Source: an uncultured bacterium
GTDB lineage: Bacteria; Vulcanimicrobiota; JAJTBE01; CAYNGH01
Direction: 5' to 3'
Length of the DNA: 52,815 nucleotides
Assembly: GCA_964396845.1 (NCBI GenBank)
Contig: CAYNGH010000005.1
Span: 1-52,815 of the forward strand
In this document: positions 1 through 52,815 of the stretch, in pieces
How the letters are laid out: every line of letters starts with the position of its first letter
How positions within the stretch are numbered: position 1 is the stretch's first letter
Notes under the pieces: model-generated
What the model saw: only the letters and a program-made list of their open reading frames with translations
Databases searched by the model: none
What the model was told of the DNA's origin: nothing
Translations under genes and position numbers: made by a program

Positions 1-284
1 CGCATCAGGAGGAGTATCTGCCCGATGCCGTAACTGCGGGTGTCGCTGTCGGGATCTGTGATGGAGGCTTTAAAGGGGCTGTGGATGGAATGGACACGCA
101 GGCCCAGTTTCTTTACCTTGCCGGCAAAGCTGTCCATGAACTCCTTGGACTGAAAGGGGAAGGCAGTGTTGTTGTTGGCATCGATTTCGATCCATTCGAA
201 TCCTGCATCCCGGATTATCTCAAGGAACCCCGTGAGAGGCTTTCCCCCGGTATCAATGCAACCTGTAGAAATTCCAAAATTCAT
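1..284 (-). CDS. Sugar phosphate isomerase/epimerase (xylose isomerase-like TIM barrel), N-terminal part, runs off the window edge
   Basis: Not in the ORF track. Manual translation from ATG at 284 gives MNFGISTGCIDTGGKPLTGFLEIIRDAGFEWIEID...KKLGLRVHSIHSPF..., open to base 1. The xGIST / AGFxxIE / GLxVxSIH pattern is typical of this family. Confidence 0.75.
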   Translation of the reverse strand, partial: MNFGISTGCIDTGGKPLTGFLEIIRDAGFEWIEIDANNNTAFPFQSKEFMDSFAGKVKKLGLRVHSIHSPFKASITDPDSDTRSYGIGQILLLM

Positions 285-461
285 ATTTATAAATTTAGAT
301 GTAAACGCTGGATCTCCTTGGAATATTTCAAGGCAGTTTGATTTTTTATTTTGCTGGATCTTTCAAAGTGGCAGAAGGGCCAAGAAACCTTCCCATCAGG
401 ATTTACTCTCGCTCCAAAGGCTCTCTCCAAGAAATCAGGGGAAGTCAGTTTTAATCCAAAT

Positions 462-505
462 AAAAACAAAAAGCCCCCGGAGATCCAAGGGCTTTTTGTT
501 TTTTT
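462..505. terminator. Intrinsic terminator (potentially bidirectional) downstream of the TMEM43 gene
   Basis: Inverted repeat AAAAACAAAAAGCCC-N12-GGGCTTTTTGTTTTT. Confidence 0.75.
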
Positions 506-544
506 CCTGTTTATTACCAGGCTTTTCTGATGGCATTCAATGCA

Positions 545-1723
545 TCAGGCAGGCTGTTCCTCGGGTTTCGGTTCGGCAGATTTGTGCTTTTTTATCAAAT
601 TGATAATACCGTAAATCGCTGCACCGGTGGCAATCAAAAGCAATATGCCCAGCAATGGCCGATATAATATCCAGGCAAGGGCAACTGTCACCGTCCAGAA
701 GGCAAAGGCAACCAGCCCTGAAATCATTCCCAGGCCAGCTCCCACAATGTTGCCTAAAAATGGCAGTACATCCGCAAGGACCTTTATGGGATTGAGAACC
801 ATGGAAAGACCGATGTACATCATAAGGAAACTGCCGATGCGAATGAGCCAGGTCATCATCTTATTCTGATCCTGGGCCTGCTTGAACATCTCCTCGGCGG
901 ACATCTGGGATGTGACCAGCCTGGAGATGGCATCCCCGGCCTTGGTCTGGTATGCCTGGAATGTATTCCCCTGCTGTTGTGCCAGAATACTGACCACAGT
1001 GGCAGGGACAATCCGGAAGGATATCCGCACATCGCCAATCTGAGGATCTGAAGGATTCGCCCCCTTGTAGAAACCGTTGCCATGAACTTGCATATCCTTG
1101 CGGGTGCCTTCGGGCAGTTTTGCCAGATCTTCATCGGTAACTCCCCTGGCCTGGTAGTTTCCGATGGACCCGATGAGAGAACTGTTTAGCTTGAAGGCCC
1201 CCAGCTCCACATCACTGGAAGTGAAAGTTTCTGAAGACCAGGGCATGGATGATGGATTTGAACGGCCATCAGGCTGTTTAAAACTGCCAGAATCGATGAG
1301 ATTTCCAGACCAGGTCTTCTCATATGTATATGTGGTCTTTCTTTCTTCGCTCCCGCCAACTTTTCTTTCAGTTTCTGTTTTCTGATTTTCCTTCCACTGA
1401 TACATTTCCACCTTGCGTTCCAGCTTGATGGCGGTATCTTCGATCTGAAACTGATCATCCCGAAGGACTTCCCGGGGTTCGGCAGTCCCCGACATGTGAA
1501 CCAGCTTGCCATCATTGGCAGGATCCACATTATCGGCACTGACAGACACCACAATCCCTGCGCCTTCCTTCAGGCTCTTGGCTGTCTTCACTGCCCGTCC
1601 CTCATTCCAAAATATCAGGGGAAACGCAACCAGAAATAGCAGGATTCCAAAAAAGATCCCCCCGAAAGCGTTTTTAATCCTGCTAAACCATGATACCTTG
1701 GTTGTTTCTGTGTAAGCTGACAT
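545..1723 (-). CDS. TMEM43/LUMA (DUF1625) family membrane protein
   Basis: 392 aa with an N-terminal TM, FWNEGRAV, GKLVH, L.RKVEMYQW.E and PQIGDVRISF motifs, and C-terminal TMs. AGGAG RBS. Confidence 0.9.
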   Translation of the reverse strand: MSAYTETTKVSWFSRIKNAFGGIFFGILLFLVAFPLIFWNEGRAVKTAKSLKEGAGIVVSVSADNVDPANDGKLVHMSGTAEPREVLRDDQFQIEDTAIKLERKVEMYQWKENQKTETERKVGGSEERKTTYTYEKTWSGNLIDSGSFKQPDGRSNPSSMPWSSETFTSSDVELGAFKLNSSLIGSIGNYQARGVTDEDLAKLPEGTRKDMQVHGNGFYKGANPSDPQIGDVRISFRIVPATVVSILAQQQGNTFQAYQTKAGDAISRLVTSQMSAEEMFKQAQDQNKMMTWLIRIGSFLMMYIGLSMVLNPIKVLADVLPFLGNIVGAGLGMISGLVAFAFWTVTVALAWILYRPLLGILLLIATGAAIYGIINLIKKHKSAEPKPEEQPA

Positions 1724-1974
1724 CTTTCAACTCCTTTGCAATTAATCGAGGCTTCCGGGCAGGCATCCCAAAAAAGAACCCCATAATACCCGCATCAGAA
1801 TCCTTACTCGATTATTCTGAATAAACTCTATTGCTCCTTTAATCCGAAACCGGGAAAATTTACAAATATACAGAATAGAGATTCTACAGATGTTAACATT
1901 TCTGAAACAGATATATATTTACAGGAAGGAACAGATGGCTTAAAATTAAAATAATAATATGAGGTCTTAATGTA

Positions 1975-3504
1975 TTGAACATTAAAAAAGTCTGCAACAA
2001 CCTGATACAGAGCAATAACATGCATAACCCGGGGCCATTCCCGGAGGATTCCAGCAACCCCGGGCCAGTGGACCTGGCAATTCTTCATGTCAATGATATA
2101 CATGGCACTCTCTCTCCATTTCCCGAACCCCGCATAAGCACTGAAACTCTCGTGGGAGGGGCTTCCAACCTGAAAAGCGCCATCGATGAAGAAAAGTCCA
2201 AAAATCCTGAGGGAACCCTGTTGCTAAATGCCGGGGATCTTATTCACGGGGCATACAAAGCCGACAAGACCCTGGGGATGGCGGCAGTTGATGCGTCGAA
2301 CCCCATGGGTTTCGATGCCATGGTTCTGGGGAATCATGAGTTCTACTGGGGAACTTATGCCCTGAGGACAATAATGAGCAAGATTAAGGCCCCGGTGGTT
2401 GCCGCCAATGTCATTGAAGGCAAAAGCCGAGAGGTGATGAAGGGTGCTCAGCCCTATGTCATTCGAAAAGTCAGGGGAGTGCCGGTGGGGATAGTGGGAA
2501 TCAACACCGACAAGGCCACCAGGCAGACACCTCCTCACCTCCTGGACGGCATAGAAGTCCTGGATGCCATCGAAACCCTCGAAGATACTATACCGAAAAT
2601 TAAAAAAGACGGGGCAGAGGTTCTGGTGATCCTTTCACATCTGGGTTTTAACGGCGATGTGAAGATTGCCCAACACTTCAAGAACGAAAGCCTGCTCATC
2701 GTCGGCGGTCACAGCCACACCCTTCTTCCCCAGGGCCACCGGGAAGGCAACAGCTTCATTGTCCAGGCGGGAAACCGGGGCATGAACCTGGGGAAGCTGG
2801 AATTTCAATACAATCGGGAGAAAAAAGAGATACTGAATCCCCGCGCCCGGCTGATCCCGATCCTTGACAGCCAGTATCCCAGGGACCCCGATATTGAAAA
2901 AATACTGAATCGCTACAGGAAGGCCCTGAAACAATCCGGAGGCAGTGATCCCATGGGTCACGCAGCCCAGGTGCTGGATTACTCCAACAACAGCGGTTCA
3001 GGCAAACTGAACCAGATCGTTGCAGATTCCATCAAGGCTACGGCAAAAACCGATGTGGCCCTGGCCAGTTGTATGGCAGTTCAGCAGGCTCATCCATCGG
3101 GGCCGGCAACCCGGCAGTCCCTGTATGATATAATGCCCTATGATGACTGGAAAATTGTCACATACAGGGTCACCGGCGCAAAGCTGAAGGAACTGGTAGA
3201 ATTCGGCCTCAGGGATGGAGTCAAGATATTTGTGCCGTCAGGCTTTCGATACGACTATGCCCCGGATCAGCCCCAGGGAAATCGGGTCACCAACATGACT
3301 GCCACTGACGGCAATCCCATCGACGATAAAAAAATATATTCCCTGGGAGTCCAGAACTATATGGCAGGACTTCCCCCCCTGAAGGACCTGCCGGGTCAGA
3401 CCCATGCCGATCCTCTACAGGATGGGTTTTTCCAGTACTTCAAGGATAACTGCCCCAGCGGGGGCTGGAAGAATGACCCCGACGCAAGGATCCAACGCGC
3501 CTGA
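1975..3504 (+). CDS. Bifunctional metallophosphoesterase / 5'-nucleotidase family protein
   Basis: HVNDIHG, AGD, GNHEF, SHLG and GGHSH metallophosphoesterase motifs plus a 5'-nucleotidase C-domain. Start may be ATG 2020. No signal peptide visible. Confidence 0.88.
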   Translation: MNIKKVCNNLIQSNNMHNPGPFPEDSSNPGPVDLAILHVNDIHGTLSPFPEPRISTETLVGGASNLKSAIDEEKSKNPEGTLLLNAGDLIHGAYKADKTLGMAAVDASNPMGFDAMVLGNHEFYWGTYALRTIMSKIKAPVVAANVIEGKSREVMKGAQPYVIRKVRGVPVGIVGINTDKATRQTPPHLLDGIEVLDAIETLEDTIPKIKKDGAEVLVILSHLGFNGDVKIAQHFKNESLLIVGGHSHTLLPQGHREGNSFIVQAGNRGMNLGKLEFQYNREKKEILNPRARLIPILDSQYPRDPDIEKILNRYRKALKQSGGSDPMGHAAQVLDYSNNSGSGKLNQIVADSIKATAKTDVALASCMAVQQAHPSGPATRQSLYDIMPYDDWKIVTYRVTGAKLKELVEFGLRDGVKIFVPSGFRYDYAPDQPQGNRVTNMTATDGNPIDDKKIYSLGVQNYMAGLPPLKDLPGQTHADPLQDGFFQYFKDNCPSGGWKNDPDARIQRA

Positions 3505-3533
3505 AACCCTGACAGACCCTCAAAGGAGAACTG

Positions 3534-4961
3534 ATGGCAAATATCAATGTCCTGTCCCAACGTTATGCCAGCCCCGAGATGAATCATATCTTTTCCCCTG
3601 TCAACAGAATCATCCAGGAGCGATGTCTGTGGCTTATGATAATGGAGATACAGGGCGAGCTGGGGGTCACCGTGAATGACCGGGACATTCAACGATTCAG
3701 GTCTGCAGTGGAAAAAGTGAATTTGGACAGAATCCAGGAGATAGAAACAGTCACCAGGCACGATGTAAAGGCCCGGCTTGAAGCATTCATCGAAGAAGCC
3801 GGAGGCAGTGGCCCAGTGCATCTGGGGCTTACCAGCAGGGACATCACCGACAATGTAGAGCAGATGCTGATCCGGCAGGCCGGGAAATTAATATTGGGAA
3901 GATTCACTGCAGTATTGCAGGGGATGCTTCATCTGGCCGGCAGATACCAGAACCTGGTCATCACAGGGCGAACCCATCACCAGCCGGCCCAGCCCACAAC
4001 TCTGGGACGAAGATTTGCCCAGTGGGGAGAGGAGCTTCATTTCCACCTGCTGGAATTTGAAAACTTCCTCAACAACTATCCCCTTCGAGGAATCAAAGGC
4101 CCCCTGGGAACCTGTCACGATCAGTCTTCAATACTGGGTGGGAAAGACAAGGTTCGGCTGATGGAAAGACAGCTCAGCTCCCGGCTGGGGTTTAAAAACA
4201 TAATGGAAGCAGTGGGGCAGGTTTATTTTCGTTCCCTGGATTATAAACTGGCAGGGCATATCCAGACCCTGACAGCTCCCTGCGTGAGCATGGCCCAGTC
4301 CATCCGGCTGATGGCGGGACTGGGACTTGCCGGTGAAGGTTTCGGAGAAAATCAGACAGGCTCATCAGCAATGCCCCACAAAAAAAACTGCCGAACCAGT
4401 GAAAGGGTTTGGGGGATGGGAAACCTCATTAAAATGTTCACCACGGGCCTTGGTTCTGTTTCCGGAGGCCAGTGGGAAGAAGGAGATGTTTCCTGTTCGG
4501 TGATCCGACGGGTGATAATCCCTGATCTGTTCTATACCGCCGATGGCCTGTGCCGGGGAGTCCTGACCATTTTGAACGAATTTCAGCCCCATATCTCTGC
4601 CATCGAGGAAGAACTTCAGCATCACCTGCCCTTCCTTGCCACCACTGAAATCTTGACCATGGCGGTAAAAGCCGGAATAAACCGGGAAGAAGCCCACAGT
4701 ATCATCAGGAAAGCTGCCACCAGCCTGAATCCTTCAGATGACAGTCCCGGAAAGACCTCAGCCCTGGCCTCCCTGCTTTCCAGGAATCCGGTCTTTACAG
4801 AAAAAGAAATAACCGGGGAAATGATTGATGGAGTAATCTCTGAATCCCGACACAACATCGGTCTTGCCCTGGAACAAGTTCAAGGGGTCATCGATATGAC
4901 TGAACCTTTTCTTCTACGGCATCAGCATTCTGCCAGATACCACCCCGGCAGTATTCTGTGA
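3534..4961 (+). CDS. purB: Adenylosuccinate lyase
   Basis: RYAS, TRHDV, HLGLTSRD, GRTH.QPAQPTT and signature GSSAMPHKKN. AAGGAG RBS. Confidence 0.95.
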   Translation: MANINVLSQRYASPEMNHIFSPVNRIIQERCLWLMIMEIQGELGVTVNDRDIQRFRSAVEKVNLDRIQEIETVTRHDVKARLEAFIEEAGGSGPVHLGLTSRDITDNVEQMLIRQAGKLILGRFTAVLQGMLHLAGRYQNLVITGRTHHQPAQPTTLGRRFAQWGEELHFHLLEFENFLNNYPLRGIKGPLGTCHDQSSILGGKDKVRLMERQLSSRLGFKNIMEAVGQVYFRSLDYKLAGHIQTLTAPCVSMAQSIRLMAGLGLAGEGFGENQTGSSAMPHKKNCRTSERVWGMGNLIKMFTTGLGSVSGGQWEEGDVSCSVIRRVIIPDLFYTADGLCRGVLTILNEFQPHISAIEEELQHHLPFLATTEILTMAVKAGINREEAHSIIRKAATSLNPSDDSPGKTSALASLLSRNPVFTEKEITGEMIDGVISESRHNIGLALEQVQGVIDMTEPFLLRHQHSARYHPGSIL

Positions 4962-5177
4962 TCTTTTTCTGATGTCATCAACAGGCAGGAATTTTGATCA
5001 TTTTTCTATAAATCATTTCCACACTAAAGGATTATTTGTTTATACAAAGAATATGACCCAGAATTTTTTTAAAATATCTTATTATGATCACAAGAGTGAA
5101 TCAACTGTGACTCAAGCAATGGAAAATAATGTGGGGTAACTTGGGTTTGGGGGTATTATGGCAAGAGGAGAAAAAGG

Positions 5178-7196
5178 GTGATAAACAAAGAAAAACCAAA
5201 GATAATCCACGTTGATAACGACCCGGAATTTCTTGATATTTTTTCTGCAACTTTTTCCCGTTGGTTCGACATAACCTCGGTGAGGTCCAGCGAAGCAGCT
5301 TTGGAAAAACTCAAGAGAGATTGTTATCAATGCATCATCACTGACTATGACATGCCGGGCATGGACGGCATTGAACTGCTGTGGGAAACAAAACAGTTCA
5401 ATACTCGACTGCCGGTCATATTTTTCACAGGCCAGGGCAACGAACAGGTTGCCAGGGAAGCCTTTGTTCTGGGCGCTTCCGATTATTTTACCAAAGATTT
5501 CTACGGGCCTGCCGCCACGGAAAAACTTGTCAATTCCATCAACAACCTGATCGAAAAGAACAAGGTTGTTGATGCCCTGGAAAAATCCCAAGAAATCTAC
5601 AGAACAATCTTTGAAACTGCCTGCAGTGCCATGTTTATTATCGAAGAAGACTCCACCATCAGTCTGGTCAACAAGACCTTTGTCAGAATGTGCGGATATG
5701 CCAGGGAAGAAGTGGAAAACAGAATGAAGTGGCAGGAGTTCATACATCCCCAGGACTTGCCCCTCATGAAGGATTACTTCCATCGACGGCTTTCTGAACC
5801 TGACAAGGTACCCAACAATTACGAGTGTCGGGTAAAAAGCAGGGATGGACGGATTCTGCACATATACAGCACTGTATCGATGGTCCCTGGAACCCGGCGG
5901 AGGGTTGTATCATGGCTGGACATCACTCCCCAGAAAGAATCCGAAGATGCCCGCCAGGAAAGTGAAATCCGCTTTGGCACTGTCTTTGACACAGTAACCG
6001 ATTCTATTTTTATAAAGGATCTTGACGGCCGATACAAGCAGGTGAACCTGGCATTTTCCCGGCTCTATGGCATCCCCAAGAAAGAACTGATCAACCGTAC
6101 CGATGACGACATATTCAATGTCAACGGTGGAAAAGAAATCAAGAAAACTGATCAGCTGGTAAAAGAAGGAAAAATTGTTAACGAAGAACATACCATCTCT
6201 ATAAATAACAAGCTGGTTACTTTGCATGTTGTAAAGGTTCCAGTCCGGGATCGGGACGGCAATATTAATGGCATCTGCGGTATCGCCAGGGATATTACTC
6301 ATCGCAAGCAGGCAGAAGAAGAACTGCGAAGGCAAAAAGACATCCTCACCAATATCATCTCCAATATCCCTCATTTTGTATTCTGGAAAGACAGACACTC
6401 GGTATTTATGGGATGCAACGAAAACCTCGCCAGGGTAGCCGGCCTGGACAGTGCCGACGACATAATCGGCCTGACGGATTTTGATCTGCCCTTGACCAGG
6501 GAAGAATCTGAACATTATGTCAAATGTGACAAGGAGGTCATGGAGTCGGGAAAGCCGATGCTCAATATTGAAGAAACCCAGCTCCAGGCCGATGGACGAA
6601 AGGCAGTTCTTATGACCAGCAAGGTTCCCATGAGAGATTCCCAAGGGAACATCATCGGGATAATGGGGATTTATTCGGATATCACAAGTATCAAAAAGAT
6701 GGAAGTACAGCTTCAGAAAAGCAAAGACAGATATCGCAACATGCTGGATTCCCTGGCGGACTTTGTTCATGTGGTGGACAGGAACCTCCGGCTTGTTAAT
6801 TGTAACAGGGCAGTCACCGACTACCTGTCAAAAAACGGCTTTTCTCCAGAATCAATCAACGGAGAGGATATATTCAAGCTGTTTCCATTTCTTACCCCAC
6901 AAGTTAAAGACGAATACCTTGAAGTCCTCAACACCGGAAAACCCCTGGTCACAGAAGAAAAATCCCTCATCGATGACCGGGAAATCTGGACTGAAACCAG
7001 GAAAGTACCTATCCGTGACAGTGGCGACCAGATCAGCAATGTGGTAACTATAATTCACGACGTGACCAGAAGAAAAAATACCGAGCAGTCCCTGCGTTGC
7101 CAGCTGGATAAACTTATGAGCCAACAGGAGTACGACAACAGCAGGATCCTGGTATCTGAAGCTCCCCATAAGTCCATGATTAAATCAGACATTTAA
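5178..7196 (+). CDS. Response regulator: REC + four PAS/PAC domains, no output domain
   Basis: REC with VDND, phosphoacceptor TDYDMPGMDG, FTG and DYFTK. Four PAS repeats end in LDIT, RDIT, SDIT and HDVT. A short tail follows, with no HisKA, GGDEF or HTH. Confidence 0.88.
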   Translation: MINKEKPKIIHVDNDPEFLDIFSATFSRWFDITSVRSSEAALEKLKRDCYQCIITDYDMPGMDGIELLWETKQFNTRLPVIFFTGQGNEQVAREAFVLGASDYFTKDFYGPAATEKLVNSINNLIEKNKVVDALEKSQEIYRTIFETACSAMFIIEEDSTISLVNKTFVRMCGYAREEVENRMKWQEFIHPQDLPLMKDYFHRRLSEPDKVPNNYECRVKSRDGRILHIYSTVSMVPGTRRRVVSWLDITPQKESEDARQESEIRFGTVFDTVTDSIFIKDLDGRYKQVNLAFSRLYGIPKKELINRTDDDIFNVNGGKEIKKTDQLVKEGKIVNEEHTISINNKLVTLHVVKVPVRDRDGNINGICGIARDITHRKQAEEELRRQKDILTNIISNIPHFVFWKDRHSVFMGCNENLARVAGLDSADDIIGLTDFDLPLTREESEHYVKCDKEVMESGKPMLNIEETQLQADGRKAVLMTSKVPMRDSQGNIIGIMGIYSDITSIKKMEVQLQKSKDRYRNMLDSLADFVHVVDRNLRLVNCNRAVTDYLSKNGFSPESINGEDIFKLFPFLTPQVKDEYLEVLNTGKPLVTEEKSLIDDREIWTETRKVPIRDSGDQISNVVTIIHDVTRRKNTEQSLRCQLDKLMSQQEYDNSRILVSEAPHKSMIKSDI

Positions 7197-7273
7197 CAGG
7201 ATATATCAGGCAAGGCCTATAAATTTCATTACATACTTATATTCTTATTTACATTATTGTAACATAAACACTA

Positions 7274-7302
7274 TTTACAACTGCACAGAGATCCCTTATA
7301 AT
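7274..7302 (+). promoter_or_regulatory. Sigma70/SigA-type promoter of the small peptide gene
   Basis: TTTACA (7274-7279), a 17 bp spacer, then TATAAT (7297-7302), in AT-rich context. Confidence 0.75.
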
Positions 7303-7351
7303 AAATTTAATAAAAGTTAATCCACAAACTCAAAAAAAGGGAGGCGAGAAG

Positions 7352-7432
7352 ATGTATCTCGACAAAGAACAGATAACCTGCGAGGAAATCCACGGAATGT
7401 ATGTAATTCCCCCGGATGACGGCGGAATCTAA
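7352..7432 (+). CDS. Small 26-aa peptide MYLDKEQITCEEIHGMYVIPPDDGGI (candidate RiPP precursor)
   Basis: Below the ORF-track cutoff. AAGGGAGG RBS lies just upstream of ATG 7352, TAA is at 7430-7432, and it is bracketed by a promoter and a terminator. Confidence 0.75.
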   Translation: MYLDKEQITCEEIHGMYVIPPDDGGI

Positions 7433-7448
7433 AACTAAAATGCAAACC

Positions 7449-7477
7449 AAAAGGCCGGCCAAGAGCCGGTCTTTTTT
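7449..7477 (+). terminator. Intrinsic terminator after the small peptide gene; may also serve the convergent esterase gene
   Basis: AAAAGGCCGGC-CAAGA-GCCGGTCTTTT hairpin ending in a T-run. Confidence 0.8.
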
Positions 7478-7607
7478 ATAACTGCTGAAGCAGTTGCTAT
7501 ATCAAAAAAATTTCAGAAACCACTCAAAATCCGTTTCATTGTTGTCAGGATAGAATAAATTCAGGGATCCTCCCTCACGAGTATCAATCAAGGGCCTTTC
7601 GGGAGAG

Positions 7608-8573
7608 TTATCTTGAATGTTTTTTAAAAAACTCCCAGATGGTTCTGCATCCGTCAATTTCTCTGCTGGTTCTGCCTATTATCTTCTCAGGAAGGTATTG
7701 CTTACCGCCGGGCCATGTGTGTCCGCCTCCGATAATTTTATACAGCACCACTTCCGAGCCGTCTTTTCCCCCGGTATATTCATACTTTTCCAGGGTTGTA
7801 CCGTCGGCGGGGTCTTTATCCGGCATTCTGGTTACATCCGGCGGGAAACTGCATCCGTTGTGCTTTGCCCAAAATTCCGCCGTGGCAGGGGTTGACATAA
7901 CCCTGCCCAGCCTGATCTTTTTTATTCCAATTTCTCCTCCGCCATAAGGAACCATCGGGTCTTCAGTGCCGTTTATAATAATCACCGGCATAGGCAGTGA
8001 GGGTTTCTTTTTCGATGCAATCTCTTCCCCCATGGAGCTTATCACCGGGCCGATGGCGGAAATCTTCCGGGGAGCTTCCAGGGCCAGGCGGTATGACATC
8101 AGAGCGCCGTTGGAAGCCCCGGTGGAATAGACTCGACGAGGATCCACCCTGTGTTCCTTTACCATTCTGTCGATGAGAGCACTCAGAAAACCCACATCAT
8201 CAACACCTTCCCTGTGAGCCTTATAGCGCTGGATTCCCCGGCCATCGTTCCATCTTTTTTCCACAGCATCGGGATACACCACAATAAAGCCATCCCGGTC
8301 TGCCAACTTTTCAAAGCCCATCCTGGTGAGCCTGATCATCCCCCGGCCAGTCCCTCCGCCTCCGTGAAGCACAAGAACCATTGGAACCACGCTTTCCTCT
8401 GGTTTTCTGTCAGGTAAATATACCAGATATGTTCTATCACGGCCCTGCCATTTTATCGACCCTGGATAATGTTTTCCCGGTCTGGCAACCTGGGCCACGA
8501 CAATGATGGAAACCGCCAGGGCAAGGCTCAGCGTCAAAATTGTTACTATAAAGAAGGTTTTTCTTCGATTCAT
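7608..8573 (-). CDS. Secreted PHB-depolymerase/LpqC-like alpha/beta-hydrolase (esterase)
   Basis: Signal peptide, LHGGGG oxyanion motif, DDVGF, nucleophile GASNG, GTEDP and GGGHTWPG. Confidence 0.9.
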   Translation of the reverse strand: MNRRKTFFIVTILTLSLALAVSIIVVAQVARPGKHYPGSIKWQGRDRTYLVYLPDRKPEESVVPMVLVLHGGGGTGRGMIRLTRMGFEKLADRDGFIVVYPDAVEKRWNDGRGIQRYKAHREGVDDVGFLSALIDRMVKEHRVDPRRVYSTGASNGALMSYRLALEAPRKISAIGPVISSMGEEIASKKKPSLPMPVIIINGTEDPMVPYGGGEIGIKKIRLGRVMSTPATAEFWAKHNGCSFPPDVTRMPDKDPADGTTLEKYEYTGGKDGSEVVLYKIIGGGHTWPGGKQYLPEKIIGRTSREIDGCRTIWEFFKKHSR

Positions 8574-8886
8574 AGGATCACTCCCGGAAACACCGGCAGG
8601 GCCACCGCCGATGATGACCTGAAATTATTCTGGGCAGTCAGGAATAATCTATATAATTATTCTTTCATGAAAAATTTCTCTTTAAAATAATTAATCCTTT
8701 AAGAAAAAGCCCGGCGGGAGCAGGGCATCTTGAATCATCATTCTCGAAGGCAAAAATTCCAAAAACCGCTATAAAGGTTCATCGTCATAACCTGTCAAAG
8801 TAAACCCTGTTATTCATTCCCTGGAATTCAAGTCTGAAGGATTAAAAACCATATTTCTGTGGGGCTTATCACTTGAGAATATCAGG

Positions 8887-10137
8887 ATGCATATGAACAG
8901 GCTTTTTAAAAACAAGCGATTTCTTTTCTTCTGGCTGGGCCAGACCATATCAGGCATCGGCAACTGGATTAACTTTGTGGGGCTGAACCTGTATGTCCTG
9001 GAAATTTTCGGTGGCGGGGGCATTTTAGGGATGTTCCTGATGGCCCGGATGCTCCCATCGGTATTATTCGGCAGTTTCGGGGGATACCTGGCAGATCGGG
9101 CAAACCGCCGGAATGTCATGATCGCATGCGACCTGTTGCGGGCTGTTATTGTACTGGGATTTCTCATTACCCGCAATATCTACATCTTTTTCCTCCTGGG
9201 AATGCTCCTCTCAGCCCTGGACAAGGTGTTCATATCTGCCAGGGGATCTTTTCTCCCGGAAATAGTCGAACCCGATGATCTTTTAGAAGCAAACGGCATA
9301 AAGGGAATGACCACATCGGTCATCACCATCATCGGCCCTGCGGTGGGTGCAGTTTTAGTCAGCGTCTTCACATACCGGCTGATTTTCATCATCGACTCCC
9401 TGACCTTTGTTGCATCGGTGCTGTGCCTTCTCCTCATCCCCATAAGCCGGCAGACCACAGAAAAGAGGCCCCCATCCCGGGGGATTTTCCGGGAGTTTGT
9501 GGATGAATACCGCACAACCTTTATATTCCTCGGGGGACATCGGCCTCTGTTGTTCCTGATGATGCTCCGTTTCATCGATGCAGTGGGAAGCGGTGCATAC
9601 AACATCGCCCTGCCGATTTTTTCCCGCACTTTCACCAGCCTTGATCTTCCATGGGTATCCCTGGCCCTCAAGGGAGGTTCTGCATATGGATGGCTGGTGG
9701 GGATATGGGCTTTGGGGCAGTTTGCCGGGTCATATGCTGCCCGATGGGTGAGCAGAAGGTTCAGCATAACCCGGGAGAACCTGTTCAGCATCTCTATAAC
9801 CCTTATGGCCGTCGGAATGGGACTGACTTTTCAATCCTGGGGGATTTTGTGGTCCCTGGGGTTCATTTTCTTAGGCGGTGTGGGGGACGGCATATCCACG
9901 GTGGTTTTCGTGACCATGCTTATGAAGGATTCTCCCGACAAGGTCCGGGGAAAGGTATTCGGCACCATAATGTCCCTGATATTCACCGCGGTGGCAACGG
10001 GAATGCTGGCCGGCGGTTGGCTGGCGGATTATTATCCCCTGTCCAAGATAACCATGGGAGCATCCCTGGCCATTATCATCGGGGTAATCCTGGGCAGATT
10101 CTACTTTTTCTACCGGCATAAATCCCCGGCAGGTTAA
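8887..10137 (+). CDS. MFS transporter (macrolide/peptide efflux-like)
   Basis: About 12 TMs, FWLGQTIS, motif A GGYLADRANRR, and RGKVFG. Confidence 0.92.
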   Translation: MHMNRLFKNKRFLFFWLGQTISGIGNWINFVGLNLYVLEIFGGGGILGMFLMARMLPSVLFGSFGGYLADRANRRNVMIACDLLRAVIVLGFLITRNIYIFFLLGMLLSALDKVFISARGSFLPEIVEPDDLLEANGIKGMTTSVITIIGPAVGAVLVSVFTYRLIFIIDSLTFVASVLCLLLIPISRQTTEKRPPSRGIFREFVDEYRTTFIFLGGHRPLLFLMMLRFIDAVGSGAYNIALPIFSRTFTSLDLPWVSLALKGGSAYGWLVGIWALGQFAGSYAARWVSRRFSITRENLFSISITLMAVGMGLTFQSWGILWSLGFIFLGGVGDGISTVVFVTMLMKDSPDKVRGKVFGTIMSLIFTAVATGMLAGGWLADYYPLSKITMGASLAIIIGVILGRFYFFYRHKSPAG

Positions 10138-10193
10138 TGACATATGACTTGTAGAATATGGTAAACTGATATTGTTCCAAAAAGGAGTCAGAA

Positions 10194-11234
10194 ATGGAGA
10201 AATTTCCTTACAATCCAAAAGTGGCAGGCTGGGAGCTTACCCTGGCCTGCAACATGAACTGCATTCACTGCGGTTCTTCTGCAGGCAAACCCCGGCCCGA
10301 CGAACTCTCCCGGGAAGAAGGGCTGGATCTCATAGATCAGCTGATTGATTTGGGATTAAAAGTCATGACCCTGTCGGGAGGCGAACCCCTGTTGAATCCC
10401 CATCTCGAAGACTACGCCCGGCGTCTTTCCGCTGGAGGCGTTGACACATACATGATTTCCAACGGCCTCCTTCTGGAAAGAAACGCCAGGATGCTGAAGG
10501 ATGCAGGAGTCCGGCGGGTGGGAATAAGCCTTGACGGTATGGAGAAAACTCACAACTTCATCAGGAATCATCCCAATTCCTTCGCCATAGCCATGGAGGG
10601 AATCGAAGCAGCCCACAGGGCAGGAGTAATACCCGGCGCTGTCACCCACATATCCAGGGCCAATATCGAAGAGATGGAAGACATGTATCAGCTGTTTAAA
10701 AAAATTCGTCTTAATTTCTGGCAGATCCAGATAACATTCAACATGGGCAGAATGAAAGACCACAGCGACTTTGCCCTTGACCCGGCGGAGCTTCCCCGGA
10801 TTGCCAGGTTTGTTCACCAAAAACAGCAATTAAATAACGGCCCGAATGTTGTACCTGGAGATAACTTAGGTTACTATGGAAAACTGCCCATCAGGGAGAA
10901 AGCATGGAAGGGCTGTTTTGCCGGCAGGCATCTGGTGGGGATTGACGCTGACGGCGCTGTAAAAGGATGCCTTTCCCTGCCCAGGGAATTCATTGAAGGA
11001 AATATCCGGGAAGAACCCCTGAGGGTCATATGGGAAGATGTGAACCGGTTCAAGTATAACCGCTACTTCGAAACCGGAGATCTCGCCGGCAACTGCCGGG
11101 ACTGCCCCAGGGGAGATCCCTGCCGGGCCGGGTGCGTGGTGACTGCGTATTCCGCCACAGGGAACCGATTTGACAACCCGTACTGCCTTTACCGGGTTGA
11201 AAAAATGGACTGCGCCGGAGGAGGATGTTCTTGA
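10194..11234 (+). CDS. Radical SAM/SPASM peptide maturase (splicease-like family)
   Basis: CNMNCIHC, GGEP, SLDG, and SPASM CFAG...GC...CRDC...C.AGC...C. The WELTLAC..GS.AG, WQIQIT..MG and PGDNLGYYG segments recall GDL/nif11-class-3 maturases. Confidence 0.9.
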   Translation: MEKFPYNPKVAGWELTLACNMNCIHCGSSAGKPRPDELSREEGLDLIDQLIDLGLKVMTLSGGEPLLNPHLEDYARRLSAGGVDTYMISNGLLLERNARMLKDAGVRRVGISLDGMEKTHNFIRNHPNSFAIAMEGIEAAHRAGVIPGAVTHISRANIEEMEDMYQLFKKIRLNFWQIQITFNMGRMKDHSDFALDPAELPRIARFVHQKQQLNNGPNVVPGDNLGYYGKLPIREKAWKGCFAGRHLVGIDADGAVKGCLSLPREFIEGNIREEPLRVIWEDVNRFKYNRYFETGDLAGNCRDCPRGDPCRAGCVVTAYSATGNRFDNPYCLYRVEKMDCAGGGCS

Positions 11235-12556
11235 TCATCAATGCTCTGAAAAAAGCCTCCCTCAGGTATCATTCCCGCCTTTCAAGCATCAAGGGAGTCC
11301 CCTGCGCCCTGCTGGAGCTGAAAAACGCTCCCACCAGCTCCATGCTTCTATGCTTCCGGGACGGGGTGGCATACGAAGATGAAGATGAATGGGGAATCTC
11401 ACATTTCATCGAGCATATACTTTTCCGGGGCAACAAGGCATACCCTTCCCTCTACCAGATCAGTCACCGGGCCGAAAGCCTGGGAGGACGTATCTCGGCC
11501 TTTTCAACCCGGGACGGGGTATATTTCTGGATGAAGGCTCCGCCGGGGATGGAAAAAGAGATGACAGACCTGCTGGGAAATCTCCTGACCACCCCGGAGC
11601 TGAGGGATGAGTTCATCGAGAAAGAAAGACAGATAATTATCCAGGAACGGCAACGGGAGATAAACAACCCGTCGCTGTTCACCTCGCTTCTATTGGAAGA
11701 AACCCTCCTCTCACCCCGGCCCATCTGCCGGCATCCCATCGGCAGTACACAGGTGATTGACGCTCTGGATTCAGCAAGCCTCAAAAACCGCCTTGACAAA
11801 GTTTATCACCGGGATAATCTCATGGTATGCGTAGCTGGCTCAATTTCCGAAGACATCACAAAACATATTGAAGAACTTATCGGGAAGTTTCCCGGGGGCA
11901 GTCCACCCCGGCAGGCAGAATTCGAAGTGTTGCCCGATTACTCGTCCCACCGGTATTTTCTCCGGGAGTCCCCTCACAAAAGCCAGGTTTTCCTTTCCCT
12001 GGGCTGGCCCATCACCCTTGATGATGACCGAGAAATATATCCCCTGCGGGTCCTCAATTCACTTCTGGGCGCGGGATATACCAGCTCTTTCAACCGTGTC
12101 CTGCGGGAAGAAAAAAACCTGACATACCTTTGCACCACAGGGCTGAACCTTTATGGAAACCATGGCGTTTACAAGGTGAACATGGCCCTTGCTGATTCAA
12201 ATCTAAAGCCTGCCCTTGAACTTGTCCACGAGATAATCGAAGACACAGGGGAAGGTAAAATCACTGGTGAACAAATGGATCTGGCCCGGATAAAGCACGC
12301 CTCTCACCTGATCTTCAAGATGGAAGACAGCCTGGAGGCATCCCGGATTCTCTCCCAGCGCCTGATGCGGGAAGGAAACCTGTTTTGCCTTCAAGATTAT
12401 ATTAAAACCATCACAGAGGTAACCGCAGAGGATGTGTCGGGAATCTGCCGGAAGAAACTTCCCCATGATAAATGCCGGGTAGTCATCCAGACCGGTTCCT
12501 CCAAGATCCAGAATCACGAATCCATGGGGATTGCTCTGCCGGTCCGAACCATATAA
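11225..12556 (+). CDS. M16 family zinc peptidase
   Basis: Inverted zincin HFIEH, EKERQIIIQE, and C-domain LREEKNLTY. Overlaps the rSAM stop by 10 nt. Confidence 0.92.
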   Translation: MFLIINALKKASLRYHSRLSSIKGVPCALLELKNAPTSSMLLCFRDGVAYEDEDEWGISHFIEHILFRGNKAYPSLYQISHRAESLGGRISAFSTRDGVYFWMKAPPGMEKEMTDLLGNLLTTPELRDEFIEKERQIIIQERQREINNPSLFTSLLLEETLLSPRPICRHPIGSTQVIDALDSASLKNRLDKVYHRDNLMVCVAGSISEDITKHIEELIGKFPGGSPPRQAEFEVLPDYSSHRYFLRESPHKSQVFLSLGWPITLDDDREIYPLRVLNSLLGAGYTSSFNRVLREEKNLTYLCTTGLNLYGNHGVYKVNMALADSNLKPALELVHEIIEDTGEGKITGEQMDLARIKHASHLIFKMEDSLEASRILSQRLMREGNLFCLQDYIKTITEVTAEDVSGICRKKLPHDKCRVVIQTGSSKIQNHESMGIALPVRTI

Positions 12557-15500
12557 AACAAAACTTCCTTTACCGGACAAGAGGTCATTTCTTCCACAGC
12601 TTTTTTATATGTATATGCCTGGGCTGCATATTTATTCTTTAATATCTCCTGATGGGCGGTATCGGCTATATCGGTTTTGTAGTCAACAATGACATACTCA
12701 TCTCCCTCCCGAATCAGAAGATCGATTACTCCCCTGACTGTCATATCTCCCCTATTCAGGATGAAGGGGTATTCCCGGTAATATTCACCGGCAGAAAGAG
12801 CACGGCTGACGAGGCCAGATTTTAATGTCCTCTCCACCATGATGCGGACATCCTGAGTATTCTCCTCTACTCCTTCAGCAGTCACCGCCATATCCAGAAT
12901 ATTTTTCCATCCTTCATTTCCCGTGAGATCAATATGTTCCATGACCCGGTGAAAAGCCCGGCCTGTACGTTTCTGAACCTTGCGATAAGCGGAATCCGCA
13001 GTCGAGCTATCTTCTTCATCGGAGGTATAGCTGGAAATTTTCATATGACGGCTTCCCTTATCATTGGCGGATTTTTTCTCATTTTCAAGTTTCTCCAACA
13101 TTTCTTTTGTCAGAATACCTGCCGGAGGCTCATCCTGACTGGGAATCGTCGGGGGGACATCCAGGGGAATGCAAGGGGACACTTCCCCGGCAGAAACTTC
13201 AGCAATATGAAACAATTCCCGGTCAGAACTGTTTTCATCTGTAATGGCTGGTCCCAGAAGCTCCTGGTAATGGGCAAATTTGGGATTGGCCCGGCGATCC
13301 TTCGATAGGCCGTATTTAAAATATGCTGGAATAATCAGAGTGTTCTTTGCCCGGGTTGCCGCCACATAGAGAATCCTGATGTTTTCAGCCTCGGCTTTCT
13401 TTTTTTCCAATTCATCCTGTTCACTGTGCTTTCGGGTATCAAAACCATGCATGGAGGCTTCCAGTATCCCGGTTTTTGTGTCGATGAGAAGGTTCTCTTT
13501 TTTGGGTTTATCAGTTGCACAAAGGGCCGCCAGTATCACCACGGGAAATTCCAGCCCCTTGGCCTTGTGAATAGTCAGAAGGCTCACCGATTCCCGGGAT
13601 GCTTCCTCCGCCGGAGCATCGGGTTCTGCCCGCTCATCGGCAATGGCATCCTGAATATAACCGATAAACCGCCGGAGGCTCCCACCGGGACGGTTTTCGA
13701 ACTCCCGGGCCATGGCCAGCAGTTTCATTATATTTGCTCTGGCCCGGCCATGTTTTTGAAGCAGGCTGTAAAAATTAAGCAGGCCTGTTTCTGTTAGCAT
13801 CTTTTCCATCAGGCCCCCAAGATTCATCCGATTTCTTTCCCTGTGAAGGAGGCGCAGGGTTTCATATGCCTCTTTGCCAGGATGATTTCCCTCAAAGGGA
13901 GCTAAATAACACAAGGGGACTTCCTCAAGTTTCATCTCCAGCAGTTCCTGATCTGACAGGTTGAACATGGGGCCTTTCAAAACCGCAACAAGGCTCAACT
14001 GATCCCGGGGGTTGTCGATGGCCTTGAGGCAATTCAAAATGTCCCGGATCTCCTGGCGGAAATAAAACAGCTTTCCCCCATAAAGCCGGGATGGGATCTC
14101 CTCCCGGAGCAGAGCTTCTTCATAAAGGGGGATATAGCGGTATTTGGGAAACAGAATGGCAATATCCGACGGTTTGAGGGATCTTCCCAAAGATGAAGGA
14201 TGATATGATGTGTCCACAAGCATCCGACGGATCTGCCAGGCTATGGCTTCTGCTTCTTGAGCACATGTTCCCAGGGTGTCACGGTTCTCCTCCGGCAGGG
14301 TTTCCTCCACAAGGAGAATCAGCGGATAGTCCCCCTGAATCATGCCCCAGGGACTCAGAGGTATGTAATCAGGCTGATAATCACCATCAACAGGAGGGGT
14401 GATTGTCCGGGAAAAGGACTGATTAACCCATTGAATAATTTTTTCGTGACATCGGAAATTTACAGTAATAGCCAGAAAACCATCATCCCCCAGGATTTCC
14501 TTTACTTTCTGATATATTTCAATGTCTGCCCTGCGGAAGCGGTATATGGACTGCTTCGGGTCCCCCACGAAAAACAGCTTTCCCTTCATGGTGCGAACCT
14601 TTTCCCAGGATGATTCAAACTCGTCAAGTTCTTCTGCCAGGTAAAACACCAATCTGACCTGCAGGGGGTCCGTGTCCTGAAACTCATCCACCAGAATCCG
14701 GGAAAATTCAGCCTTGTAGCGTTCCCGGACAGCCCGGTTCTTCTCCAGCAAATCCACTGCCCGAATCAGCAGGTCATCATTGCTCAAAACCGCCAGCCGG
14801 CGTTTTTCCCTTTCCACCTCATCCATGAAGCCTGTCATCCGGGAAACTATACCGTCAAACAGTATCCGTCCAAAGGAATGACGGGCGGATTCTATTTCGT
14901 CTGCCAGCTGTTGAACCATCTCTTTCTTCTGTTCTTTAAATCCACCCCAGTTTTTCTCAACACCGGCTTTCATCCCTGTGACATTCCAGCGGACAATCAG
15001 TCCGGGGCAGGCCTCCGGCGGGGCCAGAAGAATCCGGTTCAGGTAAGCCCGGTATTTGCGGATATAATCCCATCCCTTATCGTCGGGATCACTGCAGTGT
15101 TGATTTGCCAGCTCTTCAAGGGCTTCCACCTGCTTTTCAAGACAATCCAGAACTGCACTGCCATCAAGGGGAGATTCCTTCGTCGGATTCTGCTTCACCA
15201 AATTTCGATTCTCATACAGCAGGTCAAAGAGTTCCCTGTAATCGCTGTTGGCGAGGCCCGATACATATCCCAACCGGATGGGACTGTCGTTATCTTTTAA
15301 CTGTTCCTTGATCCAGGTTTCCCACAGGGGATCGATTATCTCTTTTTCCTCAATATCGTCGATAACAGTAAAAGCCGGGTCAATCCCTGCTTCGAAGGGT
15401 GCGCCGGAGAGAATCTGCCGGGCAAAGGAATGGATGGTGCTGATGCGGTTGTTTTCAAATTCTGCCAGGGCAATTCCGGCATTGTTGACTTCCATGGTCA

Positions 15501-15768
15501 GTTTTTGGTTTTCTTCAACAAACTTTTCCAGCTCCTCTCCCAGCCGGGATACCATCTCCAGAGTCGCCTTCTCAGTGAAGGTGATGGCTGCGATTCTTTC
15601 GATGGGGACCCCCTGCCGGCAGATAAGCTCCATCATTCGCGCCACAAGGGTTGTAGTTTTGCCGGTGCCGGCCCCTGCTTCCAGAATAAGATTCTGATCA
15701 AGGCGACTCCTGGCATCCTGTCGGGCCTCAGCATCCTGAAGTATTATCGGCAAGCTCTTTTCTGTCAC
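12514..15768 (-). CDS. addA: AddA/RecB-like UvrD helicase-nuclease
   Basis: AGAGTGKT, TIHSF, DEFQDT, VGDPKQSIYRFR, TIHKAKGLEF, YVAATRA, and nuclease GVIDL..VDYKT. Confidence 0.9.
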   Translation of the reverse strand: MTEKSLPIILQDAEARQDARSRLDQNLILEAGAGTGKTTTLVARMMELICRQGVPIERIAAITFTEKATLEMVSRLGEELEKFVEENQKLTMEVNNAGIALAEFENNRISTIHSFARQILSGAPFEAGIDPAFTVIDDIEEKEIIDPLWETWIKEQLKDNDSPIRLGYVSGLANSDYRELFDLLYENRNLVKQNPTKESPLDGSAVLDCLEKQVEALEELANQHCSDPDDKGWDYIRKYRAYLNRILLAPPEACPGLIVRWNVTGMKAGVEKNWGGFKEQKKEMVQQLADEIESARHSFGRILFDGIVSRMTGFMDEVEREKRRLAVLSNDDLLIRAVDLLEKNRAVRERYKAEFSRILVDEFQDTDPLQVRLVFYLAEELDEFESSWEKVRTMKGKLFFVGDPKQSIYRFRRADIEIYQKVKEILGDDGFLAITVNFRCHEKIIQWVNQSFSRTITPPVDGDYQPDYIPLSPWGMIQGDYPLILLVEETLPEENRDTLGTCAQEAEAIAWQIRRMLVDTSYHPSSLGRSLKPSDIAILFPKYRYIPLYEEALLREEIPSRLYGGKLFYFRQEIRDILNCLKAIDNPRDQLSLVAVLKGPMFNLSDQELLEMKLEEVPLCYLAPFEGNHPGKEAYETLRLLHRERNRMNLGGLMEKMLTETGLLNFYSLLQKHGRARANIMKLLAMAREFENRPGGSLRRFIGYIQDAIADERAEPDAPAEEASRESVSLLTIHKAKGLEFPVVILAALCATDKPKKENLLIDTKTGILEASMHGFDTRKHSEQDELEKKKAEAENIRILYVAATRAKNTLIIPAYFKYGLSKDRRANPKFAHYQELLGPAITDENSSDRELFHIAEVSAGEVSPCIPLDVPPTIPSQDEPPAGILTKEMLEKLENEKKSANDKGSRHMKISSYTSDEEDSSTADSAYRKVQKRTGRAFHRVMEHIDLTGNEGWKNILDMAVTAEGVEENTQDVRIMVERTLKSGLVSRALSAGEYYREYPFILNRGDMTVRGVIDLLIREGDEYVIVDYKTDIADTAHQEILKNKYAAQAYTYKKAVEEMTSCPVKEVLFYMVRTGRAIPMDS

Positions 15769-18700
15769 TGAATCTCCTTGAGTTCTTCAAAGTCCTGCAG
15801 CCTGCTGTTGCCAACTTTCAACTGGTATATGCCGGCAATATCTCTGGGACAGATGGGACGGTAATCACAATATATGCAGTTTTCCCCGTCAAAGGATCCC
15901 TCCCGGCCCAGTCTTCTCTTGCCGGGATATGGGGGGAAAAACCCTTCCCCGGCTCCATTAACTACAGACACAAGAAGAGAGGTCAGATCATTCTTACGTT
16001 CCTCAACCAGGTAGCCTTCAAAACCGATTTTTTTAAAACCTCCCCTGGGTGTGGCAAAGTAATAAAGCGCCCGAGCCTGATGGAGGCTTTCCATCCCGTC
16101 GAGAAGCCCGTTGAGAGATAACAGGTAAAGGGGAAGCTGAAGCTGAGTACCCCCGGCAAAACTGTCAGAACGGTATTTGTCATACCTGCCGGTCTTGTAA
16201 TCGATAATCTCCCAGCTGTCTTCAAGGGGGCTTGCATCCACCCGGTCGATCCTGCCCCGCAGTTTGATGAATGTATCCCGGCCCAGTTTTATCTCGGCAG
16301 CTGGCAGGGGACCTCCGCCAACAGGATCCCTCATCCCAAAGGATAGTTCAAAGTCCCTGGGAAGAAGCTCCCTTTGCCGGGATTCTTCCAGTATGAATTG
16401 TTCCAGCCCGCGACTGATCTCAACGGTTTTTTCAAACCAGGAAGACTCATCCCCCACAATCCCGGCCTTCTCCACCTGCTCAAATTCATCCCTGGCGATT
16501 CTGCAGATCTCTACGAGGTACTCCTCTGTCTTGTGGGGTTGGAGGGGAAGAAGTCCCCTCTGTTTTAAGTGCCGGTAAAATCGGTAATAAATTGCATGAT
16601 AAAGTTTTCCCCGATCCAGGGGAGAGATCCTTCGAATCTCCTCAGGAGCGGAAATGGGAGAAATTTCCATGATCCGTTGGAGGAAAAACCGGTATGGACA
16701 GGCATGATACTCTTCAAAACCGCTGGCGGAGGCAGGATTAAATATCCCCCGGACTATCCTCTGAAGCCCCGACAGGGTATCACTGCCGGTTACCAGTCCG
16801 TCACTGCTGGTGAGGCTGGAATATACCCTCCGACGACGGAATTCATCCAGAGCCCGGCAGAAACCCGGATCCAGTGATGCCACATCGGCAAGAATCCCTC
16901 GGCTGATGACATCATCGGATTGTTGTCGAAGAGTATGAAGATACAATTCTGGAGGATTCAAAAAAAACAGTTCCCGGCCCTGTTCACAGGGAACCTTGTC
17001 GCCATCGGCATAAACAAATCCCGGCACCTGGCAGAGATTCCCATGATAAACACTTTTTCCTGTAAGAATGGAGCCAATTTTCAGCAGATACCTGGATGGC
17101 ATCCCTTCTCCTCCCGGCATGAAACCTTCCCTGGGATATGAGAAATGAATCCCCCGCCGGGCAGTGCCCAGAAGAAGGGCTGTCAGATAATCTTCCTGCT
17201 CCTGAAGTTGCCTCCGTAGAAGAAGGGTTCCACCCCAGTGATAAACACCATTGAAAATTTCCCTCTCCCGGTCGGACATAAGAGGATTGTCCCGGTGAGG
17301 TGCCGGATACTGCCCAGAAAGCATCCCCGCCACTATGAGATGATCCCCGGTCATTCCCACGGGAACCACATTGATGTGAACATTTACACATCCAGCCATA
17401 TAACTGCCACAGGACACAGGAACCCTGGATACTAATTCCCGGAGAAAACCGGAAAAGGTGTCATAATCCACCGGGGACTCCAGGCAATCCAGGCGGGCCA
17501 GGCTCTCCACCACTGCCACCAGGGATTCCAGGTGACTGTCATCGTCAATCAACTGGCGGATGATTGACGCAAAAGTATCGGAAAAGTACTTCCATTTGCC
17601 CTTTCTGTGGATGTTTGACATGATTGCCGACAGATTCTCCACAACTTCAAGAAGATTTTTTAAATCCTCCACGGTTTCCCGGTGGGATCCCTGCCTCAGG
17701 GAATCCGGTGTGGAATCCGGGGTTTTTTCATAATGTCTTATCAGGGAATTCAGGCAGTTCCTCCAGCTGTAGAGCCCCTTTCTGACTCCGGCCTCCCGGG
17801 AGAGCTGATCCCACCGGGCAGGGGCCGGAATCCTGTCCGGAGGCATAAGACTGTTATATTTTATTGTGCCATCGCATAAAAACTCCATCACTTCAAATCG
17901 GGGAAGATCCAGTGCCACAAGATTAAGAAGCAGAGCCAGGGTCGCTCCGGCGGGAGTTGTGGAAAGAGGTCTGCCCTGGTGCAGGCAGTATGGGATATTC
18001 AAAAAGTCAAAGGTATCGGTGAGAAGATTCTGATACACTTCCCGGTCCCGAAGAACCACCGTTATCTCATGGTAAGGAGTCCCCCGGGAGGCCAGCTGGA
18101 AAACCCTCCGGGCACACTCCAAGGTTTCGGTACGGGTATCGGGGCAGGATGTTATGGTCAGGGAACCGTCACCGGCACAATTACATCCTTGAGAAGAATC
18201 GCCAAGGAAACTATCCCTGACATGCTCAAGAGCTGTCTTTGCCGGGGAGGGATCTTTTCTTTCCTCCCTGGTTTCATAACCGATCCTTCGGAAAAATTCC
18301 ATCACATGATCACTGGCAGGGCTACCATGAATATATGGAAAAAACACAGCACCCGAGGCATATTTTGACAATTCCTGAATCAGCTTCTGCTGGGTCTGAT
18401 CCAGATTGAAAAATCCGTAAAATAACAGATCCGATGCCCTGGAAGCCCTGAAAAAATTACCTGCAGACTCAGCCCCCCCTTTGATAATGTCCACCGCATC
18501 GTAAAAATTTTGCCCGAAGCAATCCGGGTATGCGTCTAACATACTAAAAACCGTGGTCATGCGATCCCGGTCAAAGGCAGGGCCGGCTTCCCTTTCCATG
18601 AGCCGGGACAGGTCTTCGATATCCTGAAACCCTTCGAAACCTCCCTGTCGGAAATCTTTCAAAAGGGACATAAACACCTGCAACAGTCCCCGGCTGTCCA

Positions 18701-19067
18701 TGAATGGCTCCATGGGGGAACCAGGCTTTAATGCTGTTCTAATGGCTCTGCGGGCTGCCAGTTCTTCTCCCATGGGGGGAATCTCCCGAAGTCCCCGGGA
18801 ATAAAGCTCCGCCTCGCACAACATCAGGGCCAGCTGTTTAAGATTCATAACTTTTATCCCCCCGCCGGTCAGCAGGTGGGACAGCTTCCGGCCAAGCCCT
18901 GTGGAAGGGACCGCCACCACCAGTGGTTTTAAGGGATTATCCCTCTTCACCCGGCGCACTTCCCGCAGAAGAGCCTTCTCCAGAGTTGGAAAATCCCTGG
19001 CATAGTAAAGTACCCGGCTGGTGGCCACATTTTCATCAAAGGGAAGATACAGCTGTTCCATGCTCAA
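15765..19067 (-). CDS. addB: AddB-like inactive-helicase / PD-(D/E)XK nuclease with Fe-S staple
   Basis: Degenerate helicase N-half, CPYRFF, RGRIDRVD, IIDYKTG, QLPLY and CIYCDYRPIC. 4-nt overlap with addA. Confidence 0.85.
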   Translation of the reverse strand: MSMEQLYLPFDENVATSRVLYYARDFPTLEKALLREVRRVKRDNPLKPLVVAVPSTGLGRKLSHLLTGGGIKVMNLKQLALMLCEAELYSRGLREIPPMGEELAARRAIRTALKPGSPMEPFMDSRGLLQVFMSLLKDFRQGGFEGFQDIEDLSRLMEREAGPAFDRDRMTTVFSMLDAYPDCFGQNFYDAVDIIKGGAESAGNFFRASRASDLLFYGFFNLDQTQQKLIQELSKYASGAVFFPYIHGSPASDHVMEFFRRIGYETREERKDPSPAKTALEHVRDSFLGDSSQGCNCAGDGSLTITSCPDTRTETLECARRVFQLASRGTPYHEITVVLRDREVYQNLLTDTFDFLNIPYCLHQGRPLSTTPAGATLALLLNLVALDLPRFEVMEFLCDGTIKYNSLMPPDRIPAPARWDQLSREAGVRKGLYSWRNCLNSLIRHYEKTPDSTPDSLRQGSHRETVEDLKNLLEVVENLSAIMSNIHRKGKWKYFSDTFASIIRQLIDDDSHLESLVAVVESLARLDCLESPVDYDTFSGFLRELVSRVPVSCGSYMAGCVNVHINVVPVGMTGDHLIVAGMLSGQYPAPHRDNPLMSDREREIFNGVYHWGGTLLLRRQLQEQEDYLTALLLGTARRGIHFSYPREGFMPGGEGMPSRYLLKIGSILTGKSVYHGNLCQVPGFVYADGDKVPCEQGRELFFLNPPELYLHTLRQQSDDVISRGILADVASLDPGFCRALDEFRRRRVYSSLTSSDGLVTGSDTLSGLQRIVRGIFNPASASGFEEYHACPYRFFLQRIMEISPISAPEEIRRISPLDRGKLYHAIYYRFYRHLKQRGLLPLQPHKTEEYLVEICRIARDEFEQVEKAGIVGDESSWFEKTVEISRGLEQFILEESRQRELLPRDFELSFGMRDPVGGGPLPAAEIKLGRDTFIKLRGRIDRVDASPLEDSWEIIDYKTGRYDKYRSDSFAGGTQLQLPLYLLSLNGLLDGMESLHQARALYYFATPRGGFKKIGFEGYLVEERKNDLTSLLVSVVNGAGEGFFPPYPGKRRLGREGSFDGENCIYCDYRPICPRDIAGIYQLKVGNSRLQDFEELKEIQ

Positions 19068-21271
19068 TATCCTCCCTCCCCGGTTTCAATATCCGGATAT
19101 GCCTCCGCCTCCTGAATGCCTTCGATGTCCAGGGAATCTATGGAATTCACAAACAACTCCACAATTTCCGGGTCAAACTTGGTTCCCGATTCTTCCCTGA
19201 TAATTTTTATTGCCTCTTCCACCGGCATCCCTGGTTTATAAGGACGCATGGTTACCAGGGCATCAAAGGCATCTGCCACGGAAATAATCCGGGAAAGCAG
19301 GGGTATATCCCCGCCAGACAGGCCGTCGGGGTAACCGGTCCCGGCCCAGTGTTCGTGATGATGACGGACATAGCGGGCCAGCCTCGAAAAGGTGCCGATG
19401 GAGCTGATAATCTCCGCTCCCGCCACCGGGTGTTTCTTGATCTGATCAAACTCCCCCTCATCCAGACGGTCATTTTTGTGGAGGACACTTAGGCGGACGC
19501 CGATTTTTCCCACATCATGAAACAATGCTGACAGCTTCAACTCTTCTATCTCACGGGAGGCAAGGCGCATTTGTCTGCCGATAAACATACTGTAGAGAGC
19601 AACCCGTTCCGAATGGCCCCTGGTGTATGGATCCTTGGCCTCCAGAGCAAAGGCCAGAGAGTATATCAACTGAAAGTACAGCTTTTCAAGATTGCGCAGG
19701 TTAAAAATCAGCACCGAGGCAATCTTCTGAACAAAGTCCGTCCCATAAGCCACGCCACCGGCAATAAAACCGGGTACTATTACATAAGCGATGTTCCATG
19801 CATCCCAGCCTGCAAAGGCATCAGGCCTGAAATGAAGGAATATGTGAAGAGCTCCCCACCCCGCCAGAAGTCCCGTGGGGAAATAATATATTGCCCTGCC
19901 CCGGGGGCTTTTCCAGAATACTGATTTGCTGTTGGCCACAAACCAGCGGTCAATCATCGAGCCGGGAATCATCACCAGGACGCCTCCGGCAATCCCCTGG
20001 AGCAAAAAGGATACCAGCTGGGCAGGGTCATGGGATGTGGAATATATGGCAAAACCAATAAACATCCCCAGCAGGCCTCCAGAGGCCAGAGCATTGAAAA
20101 CCCTCCGCTGGTAATATTTTTCCTTCATCCCCATAAGACGATAAAATTTTTCCAGAAGGGTAAATTTCCGGGCTGTCCCCTTGATGGCTTCCAGGAGGTC
20201 TTCCCGGTTTATCTCATCACCGGTATCGATGGCTTCCATGGCCATTTCCCGGCGAATCGACATGTAATCGGGTTTCTCGAAGGAGCCCTGTTTGAGAATA
20301 AAATCCGACAAAGCTTCCACTATTTCACCTTCGTAAAGGGTCCCCCGATGTGATTCCAATTCCTTCAAGGCTTCCCGGGGAGTTTTTTCCTCCCGGTAGG
20401 GACGATGAGTAGTCATGGCATCAAAAGCATCAGCAACGGCAATGATCCTGGATTCAAGAGGGATCTCCTCCCCCTGTAGTTTTGAATAACCGGATCCGTC
20501 GATGTGTTCATGGTGAAGCCGGATAATGTCAATCTCCCGGGCAAATCCGCTCAGAGGCTTCAATATGCGTTCGGTTATGCCGGGGTGATGGCGTATGGAA
20601 CGCCAGTCCTCGTCATTGAGGGTGCCTTCCTTGAGAAGTATCTTCTCGCTTATGCCGATTTTACCAAGATCATGCAACAGGGCAGCCCGGGCAATACGAT
20701 GACTTGTTTCATCGTCCTGTCCCAACTGCCGGGCAATATTTACCGCATACCATGCAACCCTCTCATTATGGCCCTTGTTATATGGCTCTTTTACTTCAAG
20801 GCTTTTATTCAGAGATAAAATAACCTGCCGGTATAATTTTTCCAGCAGGCTGATGGAATCAGTGATTAGATATTTTATATTTTCATGGGCATCCAGCAGA
20901 AGGCTTAAAAAAAATGCCAGAACAACCCCTCCCAAAAGCCAGTAATAATGAGCGCCCTGCATCTTGAAAATCAGAAACTCCGCCAGTATGCCCGCCACAA
21001 GAACCCCGCCGGGGAATATGATAAGATGAATCCGGGGACGTTTTTCCAGAAAACCAGGAATCCTCTGCATGATTTTAAAGGAAACATAGGATATGAGGGC
21101 CAGAGTAACCCCCATAAACAATCCCGCCTGAAGAATCACCCCGGCCCTGACAAAACCTCGGTAATAAAAGGCTACATAAAACTGAAGAACTGCTGTGGCA
21201 ATAACTGCAACAGTGATAATGTTAAGAGATACGTTCATAAGTCTCCCGGAATCGGTTTTTGGCGTAAGCAT
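19064..21271 (-). CDS. Membrane protein with two tandem (4TM + HD-GYP) modules
   Basis: Module 1 has HNERV..HDLGK..HHEH.DGSGYS..ADAFD..RPY. Module 2 has HSERV..HDVGK..HHEH.AGTGYP..ADAFD..RPY. Each is preceded by hydrophobic helices. Confidence 0.9.
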   Translation of the reverse strand: MLTPKTDSGRLMNVSLNIITVAVIATAVLQFYVAFYYRGFVRAGVILQAGLFMGVTLALISYVSFKIMQRIPGFLEKRPRIHLIIFPGGVLVAGILAEFLIFKMQGAHYYWLLGGVVLAFFLSLLLDAHENIKYLITDSISLLEKLYRQVILSLNKSLEVKEPYNKGHNERVAWYAVNIARQLGQDDETSHRIARAALLHDLGKIGISEKILLKEGTLNDEDWRSIRHHPGITERILKPLSGFAREIDIIRLHHEHIDGSGYSKLQGEEIPLESRIIAVADAFDAMTTHRPYREEKTPREALKELESHRGTLYEGEIVEALSDFILKQGSFEKPDYMSIRREMAMEAIDTGDEINREDLLEAIKGTARKFTLLEKFYRLMGMKEKYYQRRVFNALASGGLLGMFIGFAIYSTSHDPAQLVSFLLQGIAGGVLVMIPGSMIDRWFVANSKSVFWKSPRGRAIYYFPTGLLAGWGALHIFLHFRPDAFAGWDAWNIAYVIVPGFIAGGVAYGTDFVQKIASVLIFNLRNLEKLYFQLIYSLAFALEAKDPYTRGHSERVALYSMFIGRQMRLASREIEELKLSALFHDVGKIGVRLSVLHKNDRLDEGEFDQIKKHPVAGAEIISSIGTFSRLARYVRHHHEHWAGTGYPDGLSGGDIPLLSRIISVADAFDALVTMRPYKPGMPVEEAIKIIREESGTKFDPEIVELFVNSIDSLDIEGIQEAEAYPDIETGEGGY

Positions 21272-21280
21272 TGAATGAAC

Positions 21281-22135
21281 CTATATTCCCCGGTAATACT
21301 TGGAGAATATCTTGATGCCGGTATTGTGTTTCAGTGCAGTATTGCCAAAGACAATAAGCATGTTAAAAACATCTCCAAAAAGATTGCTTACCGGCAGGTT
21401 GGTAAAACGCAATTCTGAGTTCTCTCCCTCGTGACGGGGCCACCATTCGGGAAGACAGGCCCGGTTTATGGGAATCGGCTGCATTCTGCCGGAAATGGTC
21501 TGCCCGATAACCCTCATTCCCTTGCGGGTCAAGCTTGCAAAAGGCTCGGGATAAGGCTCGCTCATAACCTTTCTCAGCACCAGTCCCTGATTTGTCAGGC
21601 CCAGGTGGAAGCCTGAGTTGTTGCTGAAATAAGATTCGGTTTCCTCCCCGCTCCACATGAAATAAACCAGGTTTTCAAATCGAAAAGATTCCTCATCCTT
21701 CACGGGAACCCCGTCAACAAAAACCTGGGCCACAGGCCAGGAAATATTACTGCTGTATTCCTGAAGATTCTCCATCTCCGATACCAGGATGCGGGTTTCT
21801 TCCACGGTAAACTCTGAATTTAACAGGTCTTTCTGCATCAGGATTGAGTCAGGCTTGACATTGGGCAGAACCCGGATGAATACTTGAAAGTCGAAGATCT
21901 CTCCCTTGCATCCTTCCACATCCACCAGCAGATTCAATGGACAGTTACTGCAAATATCAAGCATCTTATCATTGATGTTAAAAAGGTAGTTCTGACGGAT
22001 TTCCTCCCAGTGATACTTGGCGGTCCCGTCATCGTTATAATCGAATATATGTTCCTGAAAATATCTGCAGTGGCGGTTTGCCACATGAAATATGTCGATT
22101 TCAACTTCGTATGGTATCTTTTTTATGCCTTTCAT
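21281..22135 (-). CDS. Hypothetical protein with Cys/His cluster
   Basis: 284-aa ORF co-directional with, and 9 nt from, the HD-GYP gene. Contains HC...CSNCPLN...GC. Confidence 0.7.
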   Translation of the reverse strand: MKGIKKIPYEVEIDIFHVANRHCRYFQEHIFDYNDDGTAKYHWEEIRQNYLFNINDKMLDICSNCPLNLLVDVEGCKGEIFDFQVFIRVLPNVKPDSILMQKDLLNSEFTVEETRILVSEMENLQEYSSNISWPVAQVFVDGVPVKDEESFRFENLVYFMWSGEETESYFSNNSGFHLGLTNQGLVLRKVMSEPYPEPFASLTRKGMRVIGQTISGRMQPIPINRACLPEWWPRHEGENSELRFTNLPVSNLFGDVFNMLIVFGNTALKHNTGIKIFSKYYRGI

Positions 22136-22305
22136 AGTATGATAATTTTGAATTAAACCGGAAAAATCCTCCTGATCCCTGTGATGACAGGGGAAGGAAA
22201 ATCTATTGACGGGATGAACTATAAATCCGGAACTGTCCCGGTTTCATAAGGCAGGGTTCAGTTTGTTCCGTTTATTTTCCGGAAATTCCACAAAATAATT
22301 CAGGG

Positions 22306-25300
22306 ATGACAGCTATTATCCGCAGTATCAATCCATACGGCAAAGAAAAAACCGCCCGGCGGGTAGTTTTAATTTTTTTGAAGCTGTTTCTTGTAATCCT
22401 GACAATCCAAGCTGGAATTTTTTCCCCGACACAAACTCTCCACGCCCAGGATGCCCAGACAGCCAGGGAATATACCCGTATGGCCGAGGAAGCTCTCCAG
22501 AACCGGAATGTTGATGATGCCCTCCGCCACCTTGATGCCGCCCTGACCGTCAGCCCCCGATATGCTCCGGCCCTTGCAGTCCAGGGCGAGGCATACCTGA
22601 TGATCAAACGTTATGATACAGCCATAGAAAAACTGAACCAGGCCGTCGAAATCAACCCCAACAACCCAAATTACCACCTGCGTCTGGGGCAGGTATATCA
22701 GGAATCAGGAGATTTCCAGAAAGGTCTTGAACATCTTCTTACAGCCAGAGAACAGGCCCCTGAGCTGAAGAGGGTTCATTATCTTATCGGCGTCAGCTAT
22801 CATCACCGGAAGAACAATGAAAAGGCCCTGGAAAACTACCTGAAGTTCCTGTATATGATGGACAAGGATGATTCCTGGAAAACCCAACAAGACCGGGAAA
22901 TCCATAACGATTACTGGAAAGCTCACCGTTCCGCCGCTCAGATTTATTCAGAACAAAAAGATTACCGCAGTGCCCTAATTCATTACGAAGCCATTATGCA
23001 GGGGGCCGATGAAAATTTCCGGCGTTCTGTCCAGAAAGATTACGAAATCGCCGCCAAGCACCGAAGCCCCATCTACAGCTATGCCATATATGTGCTGGGT
23101 TTCATTCTTGTGCTGGTGATATTTTACATGTTTCGGCGATACCTGATACTGCCTCAGTTAAAAAAAGCCCAGGAAAAAGAACTCTCCGCAGCATCCCAGG
23201 CCAGGGATTTTGCATCTCTGTCCCGGTTTGTAATAAAACACCTCAAGGGGCTGACCCGTCTTCCCAAGGCCCTTATATACTTTGCCCAAAGACATGGCGA
23301 CCCCTTGAAACTGATCCATGCAGAAAACATCGACAAAAAATCATACATGCATCTGAACCTCAGCTGGGACGAGGTAAAAGAATGGATCGATTACAACCAG
23401 GGACAGCCTTTCATATATGAAGAAGAAAAGAAAGAAATCCCCTTCCTGAGAGCTTTTCCCGGAATCAGGGATTATCTTGACAGCGCAGGCCCCAGGGTCG
23501 GGGTTCCTTTTTTAAACCGCGGAGAGATCAGGGGACTTGCTTTTCTCTGTTATCAGGGGCTTTCCGATGAGAATGAAAAAAGAAAATTTCAGAGAATTTT
23601 TCTCAAGCACAGAGAGTTAATTCAAAAGATTGCCATTGAGGTGGGCCAGTCAGCAGATGTTATCTTCCAGCGGCAGGCTGCCATCAAGGATACCATTACC
23701 AATGCATACAGCCAGCTTTATTTCAAGGAAAAACTGCCGGAGGAGATCCGCAACTGCAAGTTAAAAAGCAAGCCCCTGTGCCTGTTGATGATGGAACCCG
23801 ACGGACTGGGAGCCATCCACAAGCGGTTCAGTGAAGAAGGGAAAAACACTGTCCTGAGGGGAGTATATCAGATCCTGGAGAAAAATGTCCGACAGGCGGT
23901 GGATCTGATATTCCGCATATCCGATTATCGTTTTGCTGTGATAATGCCTGGCCTTGGAGAAGAATCCGCCAGGGATACCGGAGAAATTATCCGCAAGCTG
24001 GCCGCGGCGGTAGATTTTACTGCCCCAATACCCAATATCACCCTGAGTATGGGGCTGGCGGTATTTCCCCAGGATGCAGACAAGGCAGCGAATGTGGAAG
24101 ACAAAGTACGTATGGCCCTGGACCGGGCCATCTCCACCGGGCGAAATAAGTTGATAGCGTCCTCCGGGGTCAAAGAAACTAAAAGTGCCTCCATGGATTT
24201 CAACATGGGCCCTCTGACACAACACCTGGTGTTACCTCCCCAGGCAGATACCAACTTGTTTTCCAAGCCCTCGGTCCCCCTGGCACCACCGCCCGATGCC
24301 AAGAAATCCGATAAATCCAAGGCCCTGCCTGGATTAACCTTTCGATCCGCCAGCATAAGCATGTCCATCGATTCTGTTCCTAAGAAACCACCCCTCACCG
24401 AAGTTGCCGGGAAATCAGAGAAACAGGAAATCACTGGTTTGTCCAAGGAGGTCGTAAGAATTATCCCATCCCGGGAAAAATCCCGACCTGCTGTAAAACA
24501 ATGGAACCGTTCCAAAGAAACAGCCTCCCCTGATGCCGAGTCATCCCTGAAAAAGCGGGTATTGCGAAAAAAAGACACCATCAAGAATGTCCCGGGCACT
24601 TCCAAACTCCCTTCCATATCACGACTGATGGGGATGCAAAGGGAAAAGCCTTCTATCAAGAAAGGCAGACTCCAGCGCAACGGCGACAAATCTACCCCAT
24701 CACTGTCCCTGGGGGATTCAAAGGATCCCTCCGGCAGAATGGCGGATCTGAGGTCCCTGGCGGACACAGCCCGGCAAAAGATGCAACAGAAAAGCCGGAA
24801 GGCCGACAAAAAATTGGAAGCCAAAGACGAAGTGACAGGCTTTTTCACAAAGACCTATTTTGATCGCAAAGTGGCAGTCCTGCTCAAGGTGGCCCGGCAG
24901 TCGGAAAAACCTCTGTCCCTTATATTCTTCAAACTGGATAAACACCGGGCTTTAAAGGACAAATACGGCCAGGAAAAACTCAACAATGTGCTAAAGGAAA
25001 TCTGCACCATGATATCCGGCTTCCTCAACCATGATACCGATGTGCCGGCCCGCTACAACAACGAAGTCTTTGCAGCCATCCTGCCCAACACCCCGCCTCA
25101 GACTGCCTTCAACGTGGCAGAGCAGATCCGGTTCACTGTAGAGAACCTGATATTCCGGGATATTACCGGCCAGATCACCATTTCCCTGGGAATTTCATCT
25201 TATCCTGAGAAGGGAAATTCACCCAGGGAAATAATGAAAGAATCTTACGAAGCCATGGTATATGCTATCAAGTCCGGTGGAAACAGGAGTGTCATCTGGG

Positions 25301-25320
25301 ATGACAAGATAAAAAAATAA
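22306..25320 (+). CDS. TPR-TM-GAF-like protein with two degenerate GGDEF domains
   Basis: Signal/TM, TPR repeats, TM and GAF-like region. GGDEF-fold 1 is DTITNAY..RISDYRF..S.G.A. After a Lys/Ser/Pro-rich linker, GGDEF-fold 2 is DEVTGFF..RYNNEVF..SLGIS..KSGGNR. Confidence 0.85.
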   Translation: MTAIIRSINPYGKEKTARRVVLIFLKLFLVILTIQAGIFSPTQTLHAQDAQTAREYTRMAEEALQNRNVDDALRHLDAALTVSPRYAPALAVQGEAYLMIKRYDTAIEKLNQAVEINPNNPNYHLRLGQVYQESGDFQKGLEHLLTAREQAPELKRVHYLIGVSYHHRKNNEKALENYLKFLYMMDKDDSWKTQQDREIHNDYWKAHRSAAQIYSEQKDYRSALIHYEAIMQGADENFRRSVQKDYEIAAKHRSPIYSYAIYVLGFILVLVIFYMFRRYLILPQLKKAQEKELSAASQARDFASLSRFVIKHLKGLTRLPKALIYFAQRHGDPLKLIHAENIDKKSYMHLNLSWDEVKEWIDYNQGQPFIYEEEKKEIPFLRAFPGIRDYLDSAGPRVGVPFLNRGEIRGLAFLCYQGLSDENEKRKFQRIFLKHRELIQKIAIEVGQSADVIFQRQAAIKDTITNAYSQLYFKEKLPEEIRNCKLKSKPLCLLMMEPDGLGAIHKRFSEEGKNTVLRGVYQILEKNVRQAVDLIFRISDYRFAVIMPGLGEESARDTGEIIRKLAAAVDFTAPIPNITLSMGLAVFPQDADKAANVEDKVRMALDRAISTGRNKLIASSGVKETKSASMDFNMGPLTQHLVLPPQADTNLFSKPSVPLAPPPDAKKSDKSKALPGLTFRSASISMSIDSVPKKPPLTEVAGKSEKQEITGLSKEVVRIIPSREKSRPAVKQWNRSKETASPDAESSLKKRVLRKKDTIKNVPGTSKLPSISRLMGMQREKPSIKKGRLQRNGDKSTPSLSLGDSKDPSGRMADLRSLADTARQKMQQKSRKADKKLEAKDEVTGFFTKTYFDRKVAVLLKVARQSEKPLSLIFFKLDKHRALKDKYGQEKLNNVLKEICTMISGFLNHDTDVPARYNNEVFAAILPNTPPQTAFNVAEQIRFTVENLIFRDITGQITISLGISSYPEKGNSPREIMKESYEAMVYAIKSGGNRSVIWDDKIKK

Positions 25321-25367
25321 CATGACCGACTTGGCCAGTCGAAACAAAATTACTTATGGAGGAATTT

Positions 25368-25925
25368 ATGGTTTCCAGCAACGATTTTAGAAACGGCATG
25401 ACAATTCAACTGGACGGGGACCTCTATACTATTGTGGAATTTCTGCATGTCAAGCCGGGAAAGGGCCAGGCCTTTGTCCGCACCAAGATAAAAAGTCTCA
25501 AGTCCGGCAACACCCTGGAAAAAACCTTCAAAGCCGGGGAAAAGGTCCCCAGGGCACATATAGATCATCGGAATATGCAGTATCTCTATCCCAGCGGAGA
25601 TATGTTCGTATTTATGGACAACGACAGCTTTGAACAAATTGAAATCCCTGCTGAAGTTATGGGGGAAGCCCTCAAATGGCTCAAAGACGGGGCAAATATG
25701 GATGTCCAACTTCATGAGAACCTTGTTATCGGTGTTGAACCTCCGGCCCATATGGAGCTGGAAGTCGTCCATACCGAGCCGGGATTCAAAGGGGATACTG
25801 CCCAGGGAGGGACAAAACCTGCAGAGATAGAAACCGGCACAGTCATCCAGGTTCCCCTGTTCGTTGAGATCGGCACAAAAGTCCTGGTGGATACACGATC
25901 CAGCCAGTATCTGCGAAGGGTCTGA
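25368..25925 (+). CDS. efp: Translation elongation factor P
   Basis: HVKPGKGQAFVR, PGFKGDT and VQVPLF-like motifs. GGAGG RBS before ATG 25368. Confidence 0.97.
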   Translation: MVSSNDFRNGMTIQLDGDLYTIVEFLHVKPGKGQAFVRTKIKSLKSGNTLEKTFKAGEKVPRAHIDHRNMQYLYPSGDMFVFMDNDSFEQIEIPAEVMGEALKWLKDGANMDVQLHENLVIGVEPPAHMELEVVHTEPGFKGDTAQGGTKPAEIETGTVIQVPLFVEIGTKVLVDTRSSQYLRRV

Positions 25926-25944
25926 ACTCACATCAACTGCTTTG

Positions 25945-25969
25945 AAGGGAGGCTCGGCCTCCCTTTTTT
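25945..25969 (+). terminator. Intrinsic terminator after efp
   Basis: AAGGGAGGC-TCG-GCCTCCCTT followed by TTTT. Confidence 0.8.
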
Positions 25970-25985
25970 GATTTTCAGTTTCCCT

Positions 25986-26651
25986 TCAGCTGACAGGCTG
26001 GTTGTTGGCAGTGGGAGGAGGAGATGCCTCCCCGGCCTGGGGAGGTTCTTTCCTTGAGGAGGGAATCCGGATATATTTCATGATATAAAACCCTCCAACC
26101 AGAAGCACCACAAATATTATGGATAACAGATTGAAATACTTGTCGATAAAAAACTTAATGCTCTCACCATAGGCCATAATCAGAGCGCCAACGATGAAAA
26201 ACCGGGCTCCCCGACTCAGGATTGTAGCCAGAACAAAGGTCTTGAAATCCACATAAAACACCCCTGCGGAGATGGAGAAAATCTTGTAAGGAAGCGGGGT
26301 GAAACCGGCAATACCCACAGCCCAGGCTTCATATTTCTGGAAATAATTATGAATATCTTCGATTTTTTCTGCTTTAATCAGCTTCTGCAGTATCGGTTTT
26401 CCTCCCTTGAGGCCGATGTAATAACCGAATATCCCCCCCAGAGTGGAACCTGCCAGGCATATGAATGCGTAATACAAGGCTCTTTTTGGCTCCGCCAGGG
26501 CCATGGTTATCATCAGGAGATCCGGTGGCACAGGAAAAAACGAAGATCCAGCAAATGCATTCAGAAACAAGGCCCATACTGCATAAGGAGTCACAGCCCA
26601 GGCCAGGGTCCAGTCCTTCAGCCAGCGAATCCATTCTATAATACTGCTCAT
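25986..26651 (-). CDS. YqaA/DedA (SNARE-associated) family membrane protein
   Basis: SSFFPVPPD, FTPLPYK and SRGARFF motifs. Confidence 0.92.
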   Translation of the reverse strand: MSSIIEWIRWLKDWTLAWAVTPYAVWALFLNAFAGSSFFPVPPDLLMITMALAEPKRALYYAFICLAGSTLGGIFGYYIGLKGGKPILQKLIKAEKIEDIHNYFQKYEAWAVGIAGFTPLPYKIFSISAGVFYVDFKTFVLATILSRGARFFIVGALIMAYGESIKFFIDKYFNLLSIIFVVLLVGGFYIMKYIRIPSSRKEPPQAGEASPPPTANNQPVS

Positions 26652-26798
26652 TATTATTCCTCACGGTTTTAATGCTATGATGCTTCTCCAGAGGGTTCCC
26701 CGCTCCTGCTGATATTATGGCAATTCTTTATAAAGGAAATCCGGGATCAAGGTTAAAAATATAAAGATTATGCAAACTGGTTTGTCTGGAGGAGAAAA

Positions 26799-27245
26799 AT
26801 GAAAGTAATTTTAAAAGAGGAAGTTAAAAAGTTAGGCCAGAGGGGAGATATTGTGAACGTTTCCGACGGATACGCCAGAAATTTTCTCTTCAGGCGAAAC
26901 CTGGCAGTGTCCGCCACCGATTCCAATCTGAAGGAGCTGGAAACCGAAAAGCAAATCCAGAACAAGAAAAACCAGCGCCTTGAAGACAGCGCCAGAGAAA
27001 CAGCTGCAAGGCTGGAGGAAAAGACATTTCTTATCAGGGCCAAATCAGGCAGTGAAGGCAAGCTGTTCGGTTCGGTGACCACCCAGGACATTTCCGATGC
27101 CCTGAAAAAACAGGGAGGCTTTGACATCCCCAAGAAGGACATAAGCCTGGATGAACACATCAAACACCTCGGCAAGTATTCAGCAAAGGTAAAACTATAC
27201 CGGAAGGTTTATGGCACAATCAACTTCGAGGTGGTCGAGGAATAA
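26799..27245 (+). CDS. rplI: 50S ribosomal protein L9
   Basis: MKVIL...[19 protein letters not shown] and GKLFGSVT. Confidence 0.97.
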
Positions 27246-27247
27246 CC

Positions 27248-28600
27248 ATGCCTTTGATGGAAAAGCTCCCGCCACAAAACATCGAAGCGGAAATGTCGGT
27301 GCTGGGGTCCTGCATGCTGGATCCCGCCGCAGCATTGAAAGCCACAGAAATCCTTCCCAGCGGAGGCGACTTTTACCGGGAGGCACACCAGGTAATTTAT
27401 AATTCCATTCTGGAATTGATGGAAAAAAATGAACCGGTGGACCTGCTGACGGTTTCCAACAACCTGAAAAAACATGACAAGTTTGAACATGTGGGAGGCT
27501 CCTCTTACCTTACAGAACTTCTCAATGTTATTCCCACCACGGGAAATGTGGAGCATTACTCCAAAATTGTCCGGGAAAAAGCCATCCTGCGATCCCTGAT
27601 CCATGCAGGGGCCAGCATCACTGAACTGGGATATGAAGAGAGCGATGAAGCTGCCCAGTTGCTGGACAGGGCCGAGGCCATTGTTTTTCGGATTGCCCAG
27701 GACAGGGTCACCCAGGACTTTTCCCTCATAAAGACTATCCTTTATGACACCTATGAGAAGCTGACAGAACTCTACAAGCGGAGAGCCCATGTAACCGGTG
27801 TCGCCACAGGATATGAACGTTTTGACTACCTCACCGCAGGGCTTCAGCCATCAGACCTGATTATCCTGGCGGCAAGACCGGGGATGGGCAAGACAGCCCT
27901 GGCATTGAATATCGCCCTGAACACCGCCACCCGGGACCAACAGAAAGTGGCGATATTTTCCCTGGAAATGAGCAAGGAACAGCTGACCCAGAGGCTTTTA
28001 TGCTCCAAGGCGGGAATCGACGCCAACCGCCTGCGCACAGGTTTTCTTGGAGAACAGGACTGGACCCGCCTGACCAAGGGCATGAATGAACTGGACGAAG
28101 CGCCGATATTTATCGACGACTCCCCATACCTGTCGGTCCTGGAGATGCGATCCAAGGCCCGCCGGCTCAAGAAAAACTATGGTCTGGACCTGCTGATTGT
28201 TGACTATATCCAGCTTATCCGGGGCACATCCAGATCCGATAACCGATCGGTGGAAGTATCGGAAATATCCCGTCAGCTCAAGGGACTGGCCAAGGAACTC
28301 AATGTGCCGGTATTGTGTCTGTCCCAGCTCTCCCGGAAAGTCGAGGACCGGGTTGACAAACGTCCTCTGCTCTCAGACCTGAGAGAATCCGGAGCCATCG
28401 AACAGGATGCCGATGTGGTGGTGTTCATCTACCGGGATGCATATTACAAGAGGAAAAGCGATGATTCCACGGAACCTGTTGACAATACAGCGGAAATTAT
28501 CATCGCAAAACAGCGAAACGGCCCCCAGGGAGTTGCAAAACTGGCATTCCTGGGTCAGTTCACCCGCTTTGAAAACCTGGAGGAGTTCGAGCCAGAATAA
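27248..28600 (+). CDS. dnaB: Replicative DNA helicase
   Basis: PPQNIEAE, AARPGMGKT, SLEM, VDYIQL, SQLSR, LRESGAIEQDAD and KQRNGP. No intein. Confidence 0.97.
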   Translation: MPLMEKLPPQNIEAEMSVLGSCMLDPAAALKATEILPSGGDFYREAHQVIYNSILELMEKNEPVDLLTVSNNLKKHDKFEHVGGSSYLTELLNVIPTTGNVEHYSKIVREKAILRSLIHAGASITELGYEESDEAAQLLDRAEAIVFRIAQDRVTQDFSLIKTILYDTYEKLTELYKRRAHVTGVATGYERFDYLTAGLQPSDLIILAARPGMGKTALALNIALNTATRDQQKVAIFSLEMSKEQLTQRLLCSKAGIDANRLRTGFLGEQDWTRLTKGMNELDEAPIFIDDSPYLSVLEMRSKARRLKKNYGLDLLIVDYIQLIRGTSRSDNRSVEVSEISRQLKGLAKELNVPVLCLSQLSRKVEDRVDKRPLLSDLRESGAIEQDADVVVFIYRDAYYKRKSDDSTEPVDNTAEIIIAKQRNGPQGVAKLAFLGQFTRFENLEEFEPE

Positions 28601-28663
28601 AGAAATATCCGTTGCCGGTTGATTGAATCATACCTGTATAAAAATTTTTGGAGGAATTACCTG

Positions 28664-28849
28664 ATGGAAAAGAAACCCATAGAACACTTCAAAAAGGTGA
28701 TAAACCGATGGGAAGACACCGAAGAGAACCTCACCTGCGCCGAATGTGCCACATCCTGCCAATCGGCCTGCAAGACTTCCTGCACCATCGGAAATGTACC
28801 CTGTGACCTGAGAAAGGAAAGATTTATCAAGATAAAATCAAACAAATAA
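28664..28849 (+). CDS. SCIFF (six-Cys) ranthipeptide precursor, 61 aa
   Basis: CAECATSCQSACKTSCTIGNVPC matches the SCIFF core CxECQTSCQSACKTSCTVxNQxC. GGAGG RBS before ATG 28664. Confidence 0.9.
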   Translation: MEKKPIEHFKKVINRWEDTEENLTCAECATSCQSACKTSCTIGNVPCDLRKERFIKIKSNK

Positions 28850-28888
28850 TCTTATCAAATCTCAGGCTGACCGCATAAAAGTCAAATC

Positions 28889-28916
28889 AGGGCATCGCAT
28901 CGGCGGTGCTCTTTTC
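28889..28916 (+). terminator. Probable terminator after the SCIFF gene
   Basis: AGGGCATCGC-ATCG-GCGGTGCTCT hairpin with G-U pairs, followed by TTTC. Confidence 0.55.
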
Positions 28917-28926
28917 TCTGACAGGA

Positions 28927-29259
28927 TTATTTCAGGGTAGATATTTCCTCTATGAGCTGTTGCGCCCGTTTGGACATTTCCGAATCGCCTTCCATGCTGA
29001 TAACCTTGCGGTAATCAGCCAGGGCCTGGTCATATTTCTTCAAGTGTTGATAACAACGGCCCCTCTTCATATAAGCCTCGGCAATGTTCGGATCCATTTC
29101 TATGGCCTTGTCGAGATCCTCAAGGGCTTCCTCAAATTGTTTGGCCATATACTTGGCATTTCCCGCATTCAGATAATAATTTGCGTCTTTTTCACACCCT
29201 GCACAAATAATCAGAATCGCCACACAAATAATCATCATCAAGGGAACATATTTTTTCAT
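28927..29259 (-). CDS. TPR lipoprotein
   Basis: MKKYVPLMMIICVAILIICAG-C lipobox and 2-3 TPR motifs. AGGAGG RBS before ATG 29259. Confidence 0.85.
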   Translation of the reverse strand: MKKYVPLMMIICVAILIICAGCEKDANYYLNAGNAKYMAKQFEEALEDLDKAIEMDPNIAEAYMKRGRCYQHLKKYDQALADYRKVISMEGDSEMSKRAQQLIEEISTLK

Positions 29260-29311
29260 GGTAATCCTCCTAATTATATTTATATCATAATACCCTTGCA
29301 TCTGTCAGGGG

Positions 29312-30416
29312 TTACCTGGTGCAATAGATATTGCCCGGAGATCTCCTGATCAGACCTTTTAGTTCAAGGTTGAGAAGCAGGCCGTTAACCTTGGGGGCAG
29401 GCATCATGGATTCGCATATGATTCTTTCTGCCTCCATATTGTTTTCACCGATTATCTGGAGGATCCTCTTCTCCCCATCATCCAGATGCACCACTTCAAT
29501 CTCACATTCAGTATGGGGAAGTTCCAGATGCAACTCCTCAAGAATGTCGTCGGGACAGGTCACAGGCTTGGCGCCGTCGGAAATCAGGCGGTTGCATCCC
29601 TGGGAGTTTATACTGGTAATCTGTCCCGGAACAGCATATACCGCCCGGTTATAATCGGTGGCGAATTTGACAGTGATGAGAGCCCCGCTTTTAGGAGGCG
29701 CTTCCACCACCATCACCCCAAGACTCAAGCCCGCAATAATCCGGTTGCGGGCTGGAAAATGCCATCCCAAAGGGCCTTCTCCCGGTGGATACTCGGAAAG
29801 GACAGCCCCCTGTTCCTCCACCTGCCGGCACAGCTTTTTATTCTCCGGGGGATAGACGGTATCAAGGCCGGTCCCCACCACTGCTATGGTGCGACCTCCG
29901 GCATCCAGAGCAGCCCTGTGAGAAAATGAATCGATTCCCCGGGCCAGTCCGCTGACTATAGTCACGCCGGCTCCTGCCAGGGGGCCGATAATACGGCCTG
30001 TAACCTTGCGTCCATAAGATGTGGGCTTTCGGGTTCCCACCACTGCAATGGCCAGAGAATCCCCAGGCAGAAGATGCCCCCGACCATAAAGGATAATTGG
30101 AGGATCAATCACCTGAGCAAGGTTTTGTGGATAGCCCTCCCTGCCGTAAATCAACATCCAGATGCCCATATCCCGGGTTCGCCCGGCTTCCTTTTCCATC
30201 TCGAGAAAACTGTATTGCATCTGTTAAGGCTAAGGGATTTCTCCGGTGGGAAAGAAGCCTGGCCAGGGATTCCCTTCGGCTGTTGAAAATACCTTGAGGA
30301 TGTCCAAAATGATCCAGCAATATCCGGGCATCCCGGCATGTCATACCCCTGGTTCGCATCAGGGCCATGTAAAGGGCCAATTCGTCGTCGGGAATCTTGT
30401 TAGAATCAGGCTTCAA
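29312..30416 (-). pseudogene. dprA: DNA-processing protein DprA, split by a frameshift near 30206-30223
   Basis: The N-terminal SAM-like part is in ORF 30105..30416. The core (VGTR, VSGLARGID, FPARNRIIAG, SGALIT, VPG, GCN.LI) and winged-helix tail are in ORF 29312..30220, in the +1 frame. Confidence 0.8.
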
Positions 30417-30419
30417 TCG

Positions 30420-31823
30420 TCACTCCAGAAATAATTCTGTCTGCCCCGCCAGCAAAACATCACCGCGGTTCAAGATCCGCCGGGATGAAATCCTGTGCTG
30501 GTTTATCCATGTGCCGTTGGTGCTTCCCAGGTCCTCCACCCACACCTGATCCTTCTGTCGATAAATCCGGGCATGAACACTGCTGAGGGAAGTGTCCCAC
30601 TCCATAATCAGATCCCCTTCTTCCCTGCCGATGGTCAGACTCTCAGGAAGAGGCATTCCCACTTTTCCGTCCCGGGAAACCAGTCGAATATCATCCCGTG
30701 TTTCCCTGTCCGGCTTCTTGTCAGTGCCGTGGCGAGAAACTTCCGATTCCACCGGGACAGAATCGGCAGATAACCTCTTCCCGACTGATTCCCTGCCCAG
30801 GAGGTGTTTTTGTTCCATGTCCCGGATACCCAACCTGGCCATAAGATCCTGATGATCCGGGAAAAGTTTTTTCACCTTGGATTCAAACCCGGCCCCTTCG
30901 GCAACACGCCCCTGTTCCCGGACAACCCTGGCCATCAGACCCTGCAAATCTGCCCAGAGATGAGGATCAATCTCCGGGGACTCCAGAGCTTTTTTTAGAA
31001 TTCCCTCGGCCACTGCGGGATTCCCCCGACGAAGCCATGAAAGAACAAGGATCTGCGCCATAATTATCCCGTCATGACTTACAGGGACAATCTCCTTGAG
31101 CATTTCGATGATTTTTTTGTCATTTTCCTGCTGGTAATAAAAAAGACAAAGAAACATCAGCAACTCCGGCATATCCGGCATCACCGACAGAAACTGCTCC
31201 AGGGTTTCTACCGCCATTTGTGATTGATGGGCATTCTGATAAGACAGCGCCAGCAGGAGATTCAACCCCGGCACATCGGGACAGAACCGGAAAGAAAGGT
31301 TGTCGGATATGCAAAGAGTCATCTGGAAGGAGGGAAAAAACCGGCCCAGTTTCTGACCAAGTCCCTGGGGAAGAAGACGGCATCGGGAAAAGTACTCCCC
31401 TGCCGATTCAAACTTCCCCTGATCCATCTCCAGACACCCCGCCATAAAATAAGCATCGGTGAGCTGAGGTTCCATGGAAATGGCCCGGTGGATTTTTTCC
31501 ATGGCTCCTTGGAAGTCGCCAAAAAACATCGAATAGACCGCTCCTGCCAGAGCCTTATCAGGAGCCTTCCTCACCAGCTTGCTGACAAAACCTCCCGCCA
31601 GACGGCGGGTCCCCACCGGTTCCAAAAACTGAACCCTGGGAACCATCCCTCCAAAGGACGAAACCAGGTGACGTTGATAATAAAGCCCCGTCCGGGCATC
31701 ATTTACCGGCCCGGATCCTTCCTCGTTCTTCATCTGCCGGGAAAGGGATCCAACGCCCCGGGCCGCCATACGTCCCACAACGCTCAGACCATCCTTGAAT
31801 GAATCCACATAATCCCTGCTCAT
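30420..31823 (-). CDS. TPR + C-terminal FHA domain protein
   Basis: TPR helices and FHA motifs IGR, S..HA and DLGSTNGTWIN. GGAGG RBS before ATG 31823. Confidence 0.85.
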   Translation of the reverse strand: MSRDYVDSFKDGLSVVGRMAARGVGSLSRQMKNEEGSGPVNDARTGLYYQRHLVSSFGGMVPRVQFLEPVGTRRLAGGFVSKLVRKAPDKALAGAVYSMFFGDFQGAMEKIHRAISMEPQLTDAYFMAGCLEMDQGKFESAGEYFSRCRLLPQGLGQKLGRFFPSFQMTLCISDNLSFRFCPDVPGLNLLLALSYQNAHQSQMAVETLEQFLSVMPDMPELLMFLCLFYYQQENDKKIIEMLKEIVPVSHDGIIMAQILVLSWLRRGNPAVAEGILKKALESPEIDPHLWADLQGLMARVVREQGRVAEGAGFESKVKKLFPDHQDLMARLGIRDMEQKHLLGRESVGKRLSADSVPVESEVSRHGTDKKPDRETRDDIRLVSRDGKVGMPLPESLTIGREEGDLIMEWDTSLSSVHARIYRQKDQVWVEDLGSTNGTWINQHRISSRRILNRGDVLLAGQTELFLE

Positions 31824-31900
31824 ATGCAAAAACCTCCCCGGGCTGATTTAATGCCGGGCTGGACTGTCAAACCGCAATTCGTATTTCGTCCCATGCCCGA

Positions 31901-33079
31901 CTAAGCTTTCACCCTTGCTTCCGACATAGTTTTCATCCGATGGACCGCTTCATCAATCCTGTCATCGGGTAGGGTCAAAGATATGCGGAAATAACCTTCG
32001 CCATGCTTTCCGAAACCGACTCCCGGAGTCACCAGCACTCCGGTTCGATTCAGAAGATCCCCGGCAAACTCCATGGAGGGCATTCCCCCGGGAGTGGGCG
32101 CCCAGATATAAAAGGTGGCCGGAGATTTTTCCGCAGAAATTCCCAGGGAATCAAGCCCCAGAATCATCCGATCCATCCTGCTGCGATAAACCTGTCGCAT
32201 ATCCCGGACAAACTCATCCCCCTGATTCAGGGCAACAGCAGATGCCTCCTGAATCGCAGTGAAGGTCCCCGAATCGATATTCTTCTTTATTGTCCCCAGA
32301 GCATTTATTACATGGCGATTCCCCACCAGGGCACCGGTACGCCAGCCGGTCATGTTATAGGGTTTTGACAGAGAGAAAAACTCCACCGCCACATCCTTTG
32401 CTCCCTCCAGGGAGAGTATCGACGGAGGAGGAGAGTTTTCGTCATAATAAATCTCTGAGTATGCATTGTCAGAACAGATAATGATGTCATATTTACGGGC
32501 AAAGGCCACCGCATCCCGGTAAAAATCCAAATCAGCTGTGGCTGCGGTGGGGTTGTTGGGGTAATTCAGGAACATCATTTTTGCCTGCCGGGCAACATCA
32601 TCAGGTATTCTGGAAAAATCAGGCAGAAAGCCATTCCTGGCCAGGAGGGGCATAAAATGGACTTGGGCTCCGGCAAAGAGAGCTCCAGTGAAATATACAG
32701 GGTACCCGGGATCCGGCGACAGCAGAATATCCCCCGGGTCCAGAACCGAAAGAGAAATATGGGCAATCCCCTCTTTTGAACCCAGAAGGGCCAGAACCTC
32801 AGAATCCGCCTCCAGAGCGACAGAAAAACGGCGCCGGTAAAAACCCGCCACAGCCTCCTTGAACAGGGAGATCCCGTCATAGGGAGGATAACAGTGATGT
32901 TGAGGCTTATTGACTGCTTCCTTCATAGCCTCTACCACAAGGGGAGCGCTGGGAGAATCGGGATCCCCCACGCCCAGGCTTATCACATCAACTCCCTGTT
33001 TTATTTTCTCCCCTTTCATCCGGTCAAGCTCTGCAAAAAGGTAAGGGGGGATCATATCAAGTCGTTTGGAAAATTTCAT
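31901..33079 (-). CDS. dapL: LL-diaminopimelate aminotransferase-like class I/II aminotransferase
   Basis: PPYLFA, LGVGDPD, GSKEG, NYPNNPT, DNAY and SLSKPYNMTGWR. GGAGG RBS before ATG 33079. Confidence 0.8.
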   Translation of the reverse strand: MKFSKRLDMIPPYLFAELDRMKGEKIKQGVDVISLGVGDPDSPSAPLVVEAMKEAVNKPQHHCYPPYDGISLFKEAVAGFYRRRFSVALEADSEVLALLGSKEGIAHISLSVLDPGDILLSPDPGYPVYFTGALFAGAQVHFMPLLARNGFLPDFSRIPDDVARQAKMMFLNYPNNPTAATADLDFYRDAVAFARKYDIIICSDNAYSEIYYDENSPPPSILSLEGAKDVAVEFFSLSKPYNMTGWRTGALVGNRHVINALGTIKKNIDSGTFTAIQEASAVALNQGDEFVRDMRQVYRSRMDRMILGLDSLGISAEKSPATFYIWAPTPGGMPSMEFAGDLLNRTGVLVTPGVGFGKHGEGYFRISLTLPDDRIDEAVHRMKTMSEARVKA

Positions 33080-33164
33080 CAAGGAACCTCCACAGTTAAA
33101 ATGAATCAGGGGACACCGCATTTTCAGCGGGACAGGCTTAATCACAGGCCCCCTTGCGGATAGC

Positions 33165-33746
33165 CTACCAGCGGATGATATGGAAATGGTCAAACCATAT
33201 GGTGTTTTCCCTCTGGGGAGTCAAATCCACAAAGGCAACCCACTTGTGAAAATCGTTGGGGGGGATTTTCCCTTTGATGTTCATATGCATCTTGATGTCG
33301 TCAAAGCTGATCCTGTGCTGTTCCCATTCGGTCCCTACTCGAAAGGTCTTGTACATAAGCTCATCATTGGATTCTCGTTTTATCTGGATAGCATAGGTGG
33401 TAGGTTTCTCTGCTTTCATATAAAACGAAACCGTTGACAAGCTTTCCATCACGATGTTATCACAATAAAAGCCGGGTTTTCCCTTGGATGGCTCAGGGTA
33501 TGAATACTTCAGAGAACCCCATCCCACCGCCTTTTCTTCGTAATCGATCTCCATAGTCCCGTTGCCCTCGATTAACGGCTGCCAGCCGATATGGGCAAGG
33601 TCAAACTTGACGGTCTGTTCCATTGCACTGATGCTGATGGGGAAAGCCCCTCCCATAAGGGCGATTATCAGGGCGATTGTCCCGATAATTACCAGGAAAA
33701 TAAATATTGAATTCACTATTGATCTGAATTTTTCCACAAATCCCAC
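33165..33746 (-). CDS. Membrane-anchored carbohydrate-binding-like (CBM11/CIA30-like) protein
   Basis: N-terminal TM, then a beta-sandwich pattern SFYMK..., W..HRISF.D, TIWFDHF. Confidence 0.55.
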   Translation of the reverse strand: MGFVEKFRSIVNSIFIFLVIIGTIALIIALMGGAFPISISAMEQTVKFDLAHIGWQPLIEGNGTMEIDYEEKAVGWGSLKYSYPEPSKGKPGFYCDNIVMESLSTVSFYMKAEKPTTYAIQIKRESNDELMYKTFRVGTEWEQHRISFDDIKMHMNIKGKIPPNDFHKWVAFVDLTPQRENTIWFDHFHIIRW

Positions 33747-33880
33747 CTCTTGTCCTGATAGATTTTATCCTTATGTATAATTATGATATGATGCAGGAAA
33801 ATCCTTCTGACTCCGCCGATGAAGGGTTTTAAGCGACATTCAAAGAACACATCTTAACAGCTGTAAGGCAGGAGGACCAA

Positions 33881-35413
33881 TTGAACAAAAACTTTTTCGC
33901 CACCACGCCGATTTATTACCCCGACGGTTTACCCGGCATCCAGACTGCATATTCCGCTGTCCTTGCCGACTGCATGTCCAGATATCACCGTCTTCTCAGG
34001 GAAAATGTCCTGATGCTCACCGGAACCGATGAACATGGAGTCAACATCCAGAAAGCCGCAGAAGCCCACCACAGGATCCCCCAGGATTTTGTTGACCAGA
34101 CATCAGAAAACTTCCGCCTGACATTTCGAAAGCTCCGTATCCGGGAAGACAGCTTTGTCCGCACCAGCAGTGAAGAACATATCCGGGTGGTGGAAGATGT
34201 CTTCCGGACCCTGGAAAAGTCAGATCATCTCTACAAGGGCCAATACAAGGGAAACTACTGTATAAGCTGTGAGAGCTTCTGGCCTGACAGCCTGATTTCC
34301 CGGGGACGTTGTCCCAAGCCCCGATGCATGGGACAGGTGGAAAAAGTCCGGGAAGAAGGTTATTTTTTCCGACTGTCAGACTTCACAGATCCCCTGCGGG
34401 AACAAATCCGGAACAATCCCGAATTTGTCTGGCCGGATCGCCACAGAAACACACTCCTGGAAACCATAGGCGATGGGATAAAGGATCTTTGTATAACCCG
34501 GCGAGGGCTGATATGGGGAATCCCTGTTCCCGACGACCCGGAATTCACCATATATGTATGGTTTGATGCCCTGCTGGGATACCTAACTGGCGCCGGATAC
34601 GGCAACGATGATTTTACACATCTCTGGCCCCCGACAGTTCAGGTAATCCGGGAAGACATCCTGACATTCCACGGAATAATCTGGCCCGCCATCTGCATGG
34701 CTCTGAGAATTCCCACACCCCGGAAACTTCTGGTCCATGGAAACATCCTGATTAACGGCAAATACTGTCCCTCCCACCAGCGAGGCCCGCTAAACCTGTC
34801 GGAGATACTGGACATATACGGTGCTGATGCCCTGCGGTATTTTTTCCTTCGCCAGAGTCCCACCGGCAACGATCTGGATGTCAATCTCCCATCCCTGGAA
34901 AAAAGGCTCAAACGGGATCTGGCCAATGACCTGGGGAACCTCTTCCAGAGATCCATCAGTATGATAGAAAAGTATTACAATTGCCATGTGCCGGACCCTT
35001 CCCGGCATTCTGCCCCCGAGAGAAACCTTGAACGAATTTTTCGCCAGGTAAAAAACGAATATAAGAAATCCATGGATTCCATGAAAATCCGGGAAGCCCT
35101 CATCAGCCTCTGGGACCTGGTGGACGGCCTGAACCGCTACATTCAGAACAACCAGCCCTGGAAAGAAGAAAATCCAAGCCGTCTGGCTACTGTCATATAC
35201 AATGTTGCCGACTACTTGAGGATCATATCCCTGATGCTCCGGCCCACATTGCCGGGAACCGCAAAAAAAATGTGGCGGGCCCTGGGTTTTTCATCGGACA
35301 TGGATACCCTCTGGTTTGACTCGGTAAGCCCCGGGCGATTCCCCAAGGGTCAGAAGGTTCACCCCATAAAACCTCTTTTTCCGAAAGTTGAAATCAGCGA
35401 GAATCATGATTGA
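33881..35413 (+). CDS. Methionyl-tRNA synthetase homolog with degenerate HIGH and KMSKS motifs
   Basis: TTPIYY, TGTDEHG, Zn knuckle (CISC/CPKPRC), YVWFDAL, DALRYF, LANDLGNL.R and NRYI..QPW are present. HIGH reads GIQT and the KMSKS region reads GKYCPSH. Confidence 0.9.
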   Translation: MNKNFFATTPIYYPDGLPGIQTAYSAVLADCMSRYHRLLRENVLMLTGTDEHGVNIQKAAEAHHRIPQDFVDQTSENFRLTFRKLRIREDSFVRTSSEEHIRVVEDVFRTLEKSDHLYKGQYKGNYCISCESFWPDSLISRGRCPKPRCMGQVEKVREEGYFFRLSDFTDPLREQIRNNPEFVWPDRHRNTLLETIGDGIKDLCITRRGLIWGIPVPDDPEFTIYVWFDALLGYLTGAGYGNDDFTHLWPPTVQVIREDILTFHGIIWPAICMALRIPTPRKLLVHGNILINGKYCPSHQRGPLNLSEILDIYGADALRYFFLRQSPTGNDLDVNLPSLEKRLKRDLANDLGNLFQRSISMIEKYYNCHVPDPSRHSAPERNLERIFRQVKNEYKKSMDSMKIREALISLWDLVDGLNRYIQNNQPWKEENPSRLATVIYNVADYLRIISLMLRPTLPGTAKKMWRALGFSSDMDTLWFDSVSPGRFPKGQKVHPIKPLFPKVEISENHD

Positions 35414-36206
35414 ATATATTGACACCCATGCCCATCTGGACCCTAAAAGCTGTCCCGATGCCGGAGCTGCCATCGAGGAAGCCCGCCGGGCAGGGGTTCG
35501 ATGGATCGTGGTGCCGGGGATTGATCCGGAAACCTCACGACAGGGAGCACAACTGGCAGAAAAGCATCCCGGGGTCTGTTTTGCACCGGGAATCCATTGC
35601 CACGAGGCATCCCGTTTCTCAGAAGATGACCTCCCTGAGATAAGCTCACTTCTTTGCCATCCCAAGGCCGTTGCCCTGGGGGAAGTGGGCCTTGACTATC
35701 ACTATGATTTCACTCCGCCACCGGTGCAGAGGGAACTCCTCAATGCCCAGATGGATCTTGCCAGAAAAACAGGCAAGCCATTGATTCTTCATTGCCGGAA
35801 GGCAGAAGAGGATCTCTGGCGAATGATTAAATCATACCAGGGGAAACTCCGGGGAGTGGTTCATTGTTACACTGGAACCCCTTACTGGGCAACAAAGTTC
35901 GTGGAGGAAGGATTCCACATCGGCTTTACCGGGATTATCACCTTCAGGAAAGCTGGAGAAATCCGGGAAGCACTGAAGGCAGTGCCCCAGGATCGCATTC
36001 TCACGGAAACCGACTCGCCCTATATGACGCCGGTCCCCCACCGGGGAAAGAAAAACAGCCCGGCTCTGCTTCCTCTGATAGCGGAAGAAGCCGCACGGAT
36101 CAAGAGAAGCACCATCCAAAAGATGGCACCGGTTTTTTTAAGGAATGCTTCTGAATGTTTCAATCTTGATTTGAAAGAAGATATTTTGAAGAATACCGAC
36201 AGTTGA
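35406..36206 (+). CDS. tatD: TatD family deoxyribonuclease
   Basis: IDTHAH, GEVGLDY, LHCR, HCY and ETDSPY. Overlaps the metG-like stop. Confidence 0.93.
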   Translation: MIEYIDTHAHLDPKSCPDAGAAIEEARRAGVRWIVVPGIDPETSRQGAQLAEKHPGVCFAPGIHCHEASRFSEDDLPEISSLLCHPKAVALGEVGLDYHYDFTPPPVQRELLNAQMDLARKTGKPLILHCRKAEEDLWRMIKSYQGKLRGVVHCYTGTPYWATKFVEEGFHIGFTGIITFRKAGEIREALKAVPQDRILTETDSPYMTPVPHRGKKNSPALLPLIAEEAARIKRSTIQKMAPVFLRNASECFNLDLKEDILKNTDS

Positions 36207-36251
36207 ACGATACCATAATTCCGGAATAGAGCCGAAAAAGATTCCGCAGGA

Positions 36252-36821
36252 GTGATTATTTTGAAAATAAACTACATACTCTCAATATGTCTTGTCATTA
36301 CAGGCTTGCTGATGATGCCCGGCATCGCCTTTTGCGATGATCCCGCCCATGAAAAAAGCGATGAAAAACCTCTTTCTCTTATGGGAGAAGTGGCCGAAGA
36401 CATGCTTCTTGAACCGGGAGTGGGTCTGGGCAGAGCAAAATTCGGGGATACCATACAACAGGTGGAGGAGATAATGGGCCGGGGCGAACTGACACCTCAG
36501 CCCACAGGTTTTGACGGAGTTCAGACCATTCAACTGGATTACCCCCAGAAGGGAGTCCTGTTTCAGTTCAACAACAGCCGTCTTACAATAATTACCGTGA
36601 ACAGTCCGGGATATGCCACCAAAGACGGAATCCAGGTGGGAGTTGATGTGGGAGAAGTAATAAGATTCCTCGGCACAAATTATCAGATGAAAAGATCCCT
36701 TCTGGATCATTCCCCCACCGAGGAGGAATCATACGAACTTTTCTATGAGCTGGTATCAGTGAAGGTGCGGGGAAGACTTGTGGAAGAAATCCGCATCAGG
36801 ACAAAGAAAACCTTTAAATAA
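36252..36821 (+). CDS. Hypothetical exported protein
   Basis: Signal peptide and two similar G(V/I)xxG..(D)..xV...G modules. AGGAG RBS. Confidence 0.7.
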   Translation: MIILKINYILSICLVITGLLMMPGIAFCDDPAHEKSDEKPLSLMGEVAEDMLLEPGVGLGRAKFGDTIQQVEEIMGRGELTPQPTGFDGVQTIQLDYPQKGVLFQFNNSRLTIITVNSPGYATKDGIQVGVDVGEVIRFLGTNYQMKRSLLDHSPTEEESYELFYELVSVKVRGRLVEEIRIRTKKTFK

Positions 36822-36865
36822 ACACCTGGGAATCTACACAAACAGATACAGGGGGAGTTTTTAAT

Positions 36866-38905
36866 ATGCCGGAAATACTAATCGGAGCGGAAATACTCAA
36901 CAACATAGACACGGCACTGCAAAAGGAATATATCACCACAAACGGAATGGGGGGATACGCTTCATCAACCCTGGCGGGATGCAACACCCGACGGTATCAT
37001 GGACTTCTGGTCTGCTCCTGTCCCGGCGGTGACCGGACGGTATTCCTGTCAAAGCTGGAAGAGTCCATCACCCTGAATCAGAAGCAGTATTACCTTTCCA
37101 CCAACAAGTACACCGAGAATTACACCCACCCCAGGGGTTTCATTCATCTGCGAAAATACCAGCAGGCACCCTTCCCCCGGTTTATTTTCAGCATAAAGGA
37201 TCTTGTCATCGAAAAAGAAATTTTCATGCCATACGGGATTGACGCAGTGGTAATCCGTTATAAAATTTTTGGCGGAGGCAGTGATAAATTCACCTTCAAC
37301 ATAAATCCCCTGCTGTCTTTCAAAGATTTCCACTATCTCCAGAAGGAAAACCCATCTTTTGACACCACATGCACTTATGACAATGAAACCCTCACACTGA
37401 AGCCTTACCCCGACAAGCCTCCCCTGTCGATACAGGCGCCGGGAATGCATTTCCGGGATGTTGGTAACTGGTATAAGAATTTCTACTATGAAGCAGAAAG
37501 GGATCGGGGCCTTGATTTCATAGGAGATCTATATAACCCAGGCTATTTTTACTCTGATCAGGTGAATCATTTTGAACTGGATCTTGTCGCCTGCACCCAA
37601 AAAACAGTTTCCATGGATGCGAAGGAAGAATACCGCAAAGCCATAAACCGCACAGAACAACTTATCGATACCGCCCAGGCCGACCCCGGGGACTTTCAGG
37701 AAAAATCCCTGATACTGGCTTCCGACATGCATTGTGTGTCCAGCATAAATTCCCACGGCACAAGGAATAACACCATTGTGGCAGGATACCACTGGTTCGG
37801 CGACTGGGGAAGGGACACCTTCATCAGCCTTCCGGGGCTGACCCTTTGCACCCGCAGGTTTGAAGAAGCCCGTAATATCTTCCGGAACTTTGCAGAAAAA
37901 GAAATTGACGGAATCATCCCCAACCGGTTTGGGGACATGGGCACAGAACCGGCCTATAATACCGTGGATGCTTCTCTGTGGTTCATCAATTCTGTCTATC
38001 ACTACCTTGAAGCCACCGGCGACAGTAACTTCGTGAAAGATTGCCTGGGAAAAACCCTTGTTTCCATCATTGACCATTACCGTCGAGGGACCCGCTACGG
38101 CATTGAGATGGACGAAGACGGGCTGATAACTGCCGGGATGGAAGGGATGCAGCTTACATGGATGGATGCCCGGGTTGACAACTGGGTGGTGACTCCCCGC
38201 ATTGGCAAGGCCGTTGAGATAAACGCTCTTTGGTATAATGCTCTTTGTATAATGGCCGGCATTGCAGAAAACACGGACACCGGCAAAACCCCGGCAGAAT
38301 ACCGGGACCTGGCGGACAGAGCTAAAAAATCCTTCAATGAAAAGTTCTGGTCACCAAGAGAAGGCTATCTTTATGATTACATCAGCAGTGAAAGCCCTGA
38401 TAAATCCCTGCGTCCAAACCAGCTCTTCGCCATCAGCCTGCCCCACCCGGTCCTTGATGAAAGCAGATGGATGCCGGTGGTAACTGAAGTATTCAATCAT
38501 CTGTATATACCAACAGGAATCCGCAGTCTGGATCCCCGCAACCCCCTTTACCGGGGTTTTTACTCGGGAAGCCCCCGGGATCGGGACAGCGCATATCATA
38601 TGGGAGTGGCTTGGGGCTGGCTTCTGGGGCCTTTCATCGAGGCATATCTCAAGGCTCTTGGTTACTCTGATGTAGCCCTTGAGAGAGCCTGCACAATGAT
38701 GGATCTGTGGGCCGGGGATCTTTTAAACGGCGGGCTGAACACCATGTCGGAAATATATGACGGCGATGAACCTTATTCTGGCCGGGGATGCATATCTCAG
38801 GCTTGGTCTGTGGCTGAAGCCCTGAGAATCAAAAAGCTCATTAAAACTCTATTGAAAGACAACACCTGTTCCAACAGGAAACCTCATCATATCAAGGCCA
38901 GTTAA
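36866..38905 (+). CDS. Amylo-alpha-1,6-glucosidase / glycogen debranching enzyme (archaeal-type)
   Basis: TNGMGGYAS, TRRYHGLL, AGYHWFGDWGRDTFISL, TWMDA, EINALWY, RPNQ and QAWSVAE. Confidence 0.93.
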   Translation: MPEILIGAEILNNIDTALQKEYITTNGMGGYASSTLAGCNTRRYHGLLVCSCPGGDRTVFLSKLEESITLNQKQYYLSTNKYTENYTHPRGFIHLRKYQQAPFPRFIFSIKDLVIEKEIFMPYGIDAVVIRYKIFGGGSDKFTFNINPLLSFKDFHYLQKENPSFDTTCTYDNETLTLKPYPDKPPLSIQAPGMHFRDVGNWYKNFYYEAERDRGLDFIGDLYNPGYFYSDQVNHFELDLVACTQKTVSMDAKEEYRKAINRTEQLIDTAQADPGDFQEKSLILASDMHCVSSINSHGTRNNTIVAGYHWFGDWGRDTFISLPGLTLCTRRFEEARNIFRNFAEKEIDGIIPNRFGDMGTEPAYNTVDASLWFINSVYHYLEATGDSNFVKDCLGKTLVSIIDHYRRGTRYGIEMDEDGLITAGMEGMQLTWMDARVDNWVVTPRIGKAVEINALWYNALCIMAGIAENTDTGKTPAEYRDLADRAKKSFNEKFWSPREGYLYDYISSESPDKSLRPNQLFAISLPHPVLDESRWMPVVTEVFNHLYIPTGIRSLDPRNPLYRGFYSGSPRDRDSAYHMGVAWGWLLGPFIEAYLKALGYSDVALERACTMMDLWAGDLLNGGLNTMSEIYDGDEPYSGRGCISQAWSVAEALRIKKLIKTLLKDNTCSNRKPHHIKAS

Positions 38906-38912
38906 ATCAGCC

Positions 38913-40337
38913 TCAGGAGAAGAATATCCCTGTAGCGGTTTTTATTTTATTCCACAGTTGCCGGGGAGATCGAATCTTGAGAACTTCTCCCATAATATAG
39001 CCGGGTCTTTGATAAAATTTTCGATAAATATCCCCCAGGATTTGTTCCAGCTGGGCCGGTGTGAAATAGCTGGCCCATATCGGCGGGACAAAATCCGGAT
39101 CAGGCCGGCTCACAAAAACATCCCACAGAGCCGGGTCGATGATCCCTTCTTCCACTGCCTGTTCGTATATGGCAGTACCGGGATAGGGAGTAAGGATGCC
39201 AAACAGGGCATAATCCGGGGATAATTCCATGGCAAACATCAGGGTTTTTTCAATATCCTCCGGGGTCTTTTCGTGGGGGCAGCCAATCATAAAATATGCC
39301 ATGGACTCAAGCCCCGCCTGACGAATCCATTTAAACACCTGACGAACCTTACCGGTGGTGATCCCCTTGCCCAGAACTTCCATCCCCTCATCAGTGCCGG
39401 TTTCAACCCCCAGCTGAACCCGCCGGCATCCTGCCTTTTTTGCCCACTGCAACTGCTCCTGATCCACCAGATCAACCCGTCCCCGGTAATTCCAGCGGAT
39501 TTTTATCTCCCGGCGAACTATCTCCCGGCAAATTTCAATTACCCGGGCACCGTCCAGATTGAAAGTGTCATCCACTATGTAAACTTCATCAATCCCCAGT
39601 CGCAGGCATGTTTCCATTTCATCGGCCACCTTCTGAGGGCTTCTGGCTCGAAAAGGAGGCCCGGGAGTTGAGCAGAACCGGCATTTGAAAGGACACCCCC
39701 GGCTGGTGGACATCGCCGAAAGGATCCCACCTTCACCGGCAGACTGATAATAGCTGTCCAGCTTCAGCAACTGTCGCCGGGGAATGGGAATGCTATCCAG
39801 ATCCATCACAGGCTTTGCACTGGAAGTTTGGATGATGTTCCCCGAGGCATTCTTCAGAGTCAGACCATCAATCTTGGACAAGAACTCCATGTCCATTCCG
39901 TGATGATCCACAACCTCCATCAGTTTGACAAAGACTCTTTCTCCTTCACCGGACACTACCAGATCCACCCAGGGGAACCGGGCAGACTGACGGGGAAAGG
40001 CAGTAGCATGAGCACCGCCCCATATAATAATGCCATCGGGGTTTTCCTCCCGGAAGGATCGGGACAGGAATACCATATCAACAAGGTTCTGAGTATGACC
40101 GGTCATACCCAGAATCCGGGGGCTGAATCTTCGAAGTTTTTCAAGAACTTCAGTATGGTTCATACCCATGGCGGCAGAATCAATAATCTCCACCTGGTGG
40201 CGGGAATACCGGGACAAAGCCCCTTCGAGATAAAGTAATCCCAGGGGAGGCAACGCCCCTGACGGAAGGCTGATTTTCCGGGGGATTTCGCTGAATATTC
40301 TGTTTTTATCCGGTGGATTGACAAGGGCTATCTTCAA
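38913..40337 (-). CDS. Cobalamin-binding radical SAM enzyme
   Basis: PPLGL, GGAH and GEGE in the B12 domain. SRGCPFKCRFC, DDTF and GVETG in the rSAM domain. Confidence 0.92.
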   Translation of the reverse strand: MKIALVNPPDKNRIFSEIPRKISLPSGALPPLGLLYLEGALSRYSRHQVEIIDSAAMGMNHTEVLEKLRRFSPRILGMTGHTQNLVDMVFLSRSFREENPDGIIIWGGAHATAFPRQSARFPWVDLVVSGEGERVFVKLMEVVDHHGMDMEFLSKIDGLTLKNASGNIIQTSSAKPVMDLDSIPIPRRQLLKLDSYYQSAGEGGILSAMSTSRGCPFKCRFCSTPGPPFRARSPQKVADEMETCLRLGIDEVYIVDDTFNLDGARVIEICREIVRREIKIRWNYRGRVDLVDQEQLQWAKKAGCRRVQLGVETGTDEGMEVLGKGITTGKVRQVFKWIRQAGLESMAYFMIGCPHEKTPEDIEKTLMFAMELSPDYALFGILTPYPGTAIYEQAVEEGIIDPALWDVFVSRPDPDFVPPIWASYFTPAQLEQILGDIYRKFYQRPGYIMGEVLKIRSPRQLWNKIKTATGIFFS

Positions 40338-40451
40338 ATCCTTCTCCCATGACAGTCAGGTTTAAATCACTATACAACAAAATTGAATCCGGGACAAGAG
40401 GGTTTGTCCGGTGCAACTGGCTGATTGAATATATGGCCGGAATAAACTCCG

Positions 40452-41357
40452 TTAACTAATGTTTATTACAATAATCATCCCGTAATGAATCAACAGGTAT
40501 GCTCCGGCCCAGTTGCGGAAGGCTTCCCCCTGTTTTTTCCGTGGTGTCAGAGCATACCGGCCCCCGGAAACTGCCGGTATCATAACCGCCAGAAGAAAAA
40601 TTACCCACCAAAGGCTTCCAGTCTGGAGATTCAGGGTTCTCACCGTCAGAATCCATGCCGGGATGATATTGAAAAGAATCAATAAAAAACTGCCCCATCC
40701 CCCCAGCCTGGCGGAATAAGAATCCCCCGAGGATGGTTCCTCATCAGTGCCGTAAGTTTTACGGGCAAACTCGAAAAGATTAAACATGAACCAGTTGCCA
40801 AGGCAGAACCATGCAAAAACAGGAGTAATTGAAGTAAAAGGCATCCCTGTCGCAAGACTGAAGATTAACAGCCCCAGAAAAAAAGCAGAAAATGTATGAG
40901 TGATGGCATAAAGCTCCCGCCGGGGGCGAAGCCAGGAACCCGCGAAAAACTCAAATCGCATCAGCAGGGTGAACCCGAGAACCATTAGGTATGAAACTGC
41001 CACTTCAAGCCCTGAGAGAATTGCAATAGTTGTTTCCAAGGCAATAATCACCGCCGATGCCCAATTTGCCTCAGTAACGCTGATAAGCCCCCGGGGAAGG
41101 GGTCTTTCGGGATTAAACTCCCCGTCGAACTGGTAATCCTTTATCTCGTCAAAAATACGCATGTGAAAGAAAATCAACAGAATCAACAACGGCCCGGCAA
41201 CAATAATCCGCCAGAGAAAAGATTCCCCCTCAATACAGGATCCTTTTTGAAAGGTCAGAAGATTCCCGAAGTAAAACAACAGGATCATAGGCAAATGAGA
41301 TAGCAGAGAAAACCGCTCCCGGACAAACTGATGCCAGCGCAAAAAGAAGGGCCTCAC
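40452..41357 (-). CDS. UbiA-like prenyltransferase family membrane protein
   Basis: RIFDEIKDYQFD...PERPLPRG Asp-rich motif, EFARK...SYS, and multiple TMs. Confidence 0.8.
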   Translation of the reverse strand: MRPFFLRWHQFVRERFSLLSHLPMILLFYFGNLLTFQKGSCIEGESFLWRIIVAGPLLILLIFFHMRIFDEIKDYQFDGEFNPERPLPRGLISVTEANWASAVIIALETTIAILSGLEVAVSYLMVLGFTLLMRFEFFAGSWLRPRRELYAITHTFSAFFLGLLIFSLATGMPFTSITPVFAWFCLGNWFMFNLFEFARKTYGTDEEPSSGDSYSARLGGWGSFLLILFNIIPAWILTVRTLNLQTGSLWWVIFLLAVMIPAVSGGRYALTPRKKQGEAFRNWAGAYLLIHYGMIIVINIS

Positions 41358-43075
41358 AGTGAGCCTTCCTCCAGCAGGCCTGCCTGCATAAGATTTTTCC
41401 GGAGGGTTTCATATTCAACCTTGCTGTGATGCCGGGGATCCATGGGGATATGGTCAAAGGCTATCACATGGTCAAAAACAATCCCTCGATTCTGCAGTTC
41501 ACCACGGACAACCTCAATTAATGAATTAATATCACTGATATTTTTCTCCGGCTTCACCACTGCCACTGCCATCTCTCCCAGCCTCTGACAGGGCATCCCC
41601 AGGTAAGCTGCCTGGCTGACTCCAGGGAGGCTTTTTATTGTTTCCTCGGCTTCCACAGGAAAAAGAACCTCCCCGCCACGCCGAATGGCGTTATGAACCC
41701 GGCCTGCCATCCACAGGTTGTTATCTTTGTCCTCCCAGACTACATCCCCGGTACGATGCCATACCTGCCCCTTAGAATCCAGGATCTTGTTGACTTCTGT
41801 GGCACCGGGGTTGTTGTAGTATGATCGGCACACATGAAGCCCGGAAACCACTAACTCGCCGGGTTCTCCCTTCTTCACCAGCAGAGGGCTCCAGCCCTCT
41901 ACGGGCAAGGCGACAGGCCCCCTGGTAATCCTGATTATGTGATAATCAAGGGAATCCACCACAGGCCCCAGCAGAACTCCCTGTTCAGATTCATCACCAC
42001 ATGGGCCGGGAATACTGGATGCTTCAATACAGGCAATGGGTTCCACCTCGGTGGAACCATACAACACCACAATCTCACCGTCGGGGATGCACTTTCGAAA
42101 CATGTCCAGAACATGCCTTCCCATGGGCGCGCCTCCGGTCACCACCCGCCGAAGGTTTGGAAGAATGATATTCTCATCCCGGCAATAACTGGCCAAACCT
42201 CTGATCATTGACGGGGACAGGGTTGCAGTGGTAGCGCCGGTGGATTGAAGCTGTTGTGTCAGCAACCGGGGATCATCAACCGAGGGCCTGCCGATGTCCA
42301 CCGCCGGTATCACCGTATCAATACCGCCGGCAAGGTTGTTCAATGAAAATATGGGAAACGCCGGCAGGTCCACATCGGTTTCATCATAGGGGATAACTCT
42401 CTTCAGGGCCATATGCTGACAACTGAGGAAACCATGAGTTCTGTCAGCGCCCCGGGGCATTCCTGAACTGCCGGTGGTAAAGGTGACCAGGGCAGTTTCA
42501 TCACCGGTGACCCCCTGTATATCACAGGGGATTCCTGATCCGCCCAGCTGTTCAAGGGAAATCTGGTAATCCTGCCGGTGGGAGCCCGCCACAACCTTCA
42601 CAGGGATGGAATCCAACAGAGGCACCTGACGGCACAGGTCAAAGGCATCTTCAAAGGTGATGATCCCCGCCGGGGAAATAAGCCGGGCACACTCCCCCAA
42701 CATATCCCGCCGTGCCCAAGAATCCAGAAACACAGCCCTGGCGCCAATCATCATGACCCCTGCCAGAGCTTGGTAAAGGGCCAGGGACATGGGCAGAAAG
42801 ATTATGACGCAATCCCCCCGTTTAATTCCCAGCTTTCCAAGTCCACCGCCGGTGAATTCAATTGTCCGGTAGAATTCCTCAAAGGTAATAAAATCATGGG
42901 GCATATCCCCGGCGGAAGGAACTGCAGATGGCCACCGGAACGCCCTTTTACCGGGATGTTGCCGGGTGTTTCTGGCCAGGTAACTTACAACATTGTTTTT
43001 TACATGTTCACCGTCATAAAAACCGATGGCTCTGTTTATGAGTCCCATTGATTCTTCTGATAAAATCCCCATCAA
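41354..43075 (-). CDS. AMP-dependent ligase, OleC-like
   Basis: FTTGSSGMPRG, TGGAP, YGSTE, HRTGD and C-terminal PMDPRHHSKV (OleC-type DxRHxxK). Confidence 0.85.
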   Translation of the reverse strand: MMGILSEESMGLINRAIGFYDGEHVKNNVVSYLARNTRQHPGKRAFRWPSAVPSAGDMPHDFITFEEFYRTIEFTGGGLGKLGIKRGDCVIIFLPMSLALYQALAGVMMIGARAVFLDSWARRDMLGECARLISPAGIITFEDAFDLCRQVPLLDSIPVKVVAGSHRQDYQISLEQLGGSGIPCDIQGVTGDETALVTFTTGSSGMPRGADRTHGFLSCQHMALKRVIPYDETDVDLPAFPIFSLNNLAGGIDTVIPAVDIGRPSVDDPRLLTQQLQSTGATTATLSPSMIRGLASYCRDENIILPNLRRVVTGGAPMGRHVLDMFRKCIPDGEIVVLYGSTEVEPIACIEASSIPGPCGDESEQGVLLGPVVDSLDYHIIRITRGPVALPVEGWSPLLVKKGEPGELVVSGLHVCRSYYNNPGATEVNKILDSKGQVWHRTGDVVWEDKDNNLWMAGRVHNAIRRGGEVLFPVEAEETIKSLPGVSQAAYLGMPCQRLGEMAVAVVKPEKNISDINSLIEVVRGELQNRGIVFDHVIAFDHIPMDPRHHSKVEYETLRKNLMQAGLLEEGSL

Positions 43076-43830
43076 AGCTTCATTCCTTTACTCAACATTT
43101 CCTGAATCTCATTCATGTCCGGAGTCCGGTGAAAAACTACTCCCTCCCGGGGGTTATCCCGGCCAGCAATTTTTGCTTGATCCCTTATCATTTCCAGAGC
43201 TTCCGCCAGGGCTGGCCCTTCGTGCCGGGCCGAGAGCATGGGAATATCCATATACCCGGCCACACCATCCATGGGCAACTGCTTTGTCAGGATTATTCTT
43301 CCGTCATCGGGCCGGGAGTTCATCCAGTGAATGGAAAACCCCACCGGCTCACCCCTTGCCCAGGCCCGCAGGTCACAGAATACTCCCCGCTCCCGGGGCA
43401 GAATTCCATGGTGGATGTTGATACAGCCAATTTTCGGAATTTTCAGAATTCTTTTTCGATAAATCTGCCGGGTTCGAAGGTTCACAAGCAGGTCAGGTTC
43501 AAGCCGGGCAATTTCACCAGCCACCGATTCATGATTGATGGATTTTCTCACCAGTGCCGGGATGCCCAGCCTTCGAAACAGCTTCAGCCGGGGATCTCCC
43601 GTCATATGAACAAGAGTATTTGCCGTCAGGGCGCCGCCGATGCCCCGGACACCCCGGGCCGTCAGGCCCAGTCCCTGCAGGAAAAGCCCCGGGCCATGGG
43701 TCTTCAGAAACAACCCGGCGACGATTTTTATGCTTTTCGACAGCTTACCCCTTTCCAGGAGATATTCGAAAAGGCCCAGGTAGTTATCCTTCAGGTAAGT
43801 CACCGTTGATGTGACAAGAATAATCCTCAA
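43072..43830 (-). CDS. Formyltransferase family protein
   Basis: INIHHGILP..RG and SIH.M...DDG.II. Probable TTG start at 43830 after a GGAGG RBS; the ORF-track extension overlaps the upstream gene. Confidence 0.82.
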   Translation of the reverse strand: MRIILVTSTVTYLKDNYLGLFEYLLERGKLSKSIKIVAGLFLKTHGPGLFLQGLGLTARGVRGIGGALTANTLVHMTGDPRLKLFRRLGIPALVRKSINHESVAGEIARLEPDLLVNLRTRQIYRKRILKIPKIGCINIHHGILPRERGVFCDLRAWARGEPVGFSIHWMNSRPDDGRIILTKQLPMDGVAGYMDIPMLSARHEGPALAEALEMIRDQAKIAGRDNPREGVVFHRTPDMNEIQEMLSKGMKL

Positions 43831-43850
43831 GAAACCCTCCATCAAGGCTG

Positions 43851-45167
43851 TCACAGAAATGCCAGAATCAGCAGGGATGCCAGGGTGGAAGAAACTCCCT
43901 GGCGGGCCCAGTGATAGAGGCTCATGGAAAACCCTGTTCTCCGGGGATGAGTGGAAAAATATACCAACACTGCAGTTGTTATCGCCAGGAATCCCGGCAA
44001 CAGACCCCACAAATCCAGAGGATTTTTCCCATACAGGAGAACAAAGGGAAGTACAATCAAGGCCCAGCCCTTTATTGAAGGCAATAAAACAAGGGCCGGC
44101 GAAGAAGAGTCAGGCCGGTGGTGATATGTCCAGGCCATACCGATAATGGCCAGGTGAGCTGCATAAGAAACCACATACGGGAAAAGGTATTCTGACCGTC
44201 CGGTGATGGAGGACATGAAAAGCCAGAAAAGACCGGGGAATGTGACCGCAGCCACCCCCGCCACGGTATGGATTCCCCGATCCTTCTCGGGAATGGGAAA
44301 AATCAGAAAATGTGTTATCATCAATGTCAGGGGCGCATAAAGATAAGGCCACCCTCCCACAGACCAGGTCACCGAGAGAGTCAGGGCAGCCCCCAGAAGA
44401 GCCGCATCATTCAGGGTCGTTCGCCGGCGAAGGGCCAGGGATAGAATCAAAACGGCAACGGTAACCCCCAGGCGCAGGGTGAGGGGAGCAACCCCCAGGG
44501 GCATGAAACTGTGCAGAAGCACATACCCCCCCACAGGGATAAACACATTATCCAGCCCCAGCCAGGCTATTCCTTCCAGCATCATCACCAGCAGTCCCAG
44601 GTTTACGGCTATGAGCAGGGATTCGGCCCGTCCCGTATCTGTATATAGAAGCAGTGGAACATGAGCGCTGAGAAAGGCGGTGATAAAAAAGGCCAGGGAC
44701 CCCTCCACGCTTTTTTTGCCCTCTGCAGTGGAATAGGAAGTAAATCCGTAACGGATCCCCACCAGGGCGGAAATTCCATCGGCAAGGGTCAGGATCAGTA
44801 TGGGGATGCAATAAAGAACCGGCCTGTGACGGGCAAGATAAAACAGAACTGTTACCGACAGGGGAAAAACCAGCCCGCCGTATGAGTGGCGGTTGACTCC
44901 GTCGATAACTCCTCCCAGATGCCGGTTCACAGGGCCAAGGTAACGGCAGGCCAGAAGAAACCCGGTGGAGATAATCCCCAGCACCAGAACCGGCCAGAAA
45001 TCTTCAAAGAGCCAGGGGAATCCAAGGGTCACAATCCCCATAGTAATGTGAAGAATTTTCCGCAACAGCTCAGGATGAGGTGAACAGCGCCGACGAAAAA
45101 ATGAAAGCCCGAAGACTGCACCGGAAAGAATCAAGCTGATCAGCAGTATTCCCGTCCAGGGGTTCAC
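43851..45167 (-). CDS. Phytol/dolichol kinase-like (CTP-dependent) membrane protein with extra C-terminal TMs
   Basis: RKILHI, ADGISALVG, KSVEGS and DNVFIP. Confidence 0.85.
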   Translation of the reverse strand: MNPWTGILLISLILSGAVFGLSFFRRRCSPHPELLRKILHITMGIVTLGFPWLFEDFWPVLVLGIISTGFLLACRYLGPVNRHLGGVIDGVNRHSYGGLVFPLSVTVLFYLARHRPVLYCIPILILTLADGISALVGIRYGFTSYSTAEGKKSVEGSLAFFITAFLSAHVPLLLYTDTGRAESLLIAVNLGLLVMMLEGIAWLGLDNVFIPVGGYVLLHSFMPLGVAPLTLRLGVTVAVLILSLALRRRTTLNDAALLGAALTLSVTWSVGGWPYLYAPLTLMITHFLIFPIPEKDRGIHTVAGVAAVTFPGLFWLFMSSITGRSEYLFPYVVSYAAHLAIIGMAWTYHHRPDSSSPALVLLPSIKGWALIVLPFVLLYGKNPLDLWGLLPGFLAITTAVLVYFSTHPRRTGFSMSLYHWARQGVSSTLASLLILAFL

Positions 45168-46261
45168 TGAATTATGTCCTCAATGACTATGTCGCCGTAG
45201 AAGAAAGCTCGATCCTTCCTGCGAAGCTCAAGGGACAAATCTTTGTCAGGTTCCAGCATCCGGGCCATGGAATCAGGCCTTCGGCGGGGTACCATCATAT
45301 TCCAGTACATAAGTCGTCCTCCGGGTGCGCCCTTCTGGACTATCTTTTCCAGGATCCGGTGATAGTTTTCCCTGGACATGTACTCAAAGATGTCACTGAG
45401 GTTGAAGCGATTGATGTATTTATTCTGTGCAATTTCAAGATAATCTTCCAGAGATGCCAGATGCCACTCAACACGATCAAGGCGTTTCTGGATCAAATCA
45501 TAATTTTCTTTGAGATATGGATAAGGCAAGGCCAAAAGATGGGTTCCGTTGAGAATATATTGAAGATAGGGATTAAACCTGGGCAGAAGCATAGTCAGAG
45601 CATACTGGGTTCTGTCAAAGAGGGCCTTTGAAAGTCCCGGCCCGCTGTAACGGAAAAATGATCGCTCCCTCCCCAGAAGACTCATAACCGGCCTGGAGAA
45701 GAATATGTCAAACACCACCTGCCAGGCCCAGGTGTTCCATTTTTCCTTGTAAAACACCTGCAACTCCTCAAGGGTGCGGATGTTGAAAAGATGGTTGATG
45801 TTATCCTGAGTCTGGATCAGGGGAAGAATTTTTTCCCGGAAAATCTTAAAATAATTTTCAAACTTTCCCCCATTGATAAACCCCGACTGGATAATCCCCG
45901 GCTTCTTGTTCCAGAAACTGCGGGCATCATCGGAAAGCTCCGGTTTACACATCTTATAGAGTTCCATGCGTCGGGAGCTGGGGCGGGATCCTGCCAACTC
46001 CAGATACTGGGAATTATCAAGACGCTTAAAGGCGGCAAGTTTTAATTCAAAAAGATACAGCTGTGTGGGGTTTACATCAAGAGCAATAACCCTGGCAGGG
46101 TCCTTAGTGAGAAGGGCCAAGGTGTTCTCCCCGCCCGATGCAATGGAAACCACCACGTCATTTTTCTGTACCTGCAGGCCTTCAACCAGGACATCTGCAT
46201 CTTCCCAGCACTGGGAATAGTTGATTTCACTGAAATTCGCATGTTGTGAAACTTCTGCCAC
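45164..46261 (-). CDS. BtaA/DUF3419 family SAM-dependent 3-amino-3-carboxypropyl transferase
   Basis: YSQCWED, IASGGEN, DVNPTQ, LSDIFEYM and DRAFFY. Confidence 0.88.
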   Translation of the reverse strand: MAEVSQHANFSEINYSQCWEDADVLVEGLQVQKNDVVVSIASGGENTLALLTKDPARVIALDVNPTQLYLFELKLAAFKRLDNSQYLELAGSRPSSRRMELYKMCKPELSDDARSFWNKKPGIIQSGFINGGKFENYFKIFREKILPLIQTQDNINHLFNIRTLEELQVFYKEKWNTWAWQVVFDIFFSRPVMSLLGRERSFFRYSGPGLSKALFDRTQYALTMLLPRFNPYLQYILNGTHLLALPYPYLKENYDLIQKRLDRVEWHLASLEDYLEIAQNKYINRFNLSDIFEYMSRENYHRILEKIVQKGAPGGRLMYWNMMVPRRRPDSMARMLEPDKDLSLELRRKDRAFFYGDIVIEDIIQ

Positions 46262-46432
46262 AATACCACTCCCAATTTGTGCAAATAAAATATTAATTTT
46301 ACATTAAGGCATAAAAAACCTTTATCATATCACACAAGTCTTGTTTATCGACACAGAGTACTGACCATGTTACTGCTGTTTTGTTTCTTTACAGCGGGAT
46401 TGTTGAATTGCCAACGAACCTGTCGTTACAGC

Positions 46433-46825
46433 TTATACAACTCCGTCGGTTTTCGGCGACATAATGCTGTCCAGTTGCTCAATCAGTTGATTCGGGCCGA
46501 AAGGCTTTGGAAGAAAAACCTCGGCCCCGGCATTGAGGGATTGTTCGGTAATGTCATGGTCTGTTATTGAAGATGTTACAAGTACGGGAATATTTCTGAA
46601 ACGATCATCATGCTTCAAAAGCCTGCATAGAGCCAGGCCTGATACAGTGGGAAGAATAATATCCAGAACAATGACATCCGGAGGGGCATCCATCACCGCC
46701 AGATAAAAATCGAGGCCGTCGGTAAAAAAAGTAGTATCAAACCTGGGATGATCACTAAATACCGCCCGCAGAAGTTCCAACTGCATCGGGAAGTCCTCGG
46801 CTATATAAAGTCTTGTCCTGCTCAT
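46433..46825 (-). CDS. Single-domain response regulator
   Basis: AED, LDIILP, VTS and KPF. AGGAGG RBS. Confidence 0.88.
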   Translation of the reverse strand: MSRTRLYIAEDFPMQLELLRAVFSDHPRFDTTFFTDGLDFYLAVMDAPPDVIVLDIILPTVSGLALCRLLKHDDRFRNIPVLVTSSITDHDITEQSLNAGAEVFLPKPFGPNQLIEQLDSIMSPKTDGVV

Positions 46826-46898
46826 TCTTCCTCCTTGTCATCCCGGCGATACCGGCAATACCGGGCCGGGATAGCCCTCTGCCATGTCAAGTCCATAC

Positions 46899-48092
46899 TC
46901 AGCTTTCCAGGACTGTGAAAAGCTGCATGAAGGGAAGGGCCAGGGACAGGATAATCACTGCAATAAACAACCCCACCACGATCATGATGGCCGGCTCCAG
47001 CAGACTTGTTAATGCCCTGAGAGAAATCTCCACCTGGGTTTCATAAAAACCAGCCAGTTCCTTCAGCATTACATCCAGTGAACCGGTTTCTTCTCCCACC
47101 GTCATCATGCTCACCGCCATAGGGGTGAACAAATCTGAGCGCCCGATGGCCTGGCTGATGGAATCACCTTCACTAAGATTTTTCAGGGAATTCTTGAGAT
47201 GTTCCTCCATGACCAGGTTGCCGATACTCCCTGCGGTGAGATCCATGGCCTGAAGAATAGGCACGCCGGCTCCGTAGAGAGTTCCCAGAGTCCGGGCAAA
47301 ACGGGCTATTGCAAGTTTCTTGATGAGAGGGCCGATGACCCTCATTTCCAGCTTGAACCGATCAAAAGCATAAGCCCCCCGGGGAGTCTGCAGGATCTTG
47401 TAGGCTATGAACCCCAGCAGTATCAGCCCCAGAAGAACCCAGTGCCAACTGAGCTGCATAAAACGGCCAACCCCCAGAATAATCCTGGTCAGGAATGGAA
47501 GCTCCGTAGAGAAGCCTTCATAGACATCAATAACCACGGGTATTCCATAAGCCATGATAAATCCCATTACCAGAAGGGCAAAGGTGAGAGTCATCACCGG
47601 ATAGTAGAGCTGTCCGATTATTTTTCTTCGCAATATTTCCTGTTGTTCGATATATTTTGCCAGTCGCAGGAGAATCCCCGGAAGCTCACCGCCTCCTTCT
47701 CCCGCCTGCACCATGGAATAATACAGCTTGTCAAAAACCCCGGGGAATTCTTTTATGCACTCGGAAAGACTCTTTCCCGAGTTAATGCCGGAATCCAGCT
47801 CCAGGGCCACCTGTCGCAAAGACGGGCTTTCCACATCTGTTGCCAGAATATTCAAAGCCTTGCTCAACAGAATACCCGCCTTGAGCATGGAACCCAGCTC
47901 CTGGGTAAACAGCAGTAATTCCTCACCGCTTACCCTCAGCTTCTCTCTGCGAGTCTTCATCTGATTCAAATTAGTCACCGTCAGGTTTTTTTCCGAGAGA
48001 ACTTTCAGGGCAAAACTGCGGTTCTCTGCCTCCAGGGTACCAGACGAGCGATTCCCCTTATCATCAAGGGCCGTAAAAACATACTGCGCCAT
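46899..48092 (-). CDS. pilC: Type IV pilus/T2SS platform protein PilC/GspF
   Basis: FTQELGSML.AG, AGE.GG.L, YP, F.RTL.TL..AGVP, GEETG.L and LEP. GGAGG RBS before ATG 48092. Confidence 0.9.
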   Translation of the reverse strand: MAQYVFTALDDKGNRSSGTLEAENRSFALKVLSEKNLTVTNLNQMKTRREKLRVSGEELLLFTQELGSMLKAGILLSKALNILATDVESPSLRQVALELDSGINSGKSLSECIKEFPGVFDKLYYSMVQAGEGGGELPGILLRLAKYIEQQEILRRKIIGQLYYPVMTLTFALLVMGFIMAYGIPVVIDVYEGFSTELPFLTRIILGVGRFMQLSWHWVLLGLILLGFIAYKILQTPRGAYAFDRFKLEMRVIGPLIKKLAIARFARTLGTLYGAGVPILQAMDLTAGSIGNLVMEEHLKNSLKNLSEGDSISQAIGRSDLFTPMAVSMMTVGEETGSLDVMLKELAGFYETQVEISLRALTSLLEPAIMIVVGLFIAVIILSLALPFMQLFTVLES

Positions 48093-48191
48093 GGGAATTC
48101 CTCCAATCTCCATTTTCTATAAGTATAATCTAATAAACAGTATATCCTGATTATTAGTTTCTATGAAGATAAATATTTCAGTCGATGATTG

Positions 48192-49871
48192 TCAACTGTC
48201 GATGGTTGTAAAGCTGATTACCTCCTCAAGACTGGTAATCCCCAAAAAGAATTTATCCATAAGGCTCTTTTTCAGGGAAACAAATCCATCGGCTTCAGCC
48301 ATTTCCCTGATTTTTTCTGCGGTGACTCCTTCCCGATTGAGTCGGCGCATGGCAGGGGTAATCTCGATGAGTTCAACAATGGCTTCTCTTCCCCGATACC
48401 CCAGGTTGGAACAGGCATTGCACCCCACCGGCTCAAAAAGCGTTGCATTTCGGGGAATCCCATCAGACCCCAGAAAGCTCAAATCACTGTCGCTATAGCT
48501 GGCCTGTTTCTTGCACCTGGGACACAGCTTCCTGACCAGACGCTGTGCCAGGACACCGTTGAGGGAAGTGAGCACCAGATATGGCGCAATCCCCATATCA
48601 ATAAGGCGTGTAACTGCAGTAGAGGCATCATTGGTATGCAGGGTGGAAAAGACAAGATGTCCTGTGAGAGATGATCTGACTGCAATTTCCGCAGTTTCAA
48701 GATCCCGAATCTCCCCCACCATGATTACATCGGGATCGTGCCTCAGGATGGCCCGCAACCCTGCAGCGAAGGTGAAACCGATGGCAGAATGAACCTGAAT
48801 CTGAGATACTCCCACCAACTGATACTCCACCGGGTCTTCGATGGTTATGAGCTTTCGTTTTGATGACTTGATGGACTTGAGGGTCGCATAAAGGGTTGTG
48901 GACTTGCCGGAACCTGTAGGCCCTGTCACCAGAAAAATCCCGAAAGGCCGGCTTACAATCCGGCGATAATCTTTTAGCATATCAGAAGAGAAACCCAGGT
49001 CATCAAGCTCCTGTCCCCGACTCTGGGTATCCAGAACCCGAATAACAACACCTTCGCCGTGAATATTCGGAATGACGGAAACCCGCAGGTCAAATTTTCT
49101 CCCATCCACCACAAATGAAGTCCGCCCATCCTGGGGCAGTCGCTTTTCTGCCACATCCATTTCAGAAATAATCTTGATACGGGTCACCACAGAACGTATC
49201 AGATGGAACGGCGGAGGAGGGAACTCGTGGAGAACCCCGTCCACCCGGTATCGCAGGATGGCCCTGTTCTCATAGGGTTCAATATGAATATCGCTGGCGT
49301 TCATATTGATTCCCTGGGAAATCAGATAATTGACCAGCTTGATAGCTGGGGCTTCCTGATCCTGAAGATGAATATCCTCTTCTTTTTCTTTTTTTCCCCT
49401 GCGGGTTCCCGTTTTCTTCTGATCTGCGAAGGTATCCATCTTCTGGGCAACCTGCTCCTGGGAGAGAAAGAAACGGTTAATGCCTGCCTCAATATCGGGC
49501 CTGGTGGCAAGAACCGGTTCGATGGACAATCCTGTAAGATGTCTTAGATAATCAAGGGTTCCCAGATTGTCCTGATCCCACAGGGCGCAGTATAGTCGAT
49601 CTTCAATGCGGAACAGGGGCATTATCATAAAACGGCGGGCCACTTCTTCGCTGATCAGGGACAGGGTTTCCACATCGGGATGATAATGTTCAAGCTCAAC
49701 AAAGGGGATTCGCCACAGGGCTGACAGCTTCATCAAAAGCTGTCGGGAATCCAGAAGGTTCTCCTCTAACAGGAAATCAACGGGGTCCTGCCCTTCCCTT
49801 TTTTTGGCTACAACCTTCTCAAAGTCTTCCTGATCCAGCATGTCCTTGAGAAGTTCCAGAGAAACTGCCAT
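48192..49871 (-). CDS. pilB: Type IV pilus/T2SS assembly ATPase PilB/GspE
   Basis: ASDIHIEP, RLPQDG, GPTGSGKST, TIEDPVE, LRHDPD..MVGEIRD, TGHLV.STLH, and CPRC/CNAC. Confidence 0.92.
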   Translation of the reverse strand: MAVSLELLKDMLDQEDFEKVVAKKREGQDPVDFLLEENLLDSRQLLMKLSALWRIPFVELEHYHPDVETLSLISEEVARRFMIMPLFRIEDRLYCALWDQDNLGTLDYLRHLTGLSIEPVLATRPDIEAGINRFFLSQEQVAQKMDTFADQKKTGTRRGKKEKEEDIHLQDQEAPAIKLVNYLISQGINMNASDIHIEPYENRAILRYRVDGVLHEFPPPPFHLIRSVVTRIKIISEMDVAEKRLPQDGRTSFVVDGRKFDLRVSVIPNIHGEGVVIRVLDTQSRGQELDDLGFSSDMLKDYRRIVSRPFGIFLVTGPTGSGKSTTLYATLKSIKSSKRKLITIEDPVEYQLVGVSQIQVHSAIGFTFAAGLRAILRHDPDVIMVGEIRDLETAEIAVRSSLTGHLVFSTLHTNDASTAVTRLIDMGIAPYLVLTSLNGVLAQRLVRKLCPRCKKQASYSDSDLSFLGSDGIPRNATLFEPVGCNACSNLGYRGREAIVELIEITPAMRRLNREGVTAEKIREMAEADGFVSLKKSLMDKFFLGITSLEEVISFTTIDS

Positions 49872-49910
49872 TTTTCAAACTCCCCTCCCGTTGTGGGTTC
49901 ACAGTATTAT

Positions 49911-50996
49911 TCACCGCAGGGTAAGACCCACGGCAATTTTGTAAAGACAAGGCTCCTGTTTTATGTTCCTGTTTATCTTTCTGATTTTAGACCATGAGTC
50001 GATTTCAACAGGCACTCCCATCTTTTCCTCCAGGATCCGATCCAGGTTCATCATCCGGCTGTTTCCACCGGAAAAATAAATCCGGGAGAGAGGCTCCGTC
50101 ACCTGGGGAAAACTGGATTTAAAATAGCTCCATGATTTGTGAATCTCATCAAGCCACCTCACGATGAAAGGCTCCAGAGTGGCATCCCTTTTAATTGCAT
50201 CGTAGCTGATCTTGTATTCCTCGGCCTCGTCCCAGGAAGACTGAAAAGCCATCTGAAATGCATAAGTAAAATCACCTCCGGCAATGTTGAATTCCCTCGA
50301 ATAATATGGATAGCCATTTATCAGCACAGCAACAAGGGTCAGGCGAAACCCGCTGTGAACCAGCATCACCGGAGCATCTCCCGCGTCTGGGTGATTCCAG
50401 CGAAACTCCCGGACAAGAGGAAGTATCGGGGTTTCCAGGCTTTTCACCTTGAAACCGCAATCCGTTATTAAATTGATATACTCTTCCAGGCTGTCCTGAT
50501 GGGCAGCCGCCGCAAATACCGCAGTCTTGTTTTTTTTATCACCCAAGGGAGGTACCAAGAGAAAGTCCAGCTTTATCTTCTCTGCTGGGAAGGGGATATT
50601 TTTCATGGCTTTGGCTTCTACTGCCAGGGGAATTTCCTTTTTGCTCAGAGCTGGAAACTCAAGATACTGATTCACTGTCCCTTCCCCCTGTATCGATGAA
50701 CAGATTTCCAGTGGATTCCCGGCATATTTCTTCATCAGTCCCCGGGAAAGCTCTCTGAACTTGTCCCTTAGTTCATTCTTGTGGATCTTTTCATTCCGGG
50801 AGGTTCTTTCAGGCACCAGCCTGGTGTGAAGAAGACCGGCAATGCGATTGGTGCCTTTTTCCACCATAGCACACTTGAGATTTTCAGTGCCAAGATCAAA
50901 CCCCATCTCAACATGACGAAGGGTAATGGATCGTTCCAGGTAATTCTCACTGAAATTTTCAACGAAACTGTTGAGTTGACTTAAAAGATTCTTCAA
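49911..50996 (-). CDS. pilM: Type IV pilus assembly protein PilM (actin-like fold); start uncertain
   Basis: GFDLG...K, IPFP, GGDFT, AEEYK, SGG.S and AVGL.LR. Confidence 0.8.
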   Translation of the reverse strand: MKNLLSQLNSFVENFSENYLERSITLRHVEMGFDLGTENLKCAMVEKGTNRIAGLLHTRLVPERTSRNEKIHKNELRDKFRELSRGLMKKYAGNPLEICSSIQGEGTVNQYLEFPALSKKEIPLAVEAKAMKNIPFPAEKIKLDFLLVPPLGDKKNKTAVFAAAAHQDSLEEYINLITDCGFKVKSLETPILPLVREFRWNHPDAGDAPVMLVHSGFRLTLVAVLINGYPYYSREFNIAGGDFTYAFQMAFQSSWDEAEEYKISYDAIKRDATLEPFIVRWLDEIHKSWSYFKSSFPQVTEPLSRIYFSGGNSRMMNLDRILEEKMGVPVEIDSWSKIRKINRNIKQEPCLYKIAVGLTLR

Positions 50997-51231
50997 CCAT
51001 TTCACTTCCCTTAAATATGAAAAACAATTTACTTCGTTTACTTGCCCCAAAGAGGCCAGATTCAATTTCGAGAAAAAAACTCCGGATCCTGTAATCTTTT
51101 TCCCTGTCAAGTATCAACCGGCAGATTACCTCTCCCGAGGAGATGACCGCGAACCATTAGGAGGACATTATTGTTATTTATCAGGAATAATGAAATATAC
51201 TACTTCTGACTTCAGGAGGATAACGACCCCA

Positions 51232-52779
51232 ATGGAAACTGTGATGCCCTTCAACCCTGTCAGGGAGGAGTTCTGCCGGGAAAGCAGGCCCGACGACTGC
51301 GTAATAGTCATATTCGGCGCATCGGGGGATCTGACCCGGAGAAAACTCATCCCTGCTCTTTTCAGCCTTTTCCGGCGAGGATTGATGCCCCGCAGATTTT
51401 ACATCATCGGTTCTGCCCGCACTGTCCTGGGAGATGAATCATTCCGGGAGATCCAGAGAGAATCTATGAACAAGCCCTCCTGGGATCAGAATCCCCAGAT
51501 GCTGCAGGATTTCCTGGCCCACCTGTATTATGTGCCGGGGGAATATGACAACCCCATGCTGTACCAGGCTCTCTCCCAAAGGATCAGGGAAATTCAAGGG
51601 GAGTCAACCCCCATTGACAACCATATCTACTATCTCTCCACCCCTCCTGCAGTCTATTGCACCATCATAACCCATCTTTCGGAATCGGGGCTTACCGATG
51701 AAGAAGATCGGGAATGCACCTGTTCCAGGGTTGTCATCGAAAAGCCCTTCGGCAGTGACCTTGCCAGCGCGGATTCTCTCAACCGCCGGCTTCTGACAAA
51801 ACTTCACGAGAAACAGATATACCGGATTGATCATTACCTGGGCAAGGAAACAGTGCAGAACATACTTATGTTCCGTTTCGCCAATGCCATATTCGAGCCG
51901 GTTTGGGACCGCCGTTACATCGACAATGTCCAGATAACCGCTGCTGAACATCTGGGCATTGAACATCGGGGAGGCTATTTTGAACAGGCGGGACTTCTCC
52001 GGGACATGTTCCAGAACCATATGCTTCAGTTGCTGTCCCTGGTGGCCATGGAACCCCCCACCTCTTTTTTCGGCGAGAGAATCCGGGATGAAAAAGTGAA
52101 ATTGCTCCGATCAATAAAACCCTTTGCTGTATATGACCTGAACCGGTGGGTAATCCGTGGACAATACGGGGCAGGCTCTGTTGATGGATTCCCCGTTATC
52201 CCGTATCAGGAAGAAAAAAAAGTTTCCCCGGATTCGACAATGGAAACCTTTGTGGCCATGAAGATTCTTATCGACAACTGGCGATGGCAGGGAGTCCCTT
52301 TTTATCTCCGCTCAGGAAAAAGGCTTCCCCGGAAAGTCACCCAGATTGCCATAACCTTCAAACAGGTGCCCCACTCCATGTTCACACCGCTTTCCCCGGG
52401 GGATTTGCATCGAAATGTTCTGGTTCTGGATGTTCAGCCCAGTGAAGGGGTATCCCTGACCATACAGGCCAAGCAACCGGGAGCCAAGATGTGCATGAGT
52501 TCCCTGACCATGGATTTTAAATATCGGAATGTATTCCCCGTGGCTATTCCCGATGCCTATGAAAGACTTCTGCTGGATGTCATGCTGGGGGATCAGTCCC
52601 TGTTCATCCGTGAAGATGGAATGCACCAGGCCTGGCAACTGATAACCCCCATTCTTGATGCATGGCATGGAAGCGATGCGGAATTGTATCCCCTGCATCC
52701 CTATGAGGCCGGATCCTGGGGGCCTGCAGAATCAGAGAACCTTCTGGGCCGGGATCAGCGCTCCTGGAGAATACCATAA
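51232..52779 (+). CDS. zwf: Glucose-6-phosphate 1-dehydrogenase
   Basis: GASGDL, EKPFG, RIDHYLGKE, DMFQNH and RWQGVPFYLRSGK. AGGAGG RBS before ATG 51232. Confidence 0.96.
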   Translation: METVMPFNPVREEFCRESRPDDCVIVIFGASGDLTRRKLIPALFSLFRRGLMPRRFYIIGSARTVLGDESFREIQRESMNKPSWDQNPQMLQDFLAHLYYVPGEYDNPMLYQALSQRIREIQGESTPIDNHIYYLSTPPAVYCTIITHLSESGLTDEEDRECTCSRVVIEKPFGSDLASADSLNRRLLTKLHEKQIYRIDHYLGKETVQNILMFRFANAIFEPVWDRRYIDNVQITAAEHLGIEHRGGYFEQAGLLRDMFQNHMLQLLSLVAMEPPTSFFGERIRDEKVKLLRSIKPFAVYDLNRWVIRGQYGAGSVDGFPVIPYQEEKKVSPDSTMETFVAMKILIDNWRWQGVPFYLRSGKRLPRKVTQIAITFKQVPHSMFTPLSPGDLHRNVLVLDVQPSEGVSLTIQAKQPGAKMCMSSLTMDFKYRNVFPVAIPDAYERLLLDVMLGDQSLFIREDGMHQAWQLITPILDAWHGSDAELYPLHPYEAGSWGPAESENLLGRDQRSWRIP

Positions 52780-52791
52780 GGAGATGTTTTG

Positions 52792-52815
52792 ATGGACAAT
52801 AAATTCAGGTGTTTT
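52792..52815 (+). CDS. Start of the next gene (MDNKFRCF...), truncated; possibly a pentose-phosphate gene
   Basis: AAGGAG RBS immediately after the zwf stop. Product guessed from synteny only. Confidence 0.4.

Follow-up and report, generated by a model that had tools for sequence, protein, structure and literature searches.

The 26-aa ORF at positions 7352–7432 of the 52,815-nt stretch of DNA analyzed here (the window) is almost certainly a real, translated gene, and its predicted product is probably the RiPP precursor for the MFS–rSAM/SPASM–M16 operon at 8887–12556. We regard the peptide as most likely the precursor of this pathway because it is conserved, co-occurs with these enzymes, and is located together with them. 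The features of the gene and its surroundings are as follows.

5178–7196, plus strand: response-regulator/PAS protein (Pfam/NCBIfam).
7274–7279 and 7297–7302, plus strand: sigma-70-type promoter with a −35 TTTACA, a 17-nt spacer, and a −10 TATAAT (11/12 match).
7337–7344, plus strand: ribosome-binding site AAGGGAGG, spaced 7 nt from the ATG.
7352–7432, plus strand: putative 26-aa precursor-peptide gene, TAA stop included, with the conserved core E11-E12-I13-H14-G15-x-Y17-V18-x-P20-P21-D22.
7449..7477, unstranded: intrinsic terminator with an 11-bp stem (7449–7459/7465–7475), a 5-nt loop, and a T-run (7472–7477).
7608–8573, minus strand: PHB-depolymerase-family esterase, convergent with the peptide gene (NF050058, 159 bits versus a cut-off of 150).
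8887–10137, plus strand: MFS exporter (MFS_1/MFS_3, EntS/Mef-like), gene 1 of the operon (Pfam/NCBIfam).
10194–11234, plus strand: radical SAM/SPASM enzyme of 346 aa with CX3CX2C and a complete 7-Cys SPASM domain.
11225–12556, plus strand: M16B zinc peptidase of 443 aa with an intact HFIEH motif; 10-nt overlap with the end of the rSAM gene, including its stop codon.
From 12514, minus strand: AddA/AddB-like helicase-nucleases (Pfam/NCBIfam).

The promoter, ribosome-binding site, 26-aa ORF, and terminator that a first-pass annotation of this DNA had read are all present in the sequence, and the ORF is exactly as written there. The end of the −10 hexamer is located 49 nt from the ATG. A search of both strands of the 52.8-kb window for TTGACA-N17-TATAAT with at most 1 mismatch returned a single site, 7274..7302, which was also the top-scoring promoter site in a promoter/terminator scan of 5–13 kb; the expected number of such matches is 0.19, and 16 of 100 shuffles contained at least 1. 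The terminator hairpin has an MFE of −17.4 kcal/mol (z = −2.9), and 1 of 200 shuffles folded equally well. Its A-extended stem begins 16 nt after the stop codon and its GC core (7453–7459/7465–7471) 20 nt after it. Because an A-run lies 5′ of the hairpin and the scan placed the terminator on the minus strand, the same structure can also end the convergent esterase gene. As a class, promoter-like and terminator-like sites showed no enrichment over shuffles in the 5–13 kb scan, so that a single expression signal is weak evidence and the signals alone are suggestive. High expression of the 26-aa ORF, as claimed in the first-pass annotation, is an inference from these signals. For the putative gene itself, the decisive evidence is conservation rather than the expression signals.

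The claim of the first-pass annotation that the ORF is a real micropeptide gene was borne out by conservation at the protein level in relatives. A single-sequence, tblastn-type search revealed matches in 19 of 41 relatives (E < 0.01), and a profile of 20 peptides matched 28 of 401 genomes in a sample of the window's phylum. Relatives, phylum sample, and two collection scans together provided 36 different homologous peptides of 22–34 aa. The collection scans used the pattern [EC][ED]IH[GA][MI]Y[VI]xP, derived from an 8-row alignment; since this pattern misses many variants, the locus counts of 11 and 7 from these scans are lower bounds. The family has the core motif E-(E/D)-I-H-G-x-Y-(V/I)-x-P-P-D, and the full core variation among the 36 peptides is (E/C/N)-(E/D)-(I/V)-H-(G/A/S)-x-Y-(V/I/L/M)-x-P-P-(D/P), with the exceptions of a Tyr14/Cys17 variant in one genus (described below) and a few Pro substitutions. 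Such a near-invariant core may point to a conserved target. The N-terminus is of either the MYLDxE or the MFWNExE type, and the C-terminal tails are variable. The family has no conserved Lys, Arg, or Trp, and Cys is missing from 6 of the 36 peptides.

When 20 sequences were compared pairwise (190 pairs) over codons 1–22, the mean pN was 0.19 and the mean pS was 0.80, and the conserved Gly15 and Pro20 each draw on the full set of four codons for their amino acid. The substitution pattern shows purifying selection on the predicted peptide ORF. Taken with the synonymous codon use at conserved positions, it indicates that selection acts on the amino-acid sequence and not on the RNA.

The expression signals were also found around the homologs. 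A GGAGG-type ribosome-binding site is located at the same spacing before nearly every homolog, and a hairpin with a T-run, judged by eye, follows the peptide gene in 16 of the 19 homologs examined; it is present even where the operon comes directly after the peptide gene. Promoters matching at 11 or more of 12 positions were found upstream of 7 of 21 homologs, and five more have a perfect TATAAT 30–40 nt upstream. In the closest relative, the promoter (the same TTTACA-17-TATAAT), the ORF, and the terminator all align, and the ORF differences are mostly at third codon positions. Tandem copies of the peptide gene also exist, with 3 copies in genome G034 and in locus L052 and 2–3 copies in G012, G018, and G037. 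One locus titled Hyphomicrobiaceae (L050) was left unclassified: it has only the EEIHGMYV-PP core in common with the family (E = 1.7e-4), and its 2.9-kb contig carries no cluster genes.

The first-pass annotation had also named the peptide as a candidate precursor for the rSAM/M16/MFS operon, and this proposal gained support from both co-occurrence and synteny. Orthologs of the rSAM enzyme were found in 18 of the 401 phylum genomes with 48–100% identity and E ≤ 3.6e-95 (with a partial gene as the weakest match), the 48% identity threshold having been chosen after the gap in scores was seen. The peptide is present in all 18 of these genomes, which as related genomes are non-independent observations, and in one of them only a fragment of it is seen, where a contig ends. 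The 373 genomes that gave no peptide match have no rSAM ortholog either, the best matches there having at most 45% identity. A second group of rSAM proteins at ≤45% identity (E ≥ 2.2e-88) often occurs in the same genome as the ortholog group, and we therefore treat matches at this level as paralogs. One of them, encoded in the same genome as the window (G000:C55, 42% identity), was considered as a member of the system and rejected: it sits with two Lgt genes and a B12-rSAM, without a peptide homolog.

The peptide gene directly precedes the operon in at least 10 genomes; among the 18, there are 10 in which it lies 165–1526 nt upstream of the rSAM gene on the same strand. In 3 further genomes (G003, G081, and G099), parts of the cluster lie at contig ends, which is consistent with a broken cluster, and in 4 (G002, G012, G018, and G055), the peptide and rSAM genes are unlinked. 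The gap between the peptide and rSAM genes in the window is 2.8 kb, which is caused by the esterase gene. This gene is not at the corresponding position in the closest relative or in any other cluster. It has been inserted ahead of the operon, does not belong to the system, and leaves the peptide gene monocistronic in this genome.

Pfam scans and tblastn searches of the loci revealed the gene order peptide-(MFS)-rSAM-M16-(VOC)-(SDR). An MFS ortholog lies between the peptide and rSAM genes in most clusters, and an M16 gene follows the rSAM gene in nearly all; at least 12 loci carry a VOC gene (122 aa, glyoxalase fold) and at least 10 carry an SDR gene, and both are missing from the window and its closest relative. 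The same cluster exists in a second phylum, being present in 3 of 4 loci titled Elusimicrobia. It was also found in 3 of 7 metagenome loci, the others of which stop at contig ends or hold unlinked tandem copies. The named carrier loci are titled Eremiobacteraeota, Vulcanimicrobiota, Xenobia, and Elusimicrobia, with two labelled by their submitters as Bacillota and Chloroflexota. Among 301 genomes sampled from the phylum of one Elusimicrobia genome, the peptide was found in 1, that genome itself, indicating that the family is rare and patchy. The tree of the rSAM enzymes is split by the N-terminal type of the peptide with a single change (support 89/98), and the Elusimicrobia enzymes are nested within the MYLD-type clade. 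This agreement of the tree with the N-terminal type, together with the nesting, suggests that the cluster transfers as a unit. The tree is to be read as consistency and not as independent co-evolution, because the label of G099 comes from a truncated match and the labels are common to related genomes.

The CX3CX2C motif and the seven-Cys SPASM motif are invariant in the 18 rSAM orthologs. The rSAM core begins at about residue 10, that is to say, the enzyme has neither an N-terminal extension nor an N-terminal RRE domain, and no PqqD family was seen in Pfam scans, which covered neighbouring proteins of 90 aa or longer. The AlphaFold model of the enzyme (pLDDT 87) matches SkfB, BlsE, PqqE, SuiB, CteB, and anSME with TM-scores ranging from 0.64 to 0.73; a Foldseek search of the PDB with this model returned only the generic SPASM maturase fold, and the ESM Atlas returned only generic rSAM/SPASM clusters. 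The only full-length PDB sequence match is PqqE (6c8v). The best NCBIfam match of all 18 orthologs is TIGR04103, “nif11-class peptide radical SAM maturase 3”, with 239 bits versus a cut-off of 725, and all 18 fall below this cut-off; the second match is TIGR03913 (215 bits versus 592). We take TIGR04103 to be the same class as IPR026482. As stated in part of a review, the IPR026482 class is assigned to the splicease PlpX, and about half of the RiPP classes have no RRE (PMC11002830). The absence of an RRE is unusual, but not disqualifying, for rSAM RiPP enzymes.

We propose the following pathway. A short abundant transcript would give rise to the 26-aa acidic peptide, which the RRE-less rSAM/SPASM enzyme would bind directly, probably through the conserved N-terminal MYLDxE or MFWNExE segment. 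The enzyme would then modify the invariant core I-H-G-x-Y-(V/I)-x-P-P, and our best guess for the likeliest reaction is a radical cross-link or rearrangement at His14 and/or Tyr17. The M16 peptidase, in which HFIEH is intact, would trim the modified peptide, and the EntS/Mef-like MFS protein would export the product; the VOC protein and the SDR of many relatives may tailor the product or protect the producer. A thioether (sacti/ranthi) cannot be the family-wide reaction because 6 of the 36 peptides are without Cys and 4 of these (from G008, G071, G077, and G085) are nevertheless encoded immediately before the operon. Serpin genes adjoin the peptide genes in Xenobia-type relatives, and the product could thus be a protease inhibitor; it could alternatively be a metallophore or a signal.

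By architecture, the predicted system is closest to PQQ, and by enzyme sequence, it is closest to the TIGR04103 and TIGR03913 peptide maturases. With every score far below its cut-off and with different accessory genes, it is a member of none of these families. It is possible, with somewhat less than an even chance, that the system represents an undescribed RiPP class of uncultivated Eremiobacterota and a small Elusimicrobia clade, in which an end-to-end conserved precursor of 22–34 aa is modified by an RRE-less SPASM rSAM enzyme through a reaction on the His-Gly-x-Tyr-(Val/Ile)-x-Pro-Pro core unseen among rSAM RiPPs, followed by M16 trimming and MFS export.

A clearly less likely reading is that the end product is a peptide-derived small molecule like those of the PQQ and mycofactocin pathways, which would be a cofactor or else a redox or metal-binding compound for export: the rSAM enzyme would cross-link side chains of the E-I-H-G-x-Y core, the M16 peptidase would digest the rest, and VOC and SDR proteins would finish the product. 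The architecture recalls that of PQQ (PqqA, PqqE, and PqqF/G) in having a very short precursor that is conserved over its whole length and contains acidic and Tyr residues, an RRE-less SPASM maturase for which PqqE is the sole full-length PDB match, and an M16 zinc peptidase. The core has no hypervariability, the VOC and SDR genes of the relatives would suit such a finishing role, and a Fe-ADH gene adjoins the peptide gene in one rSAM-less genome. The PQQ pathway itself was rejected. The scores for PqqE (TIGR02109) and PqqF (TIGR02110) are 84 bits versus 381 and 25 bits versus 320, respectively, and PqqB, PqqC, and PqqD were not found in Pfam scans of the neighbours. Two further differences are that the system described here has an MFS exporter and that its Tyr is followed by (V/I)-x-P-P. 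In PqqA, Glu and Tyr are separated by X3; by contrast, the acidic residue (Glu/Asp) before Ile13 is separated from the Tyr by X4. A dedicated exporter suggests a secreted product, and the window and its closest relative do without VOC and SDR.

Mycofactocin systems travel with SDR/Fe-ADH-type dehydrogenases, and their precursor ends in Val-Tyr. Our system resembles MftA/MftC in its acidic precursor of about 30 aa, in its SPASM maturase, and in the SDR and Fe-ADH genes near the peptide gene in some relatives. By contrast, the conserved Tyr is internal in all 36 peptides rather than C-terminal, TIGR03962 (MftC) scored 117 bits versus 265, an exporter is present, and no MftB, MftD, MftE, or MftF homolog was found, the first three of these in Pfam scans of the neighbours. 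On these grounds, membership in the mycofactocin class was rejected.

The proposed likeness to spliceotide precursors, drawn by the first-pass annotation from the MYVIPP segment, has some basis on the side of the enzyme but fails on that of the motif. The rSAM enzyme has TIGR04103 as its best match, as noted above, the core contains a conserved Tyr as in the systems of PlpX, RhaX, and RcsX, and binary splicease systems without an RRE protein exist, according to the part of PMC11414181 consulted. Spliceases characterized so far act at X-Y-G sites, as described in portions of two papers (PMC11414181; PMC11626197); by contrast, the residue after the conserved Tyr is Val, Ile, Leu, or Met, and Gly was found there in 0 of 36 peptides. 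The precursors of 22–34 aa also have no Nif11 or NHLP leader, and the cluster includes M16 and MFS genes. In view of the motif and of the TIGR04103 score, we rejected the spliceotide class.

SPASM rSAM enzymes link His and Tyr side chains to a nearby C-beta, with dynobactin (a His-Tyr C-N link) and the triceptides given as examples in a section of a review (PMC11002830). The H-G-x and Y-(V/I)-x segments of the core fit the aromatic-X-X pattern of the triceptides (three-residue cyclophanes); no family-level match to the dynobactin or triceptide enzymes was found among the NCBIfam matches listed. The subtilosin cluster combines the rSAM enzyme AlbA with the M16 peptidases AlbE/AlbF and a short precursor. 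A structure paper on AlbEF is cited in a portion of PMC10885120. The combination of a SPASM rSAM, M16 peptidase, and short precursor is thus found in subtilosin-type sactipeptides as well, with the difference that their thioether needs Cys, which the 6 Cys-less peptides, 4 of them operon-adjacent, do not have. The sactipeptide/ranthipeptide class was rejected, as conserved Cys donors are not found in the family.

A much less probable explanation is that the peptide, although a genuine small protein, is no substrate: it would either act by itself in regulation or metal binding, or serve as a small activator of the rSAM enzyme like the Y proteins of cyanobacterial spliceases. The first form of this explanation had been offered as an alternative by the first-pass annotation, with Cys and His as the metal ligands, and it was weakened by the tight link to the enzyme and by the 6 peptides in which Cys is missing. 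The His, Cys, Asp, and Glu residues of the peptide could bind metal, and the splicease Y proteins are small helper proteins, as described in part of PMC11414181. However, the clusters are tightly packed, and no other conserved small ORF that might serve as a substrate was seen in them. Tandem copies that differ in sequence are a typical feature of substrates, and a PqqD-like domain is much longer than the 26 residues of the peptide.

A further point in favour of a non-substrate role is provided by the genomes in which the enzyme is missing. The rSAM ortholog was not found in 10 of the 28 peptide-bearing genomes, 9 of which belong to one genus and one of which is only 69% complete, indicating that the peptide can persist without the rSAM enzyme. 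In eight genomes of this genus, the peptide is a variant ending ...EEIYGVC(L)(I/V)PPDEWY (Tyr14/Cys17), and its gene is followed by that of an M16 peptidase (33–35% identical to that of the window) and then of a secreted 402-aa protein, for which no Pfam family was found and the ESM Atlas gave a weak BNR/sialidase-like lead (0.92). The ninth genome of the genus keeps His14 and Tyr17, and the neighbours of its peptide gene are MFS and Fe-ADH genes. His14 and Tyr17 are also kept in every assessable peptide from rSAM-bearing genomes. Both residues are thus changed solely in an rSAM-less lineage, which fits the idea that they are the targets of the enzyme; this is weak evidence because the lineage represents a single evolutionary event.

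The weakest alternative, that of a translated leader peptide or RNA element attenuating the downstream operon, is favoured by the terminator that, in most clusters, separates the operon from the peptide gene, but is very improbable, given the conserved amino-acid sequence with saturated synonymous sites, the unlinked gene in the window, G002, G012, G018, and G055, the tandem copies, and the lack of a meaningful Rfam match in 6800–9000 (the best was UnaL2, with E = 0.69).

The family is unannotated in the resources consulted. A set of about 15 billion predicted proteins does not contain the exact 26-aa peptide; of 10 family peptides looked up there, 8 are absent, and the other 2 were called by JGI/IMG but left unnamed. 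The 20 peptides that were scanned matched no Pfam or NCBIfam model, NCBIfam precursor models included, at E-values of up to 10. Among 5.8 billion proteins, the rSAM orthologs (≥46% identity) form roughly 68 clusters, all with generic names. We found no description of the system in the literature, where a subscription-journal paper or a supplement might list the cluster, and the available portion of the text of an ocean-microbiome paper that reports Eremiobacterota BGCs (PMC9259500) does not mention SPASM or M16. As judged from sequence comparison, what appears to be new is the precursor family, which belongs to an rSAM RiPP pathway that has no RRE.

An orphan family of rSAM/SPASM enzymes thereby gains a candidate substrate, and a precursor family is defined that has no Pfam or NCBIfam model and is mostly skipped by gene callers. 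The pathway is compact, with 3–4 genes and a 26-aa substrate, and the case illustrates that a real RiPP precursor can be spotted from expression signals alone. Because the carriers belong to phyla with almost no cultured members, the system may open access to new radical reactions of His or Tyr, as well as to a new metabolite secreted by these lineages.

Between the peptide gene and the MFS-rSAM-M16 operon, the window carries one inserted gene, which is convergent with the peptide gene:

7608–8573, − strand, extracellular-type esterase of the PHB-depolymerase family

The esterase gene is missing at the matching position in the window's closest relative. A bidirectional terminator (7449–7477), recognised from the sequence, is probably common to the esterase and peptide genes.

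The window's own genome also encodes, at locus L073 (G000:C55, 6974–11686), an rSAM/SPASM paralog with 42% identity. A pair of genes for prolipoprotein diacylglyceryl transferase (Lgt) follows this paralog, together with a receiver domain and an rSAM of the B12-binding type, and L073 is a separate, uncharacterised cluster.

The operon itself varies between loci: (i) in the branch of the cluster that L023/L046 of genome G005 and L057 represent, a multi-pass membrane protein of 376 residues, which matched no Pfam family, is encoded between the rSAM and M16 genes; and (ii) at L036 of genome G002, the rSAM ortholog is separated from the MFS and M16 genes, and its flanking neighbours are a Tn5-like transposase gene and one for a Ser/Thr kinase. 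In the rSAM ortholog tree, the G002 protein clusters with another family than the taxonomy of G002 predicts. This departure of the tree grouping from taxonomy suggests that the G002 rSAM was acquired by transfer within the phylum.

Three peptide genes stand in tandem on a metagenome contig (L052, 4831–5225), just 3′ of a gene for an RseP-like M50 protease with a PDZ domain, and the operon is absent within 5 kb of them. An ORF on a 2.9-kb contig whose record is titled Hyphomicrobiaceae (L050) shares only the EEIHGMYV-PP core; its tail is different, and the contig has no cluster genes. The resemblance may be due to chance, to distant kinship or to faulty binning of the contig.

A variant peptide, with Tyr14 and Cys17 at the positions of the conserved His14 and Tyr17, occurs in 8 genomes of one genus (L030, L063–L069), none of which has an rSAM ortholog. 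The variant gene is followed by genes for an M16 peptidase and a secreted protein of 402 residues that matched no Pfam family, for which the ESM Atlas gave a weak BNR/sialidase-like lead.

In 3 Xenobia-type relatives (L031 in G012, L032 in G018 and L033 in G037), the MFS-rSAM-M16 operon lies on a separate contig from the peptide genes, which number 2–3 per locus and encode copies that all end in Gly-Cys at the C-terminus. Serpin genes (PF00079) immediately adjoin these peptide genes, a gene neighbourhood that may hint at a protease-related role.

Follow-up and report, generated by a model that had tools for sequence, protein, structure and literature searches.

A conserved radical SAM/SPASM, M16 peptidase, and MFS transporter cassette and its probable action on a tyrosine of a short peptide

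We identified, in the 52,815-nucleotide stretch of DNA analyzed here (the window), a cassette of MFS transporter, radical SAM/SPASM, and M16 peptidase genes that makes up the core of a conserved pathway not described before; its radical SAM enzyme (rSAM) probably alters a tyrosine within a peptide of 26 residues. That it is a RiPP cassette with this 26-mer as its precursor and an rSAM step centered on Tyr17 appears very likely, and we give about an even chance to its best explanation, a compact spliceotide-type pathway with a noncanonical Tyr site, splicing at Tyr17, and its own tailoring, protease, and exporter. The cassette pairs a splicease-related rSAM with a Tyr site that is never followed by Gly; published spliceases have been mined and characterized on the basis of YG sites. 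The features of the window that bear on the pathway are as follows.

7274 to 7302, + strand: sigma-70-like promoter by consensus match, TTTACA-17 nt-TATAAT, ahead of the precursor gene
7352 to 7432, + strand: candidate precursor peptide gene, 26 aa, MYLDKEQITCEEIHGMYVIPPDDGGI (ORF, ribosome-binding site, homologues upstream of MFS-rSAM-M16)
7455 to 7469, no single strand: GC-rich hairpin CCGGCCAAGAGCCGG followed by a + strand T-run, likely to terminate the precursor transcript, possibly in both directions
7608 to 8573, - strand: esterase gene between the precursor gene and the MFS gene (ORF; opposite strand to the cassette)
8887 to 10137, + strand: MFS transporter, DHA3/EntS-like, presumed exporter, 416 aa (Pfam, TIGR00900, synteny)
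10194 to 11234, + strand: radical SAM/SPASM peptide maturase, from a distinct clade in a splicease-like radiation, 346 aa (profiles, motifs, trees)
11225 to 12556, + strand: M16B zinc peptidase, presumed to trim the precursor, 443 aa (Pfam, active site HFIEH + E141)

The original prediction had read the last three as codirectional genes with overlapping rSAM and peptidase, and the ORF list bears this out to the nucleotide, with 10 nt shared by the rSAM and M16 ORFs and 56 nt between the MFS and rSAM genes. It had also placed no precursor or RRE/PqqD gene inside the operon, and indeed no precursor gene was found between the MFS, rSAM, and M16 genes in the ORF list of the window, nor did Pfam detect an RRE, PqqD, or further domain in the 3 proteins. 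Pfam confirmed all 3 assignments above gathering scores (MFS_1, 125.5 bits and MFS_3, 73.4 bits; Radical_SAM, 98.9 bits and SPASM, 32.7 bits; Peptidase_M16, 72.0 bits and M16_C, 84.6 bits). The peptidase has what marks an active M16B subunit, namely, the 2 domains together with an HxxEH motif and a distal zinc-binding Glu; these residues (H60-x-x-E63-H64 and E141) do not vary in any of the 11 orthologues. Among solved structures, it is nearest to 3hdi, a bacterial "processing protease" that forms homodimers (194 bits). Its score against the PqqF model TIGR02110 was 24.6 bits, below the cut-off of 320. The transporter scored 190.6 bits against TIGR00900, under the cut-off of 319.6. In relatives, the M16 gene comes after the rSAM gene, and MFS orthologues (33-57% identity) adjoin the rSAM in most cassette loci. 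The M16B peptidase is presumed to trim the precursor and the MFS transporter to export the product.

The combination of an rSAM/SPASM enzyme, an M16 peptidase, and an exporter had originally been taken as RiPP logic, with a lack of synteny elsewhere named among the points that would refute the idea. Of 21 loci in the genome collection whose rSAM is at least 48% identical, 20 also have MFS and/or M16 (the sole exception, L023, has the rSAM alone), and as far as contig ends allow, MFS, M16, or the peptide is present at all 16 metagenomic loci with an rSAM of at least 49%. No M16 and no cassette-type MFS was found beside the rSAM in 59 + 64 loci with a less similar enzyme; at one of these, L094, an MFS gene matching at 25% identity lies ~4.3 kb off in the reverse orientation. 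The MFS-rSAM-M16 arrangement is far beyond chance, and the RiPP reading was strengthened by its conservation under several phylum labels, including Vulcanimicrobiota/Eremiobacterota, Elusimicrobiota, Chloroflexota, and others, in a patchy distribution that looks horizontally spread across phyla. We found no further conserved small gene among the cassette neighbors.

The 26-codon ORF lies 1.45 kb upstream of the 3 genes, behind the opposite-strand esterase gene, and has a GGGAGG sequence 7-12 nt ahead of its ATG. The promoter-like site before it matches the consensus at 11 of 12 positions and is the top site in 7100-12800, but its identification as a promoter is a consensus match only; 4 sigma-70-like sites were found across the region against 7.2 expected, with no excess overall. 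The hairpin was assigned to the - strand by the scan, and the T-run on the + strand was read from the sequence (ccggccaagagccggtctttttt); it likely terminates the precursor transcript, possibly acting in both directions. Homologues of the 26-mer lie immediately 5' of MFS-rSAM-M16 in most related loci, nearly all of them with GGAGG-type ribosome-binding sites, and are 22-35 residues long across the cassette family. Changes among their genes fall mostly at the third codon position (614, vs. 310 and 198), the substitution pattern of a coding sequence. Profile searches with the 26-mer returned no Pfam or NCBIfam family match. Comparison across loci shows that the 26-mer and the cassette enzymes belong together.

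The peptide begins with an MYLD motif and has the core E-I-H-G-M-Y17-V-I-P-P. An alignment of 20 distinct peptide sequences showed H14, Y17, and P21 to be invariant and position 12 to be acidic in nearly all peptides (Asp in some); Cys10 is not conserved, and the Y-X10-GDL motif is absent from the alignment. The residue after Tyr17 is Val, Ile, Thr, Met, or Phe, and Gly was found there in 0 of 22 distinct peptides, so that the X-Tyr-Gly splice motif is missing. The spliceotide literature gives XYG as the splice site, with splice tags such as …GYGLPI and …GYGVVFPG (PMC11414181, PMC11626197, PMC10533398, PMC9811515). The homologues upstream of the cassette and the invariant H14 and Y17, along with the predicted complex described below, support the earlier proposal that the 26-mer is a substrate with a noncanonical Tyr-Val site.

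In most relatives, the cassette extends further, with genes for a VOC protein (glyoxalase/methylmalonyl-CoA-epimerase-like) and a FabG-like SDR 3' of M16, a part of the full cassette that the original prediction had overlooked. Among the 26 cassette loci that have a whole M16 gene and extend 500 nt or more beyond it, a partly redundant set, VOC was present at 21 and SDR at 17. Of 41 related genomes, which are kin and not independent, 12 have the cassette rSAM, and VOC was identified in 10 of these vs. 5 of the 29 that lack this rSAM. Both proteins scored below all specific NCBIfam cut-offs. The genome of the window has its VOC-SDR pair on a separate contig, C252 (51% and 47% identity to the cassette-linked copies), and with the unrelated esterase gene lying between precursor and cassette, coordinated function in this genome is assumed. 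The dispersed layout is limited to the order of the window (the window, L022/G003, and G002, in which the rSAM stands alone beside a transposase-like ORF). Such a layout, with an inserted esterase gene and tailoring genes elsewhere, might be that of a decaying remnant without a product, which would be compatible with any reading of the family. We consider decay unlikely, as all 4 window genes are intact with conserved active-site residues, a promoter-like site, a ribosome-binding site, and a likely terminator flank the precursor gene, and the VOC and SDR genes on C252 are intact.

The rSAM carries the CX3CX2C cysteines C19, C23, and C26, the motif beginning at residue 19 with no N-terminal RRE, and 7 SPASM cysteines (C241, C259, C301, C304, C310, C314, and C331), all invariant in 2 rSAM alignments (A1 and A2). 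With both Cys motifs, and PF04055 and PF13186 above gathering scores, it falls in the radical SAM/SPASM subfamily. Profile scoring, which had been proposed at the outset together with a likeness to TIGR04103 and TIGR03913, ranked these 2 peptide-maturase models first among curated profiles, above PqqE and NirJ/Ahb. The likeness therefore stood but membership did not, with TIGR04103 (PlpX-type splicease) at 239.4 bits against a cut-off of 725 and TIGR03913 at 214.9 bits against 591.75, the latter also with a precursor that lacks Y-X10-GDL. Paralogues adjoining X-Tyr-Gly precursors scored 220-254 bits against TIGR04103, the same range as the window rSAM, so this model is narrow. PqqE (TIGR02109, 83.9 bits, cut-off 381) and MftC (TIGR03962, 117.1 bits, cut-off 265) were rejected as assignments, as were the AhbD/NirJ tetrapyrrole enzymes (AhbD 172.5 and NirJ2 144.3 bits, others 125.5, 119.3, and 110.8 bits; cut-offs 500-650). 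The tetrapyrrole matches could be taken to mean a nonpeptide enzyme, of the heme/d1-heme type or acting on another cofactor, in an incidental MFS/M16 neighborhood. This is very improbable given that these scores are far under their cut-offs and also under those for TIGR04103 and TIGR03913, that the gene is syntenic with a conserved small peptide whose predicted complex with the enzyme passes its controls, and that no tetrapyrrole genes were found among the conserved cassette neighbors.

The cassette rSAMs form a clade with 100% support in 2 trees, inside a clade (87% and 88% support) that includes all YG-associated lineages and has no proven splicease among its taxa; the deep branching order has moderate support (82-88%). 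A "YLxD…xYG" module was identified at none of 30 cassette loci but at 49 of 97 loci of the sister clades, for which the reversed-sequence controls gave 2 of 97. In the genome of the window itself, a 42%-identical rSAM paralogue adjoins a protein with 4 LMYGVFPP repeats, where the window core reads GMYVIPP. These comparisons indicate that the rSAM descends from a radiation of enzymes adjoining X-Tyr-Gly precursors and that its peptide shares their layout (N-terminal Y-L-x-D, downstream x-Tyr core) with the Gly lost. The description "splicease-like" is supported by this placement and by the top TIGR matches.

The predicted complex of the rSAM with the 26-mer had an ipSAE of 0.86 (runs 0.81-0.90) vs. 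0.03 for the best control, with a partner pLDDT of 75-81 and contacts agreeing across runs at 85% or more. In the calibration of this score, on a set without proteins below 30 aa, 58 of 80 solved complexes attained the mark, as did 2 of 110 mismatched pairs. Peptide residues 1-6 contact rSAM residues 5, 290-292, and 311, and the core is placed in the barrel. The PDB copy searched contained no splicease structure, and its best match was PqqE (6c8v) at 82.7 bits, so the prediction is unlikely to be a memory of a solved complex.

The lost Gly leaves room for the same cassette and precursor to serve a switched rSAM reaction, namely, a crosslink (for example, between His14 and Tyr17, between an acidic residue at 11 or 12 and Tyr in the manner of PQQ, or through C-beta) or another rearrangement at Tyr17, with VOC and SDR tailoring the product; we consider this possible, if on balance doubtful. 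Many known crosslinks at Tyr, Trp, and His are the work of rSAM/SPASM enzymes, PQQ synthesis (PqqA/E/F) also joins an M16 peptidase and a short peptide to such an enzyme, and no role in splicing is known for a His at -3 from Tyr, which here is invariant and near an almost always acidic position 12. Further, 6 of 8 clade-specific rSAM positions (P5, H68, E95, H152, K239, R245, Y291, and V316) fall within the predicted peptide interface, and substitutions so clustered in the pocket could mean altered chemistry, beyond altered recognition. Against a switch, 60 of the 115 positions at least 90% conserved in the cassette clade are common to the YG-associated clades, which points to a retained catalytic scaffold, and the core resembles a splice tag minus its Gly (GMYVIPP vs. 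LMYGVFPP). A PQQ-like reaction is disfavored by the low PqqE and PqqF scores, and a fixed Glu-Tyr link fits poorly with the Asp that some peptides have at position 12. A ketoamide would, we infer, suit a keto-reductase and a glyoxalase-family protein better than would a C-C crosslink.

For tyramine-type splicing as the rSAM reaction, the chances stand at or a little short of even. In the spliceotide-type pathway, the rSAM would bind the peptide via MYLD and the E-I-H-G-M-Y-V-I core and act on Tyr17, most likely cutting out the equivalent of tyramine (C8H9NO) and bonding the carbonyl carbon of Met16 to that of Tyr17 to give an alpha-keto-beta-amino (ketoamide) residue. Going by family chemistry, the VOC and SDR proteins may handle the enolizable 1,2-dicarbonyl, for example, by epimerization and reduction to an alpha-hydroxy-beta-amino acid, or the VOC protein could instead provide self-protection. 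The peptide would be trimmed by the M16B peptidase and the small product, plausibly a protease inhibitor, exported by the EntS-like MFS pump. As a hedged interpretation, the original prediction was contradicted in no part, and most of its parts gained support.

An alpha-ketoamide cycled by the SDR might also act as a peptide-derived redox cofactor or shuttle, mycofactocin- or PQQ-like, with no secreted inhibitor. Mycofactocin has an alpha-keto amide as its redox center, on which dehydrogenases of the SDR family act; a very short precursor with an rSAM/SPASM enzyme and a peptidase is common to mycofactocin and PQQ; and the conserved cassette-linked SDR matches the mycofactocin-coupled model TIGR03971 (162-182 bits). 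These matches are below the cut-off of 300, however, and the SDR is matched better by the generic models for FabG and 3-hydroxybutyrate dehydrogenase; the MftC score is likewise low, the dedicated MFS efflux pump argues for export, and the patchy cross-phylum spread is typical of secondary metabolites, not of a cofactor. This makes a cofactor improbable.

Among known systems, subtilosin-type sactipeptide clusters share the combination of an rSAM/SPASM enzyme (AlbA), M16 peptidases (the AlbE/AlbF pair), and export. AlbA-type enzymes have an N-terminal RRE and form Cys thioethers, whereas the cassette lacks an RRE and a conserved Cys10 and has a single M16B subunit. Mycofactocin resembles it in a short precursor, Tyr chemistry near Val, an alpha-keto amide product, and linked SDR enzymes, but the MftC profile score is below its cut-off, the cassette Tyr is internal and not C-terminal, equivalents of MftB, MftD, MftE, and MftF are lacking, and an MFS exporter is present. 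The PQQ pathway is similar in its very short precursor with a conserved acidic residue and Tyr, its rSAM/SPASM enzyme without a fused RRE (PqqE being the closest solved structure by sequence), and its M16 peptidase; it differs in the PqqE and PqqF profile scores, in the acidic-to-Tyr spacing, in that the cassette allows Asp at the acidic position and has an exporter, and in the absence of PqqB, PqqC, and PqqD among the conserved cassette neighbors. TIGR03913 maturases give the second-best profile with a nearly full-length alignment, but their profile is ~130 residues longer than the window rSAM and the cassette precursor has no Y-X10-GDL. From spliceotides (PlpX/PlpY type I; binary RhaX, RcsX, and RasX type II; further types), the cassette departs in having Val, Ile, Thr, Met, or Phe and never Gly after Tyr, an invariant His at -3, a precursor of few residues, a dedicated M16B peptidase and MFS exporter with mostly VOC and SDR, and an rSAM far under the TIGR04103 cut-off. 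It agrees with them in that same best profile, in a phylogenetic position among lineages neighboring X-Tyr-Gly precursors, and in a core of a hydrophobic residue, Tyr, hydrophobic residues, and Pro, as in published tags. As in the binary type, there is no separate Y/PqqD-like protein and the peptide N-terminus contacts the enzyme in the predicted complex. PMC11414181 describes all noncyanobacterial spliceotide pathways as being without a Y/RRE protein, as the cassette is, and reports AlphaFold models with the core in the barrel, where it is also predicted here.

We identified three co-directional ORFs whose products exceeded the Pfam gathering scores for an exporter, a radical SAM enzyme (rSAM), and a peptidase, as the original prediction had described them:

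8887-10137, + strand: MFS transporter, 416 aa (Pfam MFS_1/MFS_3)
10194-11234, + strand: rSAM/SPASM enzyme, 346 aa (Pfam Radical_SAM and SPASM)
11225-12556, + strand: M16 peptidase, 443 aa (Pfam Peptidase_M16 and M16_C)

The M16 gene starts 10 nt before the rSAM gene ends, and the reading of the operon as free of an RRE/PqqD component also held for these three proteins, because the Pfam scan gave no domain in them beyond those named. The rSAM enzyme carries the CX3CX2C motif (C19, C23, C26) nearly at its N-terminus along with a complete seven-Cys SPASM motif, and in alignments these cluster and SPASM cysteines were invariant among orthologues. The M16 active site (H60-F-I-E63-H64 with the distal E141) was invariant in 11/11 orthologues, and its nearest solved structure was 3hdi, a bacterial M16B "processing protease" (194 bits). 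The closest NCBIfam model for the MFS protein was the DHA3-type TIGR00900, at 190.6 bits and below its cut-off of 319.6. Two large ORFs on the - strand converge on the cassette in the window (12514-15768, 1084 aa, and 15765-19067, 1100 aa), the first with a GAGTGKT Walker A motif and, by eye, the look of a UvrD/AddA-type helicase-nuclease.

A candidate precursor gene and its surroundings were located upstream of these genes:

7274-7302, + strand: promoter-like TTTACA-17-TATAAT, a consensus match upstream of the precursor gene
7352-7432, + strand: precursor ORF of 26 codons (MYLDKEQITCEEIHGMYVIPPDDGGI)
7455-7469: GC hairpin with T-run, after the precursor gene
7608-8573, - strand: esterase with signal peptide (Pfam Esterase_PHB, 42 bits), between the precursor and MFS genes

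Together with a GGGAGG ribosome-binding site 7-12 nt before the ATG, the promoter-like site and the hairpin make three signals that would mark 7352-7432 as an independent gene. Homologues of the peptide were found by tblastn directly upstream of MFS-rSAM-M16 in related loci, in tandem (two or three copies) in L009, L113, and L115 (L numbers denote loci with rSAM relatives), and GGAGG-type ribosome-binding sites precede nearly all copies. Among 20 distinct aligned sequences, H14, Y17, and P21 were invariant and E12 and D22 nearly so, the N-terminus was MYLD, MFLD, or MFWNE, and the residue after Tyr was V, I, T, or M, with F in 2 more peptides of L113; Gly after Tyr was absent from all precursors compared (the 20 aligned and the 2 of L113). 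Across 12 MYLD-type genes, 614 differences fell at the third codon position as against 310 and 198 at the others, and the His, Tyr, and Asp codons varied synonymously. The precursor matched 0 families in NCBIfam and Pfam, and a look-up of an L113 peptide also matched none. E-I-H-[GA]-x-Y, written as a degenerate DNA pattern, matched 6 sites in the genome, 1 of them the window peptide, and a single peptide-pattern match in L048, a sister-clade locus, was judged to be chance.

The esterase was rejected as a cassette member, with no clustering ORF in any of the other 37 cassette loci, and it appears to have split the cassette by insertion or rearrangement. There is a small chance that this genome's copy is decaying, but all of its genes are intact. 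No precursor was found in L023, where the rSAM gene stands alone adjoining a kinase and a transposase-like ORF, within 900 nt upstream in L026, or in L039, L041, and L114, which form one subclade. In L041 a ThiS/MoaD-like ORF of 66 aa with a Gly-Gly end (4564-4764, + strand) occupies the precursor's place directly upstream of the MFS gene, without counterpart in other cassette loci.

The syntenic set proposed from the window recurs in related loci. In a scan of one genome per species, from which the best 80 of 283 rSAM relatives were taken, 21 loci (L022-L041 and L043) had an rSAM of at least 48% identity, and 20 of these had MFS and/or M16 genes beside it, the exception being L023. None of the other 59 genome loci had M16 or a cassette-type MFS beside the rSAM; in L094 a distant MFS is encoded on the opposite strand, 4.3 kb from the rSAM. 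Among the best 80 of 403 relatives in a metagenome scan, all 16 loci with at least 49% rSAM identity had cassette genes, contig ends permitting, against 0/64 of the others. The genome loci carry labels of Vulcanimicrobiota/Eremiobacterota (UBP9 and "Xenobia" among them), Elusimicrobiota, and Chloroflexota, besides two MAGs labelled "Burkholderiales" and some labelled "Bacillota"; within the window's own phylum, 12/41 genomes encode a cassette-type rSAM. Part of the window was present in five sludge-metagenome DNA runs, with no RNA run among those listed. A multi-pass membrane protein of 376 aa is encoded between the rSAM and M16 genes in L037 (7007-8137) and also in L110, and in L115 (775-2139) and L112 (639-2213) the gene for a 454-524-aa repeat protein with, by eye, a beta-propeller look separates the tandem precursors from the MFS gene. 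The rSAM match is in two pieces in L040 (6001-7097), L043 (1324-2360), and L116 (2735-3734), which may reflect frameshift, insertion, or assembly error, and L040 has a second, distant rSAM between its M16 and VOC genes.

We identified two more conserved genes after the peptidase by clustering of flanking ORFs, one for a VOC-superfamily protein of ~125 aa (Pfam Glyoxalase) and one for a classical SDR of ~260 aa (Pfam adh_short). Their nearest NCBIfam models were methylmalonyl-CoA epimerase and glyoxalase I for the VOC protein and FabG and 3-hydroxybutyrate-dehydrogenase types for the SDR, all with scores below the specific cut-offs. Among 26 cassette loci with a complete M16 gene and at least 500 nt downstream, VOC was present in 21 and SDR in 17, some divergently upstream; these 26 include the same or nearly the same locus from two collections (e.g., L024 = L105, L031 = L106, and L029 = L117), and the cassette lineages at <80% rSAM identity number ~19. 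The 5 loci without VOC were the window, L022, L036, L039, and L104. Orthologues of these two post-M16 genes were present, with a third gene, on C252 (L185), a 3104-nt contig of the window's own genome:

2112-2495, - strand: VOC gene (glyoxalase/MCE-like)
1331-2125, - strand: SDR gene
1-1173, - strand: TldD-family metalloprotease gene, following the VOC-SDR pair

The VOC-SDR pair of C252 is intact, with 51% and 47% identity to the cassette-linked copies of L029. TldD proteases process some peptides. VOC (E <= 1e-15) was found in 10/12 related genomes with a cassette rSAM and 5/29 without, counts that are not a statistical test because the 41 genomes are kin. Gene-order comparison shows that the putative peptide, pump, rSAM enzyme, and peptidase are conserved as a unit, to which VOC and SDR usually belong. 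The top NCBIfam matches of the window's M16 protein (11225-12556) were the EF-P 5-aminopentanol-modification proteins YfmF (67 bits, cut-off 285) and YfmH (45 bits, cut-off 250), and the cassette-linked SDR of L024 (8732-9517) scored 166 bits (cut-off 238) against YmfI, the EF-P 5-aminopentanone reductase; a pairing of M16 and SDR genes recurs in this unrelated protein-modification system, all scores being sub-cut-off.

Spliceases are described as rSAM/SPASM enzymes acting at X-Tyr-Gly motifs, where they cut out a tyramine equivalent (C8H9NO) and fuse the carbonyl carbons on either side to give an alpha-keto-beta-amino residue, with GGPIRPGYGLPI and GAVAAGYGVVFPG as working splice tags; the PqqD-like Y protein is missing from hundreds of non-cyanobacterial pathways, the ketoamide is configurationally unstable via enolisation, and the spliceotide products are protease inhibitors (PMC11414181, PMC11626197, PMC10533398, PMC9811515, PMC10849128). 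According to a 2022 review, the final spliceotide products of native hosts were then still undiscovered (PMC9811515). The window rSAM had been likened to TIGR04103, the PlpX-type splicease model, and TIGR03913, the GDL-motif-peptide-associated maturase model, and these did rank first, but at 239.4 bits (cut-off 725) and 214.9 bits (cut-off 591.75) membership in either fell away. Lower matches to AhbD (172.5 bits), TIGR04133 (170.3), NirJ2 (144.3), MftC (117.1), and PqqE (83.9) were all far under their cut-offs; beside this ranking, a cofactor-like product appears very improbable, and a non-peptide role for the rSAM enzyme is hardly credible. In a collection of 5.8 billion proteins, from which the best 120 of 3118 matches were taken, ~65-70 clusters (90% identity) had at least 46% identity to the rSAM and, among the matches listed, were named only "radical SAM protein," "hypothetical protein," or "radical SAM protein with 4Fe4S-binding SPASM domain."

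On TIGR04103/TIGR03913, relatives that share 38-46% identity with the window enzyme reach 197-254 bits, the same as it does, and they often adjoin X-Tyr-Gly genes. These encode 30-45-residue peptides of the form MIYLIDP…C…C…P[LM]YG[VI]P in Zixibacteria/Ignavibacteria loci, multi-module proteins such as …LYLTDWQ…VKYGI…MYLTDWQ…FRYGM… in Methanothrix, and Pro/Gly-rich proteins with repeated xYG. A "YLxD…xYG" module was found in 49/97 sister-type loci versus 2/97 reversed-sequence controls, and in 0/30 cassette and 0/19 basal-clade loci. The Cys-rich MIYLIDP… peptides lie ~1.5-2 kb upstream of the splicease-like rSAM, often with a second, distant rSAM (24-34% identity) between (L042, L046-L052, L055-L062, L064-L069, L071, L073, L075, L079-L080, L082, L084, L086-L087, L089, L091-L093, L096-L098, and L100), and four short X-Tyr-Gly peptides of this family matched no NCBIfam family. 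The basal rSAM clade of 19 members is without a YG neighbour and has a conserved ~100-aa protein ending just upstream of the rSAM (L124 3108-3407, L129 3106-3405, L141 3099-3398, L128 3028-3390, L164 2831-3139, L180 3096-3401, and L148 1025-1345), with motifs …MYLVIID… at the N-terminus and …ADD…GR…RAGDYIAL… at the C-terminus; a kinship with the "GDL-motif peptide" partners of TIGR03913 is possible.

Cassette enzymes formed one clade with 100% support both in FastTree (149 sequences) and in IQ-TREE (LG+G4, SH-aLRT; 45 representatives). In the latter, the clade fell inside an 87%-supported group holding every YG-associated lineage, with a clade including Methanothrix and L139 as its sister (88%) and the deeper order not firmly resolved. 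These phylogenies, both built without any experimentally proven splicease sequence, suggest that the predicted cassette unit descends from a splicease-type radiation.

The enzyme-peptide complex was predicted from rSAM and peptide alignments with SAM and three 4Fe-4S clusters. Its ipSAE was 0.86 (runs 0.81, 0.86, and 0.90; controls 0.01, 0.03, and 0.00), on a scale whose mark was reached by 58/80 solved complexes and 2/110 mismatched pairs, the calibration covering proteins of at least 30 residues with its own alignments rather than those submitted. The runs shared at least 85% of contacts and gave a partner pLDDT of 75-81. In this model the peptide meets the enzyme through residues 1-6 and 8-24, His14 contacts Q177, Q179, G222, and D223, which fall in the WQIQ and GDNxGY motifs that the original prediction had picked out, and the interface includes S61 and G62, adjoining the SAM-binding GGE motif. 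With its homologues upstream of the cassette, its invariant H14 and Y17, and a modelled complex that passed the controls, the 26-mer gained ground as the candidate substrate with a Tyr-Val site. A PDB search returned no splicease complex, the best rSAM match being PqqE (82.7 bits).

The catalytic scaffold looks retained: at 60 of the 115 sites where at least 90% of cassette-clade enzymes agree, the YG-associated clades show that residue too, again in at least 90%. Eight rSAM positions are clade-specific (P5, H68, E95, H152, K239, R245, Y291, and V316), and 6 of them lie in the predicted interface of 49 residues versus ~1.1 expected by proportion. The Gly loss, the invariant His, and this remodelled pocket could mark new chemistry in a pathway otherwise the same, a doubtful but serious contender for the rSAM reaction. 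More specifically, the clade may have abandoned splicing for a new reaction on the His-x-x-Tyr core (a crosslink or other backbone rearrangement), its product processed by VOC and the reductase, in what would be a new class of RiPP equipped with a dedicated protease and exporter; this we regard as unlikely, and the loss of Gly, the His at -3 to Tyr, and the His/Lys/Arg/Tyr substitutions in the pocket would then be the marks of that reaction.

In the splicing mechanism that we prefer, the rSAM enzyme would act on Tyr17, most likely by tyramine excision at Met16-Tyr17-Val18, a reaction we assign tentatively. VOC and SDR would handle the resulting enolisable ketoamide, e.g., by epimerisation and by reduction to an alpha-hydroxy-beta-amino acid, or VOC might serve in self-protection; the M16B protein would trim the peptide, and the EntS-like MFS pump would export the small product. 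As far as sequence evidence reaches, the proposal of a spliceotide-like pathway with dedicated protease and export is supported, and the cassette is best read as a putative, undescribed variant of a spliceotide-type RiPP whose Tyr site is non-canonical and which has dedicated genes for tailoring, proteolysis, and export. A literature search over article texts other than Scott et al. (Chem 2022) returned no such rSAM + M16 + MFS cassette and no splicease acting at Tyr without a following Gly. That paper reportedly classifies splicease types, and the cassette clade may be listed there.

The cassette is a minimal self-contained pathway, with a 22-35-residue precursor, one rSAM, one protease, one pump, and often a reductase and VOC, which could bring identification of its mature product within reach. 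It puts the requirement for Gly in the X-Tyr-Gly site to the test: splicing at Tyr-Val or Tyr-Ile, if true, would widen the sequence set for engineering ketoamides into peptides and proteins, and the linked reductase would then point to ribosomal alpha-hydroxy-beta-amino acids, whereas, if the reaction is different, both the rSAM chemistry and the RiPP class would be new. It would also be the first named biosynthetic trait for little-known uncultured lineages, the UBP9/Xenobia-type Vulcanimicrobiota and the Elusimicrobiota.

The window's own genome also encodes a paralogue of the rSAM, 42% identical, on contig C55 (L013; 1378/1501-2676, + strand). Its neighbour, a divergent ORF (778-1275, - strand), encodes a 165-aa Pro-rich protein with four LMYGVFPP-type sites and the end PMYGVFA, which matched no NCBIfam family. 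The two resemble a canonical spliceotide pair of the X-Tyr-Gly kind. Compared with the YG modules, the window peptide lacks the Gly but follows the same plan, with MYLD and then, 15 residues on, GMYVIPP.

Follow-up and report, generated by a model that had tools for sequence, protein, structure and literature searches.

Locus and family of the 510-aa protein

Why would a bacterium keep an intact gene for a methionyl-tRNA synthetase (MetRS) homolog whose class I ATP-binding signatures have been replaced? This question is raised by a MetRS2-type protein of 510 aa, which is encoded by an uninterrupted open reading frame (ORF) with a TTG start at 33881..35413 on the forward strand of the window (the whole stretch of 52,815 nucleotides analysed here). 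An initial annotation had described an intact gene with a good ribosome binding site (RBS) in the usual metG-tatD position, and the ORF, the AGGAGG sequence and the overlap with tatD were all confirmed. The genes and signals of the locus are as follows.

33165..33746, reverse strand: gene for a 193-aa membrane-anchored protein without a Pfam family, divergently transcribed (ORF list, Pfam)
33870..33875, forward strand: Shine-Dalgarno sequence AGGAGG, 5 nt upstream of the TTG start
33881..35413, forward strand: coding sequence of the putative 510-aa MetRS2-derived pseudo-synthetase (pseudo-MetRS), stop included (ORF, profile matches, fold)
35406..36206, forward strand: tatD (TatD_DNase, E 7.5e-76), directly 3′ of the pseudo-MetRS gene

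In this source genome (G000) the tatD ATG (35406) overlaps the pseudo-MetRS stop by 8 nt (ATGATTGA); tatD is adjacent in the related genome G002 and nearby in G003. The active MetRS2 that is the sole copy of its type in genome G007 also has tatD directly after it. The metG-tatD synteny is ancestral, and it thus has no bearing on a new partnership with TatD. A homolog of the 193-aa protein (41% identical) occupies the same position in G003. Besides tatD, the neighbours include an aminotransferase, a glycogen debranching enzyme and small unknown proteins, and no biosynthetic gene cluster was seen among them. A search of the whole window with Rfam at the gathering score gave no matches, so that no T-box or riboswitch was detected in it. 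Promoter-like sites (3 in the scan, 4.0 expected) and terminator-like sites (5 in the scan, 5.0 expected) do not exceed expectation and carry no information.

Homology to MetRS is not a matter of chance, since the protein matches Pfam tRNA-synt_1g (PF09334) with an E value of 4e-84 and scores 393 bits on TIGR00398, above the 336-bit cut-off. The Aquifex aeolicus enzyme (2csx) is matched by phmmer at E 6e-98. On the equivalog model NF008900, the score of 522 bits lies below the 598-bit cut-off. In Pfam, residues 4-505 match MetRS domains and no others, and a cupin domain is absent. An AlphaFold model built on a 145-sequence alignment has a pLDDT of 94.7 and supersedes an earlier run on an 11-sequence alignment (pLDDT 65.8); its top Foldseek matches are all solved MetRS structures (TM 0.87-0.92).

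Residues lost and residues retained

Motifs were assigned on a HMMER alignment with A. aeolicus MetRS (2csx) as the reference, and residues were mapped to Mycobacterium tuberculosis numbering via conserved motifs, not via a printed alignment. The replacement of HIGH by GIQT, of KMSKS by YCPSH and of GKDI by REDI, first read from the translation in the initial annotation, is borne out by the position of these residues opposite the 2csx motifs.

33935..33946, forward strand: GIQT replacing HIGH, residues 19-22 (translated coordinates; opposite HLGH in the HMMER alignment)
34649..34660, forward strand: REDI replacing GKDI, residues 257-260 (translation; opposite GKDI in the HMMER alignment)
34742..34744, forward strand: Asn288, replacing the aromatic residue that stacks on adenine in active MetRS (HGW/HGF) (alignment; excerpts of PMC6038951)
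34763..34777, forward strand: YCPSH replacing KMSKS, residues 295-299 (opposite KKMSKT in the alignment; KYCPSH spans 34760-34777)

His19 and Gly21, as well as both KMSKS lysines (K295 and K298), are invariant in 27 of 27 aligned active relatives. The second of these lysines was reportedly found to be crucial in E. coli MetRS by Mechulam et al. in 1991. In REDI, the Gly has become Arg and the Lys has become Glu, and the ribose-binding Asp259 is kept. The ATP-site changes of the 510-aa protein are H19G, G21Q, K55N, G257R, K258E, aromatic288N, K295Y and K298S; K55N, W125N and aromatic288N are losses private to it within its clade (see below). According to the excerpted text of PMC6038951, AMP is contacted in M. 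tuberculosis MetRS by His18, Gly20, Gly261, Phe292 and the KMSKS loop, and ATP-PPi exchange is mostly lost in the F292A variant and wholly lost in K54A. We infer from its sequence that the 510-aa protein would no longer aminoacylate tRNA.

Other elements of a MetRS remain in place. The motifs that had been listed as retained (TTPIYY, TDEHG, VWFDAL, the Zn knuckle and the anticodon-domain residues) are all found in the translation, and LNRYIQNNQPW is present as well.

34259..34327, forward strand: Zn knuckle of the CP domain, Cys127/130/144/149, CISC...CPKPRC (alignment, translation)
34556..34582, forward strand: VWFDALLGY, wall of the methionine pocket, with W227, A230, L231 and Y234 kept and Asn changed to Gly233 (alignment; Table 3 of PMC6038951)
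34922..34951, forward strand: ANDLGNLFQR, with the predicted anticodon-recognition residues Asn353 and Arg357 kept (alignment; roles from Table 4 of PMC10535265)
35159..35161, forward strand: Trp427, predicted anticodon-stacking tryptophan, kept (alignment; role from Table 4 of PMC10535265)

Within the clade the four Zn-knuckle cysteines are invariant, and two residues are inserted at this site (CPxPxC). In the HMMER alignment, N353, R357 and W427 align with the CAU anticodon readers of A. aeolicus MetRS. Overall, 76 of the 119 columns conserved in active MetRS are kept. The proposal that methionine recognition is retained calls for a qualification. The eight methionine-pocket contacts I11, Y13, D50, W227, A230, L231, Y234 and I260 (among the contacts listed in the excerpts of PMC6038951) are kept, but the 510-aa protein has Gly233 where 27 of 27 active relatives have the Asn of WFDALxNY. 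This change alters the pocket, and the ligand may therefore not be methionine.

A second MetRS in the same genome

The initial annotation had suggested a search for a second, canonical metG, and the source genome (97.9% complete) indeed carries one. On contig C49 we found a gene for a 560-aa archaeal-type MetRS1 with HLGH and GKDN, which scores 635.8 bits on the equivalog NF001100, above the 587-bit cut-off, so that the 510-aa protein is not the sole metG product. At the KMSKS position the C49 protein has FSTSRNWAVW, a KFSTS-type loop that matches the crystallised Pyrococcus abyssi MetRS (1rqg). The same [FL]STS motif occurs in 26 of the 30 MetRS1 loci fetched from the phylum, and these include G006, G014, G020, G025 and G033, genomes in which a search with the 510-aa protein found only the MetRS1 type. 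A Pfam PF09334 scan of the whole source genome found no third MetRS.

Both genes occur together in all three genome-resolved members of the clade (G000, G002 and G003), the other clade members being loose contigs. Contamination of the metagenome-assembled genome as the source of the second MetRS was rejected, given that G002 and G003 carry both genes and that the GC content of C49 (49.3%) compares with 50.2% for the genome. From their sequences, the C49 MetRS1 probably now performs housekeeping aminoacylation, and the pseudo-MetRS would be neither the sole nor the housekeeping copy. The genome has the usual number of tRNA(CAU) genes (3 among 43 tRNAs, on C6, C67 and C93), and fmt is present in G000, G002, G003 and G007, giving no hint that initiator formylation is missing.

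A conserved clade with shifted constraint

Thirteen of the 40 rows of the tree form one clade (SH-aLRT 100; stem 0.43), which comprises 10 clusters at 90% identity (21 member sequences read) and the 510-aa protein. Of the four genomes of its class, three carry a clade member; none was found elsewhere among 401 genomes of the phylum. The fourth, G001, is 94% complete and has no clade copy, so that the gene is either dispensable or unassembled there. Among the 80 loci kept from a scan of genome contigs for closer relatives, the sole clade member was the G003 contig (L064); among the 80 kept from metagenome contigs, the best identity was 39% and no clade member was found.

Motif loss is consistent across this supported group of orthologs, as K298 is absent from 12 of 12 aligned members and only one of 11 keeps G21, the other 10 having another residue there. 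The first HIGH His is lost in 6 of 11, and positions 19, 21, 258, 295 and 298 are free to vary. In subclade ii, which makes up half of the clade and includes the G003 ortholog, degeneration is only partial, with PHL[ASG]A, G[RK]DM, K[KR][IV][ST]R[SA] and QGW; the first His, the GxD Asp and the aromatic residue are still present there, and by its sequence this subclade could keep weak activation activity. The function of the family may therefore still involve ATP, with the 510-aa protein as an outlier. The end branch of the 510-aa protein (0.6) is among the longest in the clade, exceeded only by that of the truncated P0020 (0.81). Together with its private losses, this means that the protein could be further along a path of decay than its relatives.

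Neutral decay of the orthologs was checked and is not what we found. All three genome copies, like the full-length clade proteins, have uninterrupted full-length frames. Synonymous sites are saturated (4-fold identity 0.26-0.40), dS by NG86 is undefined for all three pseudo-MetRS pairs, and dN/dS is for this reason not computable; indirect tests were used instead. The dN values of the pseudo-MetRS (0.29-0.49) are like those of tatD (0.32-0.51). Among five sequences 88-93% identical to P0005, polymorphic columns make up 6 of 179 conserved columns and 101 of 329 variable columns (Fisher p = 2e-15). The clade is under purifying selection.

Mean identity within groups is 0.56 in the clade, 0.56 in the sister active group and 0.52 in other active MetRS, whereas within the anticodon-binding domain it is 0.60 in the clade and 0.45 in each of the two active groups. 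The difference is greatest in one helix.

35012..35077, forward strand: helix 378-399 (APERNLERIFRQVKNEYKKSMD), a clade-specific, near-invariant basic surface of the anticodon-binding domain (alignment, model)

Mean identity in this helix is 0.72 in the clade, against 0.18 and 0.20 in active MetRS. The clade-specific residues R381, N382, R385, K391, K395 and C272 are each found in 11-12 of 12 members; C272 replaces a Leu that is invariant in 27 of 27 active relatives, and C31 is present in 10 of 11 clade members. Constraint has shifted away from the catalytic core and towards the anticodon-binding domain.

Proposed function and alternatives

A conserved intact copy that lacks the ATP residues, in a genome with a second, normal MetRS, is probably a repurposed methionine- and tRNA-binding protein. 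The 510-aa protein is thus best explained, and with fair probability, as a non-catalytic pseudo-synthetase that binds Met and tRNA(CAU) and derives from the original metG. Repurposing after a selective loss of ATP chemistry had been proposed in the initial annotation, and it gains support from the second MetRS, the conserved clade and the evidence of selection; the particular functions named there (sensor, chaperone, decoy or partner subunit) are candidate roles. The gene would be the vertical descendant of the MetRS2-type metG of the lineage, still at the metG-tatD locus. An archaeal-type MetRS1 at another locus would have taken over housekeeping, after which the old copy would have lost the residues that bind ATP/AMP and activate methionine, keeping the fold, most of the methionine pocket, the Zn knuckle and the CAU-anticodon readers. 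In the conserved family, selection is now strongest in the anticodon-binding domain, particularly in the new, exposed basic helix 378-399. The protein would be a non-catalytic, or at least ATP-independent, binder of CAU-anticodon tRNA, possibly binding methionine or the methionyl end of Met-tRNA together with the tRNA, and the basic helix may provide an extra contact to RNA or a partner.

A more specific proposal, which we regard as tentative and rather doubtful, is that the protein is an ATP-independent reader of CAU tRNAs. Its targets would be initiator or elongator (Met-)tRNA-Met, or unmodified tRNA-Ile2(CAU), captured by means of the anticodon readers and the basic helix, and it could shield the captured tRNA (for example from anticodon nucleases or mischarging), deliver it or use the methionyl group. 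If true, the replacement of a synthetase would have given rise to a tRNA-handling factor of a new class.

It is unlikely that the protein is instead an ATP-independent enzyme acting on pre-charged Met-tRNA(Met), either a transferase similar to CDPS and SbzA or a trans-acting deacylase or proofreader, with the pocket, the Zn knuckle and the anticodon domain holding the substrate. The kept parts (the amino-acid pocket, the acceptor-guiding CP/Zn domain and the anticodon readers) are those that such an enzyme needs, the lost parts are needed only for activation, and the clade has the new cysteines C272 and C31. Excerpts of PMC9437257 and PMC6331615 describe CDPS and SbzA as class I relatives that use aminoacyl-tRNA. 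However, the neighbours offer no biosynthetic-cluster context, there is no acceptor substrate to propose, the new constraint is strongest in the anticodon domain and not around the active site, and C31 and C272 are probably about three turns from the active site, judging from helix position. A regulatory subunit or sensor similar to HisZ, with methionine or uncharged tRNA-Met as its ligand and the allosteric control of a partner via the new surface as its role, is a still less probable reading, with TatD as the nearest candidate partner. In excerpts of PMC9437257, HisZ is a paralog of HisRS that has no adenylation activity and through which histidine exerts allosteric control. The clade has a conserved new surface, and tatD is close by in all three genomes. 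The adjacency to tatD is nevertheless shared with the active MetRS2 of G007, and the new surface is basic and fits RNA at least as well as protein.

We give very little credence to a still-working MetRS with an unconventional active site, serving as a backup or under specific conditions such as stress or a MetRS1 inhibitor. Duplicated aminoacyl-tRNA synthetases (aaRSs) with auxiliary aminoacylation roles are common according to excerpts of PMC9437257, the fourth HIGH position varies (T, N, S, F) in apparently active MetRS2, and subclade ii keeps three of the catalytic features. Against this, both HIGH histidine-equivalent functions are missing from the 510-aa protein, as are both KMSKS lysines, the aromatic residue that stacks on adenine, and K55; at two of these positions, the single changes F292A and K54A sufficed to remove most or all exchange activity in the M. 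tuberculosis enzyme. Moreover, the five freely varying positions are not under selection for shared chemistry. Least probable of all is a slowly decaying, functionless relic of the replaced metG, a reading that we consider largely refuted already. The absence of the gene from G001 and the long end branch and extra private losses of the window copy would fit decay, but the frames are intact despite saturated synonymous divergence, nearly two-thirds of the conserved MetRS columns are kept, recent substitutions fall mostly outside the conserved columns, the clade has become near-invariant in a segment that is hypervariable in active MetRS, and neither the RBS nor the coupling to tatD has been lost.

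Relation to known synthetase paralogs

HisZ and SLIMP are catalytically silent aaRS paralogs; these and the non-charging LeuRS-I are translation enzymes recycled into regulators. From its sequence, the 510-aa protein would fall among known aaRS paralogs such as HisZ. It resembles bacterial MetRS2 (NF008900 / PRK12267; A. aeolicus 2csx, Brucella 4dlp, M. tuberculosis 5xet) in end-to-end homology, fold, Zn knuckle, most of the methionine pocket, the anticodon Asn/Arg/Trp and the metG-tatD locus. It differs in its score below the equivalog cut-off, the replaced HIGH, GKD and KMSKS, the lost adenine-stacking aromatic residue, the second MetRS in the genome and the new basic helix.

HisZ, the regulatory subunit of ATP phosphoribosyltransferase, is likewise an aaRS paralog beside an active synthetase; selection maintains it, and its amino-acid site now serves for sensing (excerpts of PMC9437257). 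However, HisZ is a class II protein with a known partner (HisG) and pathway, whereas the 510-aa protein is class I, and HisZ has no working anticodon-binding role, whereas the anticodon domain is the most constrained part of the pseudo-MetRS. Sulfolobaceae LeuRS-I and Halobacteria LeuRS2 are, like the 510-aa protein, full-length class I duplicates. As excerpted from PMC9437257 and PMC4005665, these LeuRS duplicates bind tRNA and aminoacylate it barely or never, and LeuRS-I is important for growth by a mechanism that is still unexplained. Unlike the pseudo-MetRS, LeuRS-I still forms the adenylate with an intact ATP site.

CDPS and SbzA are class I Rossmann-fold relatives; excerpts of PMC9437257 and PMC6331615 report that CDPS act without amino-acid activation and that SbzA transfers Ile from Ile-tRNA. 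The CDPS AlbC is described in PMC9437257 as having no tRNA-binding domain at its C terminus, whereas the pseudo-MetRS is full length with an anticodon domain, and identity as a CDPS was rejected on this ground. SbzA has HIGH, KMSKS and a biosynthetic cluster according to the excerpted text of PMC6331615, and the pseudo-MetRS has none of these. The hydrazine synthetases of, for example, the thrazarine and triacsin pathways (cupin plus MetRS-like) are MetRS-derived paralogs, but as described in excerpts of PMC12376268 and PMC8664883 they are cupin-fused and located in natural-product clusters. The absence of a cupin domain by Pfam, and of such a cluster, led us to reject this identity. A review of aaRS duplication (PMC9437257) has no MetRS entry, the words ‘MetRS’ and ‘Met’ occurring 0 times in it, and the text returned by full-text literature searches for MetRS-derived paralogs yielded only the cupin-fused hydrazine synthetases.

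The family would represent a natural experiment, in which a foreign-type MetRS replaced the old enzyme, which then lost its ATP chemistry and gained a conserved surface, and it offers a directly testable case of the conversion of a synthetase into a binding protein. It also carries a warning for annotation, as the named related proteins are all labelled ‘methionine--tRNA ligase’ or ‘methionyl-tRNA synthetase’.

Identity of the pseudo-MetRS

The pseudo-MetRS is a real feature of the window, and the uninterrupted reading frame claimed for it in the initial annotation was found as described:

33881-35413, + strand: pseudo-MetRS ORF, TTG start, 510 aa, no interruption
5 nt upstream of the pseudo-MetRS start, + strand: AGGAGG

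Profile searches identify the predicted product as a full-length MetRS homolog. The Pfam family tRNA-synt_1g is matched with an E value of 4e-84, together with both MetRS anticodon-domain families, and the TIGR00398 score (393 bits) exceeds the 336-bit cut-off. The score for NF008900, the MetRS2-type equivalog, is 522 bits and falls below its cut-off of 598 bits. AlphaFold, given an alignment of 145 sequences, yields a confident model (pLDDT 94.7, pTM 0.93) whose top structural matches are MetRS without exception (TM 0.87-0.92).

The motif replacements reported in the initial annotation (GIQT, REDI and KYCPSH) were recovered exactly on translation, coordinates included, and lie opposite HLGH, GKDI and KKMSKT, respectively, in a HMMER alignment with A. 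aeolicus MetRS 2csx (E 6e-98). The motifs described there as retained are all present as well, namely TTPIYY, TDEHG, VWFDAL, the four Zn-knuckle cysteines and, in the anticodon domain, ANDLGNLFQR and NRYIQNNQPW.

Residues were also matched by motif to M. tuberculosis MetRS, whose AMP site, according to PMC6038951, is lined by His18, Gly20, His21, Glu24, Gly261, Asp263, Ile264, His290-Leu293 and the KMSKS loop. By this mapping, His18, Gly20, His21, Glu24, Gly261 and Phe292 are Gly, Gln, Thr, Ser, Arg and Asn in the window protein. The same paper reports that ATP-PPi exchange is mostly gone in F292A and wholly gone in K54A; the Lys54 equivalent here is Asn. The methionine contacts I11, Y13, D50, W227, A230, L231, Y234 and I260 are intact, with one change in the methionine pocket (Asn234 to Gly233, by motif), and the anticodon readers N353, R357 and W427 are present, corresponding to those that Table 4 of PMC10535265 lists for the A. 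aeolicus and E. coli enzymes.

A second MetRS in the same genome

A search of the window's own genome, G000 (3.69 Mb, 308 contigs, 97.9% complete), for a second metG, as proposed in the initial annotation, located one. With the window protein as query, it returned the protein itself, LeuRS and one more MetRS frame, an archaeal-type MetRS1 on contig C49; scanning this genome with Pfam PF09334 revealed no third MetRS.

G000 contig C49, L002:1039-2721: candidate housekeeping MetRS1, QFSTS where bacterial MetRS have KMSKS (second Lys to Thr)

The 560-aa product carries HLGH and GKDN, scores 635.8 bits for the NF001100 equivalog (cut-off 587 bits) and reads RQFSTSRNWAVW at the KMSKS position. The closest match among solved structures, Pyrococcus abyssi MetRS 1rqg (E 1e-159), has KKFSTSRNWAIW there. 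Of 30 MetRS1 loci retrieved from genomes of the phylum, 26 have [FL]STS and four FSKS; the 26 include those of G006, G014, G020, G025 and G033, genomes in which the window-protein search returned this MetRS type alone. The C49 protein is thus an archaeal-type enzyme whose loop is a natural variant rather than a defect. Its equivalog score, its HLGH and GKDN motifs and a loop common to 1rqg and the phylum's MetRS1 make it plausible that this is the housekeeping enzyme. Contamination is an unlikely origin, since both genes also occur in two other genomes of the class (G002 and G003) and C49 has the GC content of the genome as a whole.

Locus and origin

The start of tatD overlaps the pseudo-MetRS stop by 8 nt. 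In G002 tatD is directly downstream of the pseudo-MetRS, in G003 it lies beyond one divergent 196-aa gene, and it likewise follows the sole, active MetRS2 of G007, a further genome of the phylum. This last arrangement shows the metG-tatD synteny to be ancestral and identifies the window gene as descended from the original metG; MetRS1 occupies a different locus. Divergent from the pseudo-MetRS is one further gene:

33165-33746, - strand: 193-aa protein, N-terminal membrane anchor, no Pfam family

A 41%-identical homolog of this protein (E 1e-52) holds the same position in G003 (L144:10003-10593), and none adjoins the pseudo-MetRS in G002. The 43 tRNAs of the window's genome include a tRNA-SeC(TCA) gene, so the organism probably uses selenocysteine.

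The pseudo-MetRS clade

In a collection of 5.8 billion protein sequences the closest relatives are P0002-P0004 (56, 54 and 52% identical), which share PG[IL]Q[TA], [IV]R[EQ]DI and a loop without KMSKS. P0005-P0008 and P0010 (47-51% identical) carry PHL[AS]A, G[RK]DM and [KR][KR][IV][ST]R[SA]. A 40-row tree unites 13 rows in one clade (SH-aLRT 100, stem 0.43) with two subclades divided by those motifs, the P0005 type being subclade ii; the nearest rows outside come from other families of the phylum, where they are the sole MetRS2, and have PHIGT, GKDI and KISKS. The clade is small, comprising ten clusters at 90% identity (21 member sequences read) and the window protein. In a library of 1.84 billion representatives, the canonical MetRS plateau (at most 578 bits) is exceeded by P0008 (951 bits) and P0020 (678 bits) alone. 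Among 401 phylum genomes, including 11 unpublished ones that are all non-members, the clade profile finds G003, G002 and G000 alone at 862-947 bits, the next best being G007 at 655 bits.

Three of the four species genomes of the class hold a member, and none was found in the fourth, G001 (94% complete). The MetRS1 gene of G001 (L060, G001:C4:14902-16571) lies in two frames, covering residues 2-318 and 312-558 with one TAA counted, which could reflect either a frameshift introduced by assembly or a genuine interruption. NCBI phylum labels conflict for contigs G002:C34 and G003:C58 (Firmicutes/Bacillota versus Eremiobacteraeota/Vulcanimicrobiota), which belong to one family in the genome collection; going by these labels, the lineage's taxonomy is unsettled.

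Selection and shift of constraint

Of 119 columns whose conservation reaches 90% among 27 active MetRS2 sequences, 76 are kept at 90% or more in 12 clade rows and 17 in under half. The consistent motif loss across orthologs that the initial annotation had suggested looking for is evident among these 17, which include H19 and G21 (HIGH), K258 (GKD), K295 and K298 (KMSKS), N233, H286 and E191; K298 is missing in all 12 members. Constraint in the clade has moved to the anticodon domain.

Within-group identity (clade; sister active group; other active MetRS)
Overall: 0.56; 0.56; 0.52
Anticodon domain: 0.60; 0.45; 0.45
Helix 378-399: 0.72; 0.18; 0.20
Second Rossmann half: 0.56; 0.67; 0.58
KMSKS domain: 0.52; 0.63; 0.57

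Residues gained by the clade stand out: R381, N382, R385, K391 and K395 each occur in 11-12 of the 12 members. On a helical wheel, helix 378-399 has a buried face (L383, F387, V390, Y394) and an exposed basic stripe (R381, R385, K391, K395, K396). The clade alignment also reveals conserved cysteines:

33971-33973, 34490-34492, 34694-34696: C31, C204 and C272, respectively

C31 stands where active MetRS2 usually have Val or Ile, and C272 where 27 of 27 have Leu. These two probably sit on two Rossmann helices, some three turns beneath the active site; a swap in packing, a disulfide bond or a metal-binding site could account for them.

The copies in G000, G002 and G003 are all full-length and free of stops. 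Synonymous sites are saturated in their pairs (4-fold identity 0.26-0.40), leaving NG86 dS undefined and hence no formal omega. Their dN (0.29-0.49) resembles that of the adjoining tatD (0.32-0.51) and is higher than that of MetRS1 (0.19-0.30) by a factor of about 1.6. Recent selection was assessed in five sequences 88-93% identical to P0005, from its 90% cluster, with conserved and variable columns set by ten other clade members. Polymorphism affects 6 of the 179 conserved columns, compared with 101 of the 329 variable ones (Fisher p = 2e-15), a scarcity indicating that purifying selection, in subclade ii at least, has acted recently and not just in the distant past. The P0002 cluster mates (99.6-99.8% identical) are too close for this test.

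Proposed function

The window protein is an intact, conserved protein of MetRS fold without ATP signatures, in a genome with a competent second MetRS. As far as computation goes, the motif loss, the second MetRS, the conserved clade and the purifying selection support the repurposed protein that the initial annotation had proposed; co-occurrence with MetRS1 is based on three genomes only. We lean towards a non-aminoacylating binder. Such a protein would be unable to activate methionine and would still bind CAU-anticodon tRNA, perhaps also methionine or the methionyl end, with helix 378-399 possibly giving added contact to RNA or a partner. Against this reading, no full-length clade member is more divergent than the window copy (end branch 0.6), the gene is absent from G001, and subclade ii is degenerate by half only. 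The last point favours residual synthetase activity, which we consider quite improbable. The window protein departs from functional MetRS in four of the features tested, namely its score for the equivalog, HIGH, KMSKS and being the only copy. Decay, with full-length copies in three genomes, is more improbable still.

Closest in working to the binder that we favour are HisZ, LeuRS-I and LeuRS2, described as non-catalytic or non-charging aaRS paralogs in PMC9437257 and PMC4005665. A regulatory subunit of the HisZ kind is unlikely, and an enzyme using Met-tRNA only slightly less so. Domain content and gene neighbourhood exclude a cluster enzyme of the CDPS or SbzA type, as well as a cupin-fused hydrazine synthetase. 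No MetRS entry appears in a review of aaRS duplications (PMC9437257), and full-text searches of the main texts of openly accessible papers turned up no account of a MetRS paralog of this kind.

A separate MetRS2-like protein from the library of 1.84 billion representatives, P0235 (506 aa), is more fully degenerate. It has PRFEK for PHIGH, TNEHG for TDEHG and INKDV for GKDI, lacks KMSKS and the anticodon Trp, and has a broken Zn knuckle. It shares 40% identity with P0022, a canonical MetRS, and 30% with the window protein, which suggests that a pseudo-MetRS arose a second time, independently.
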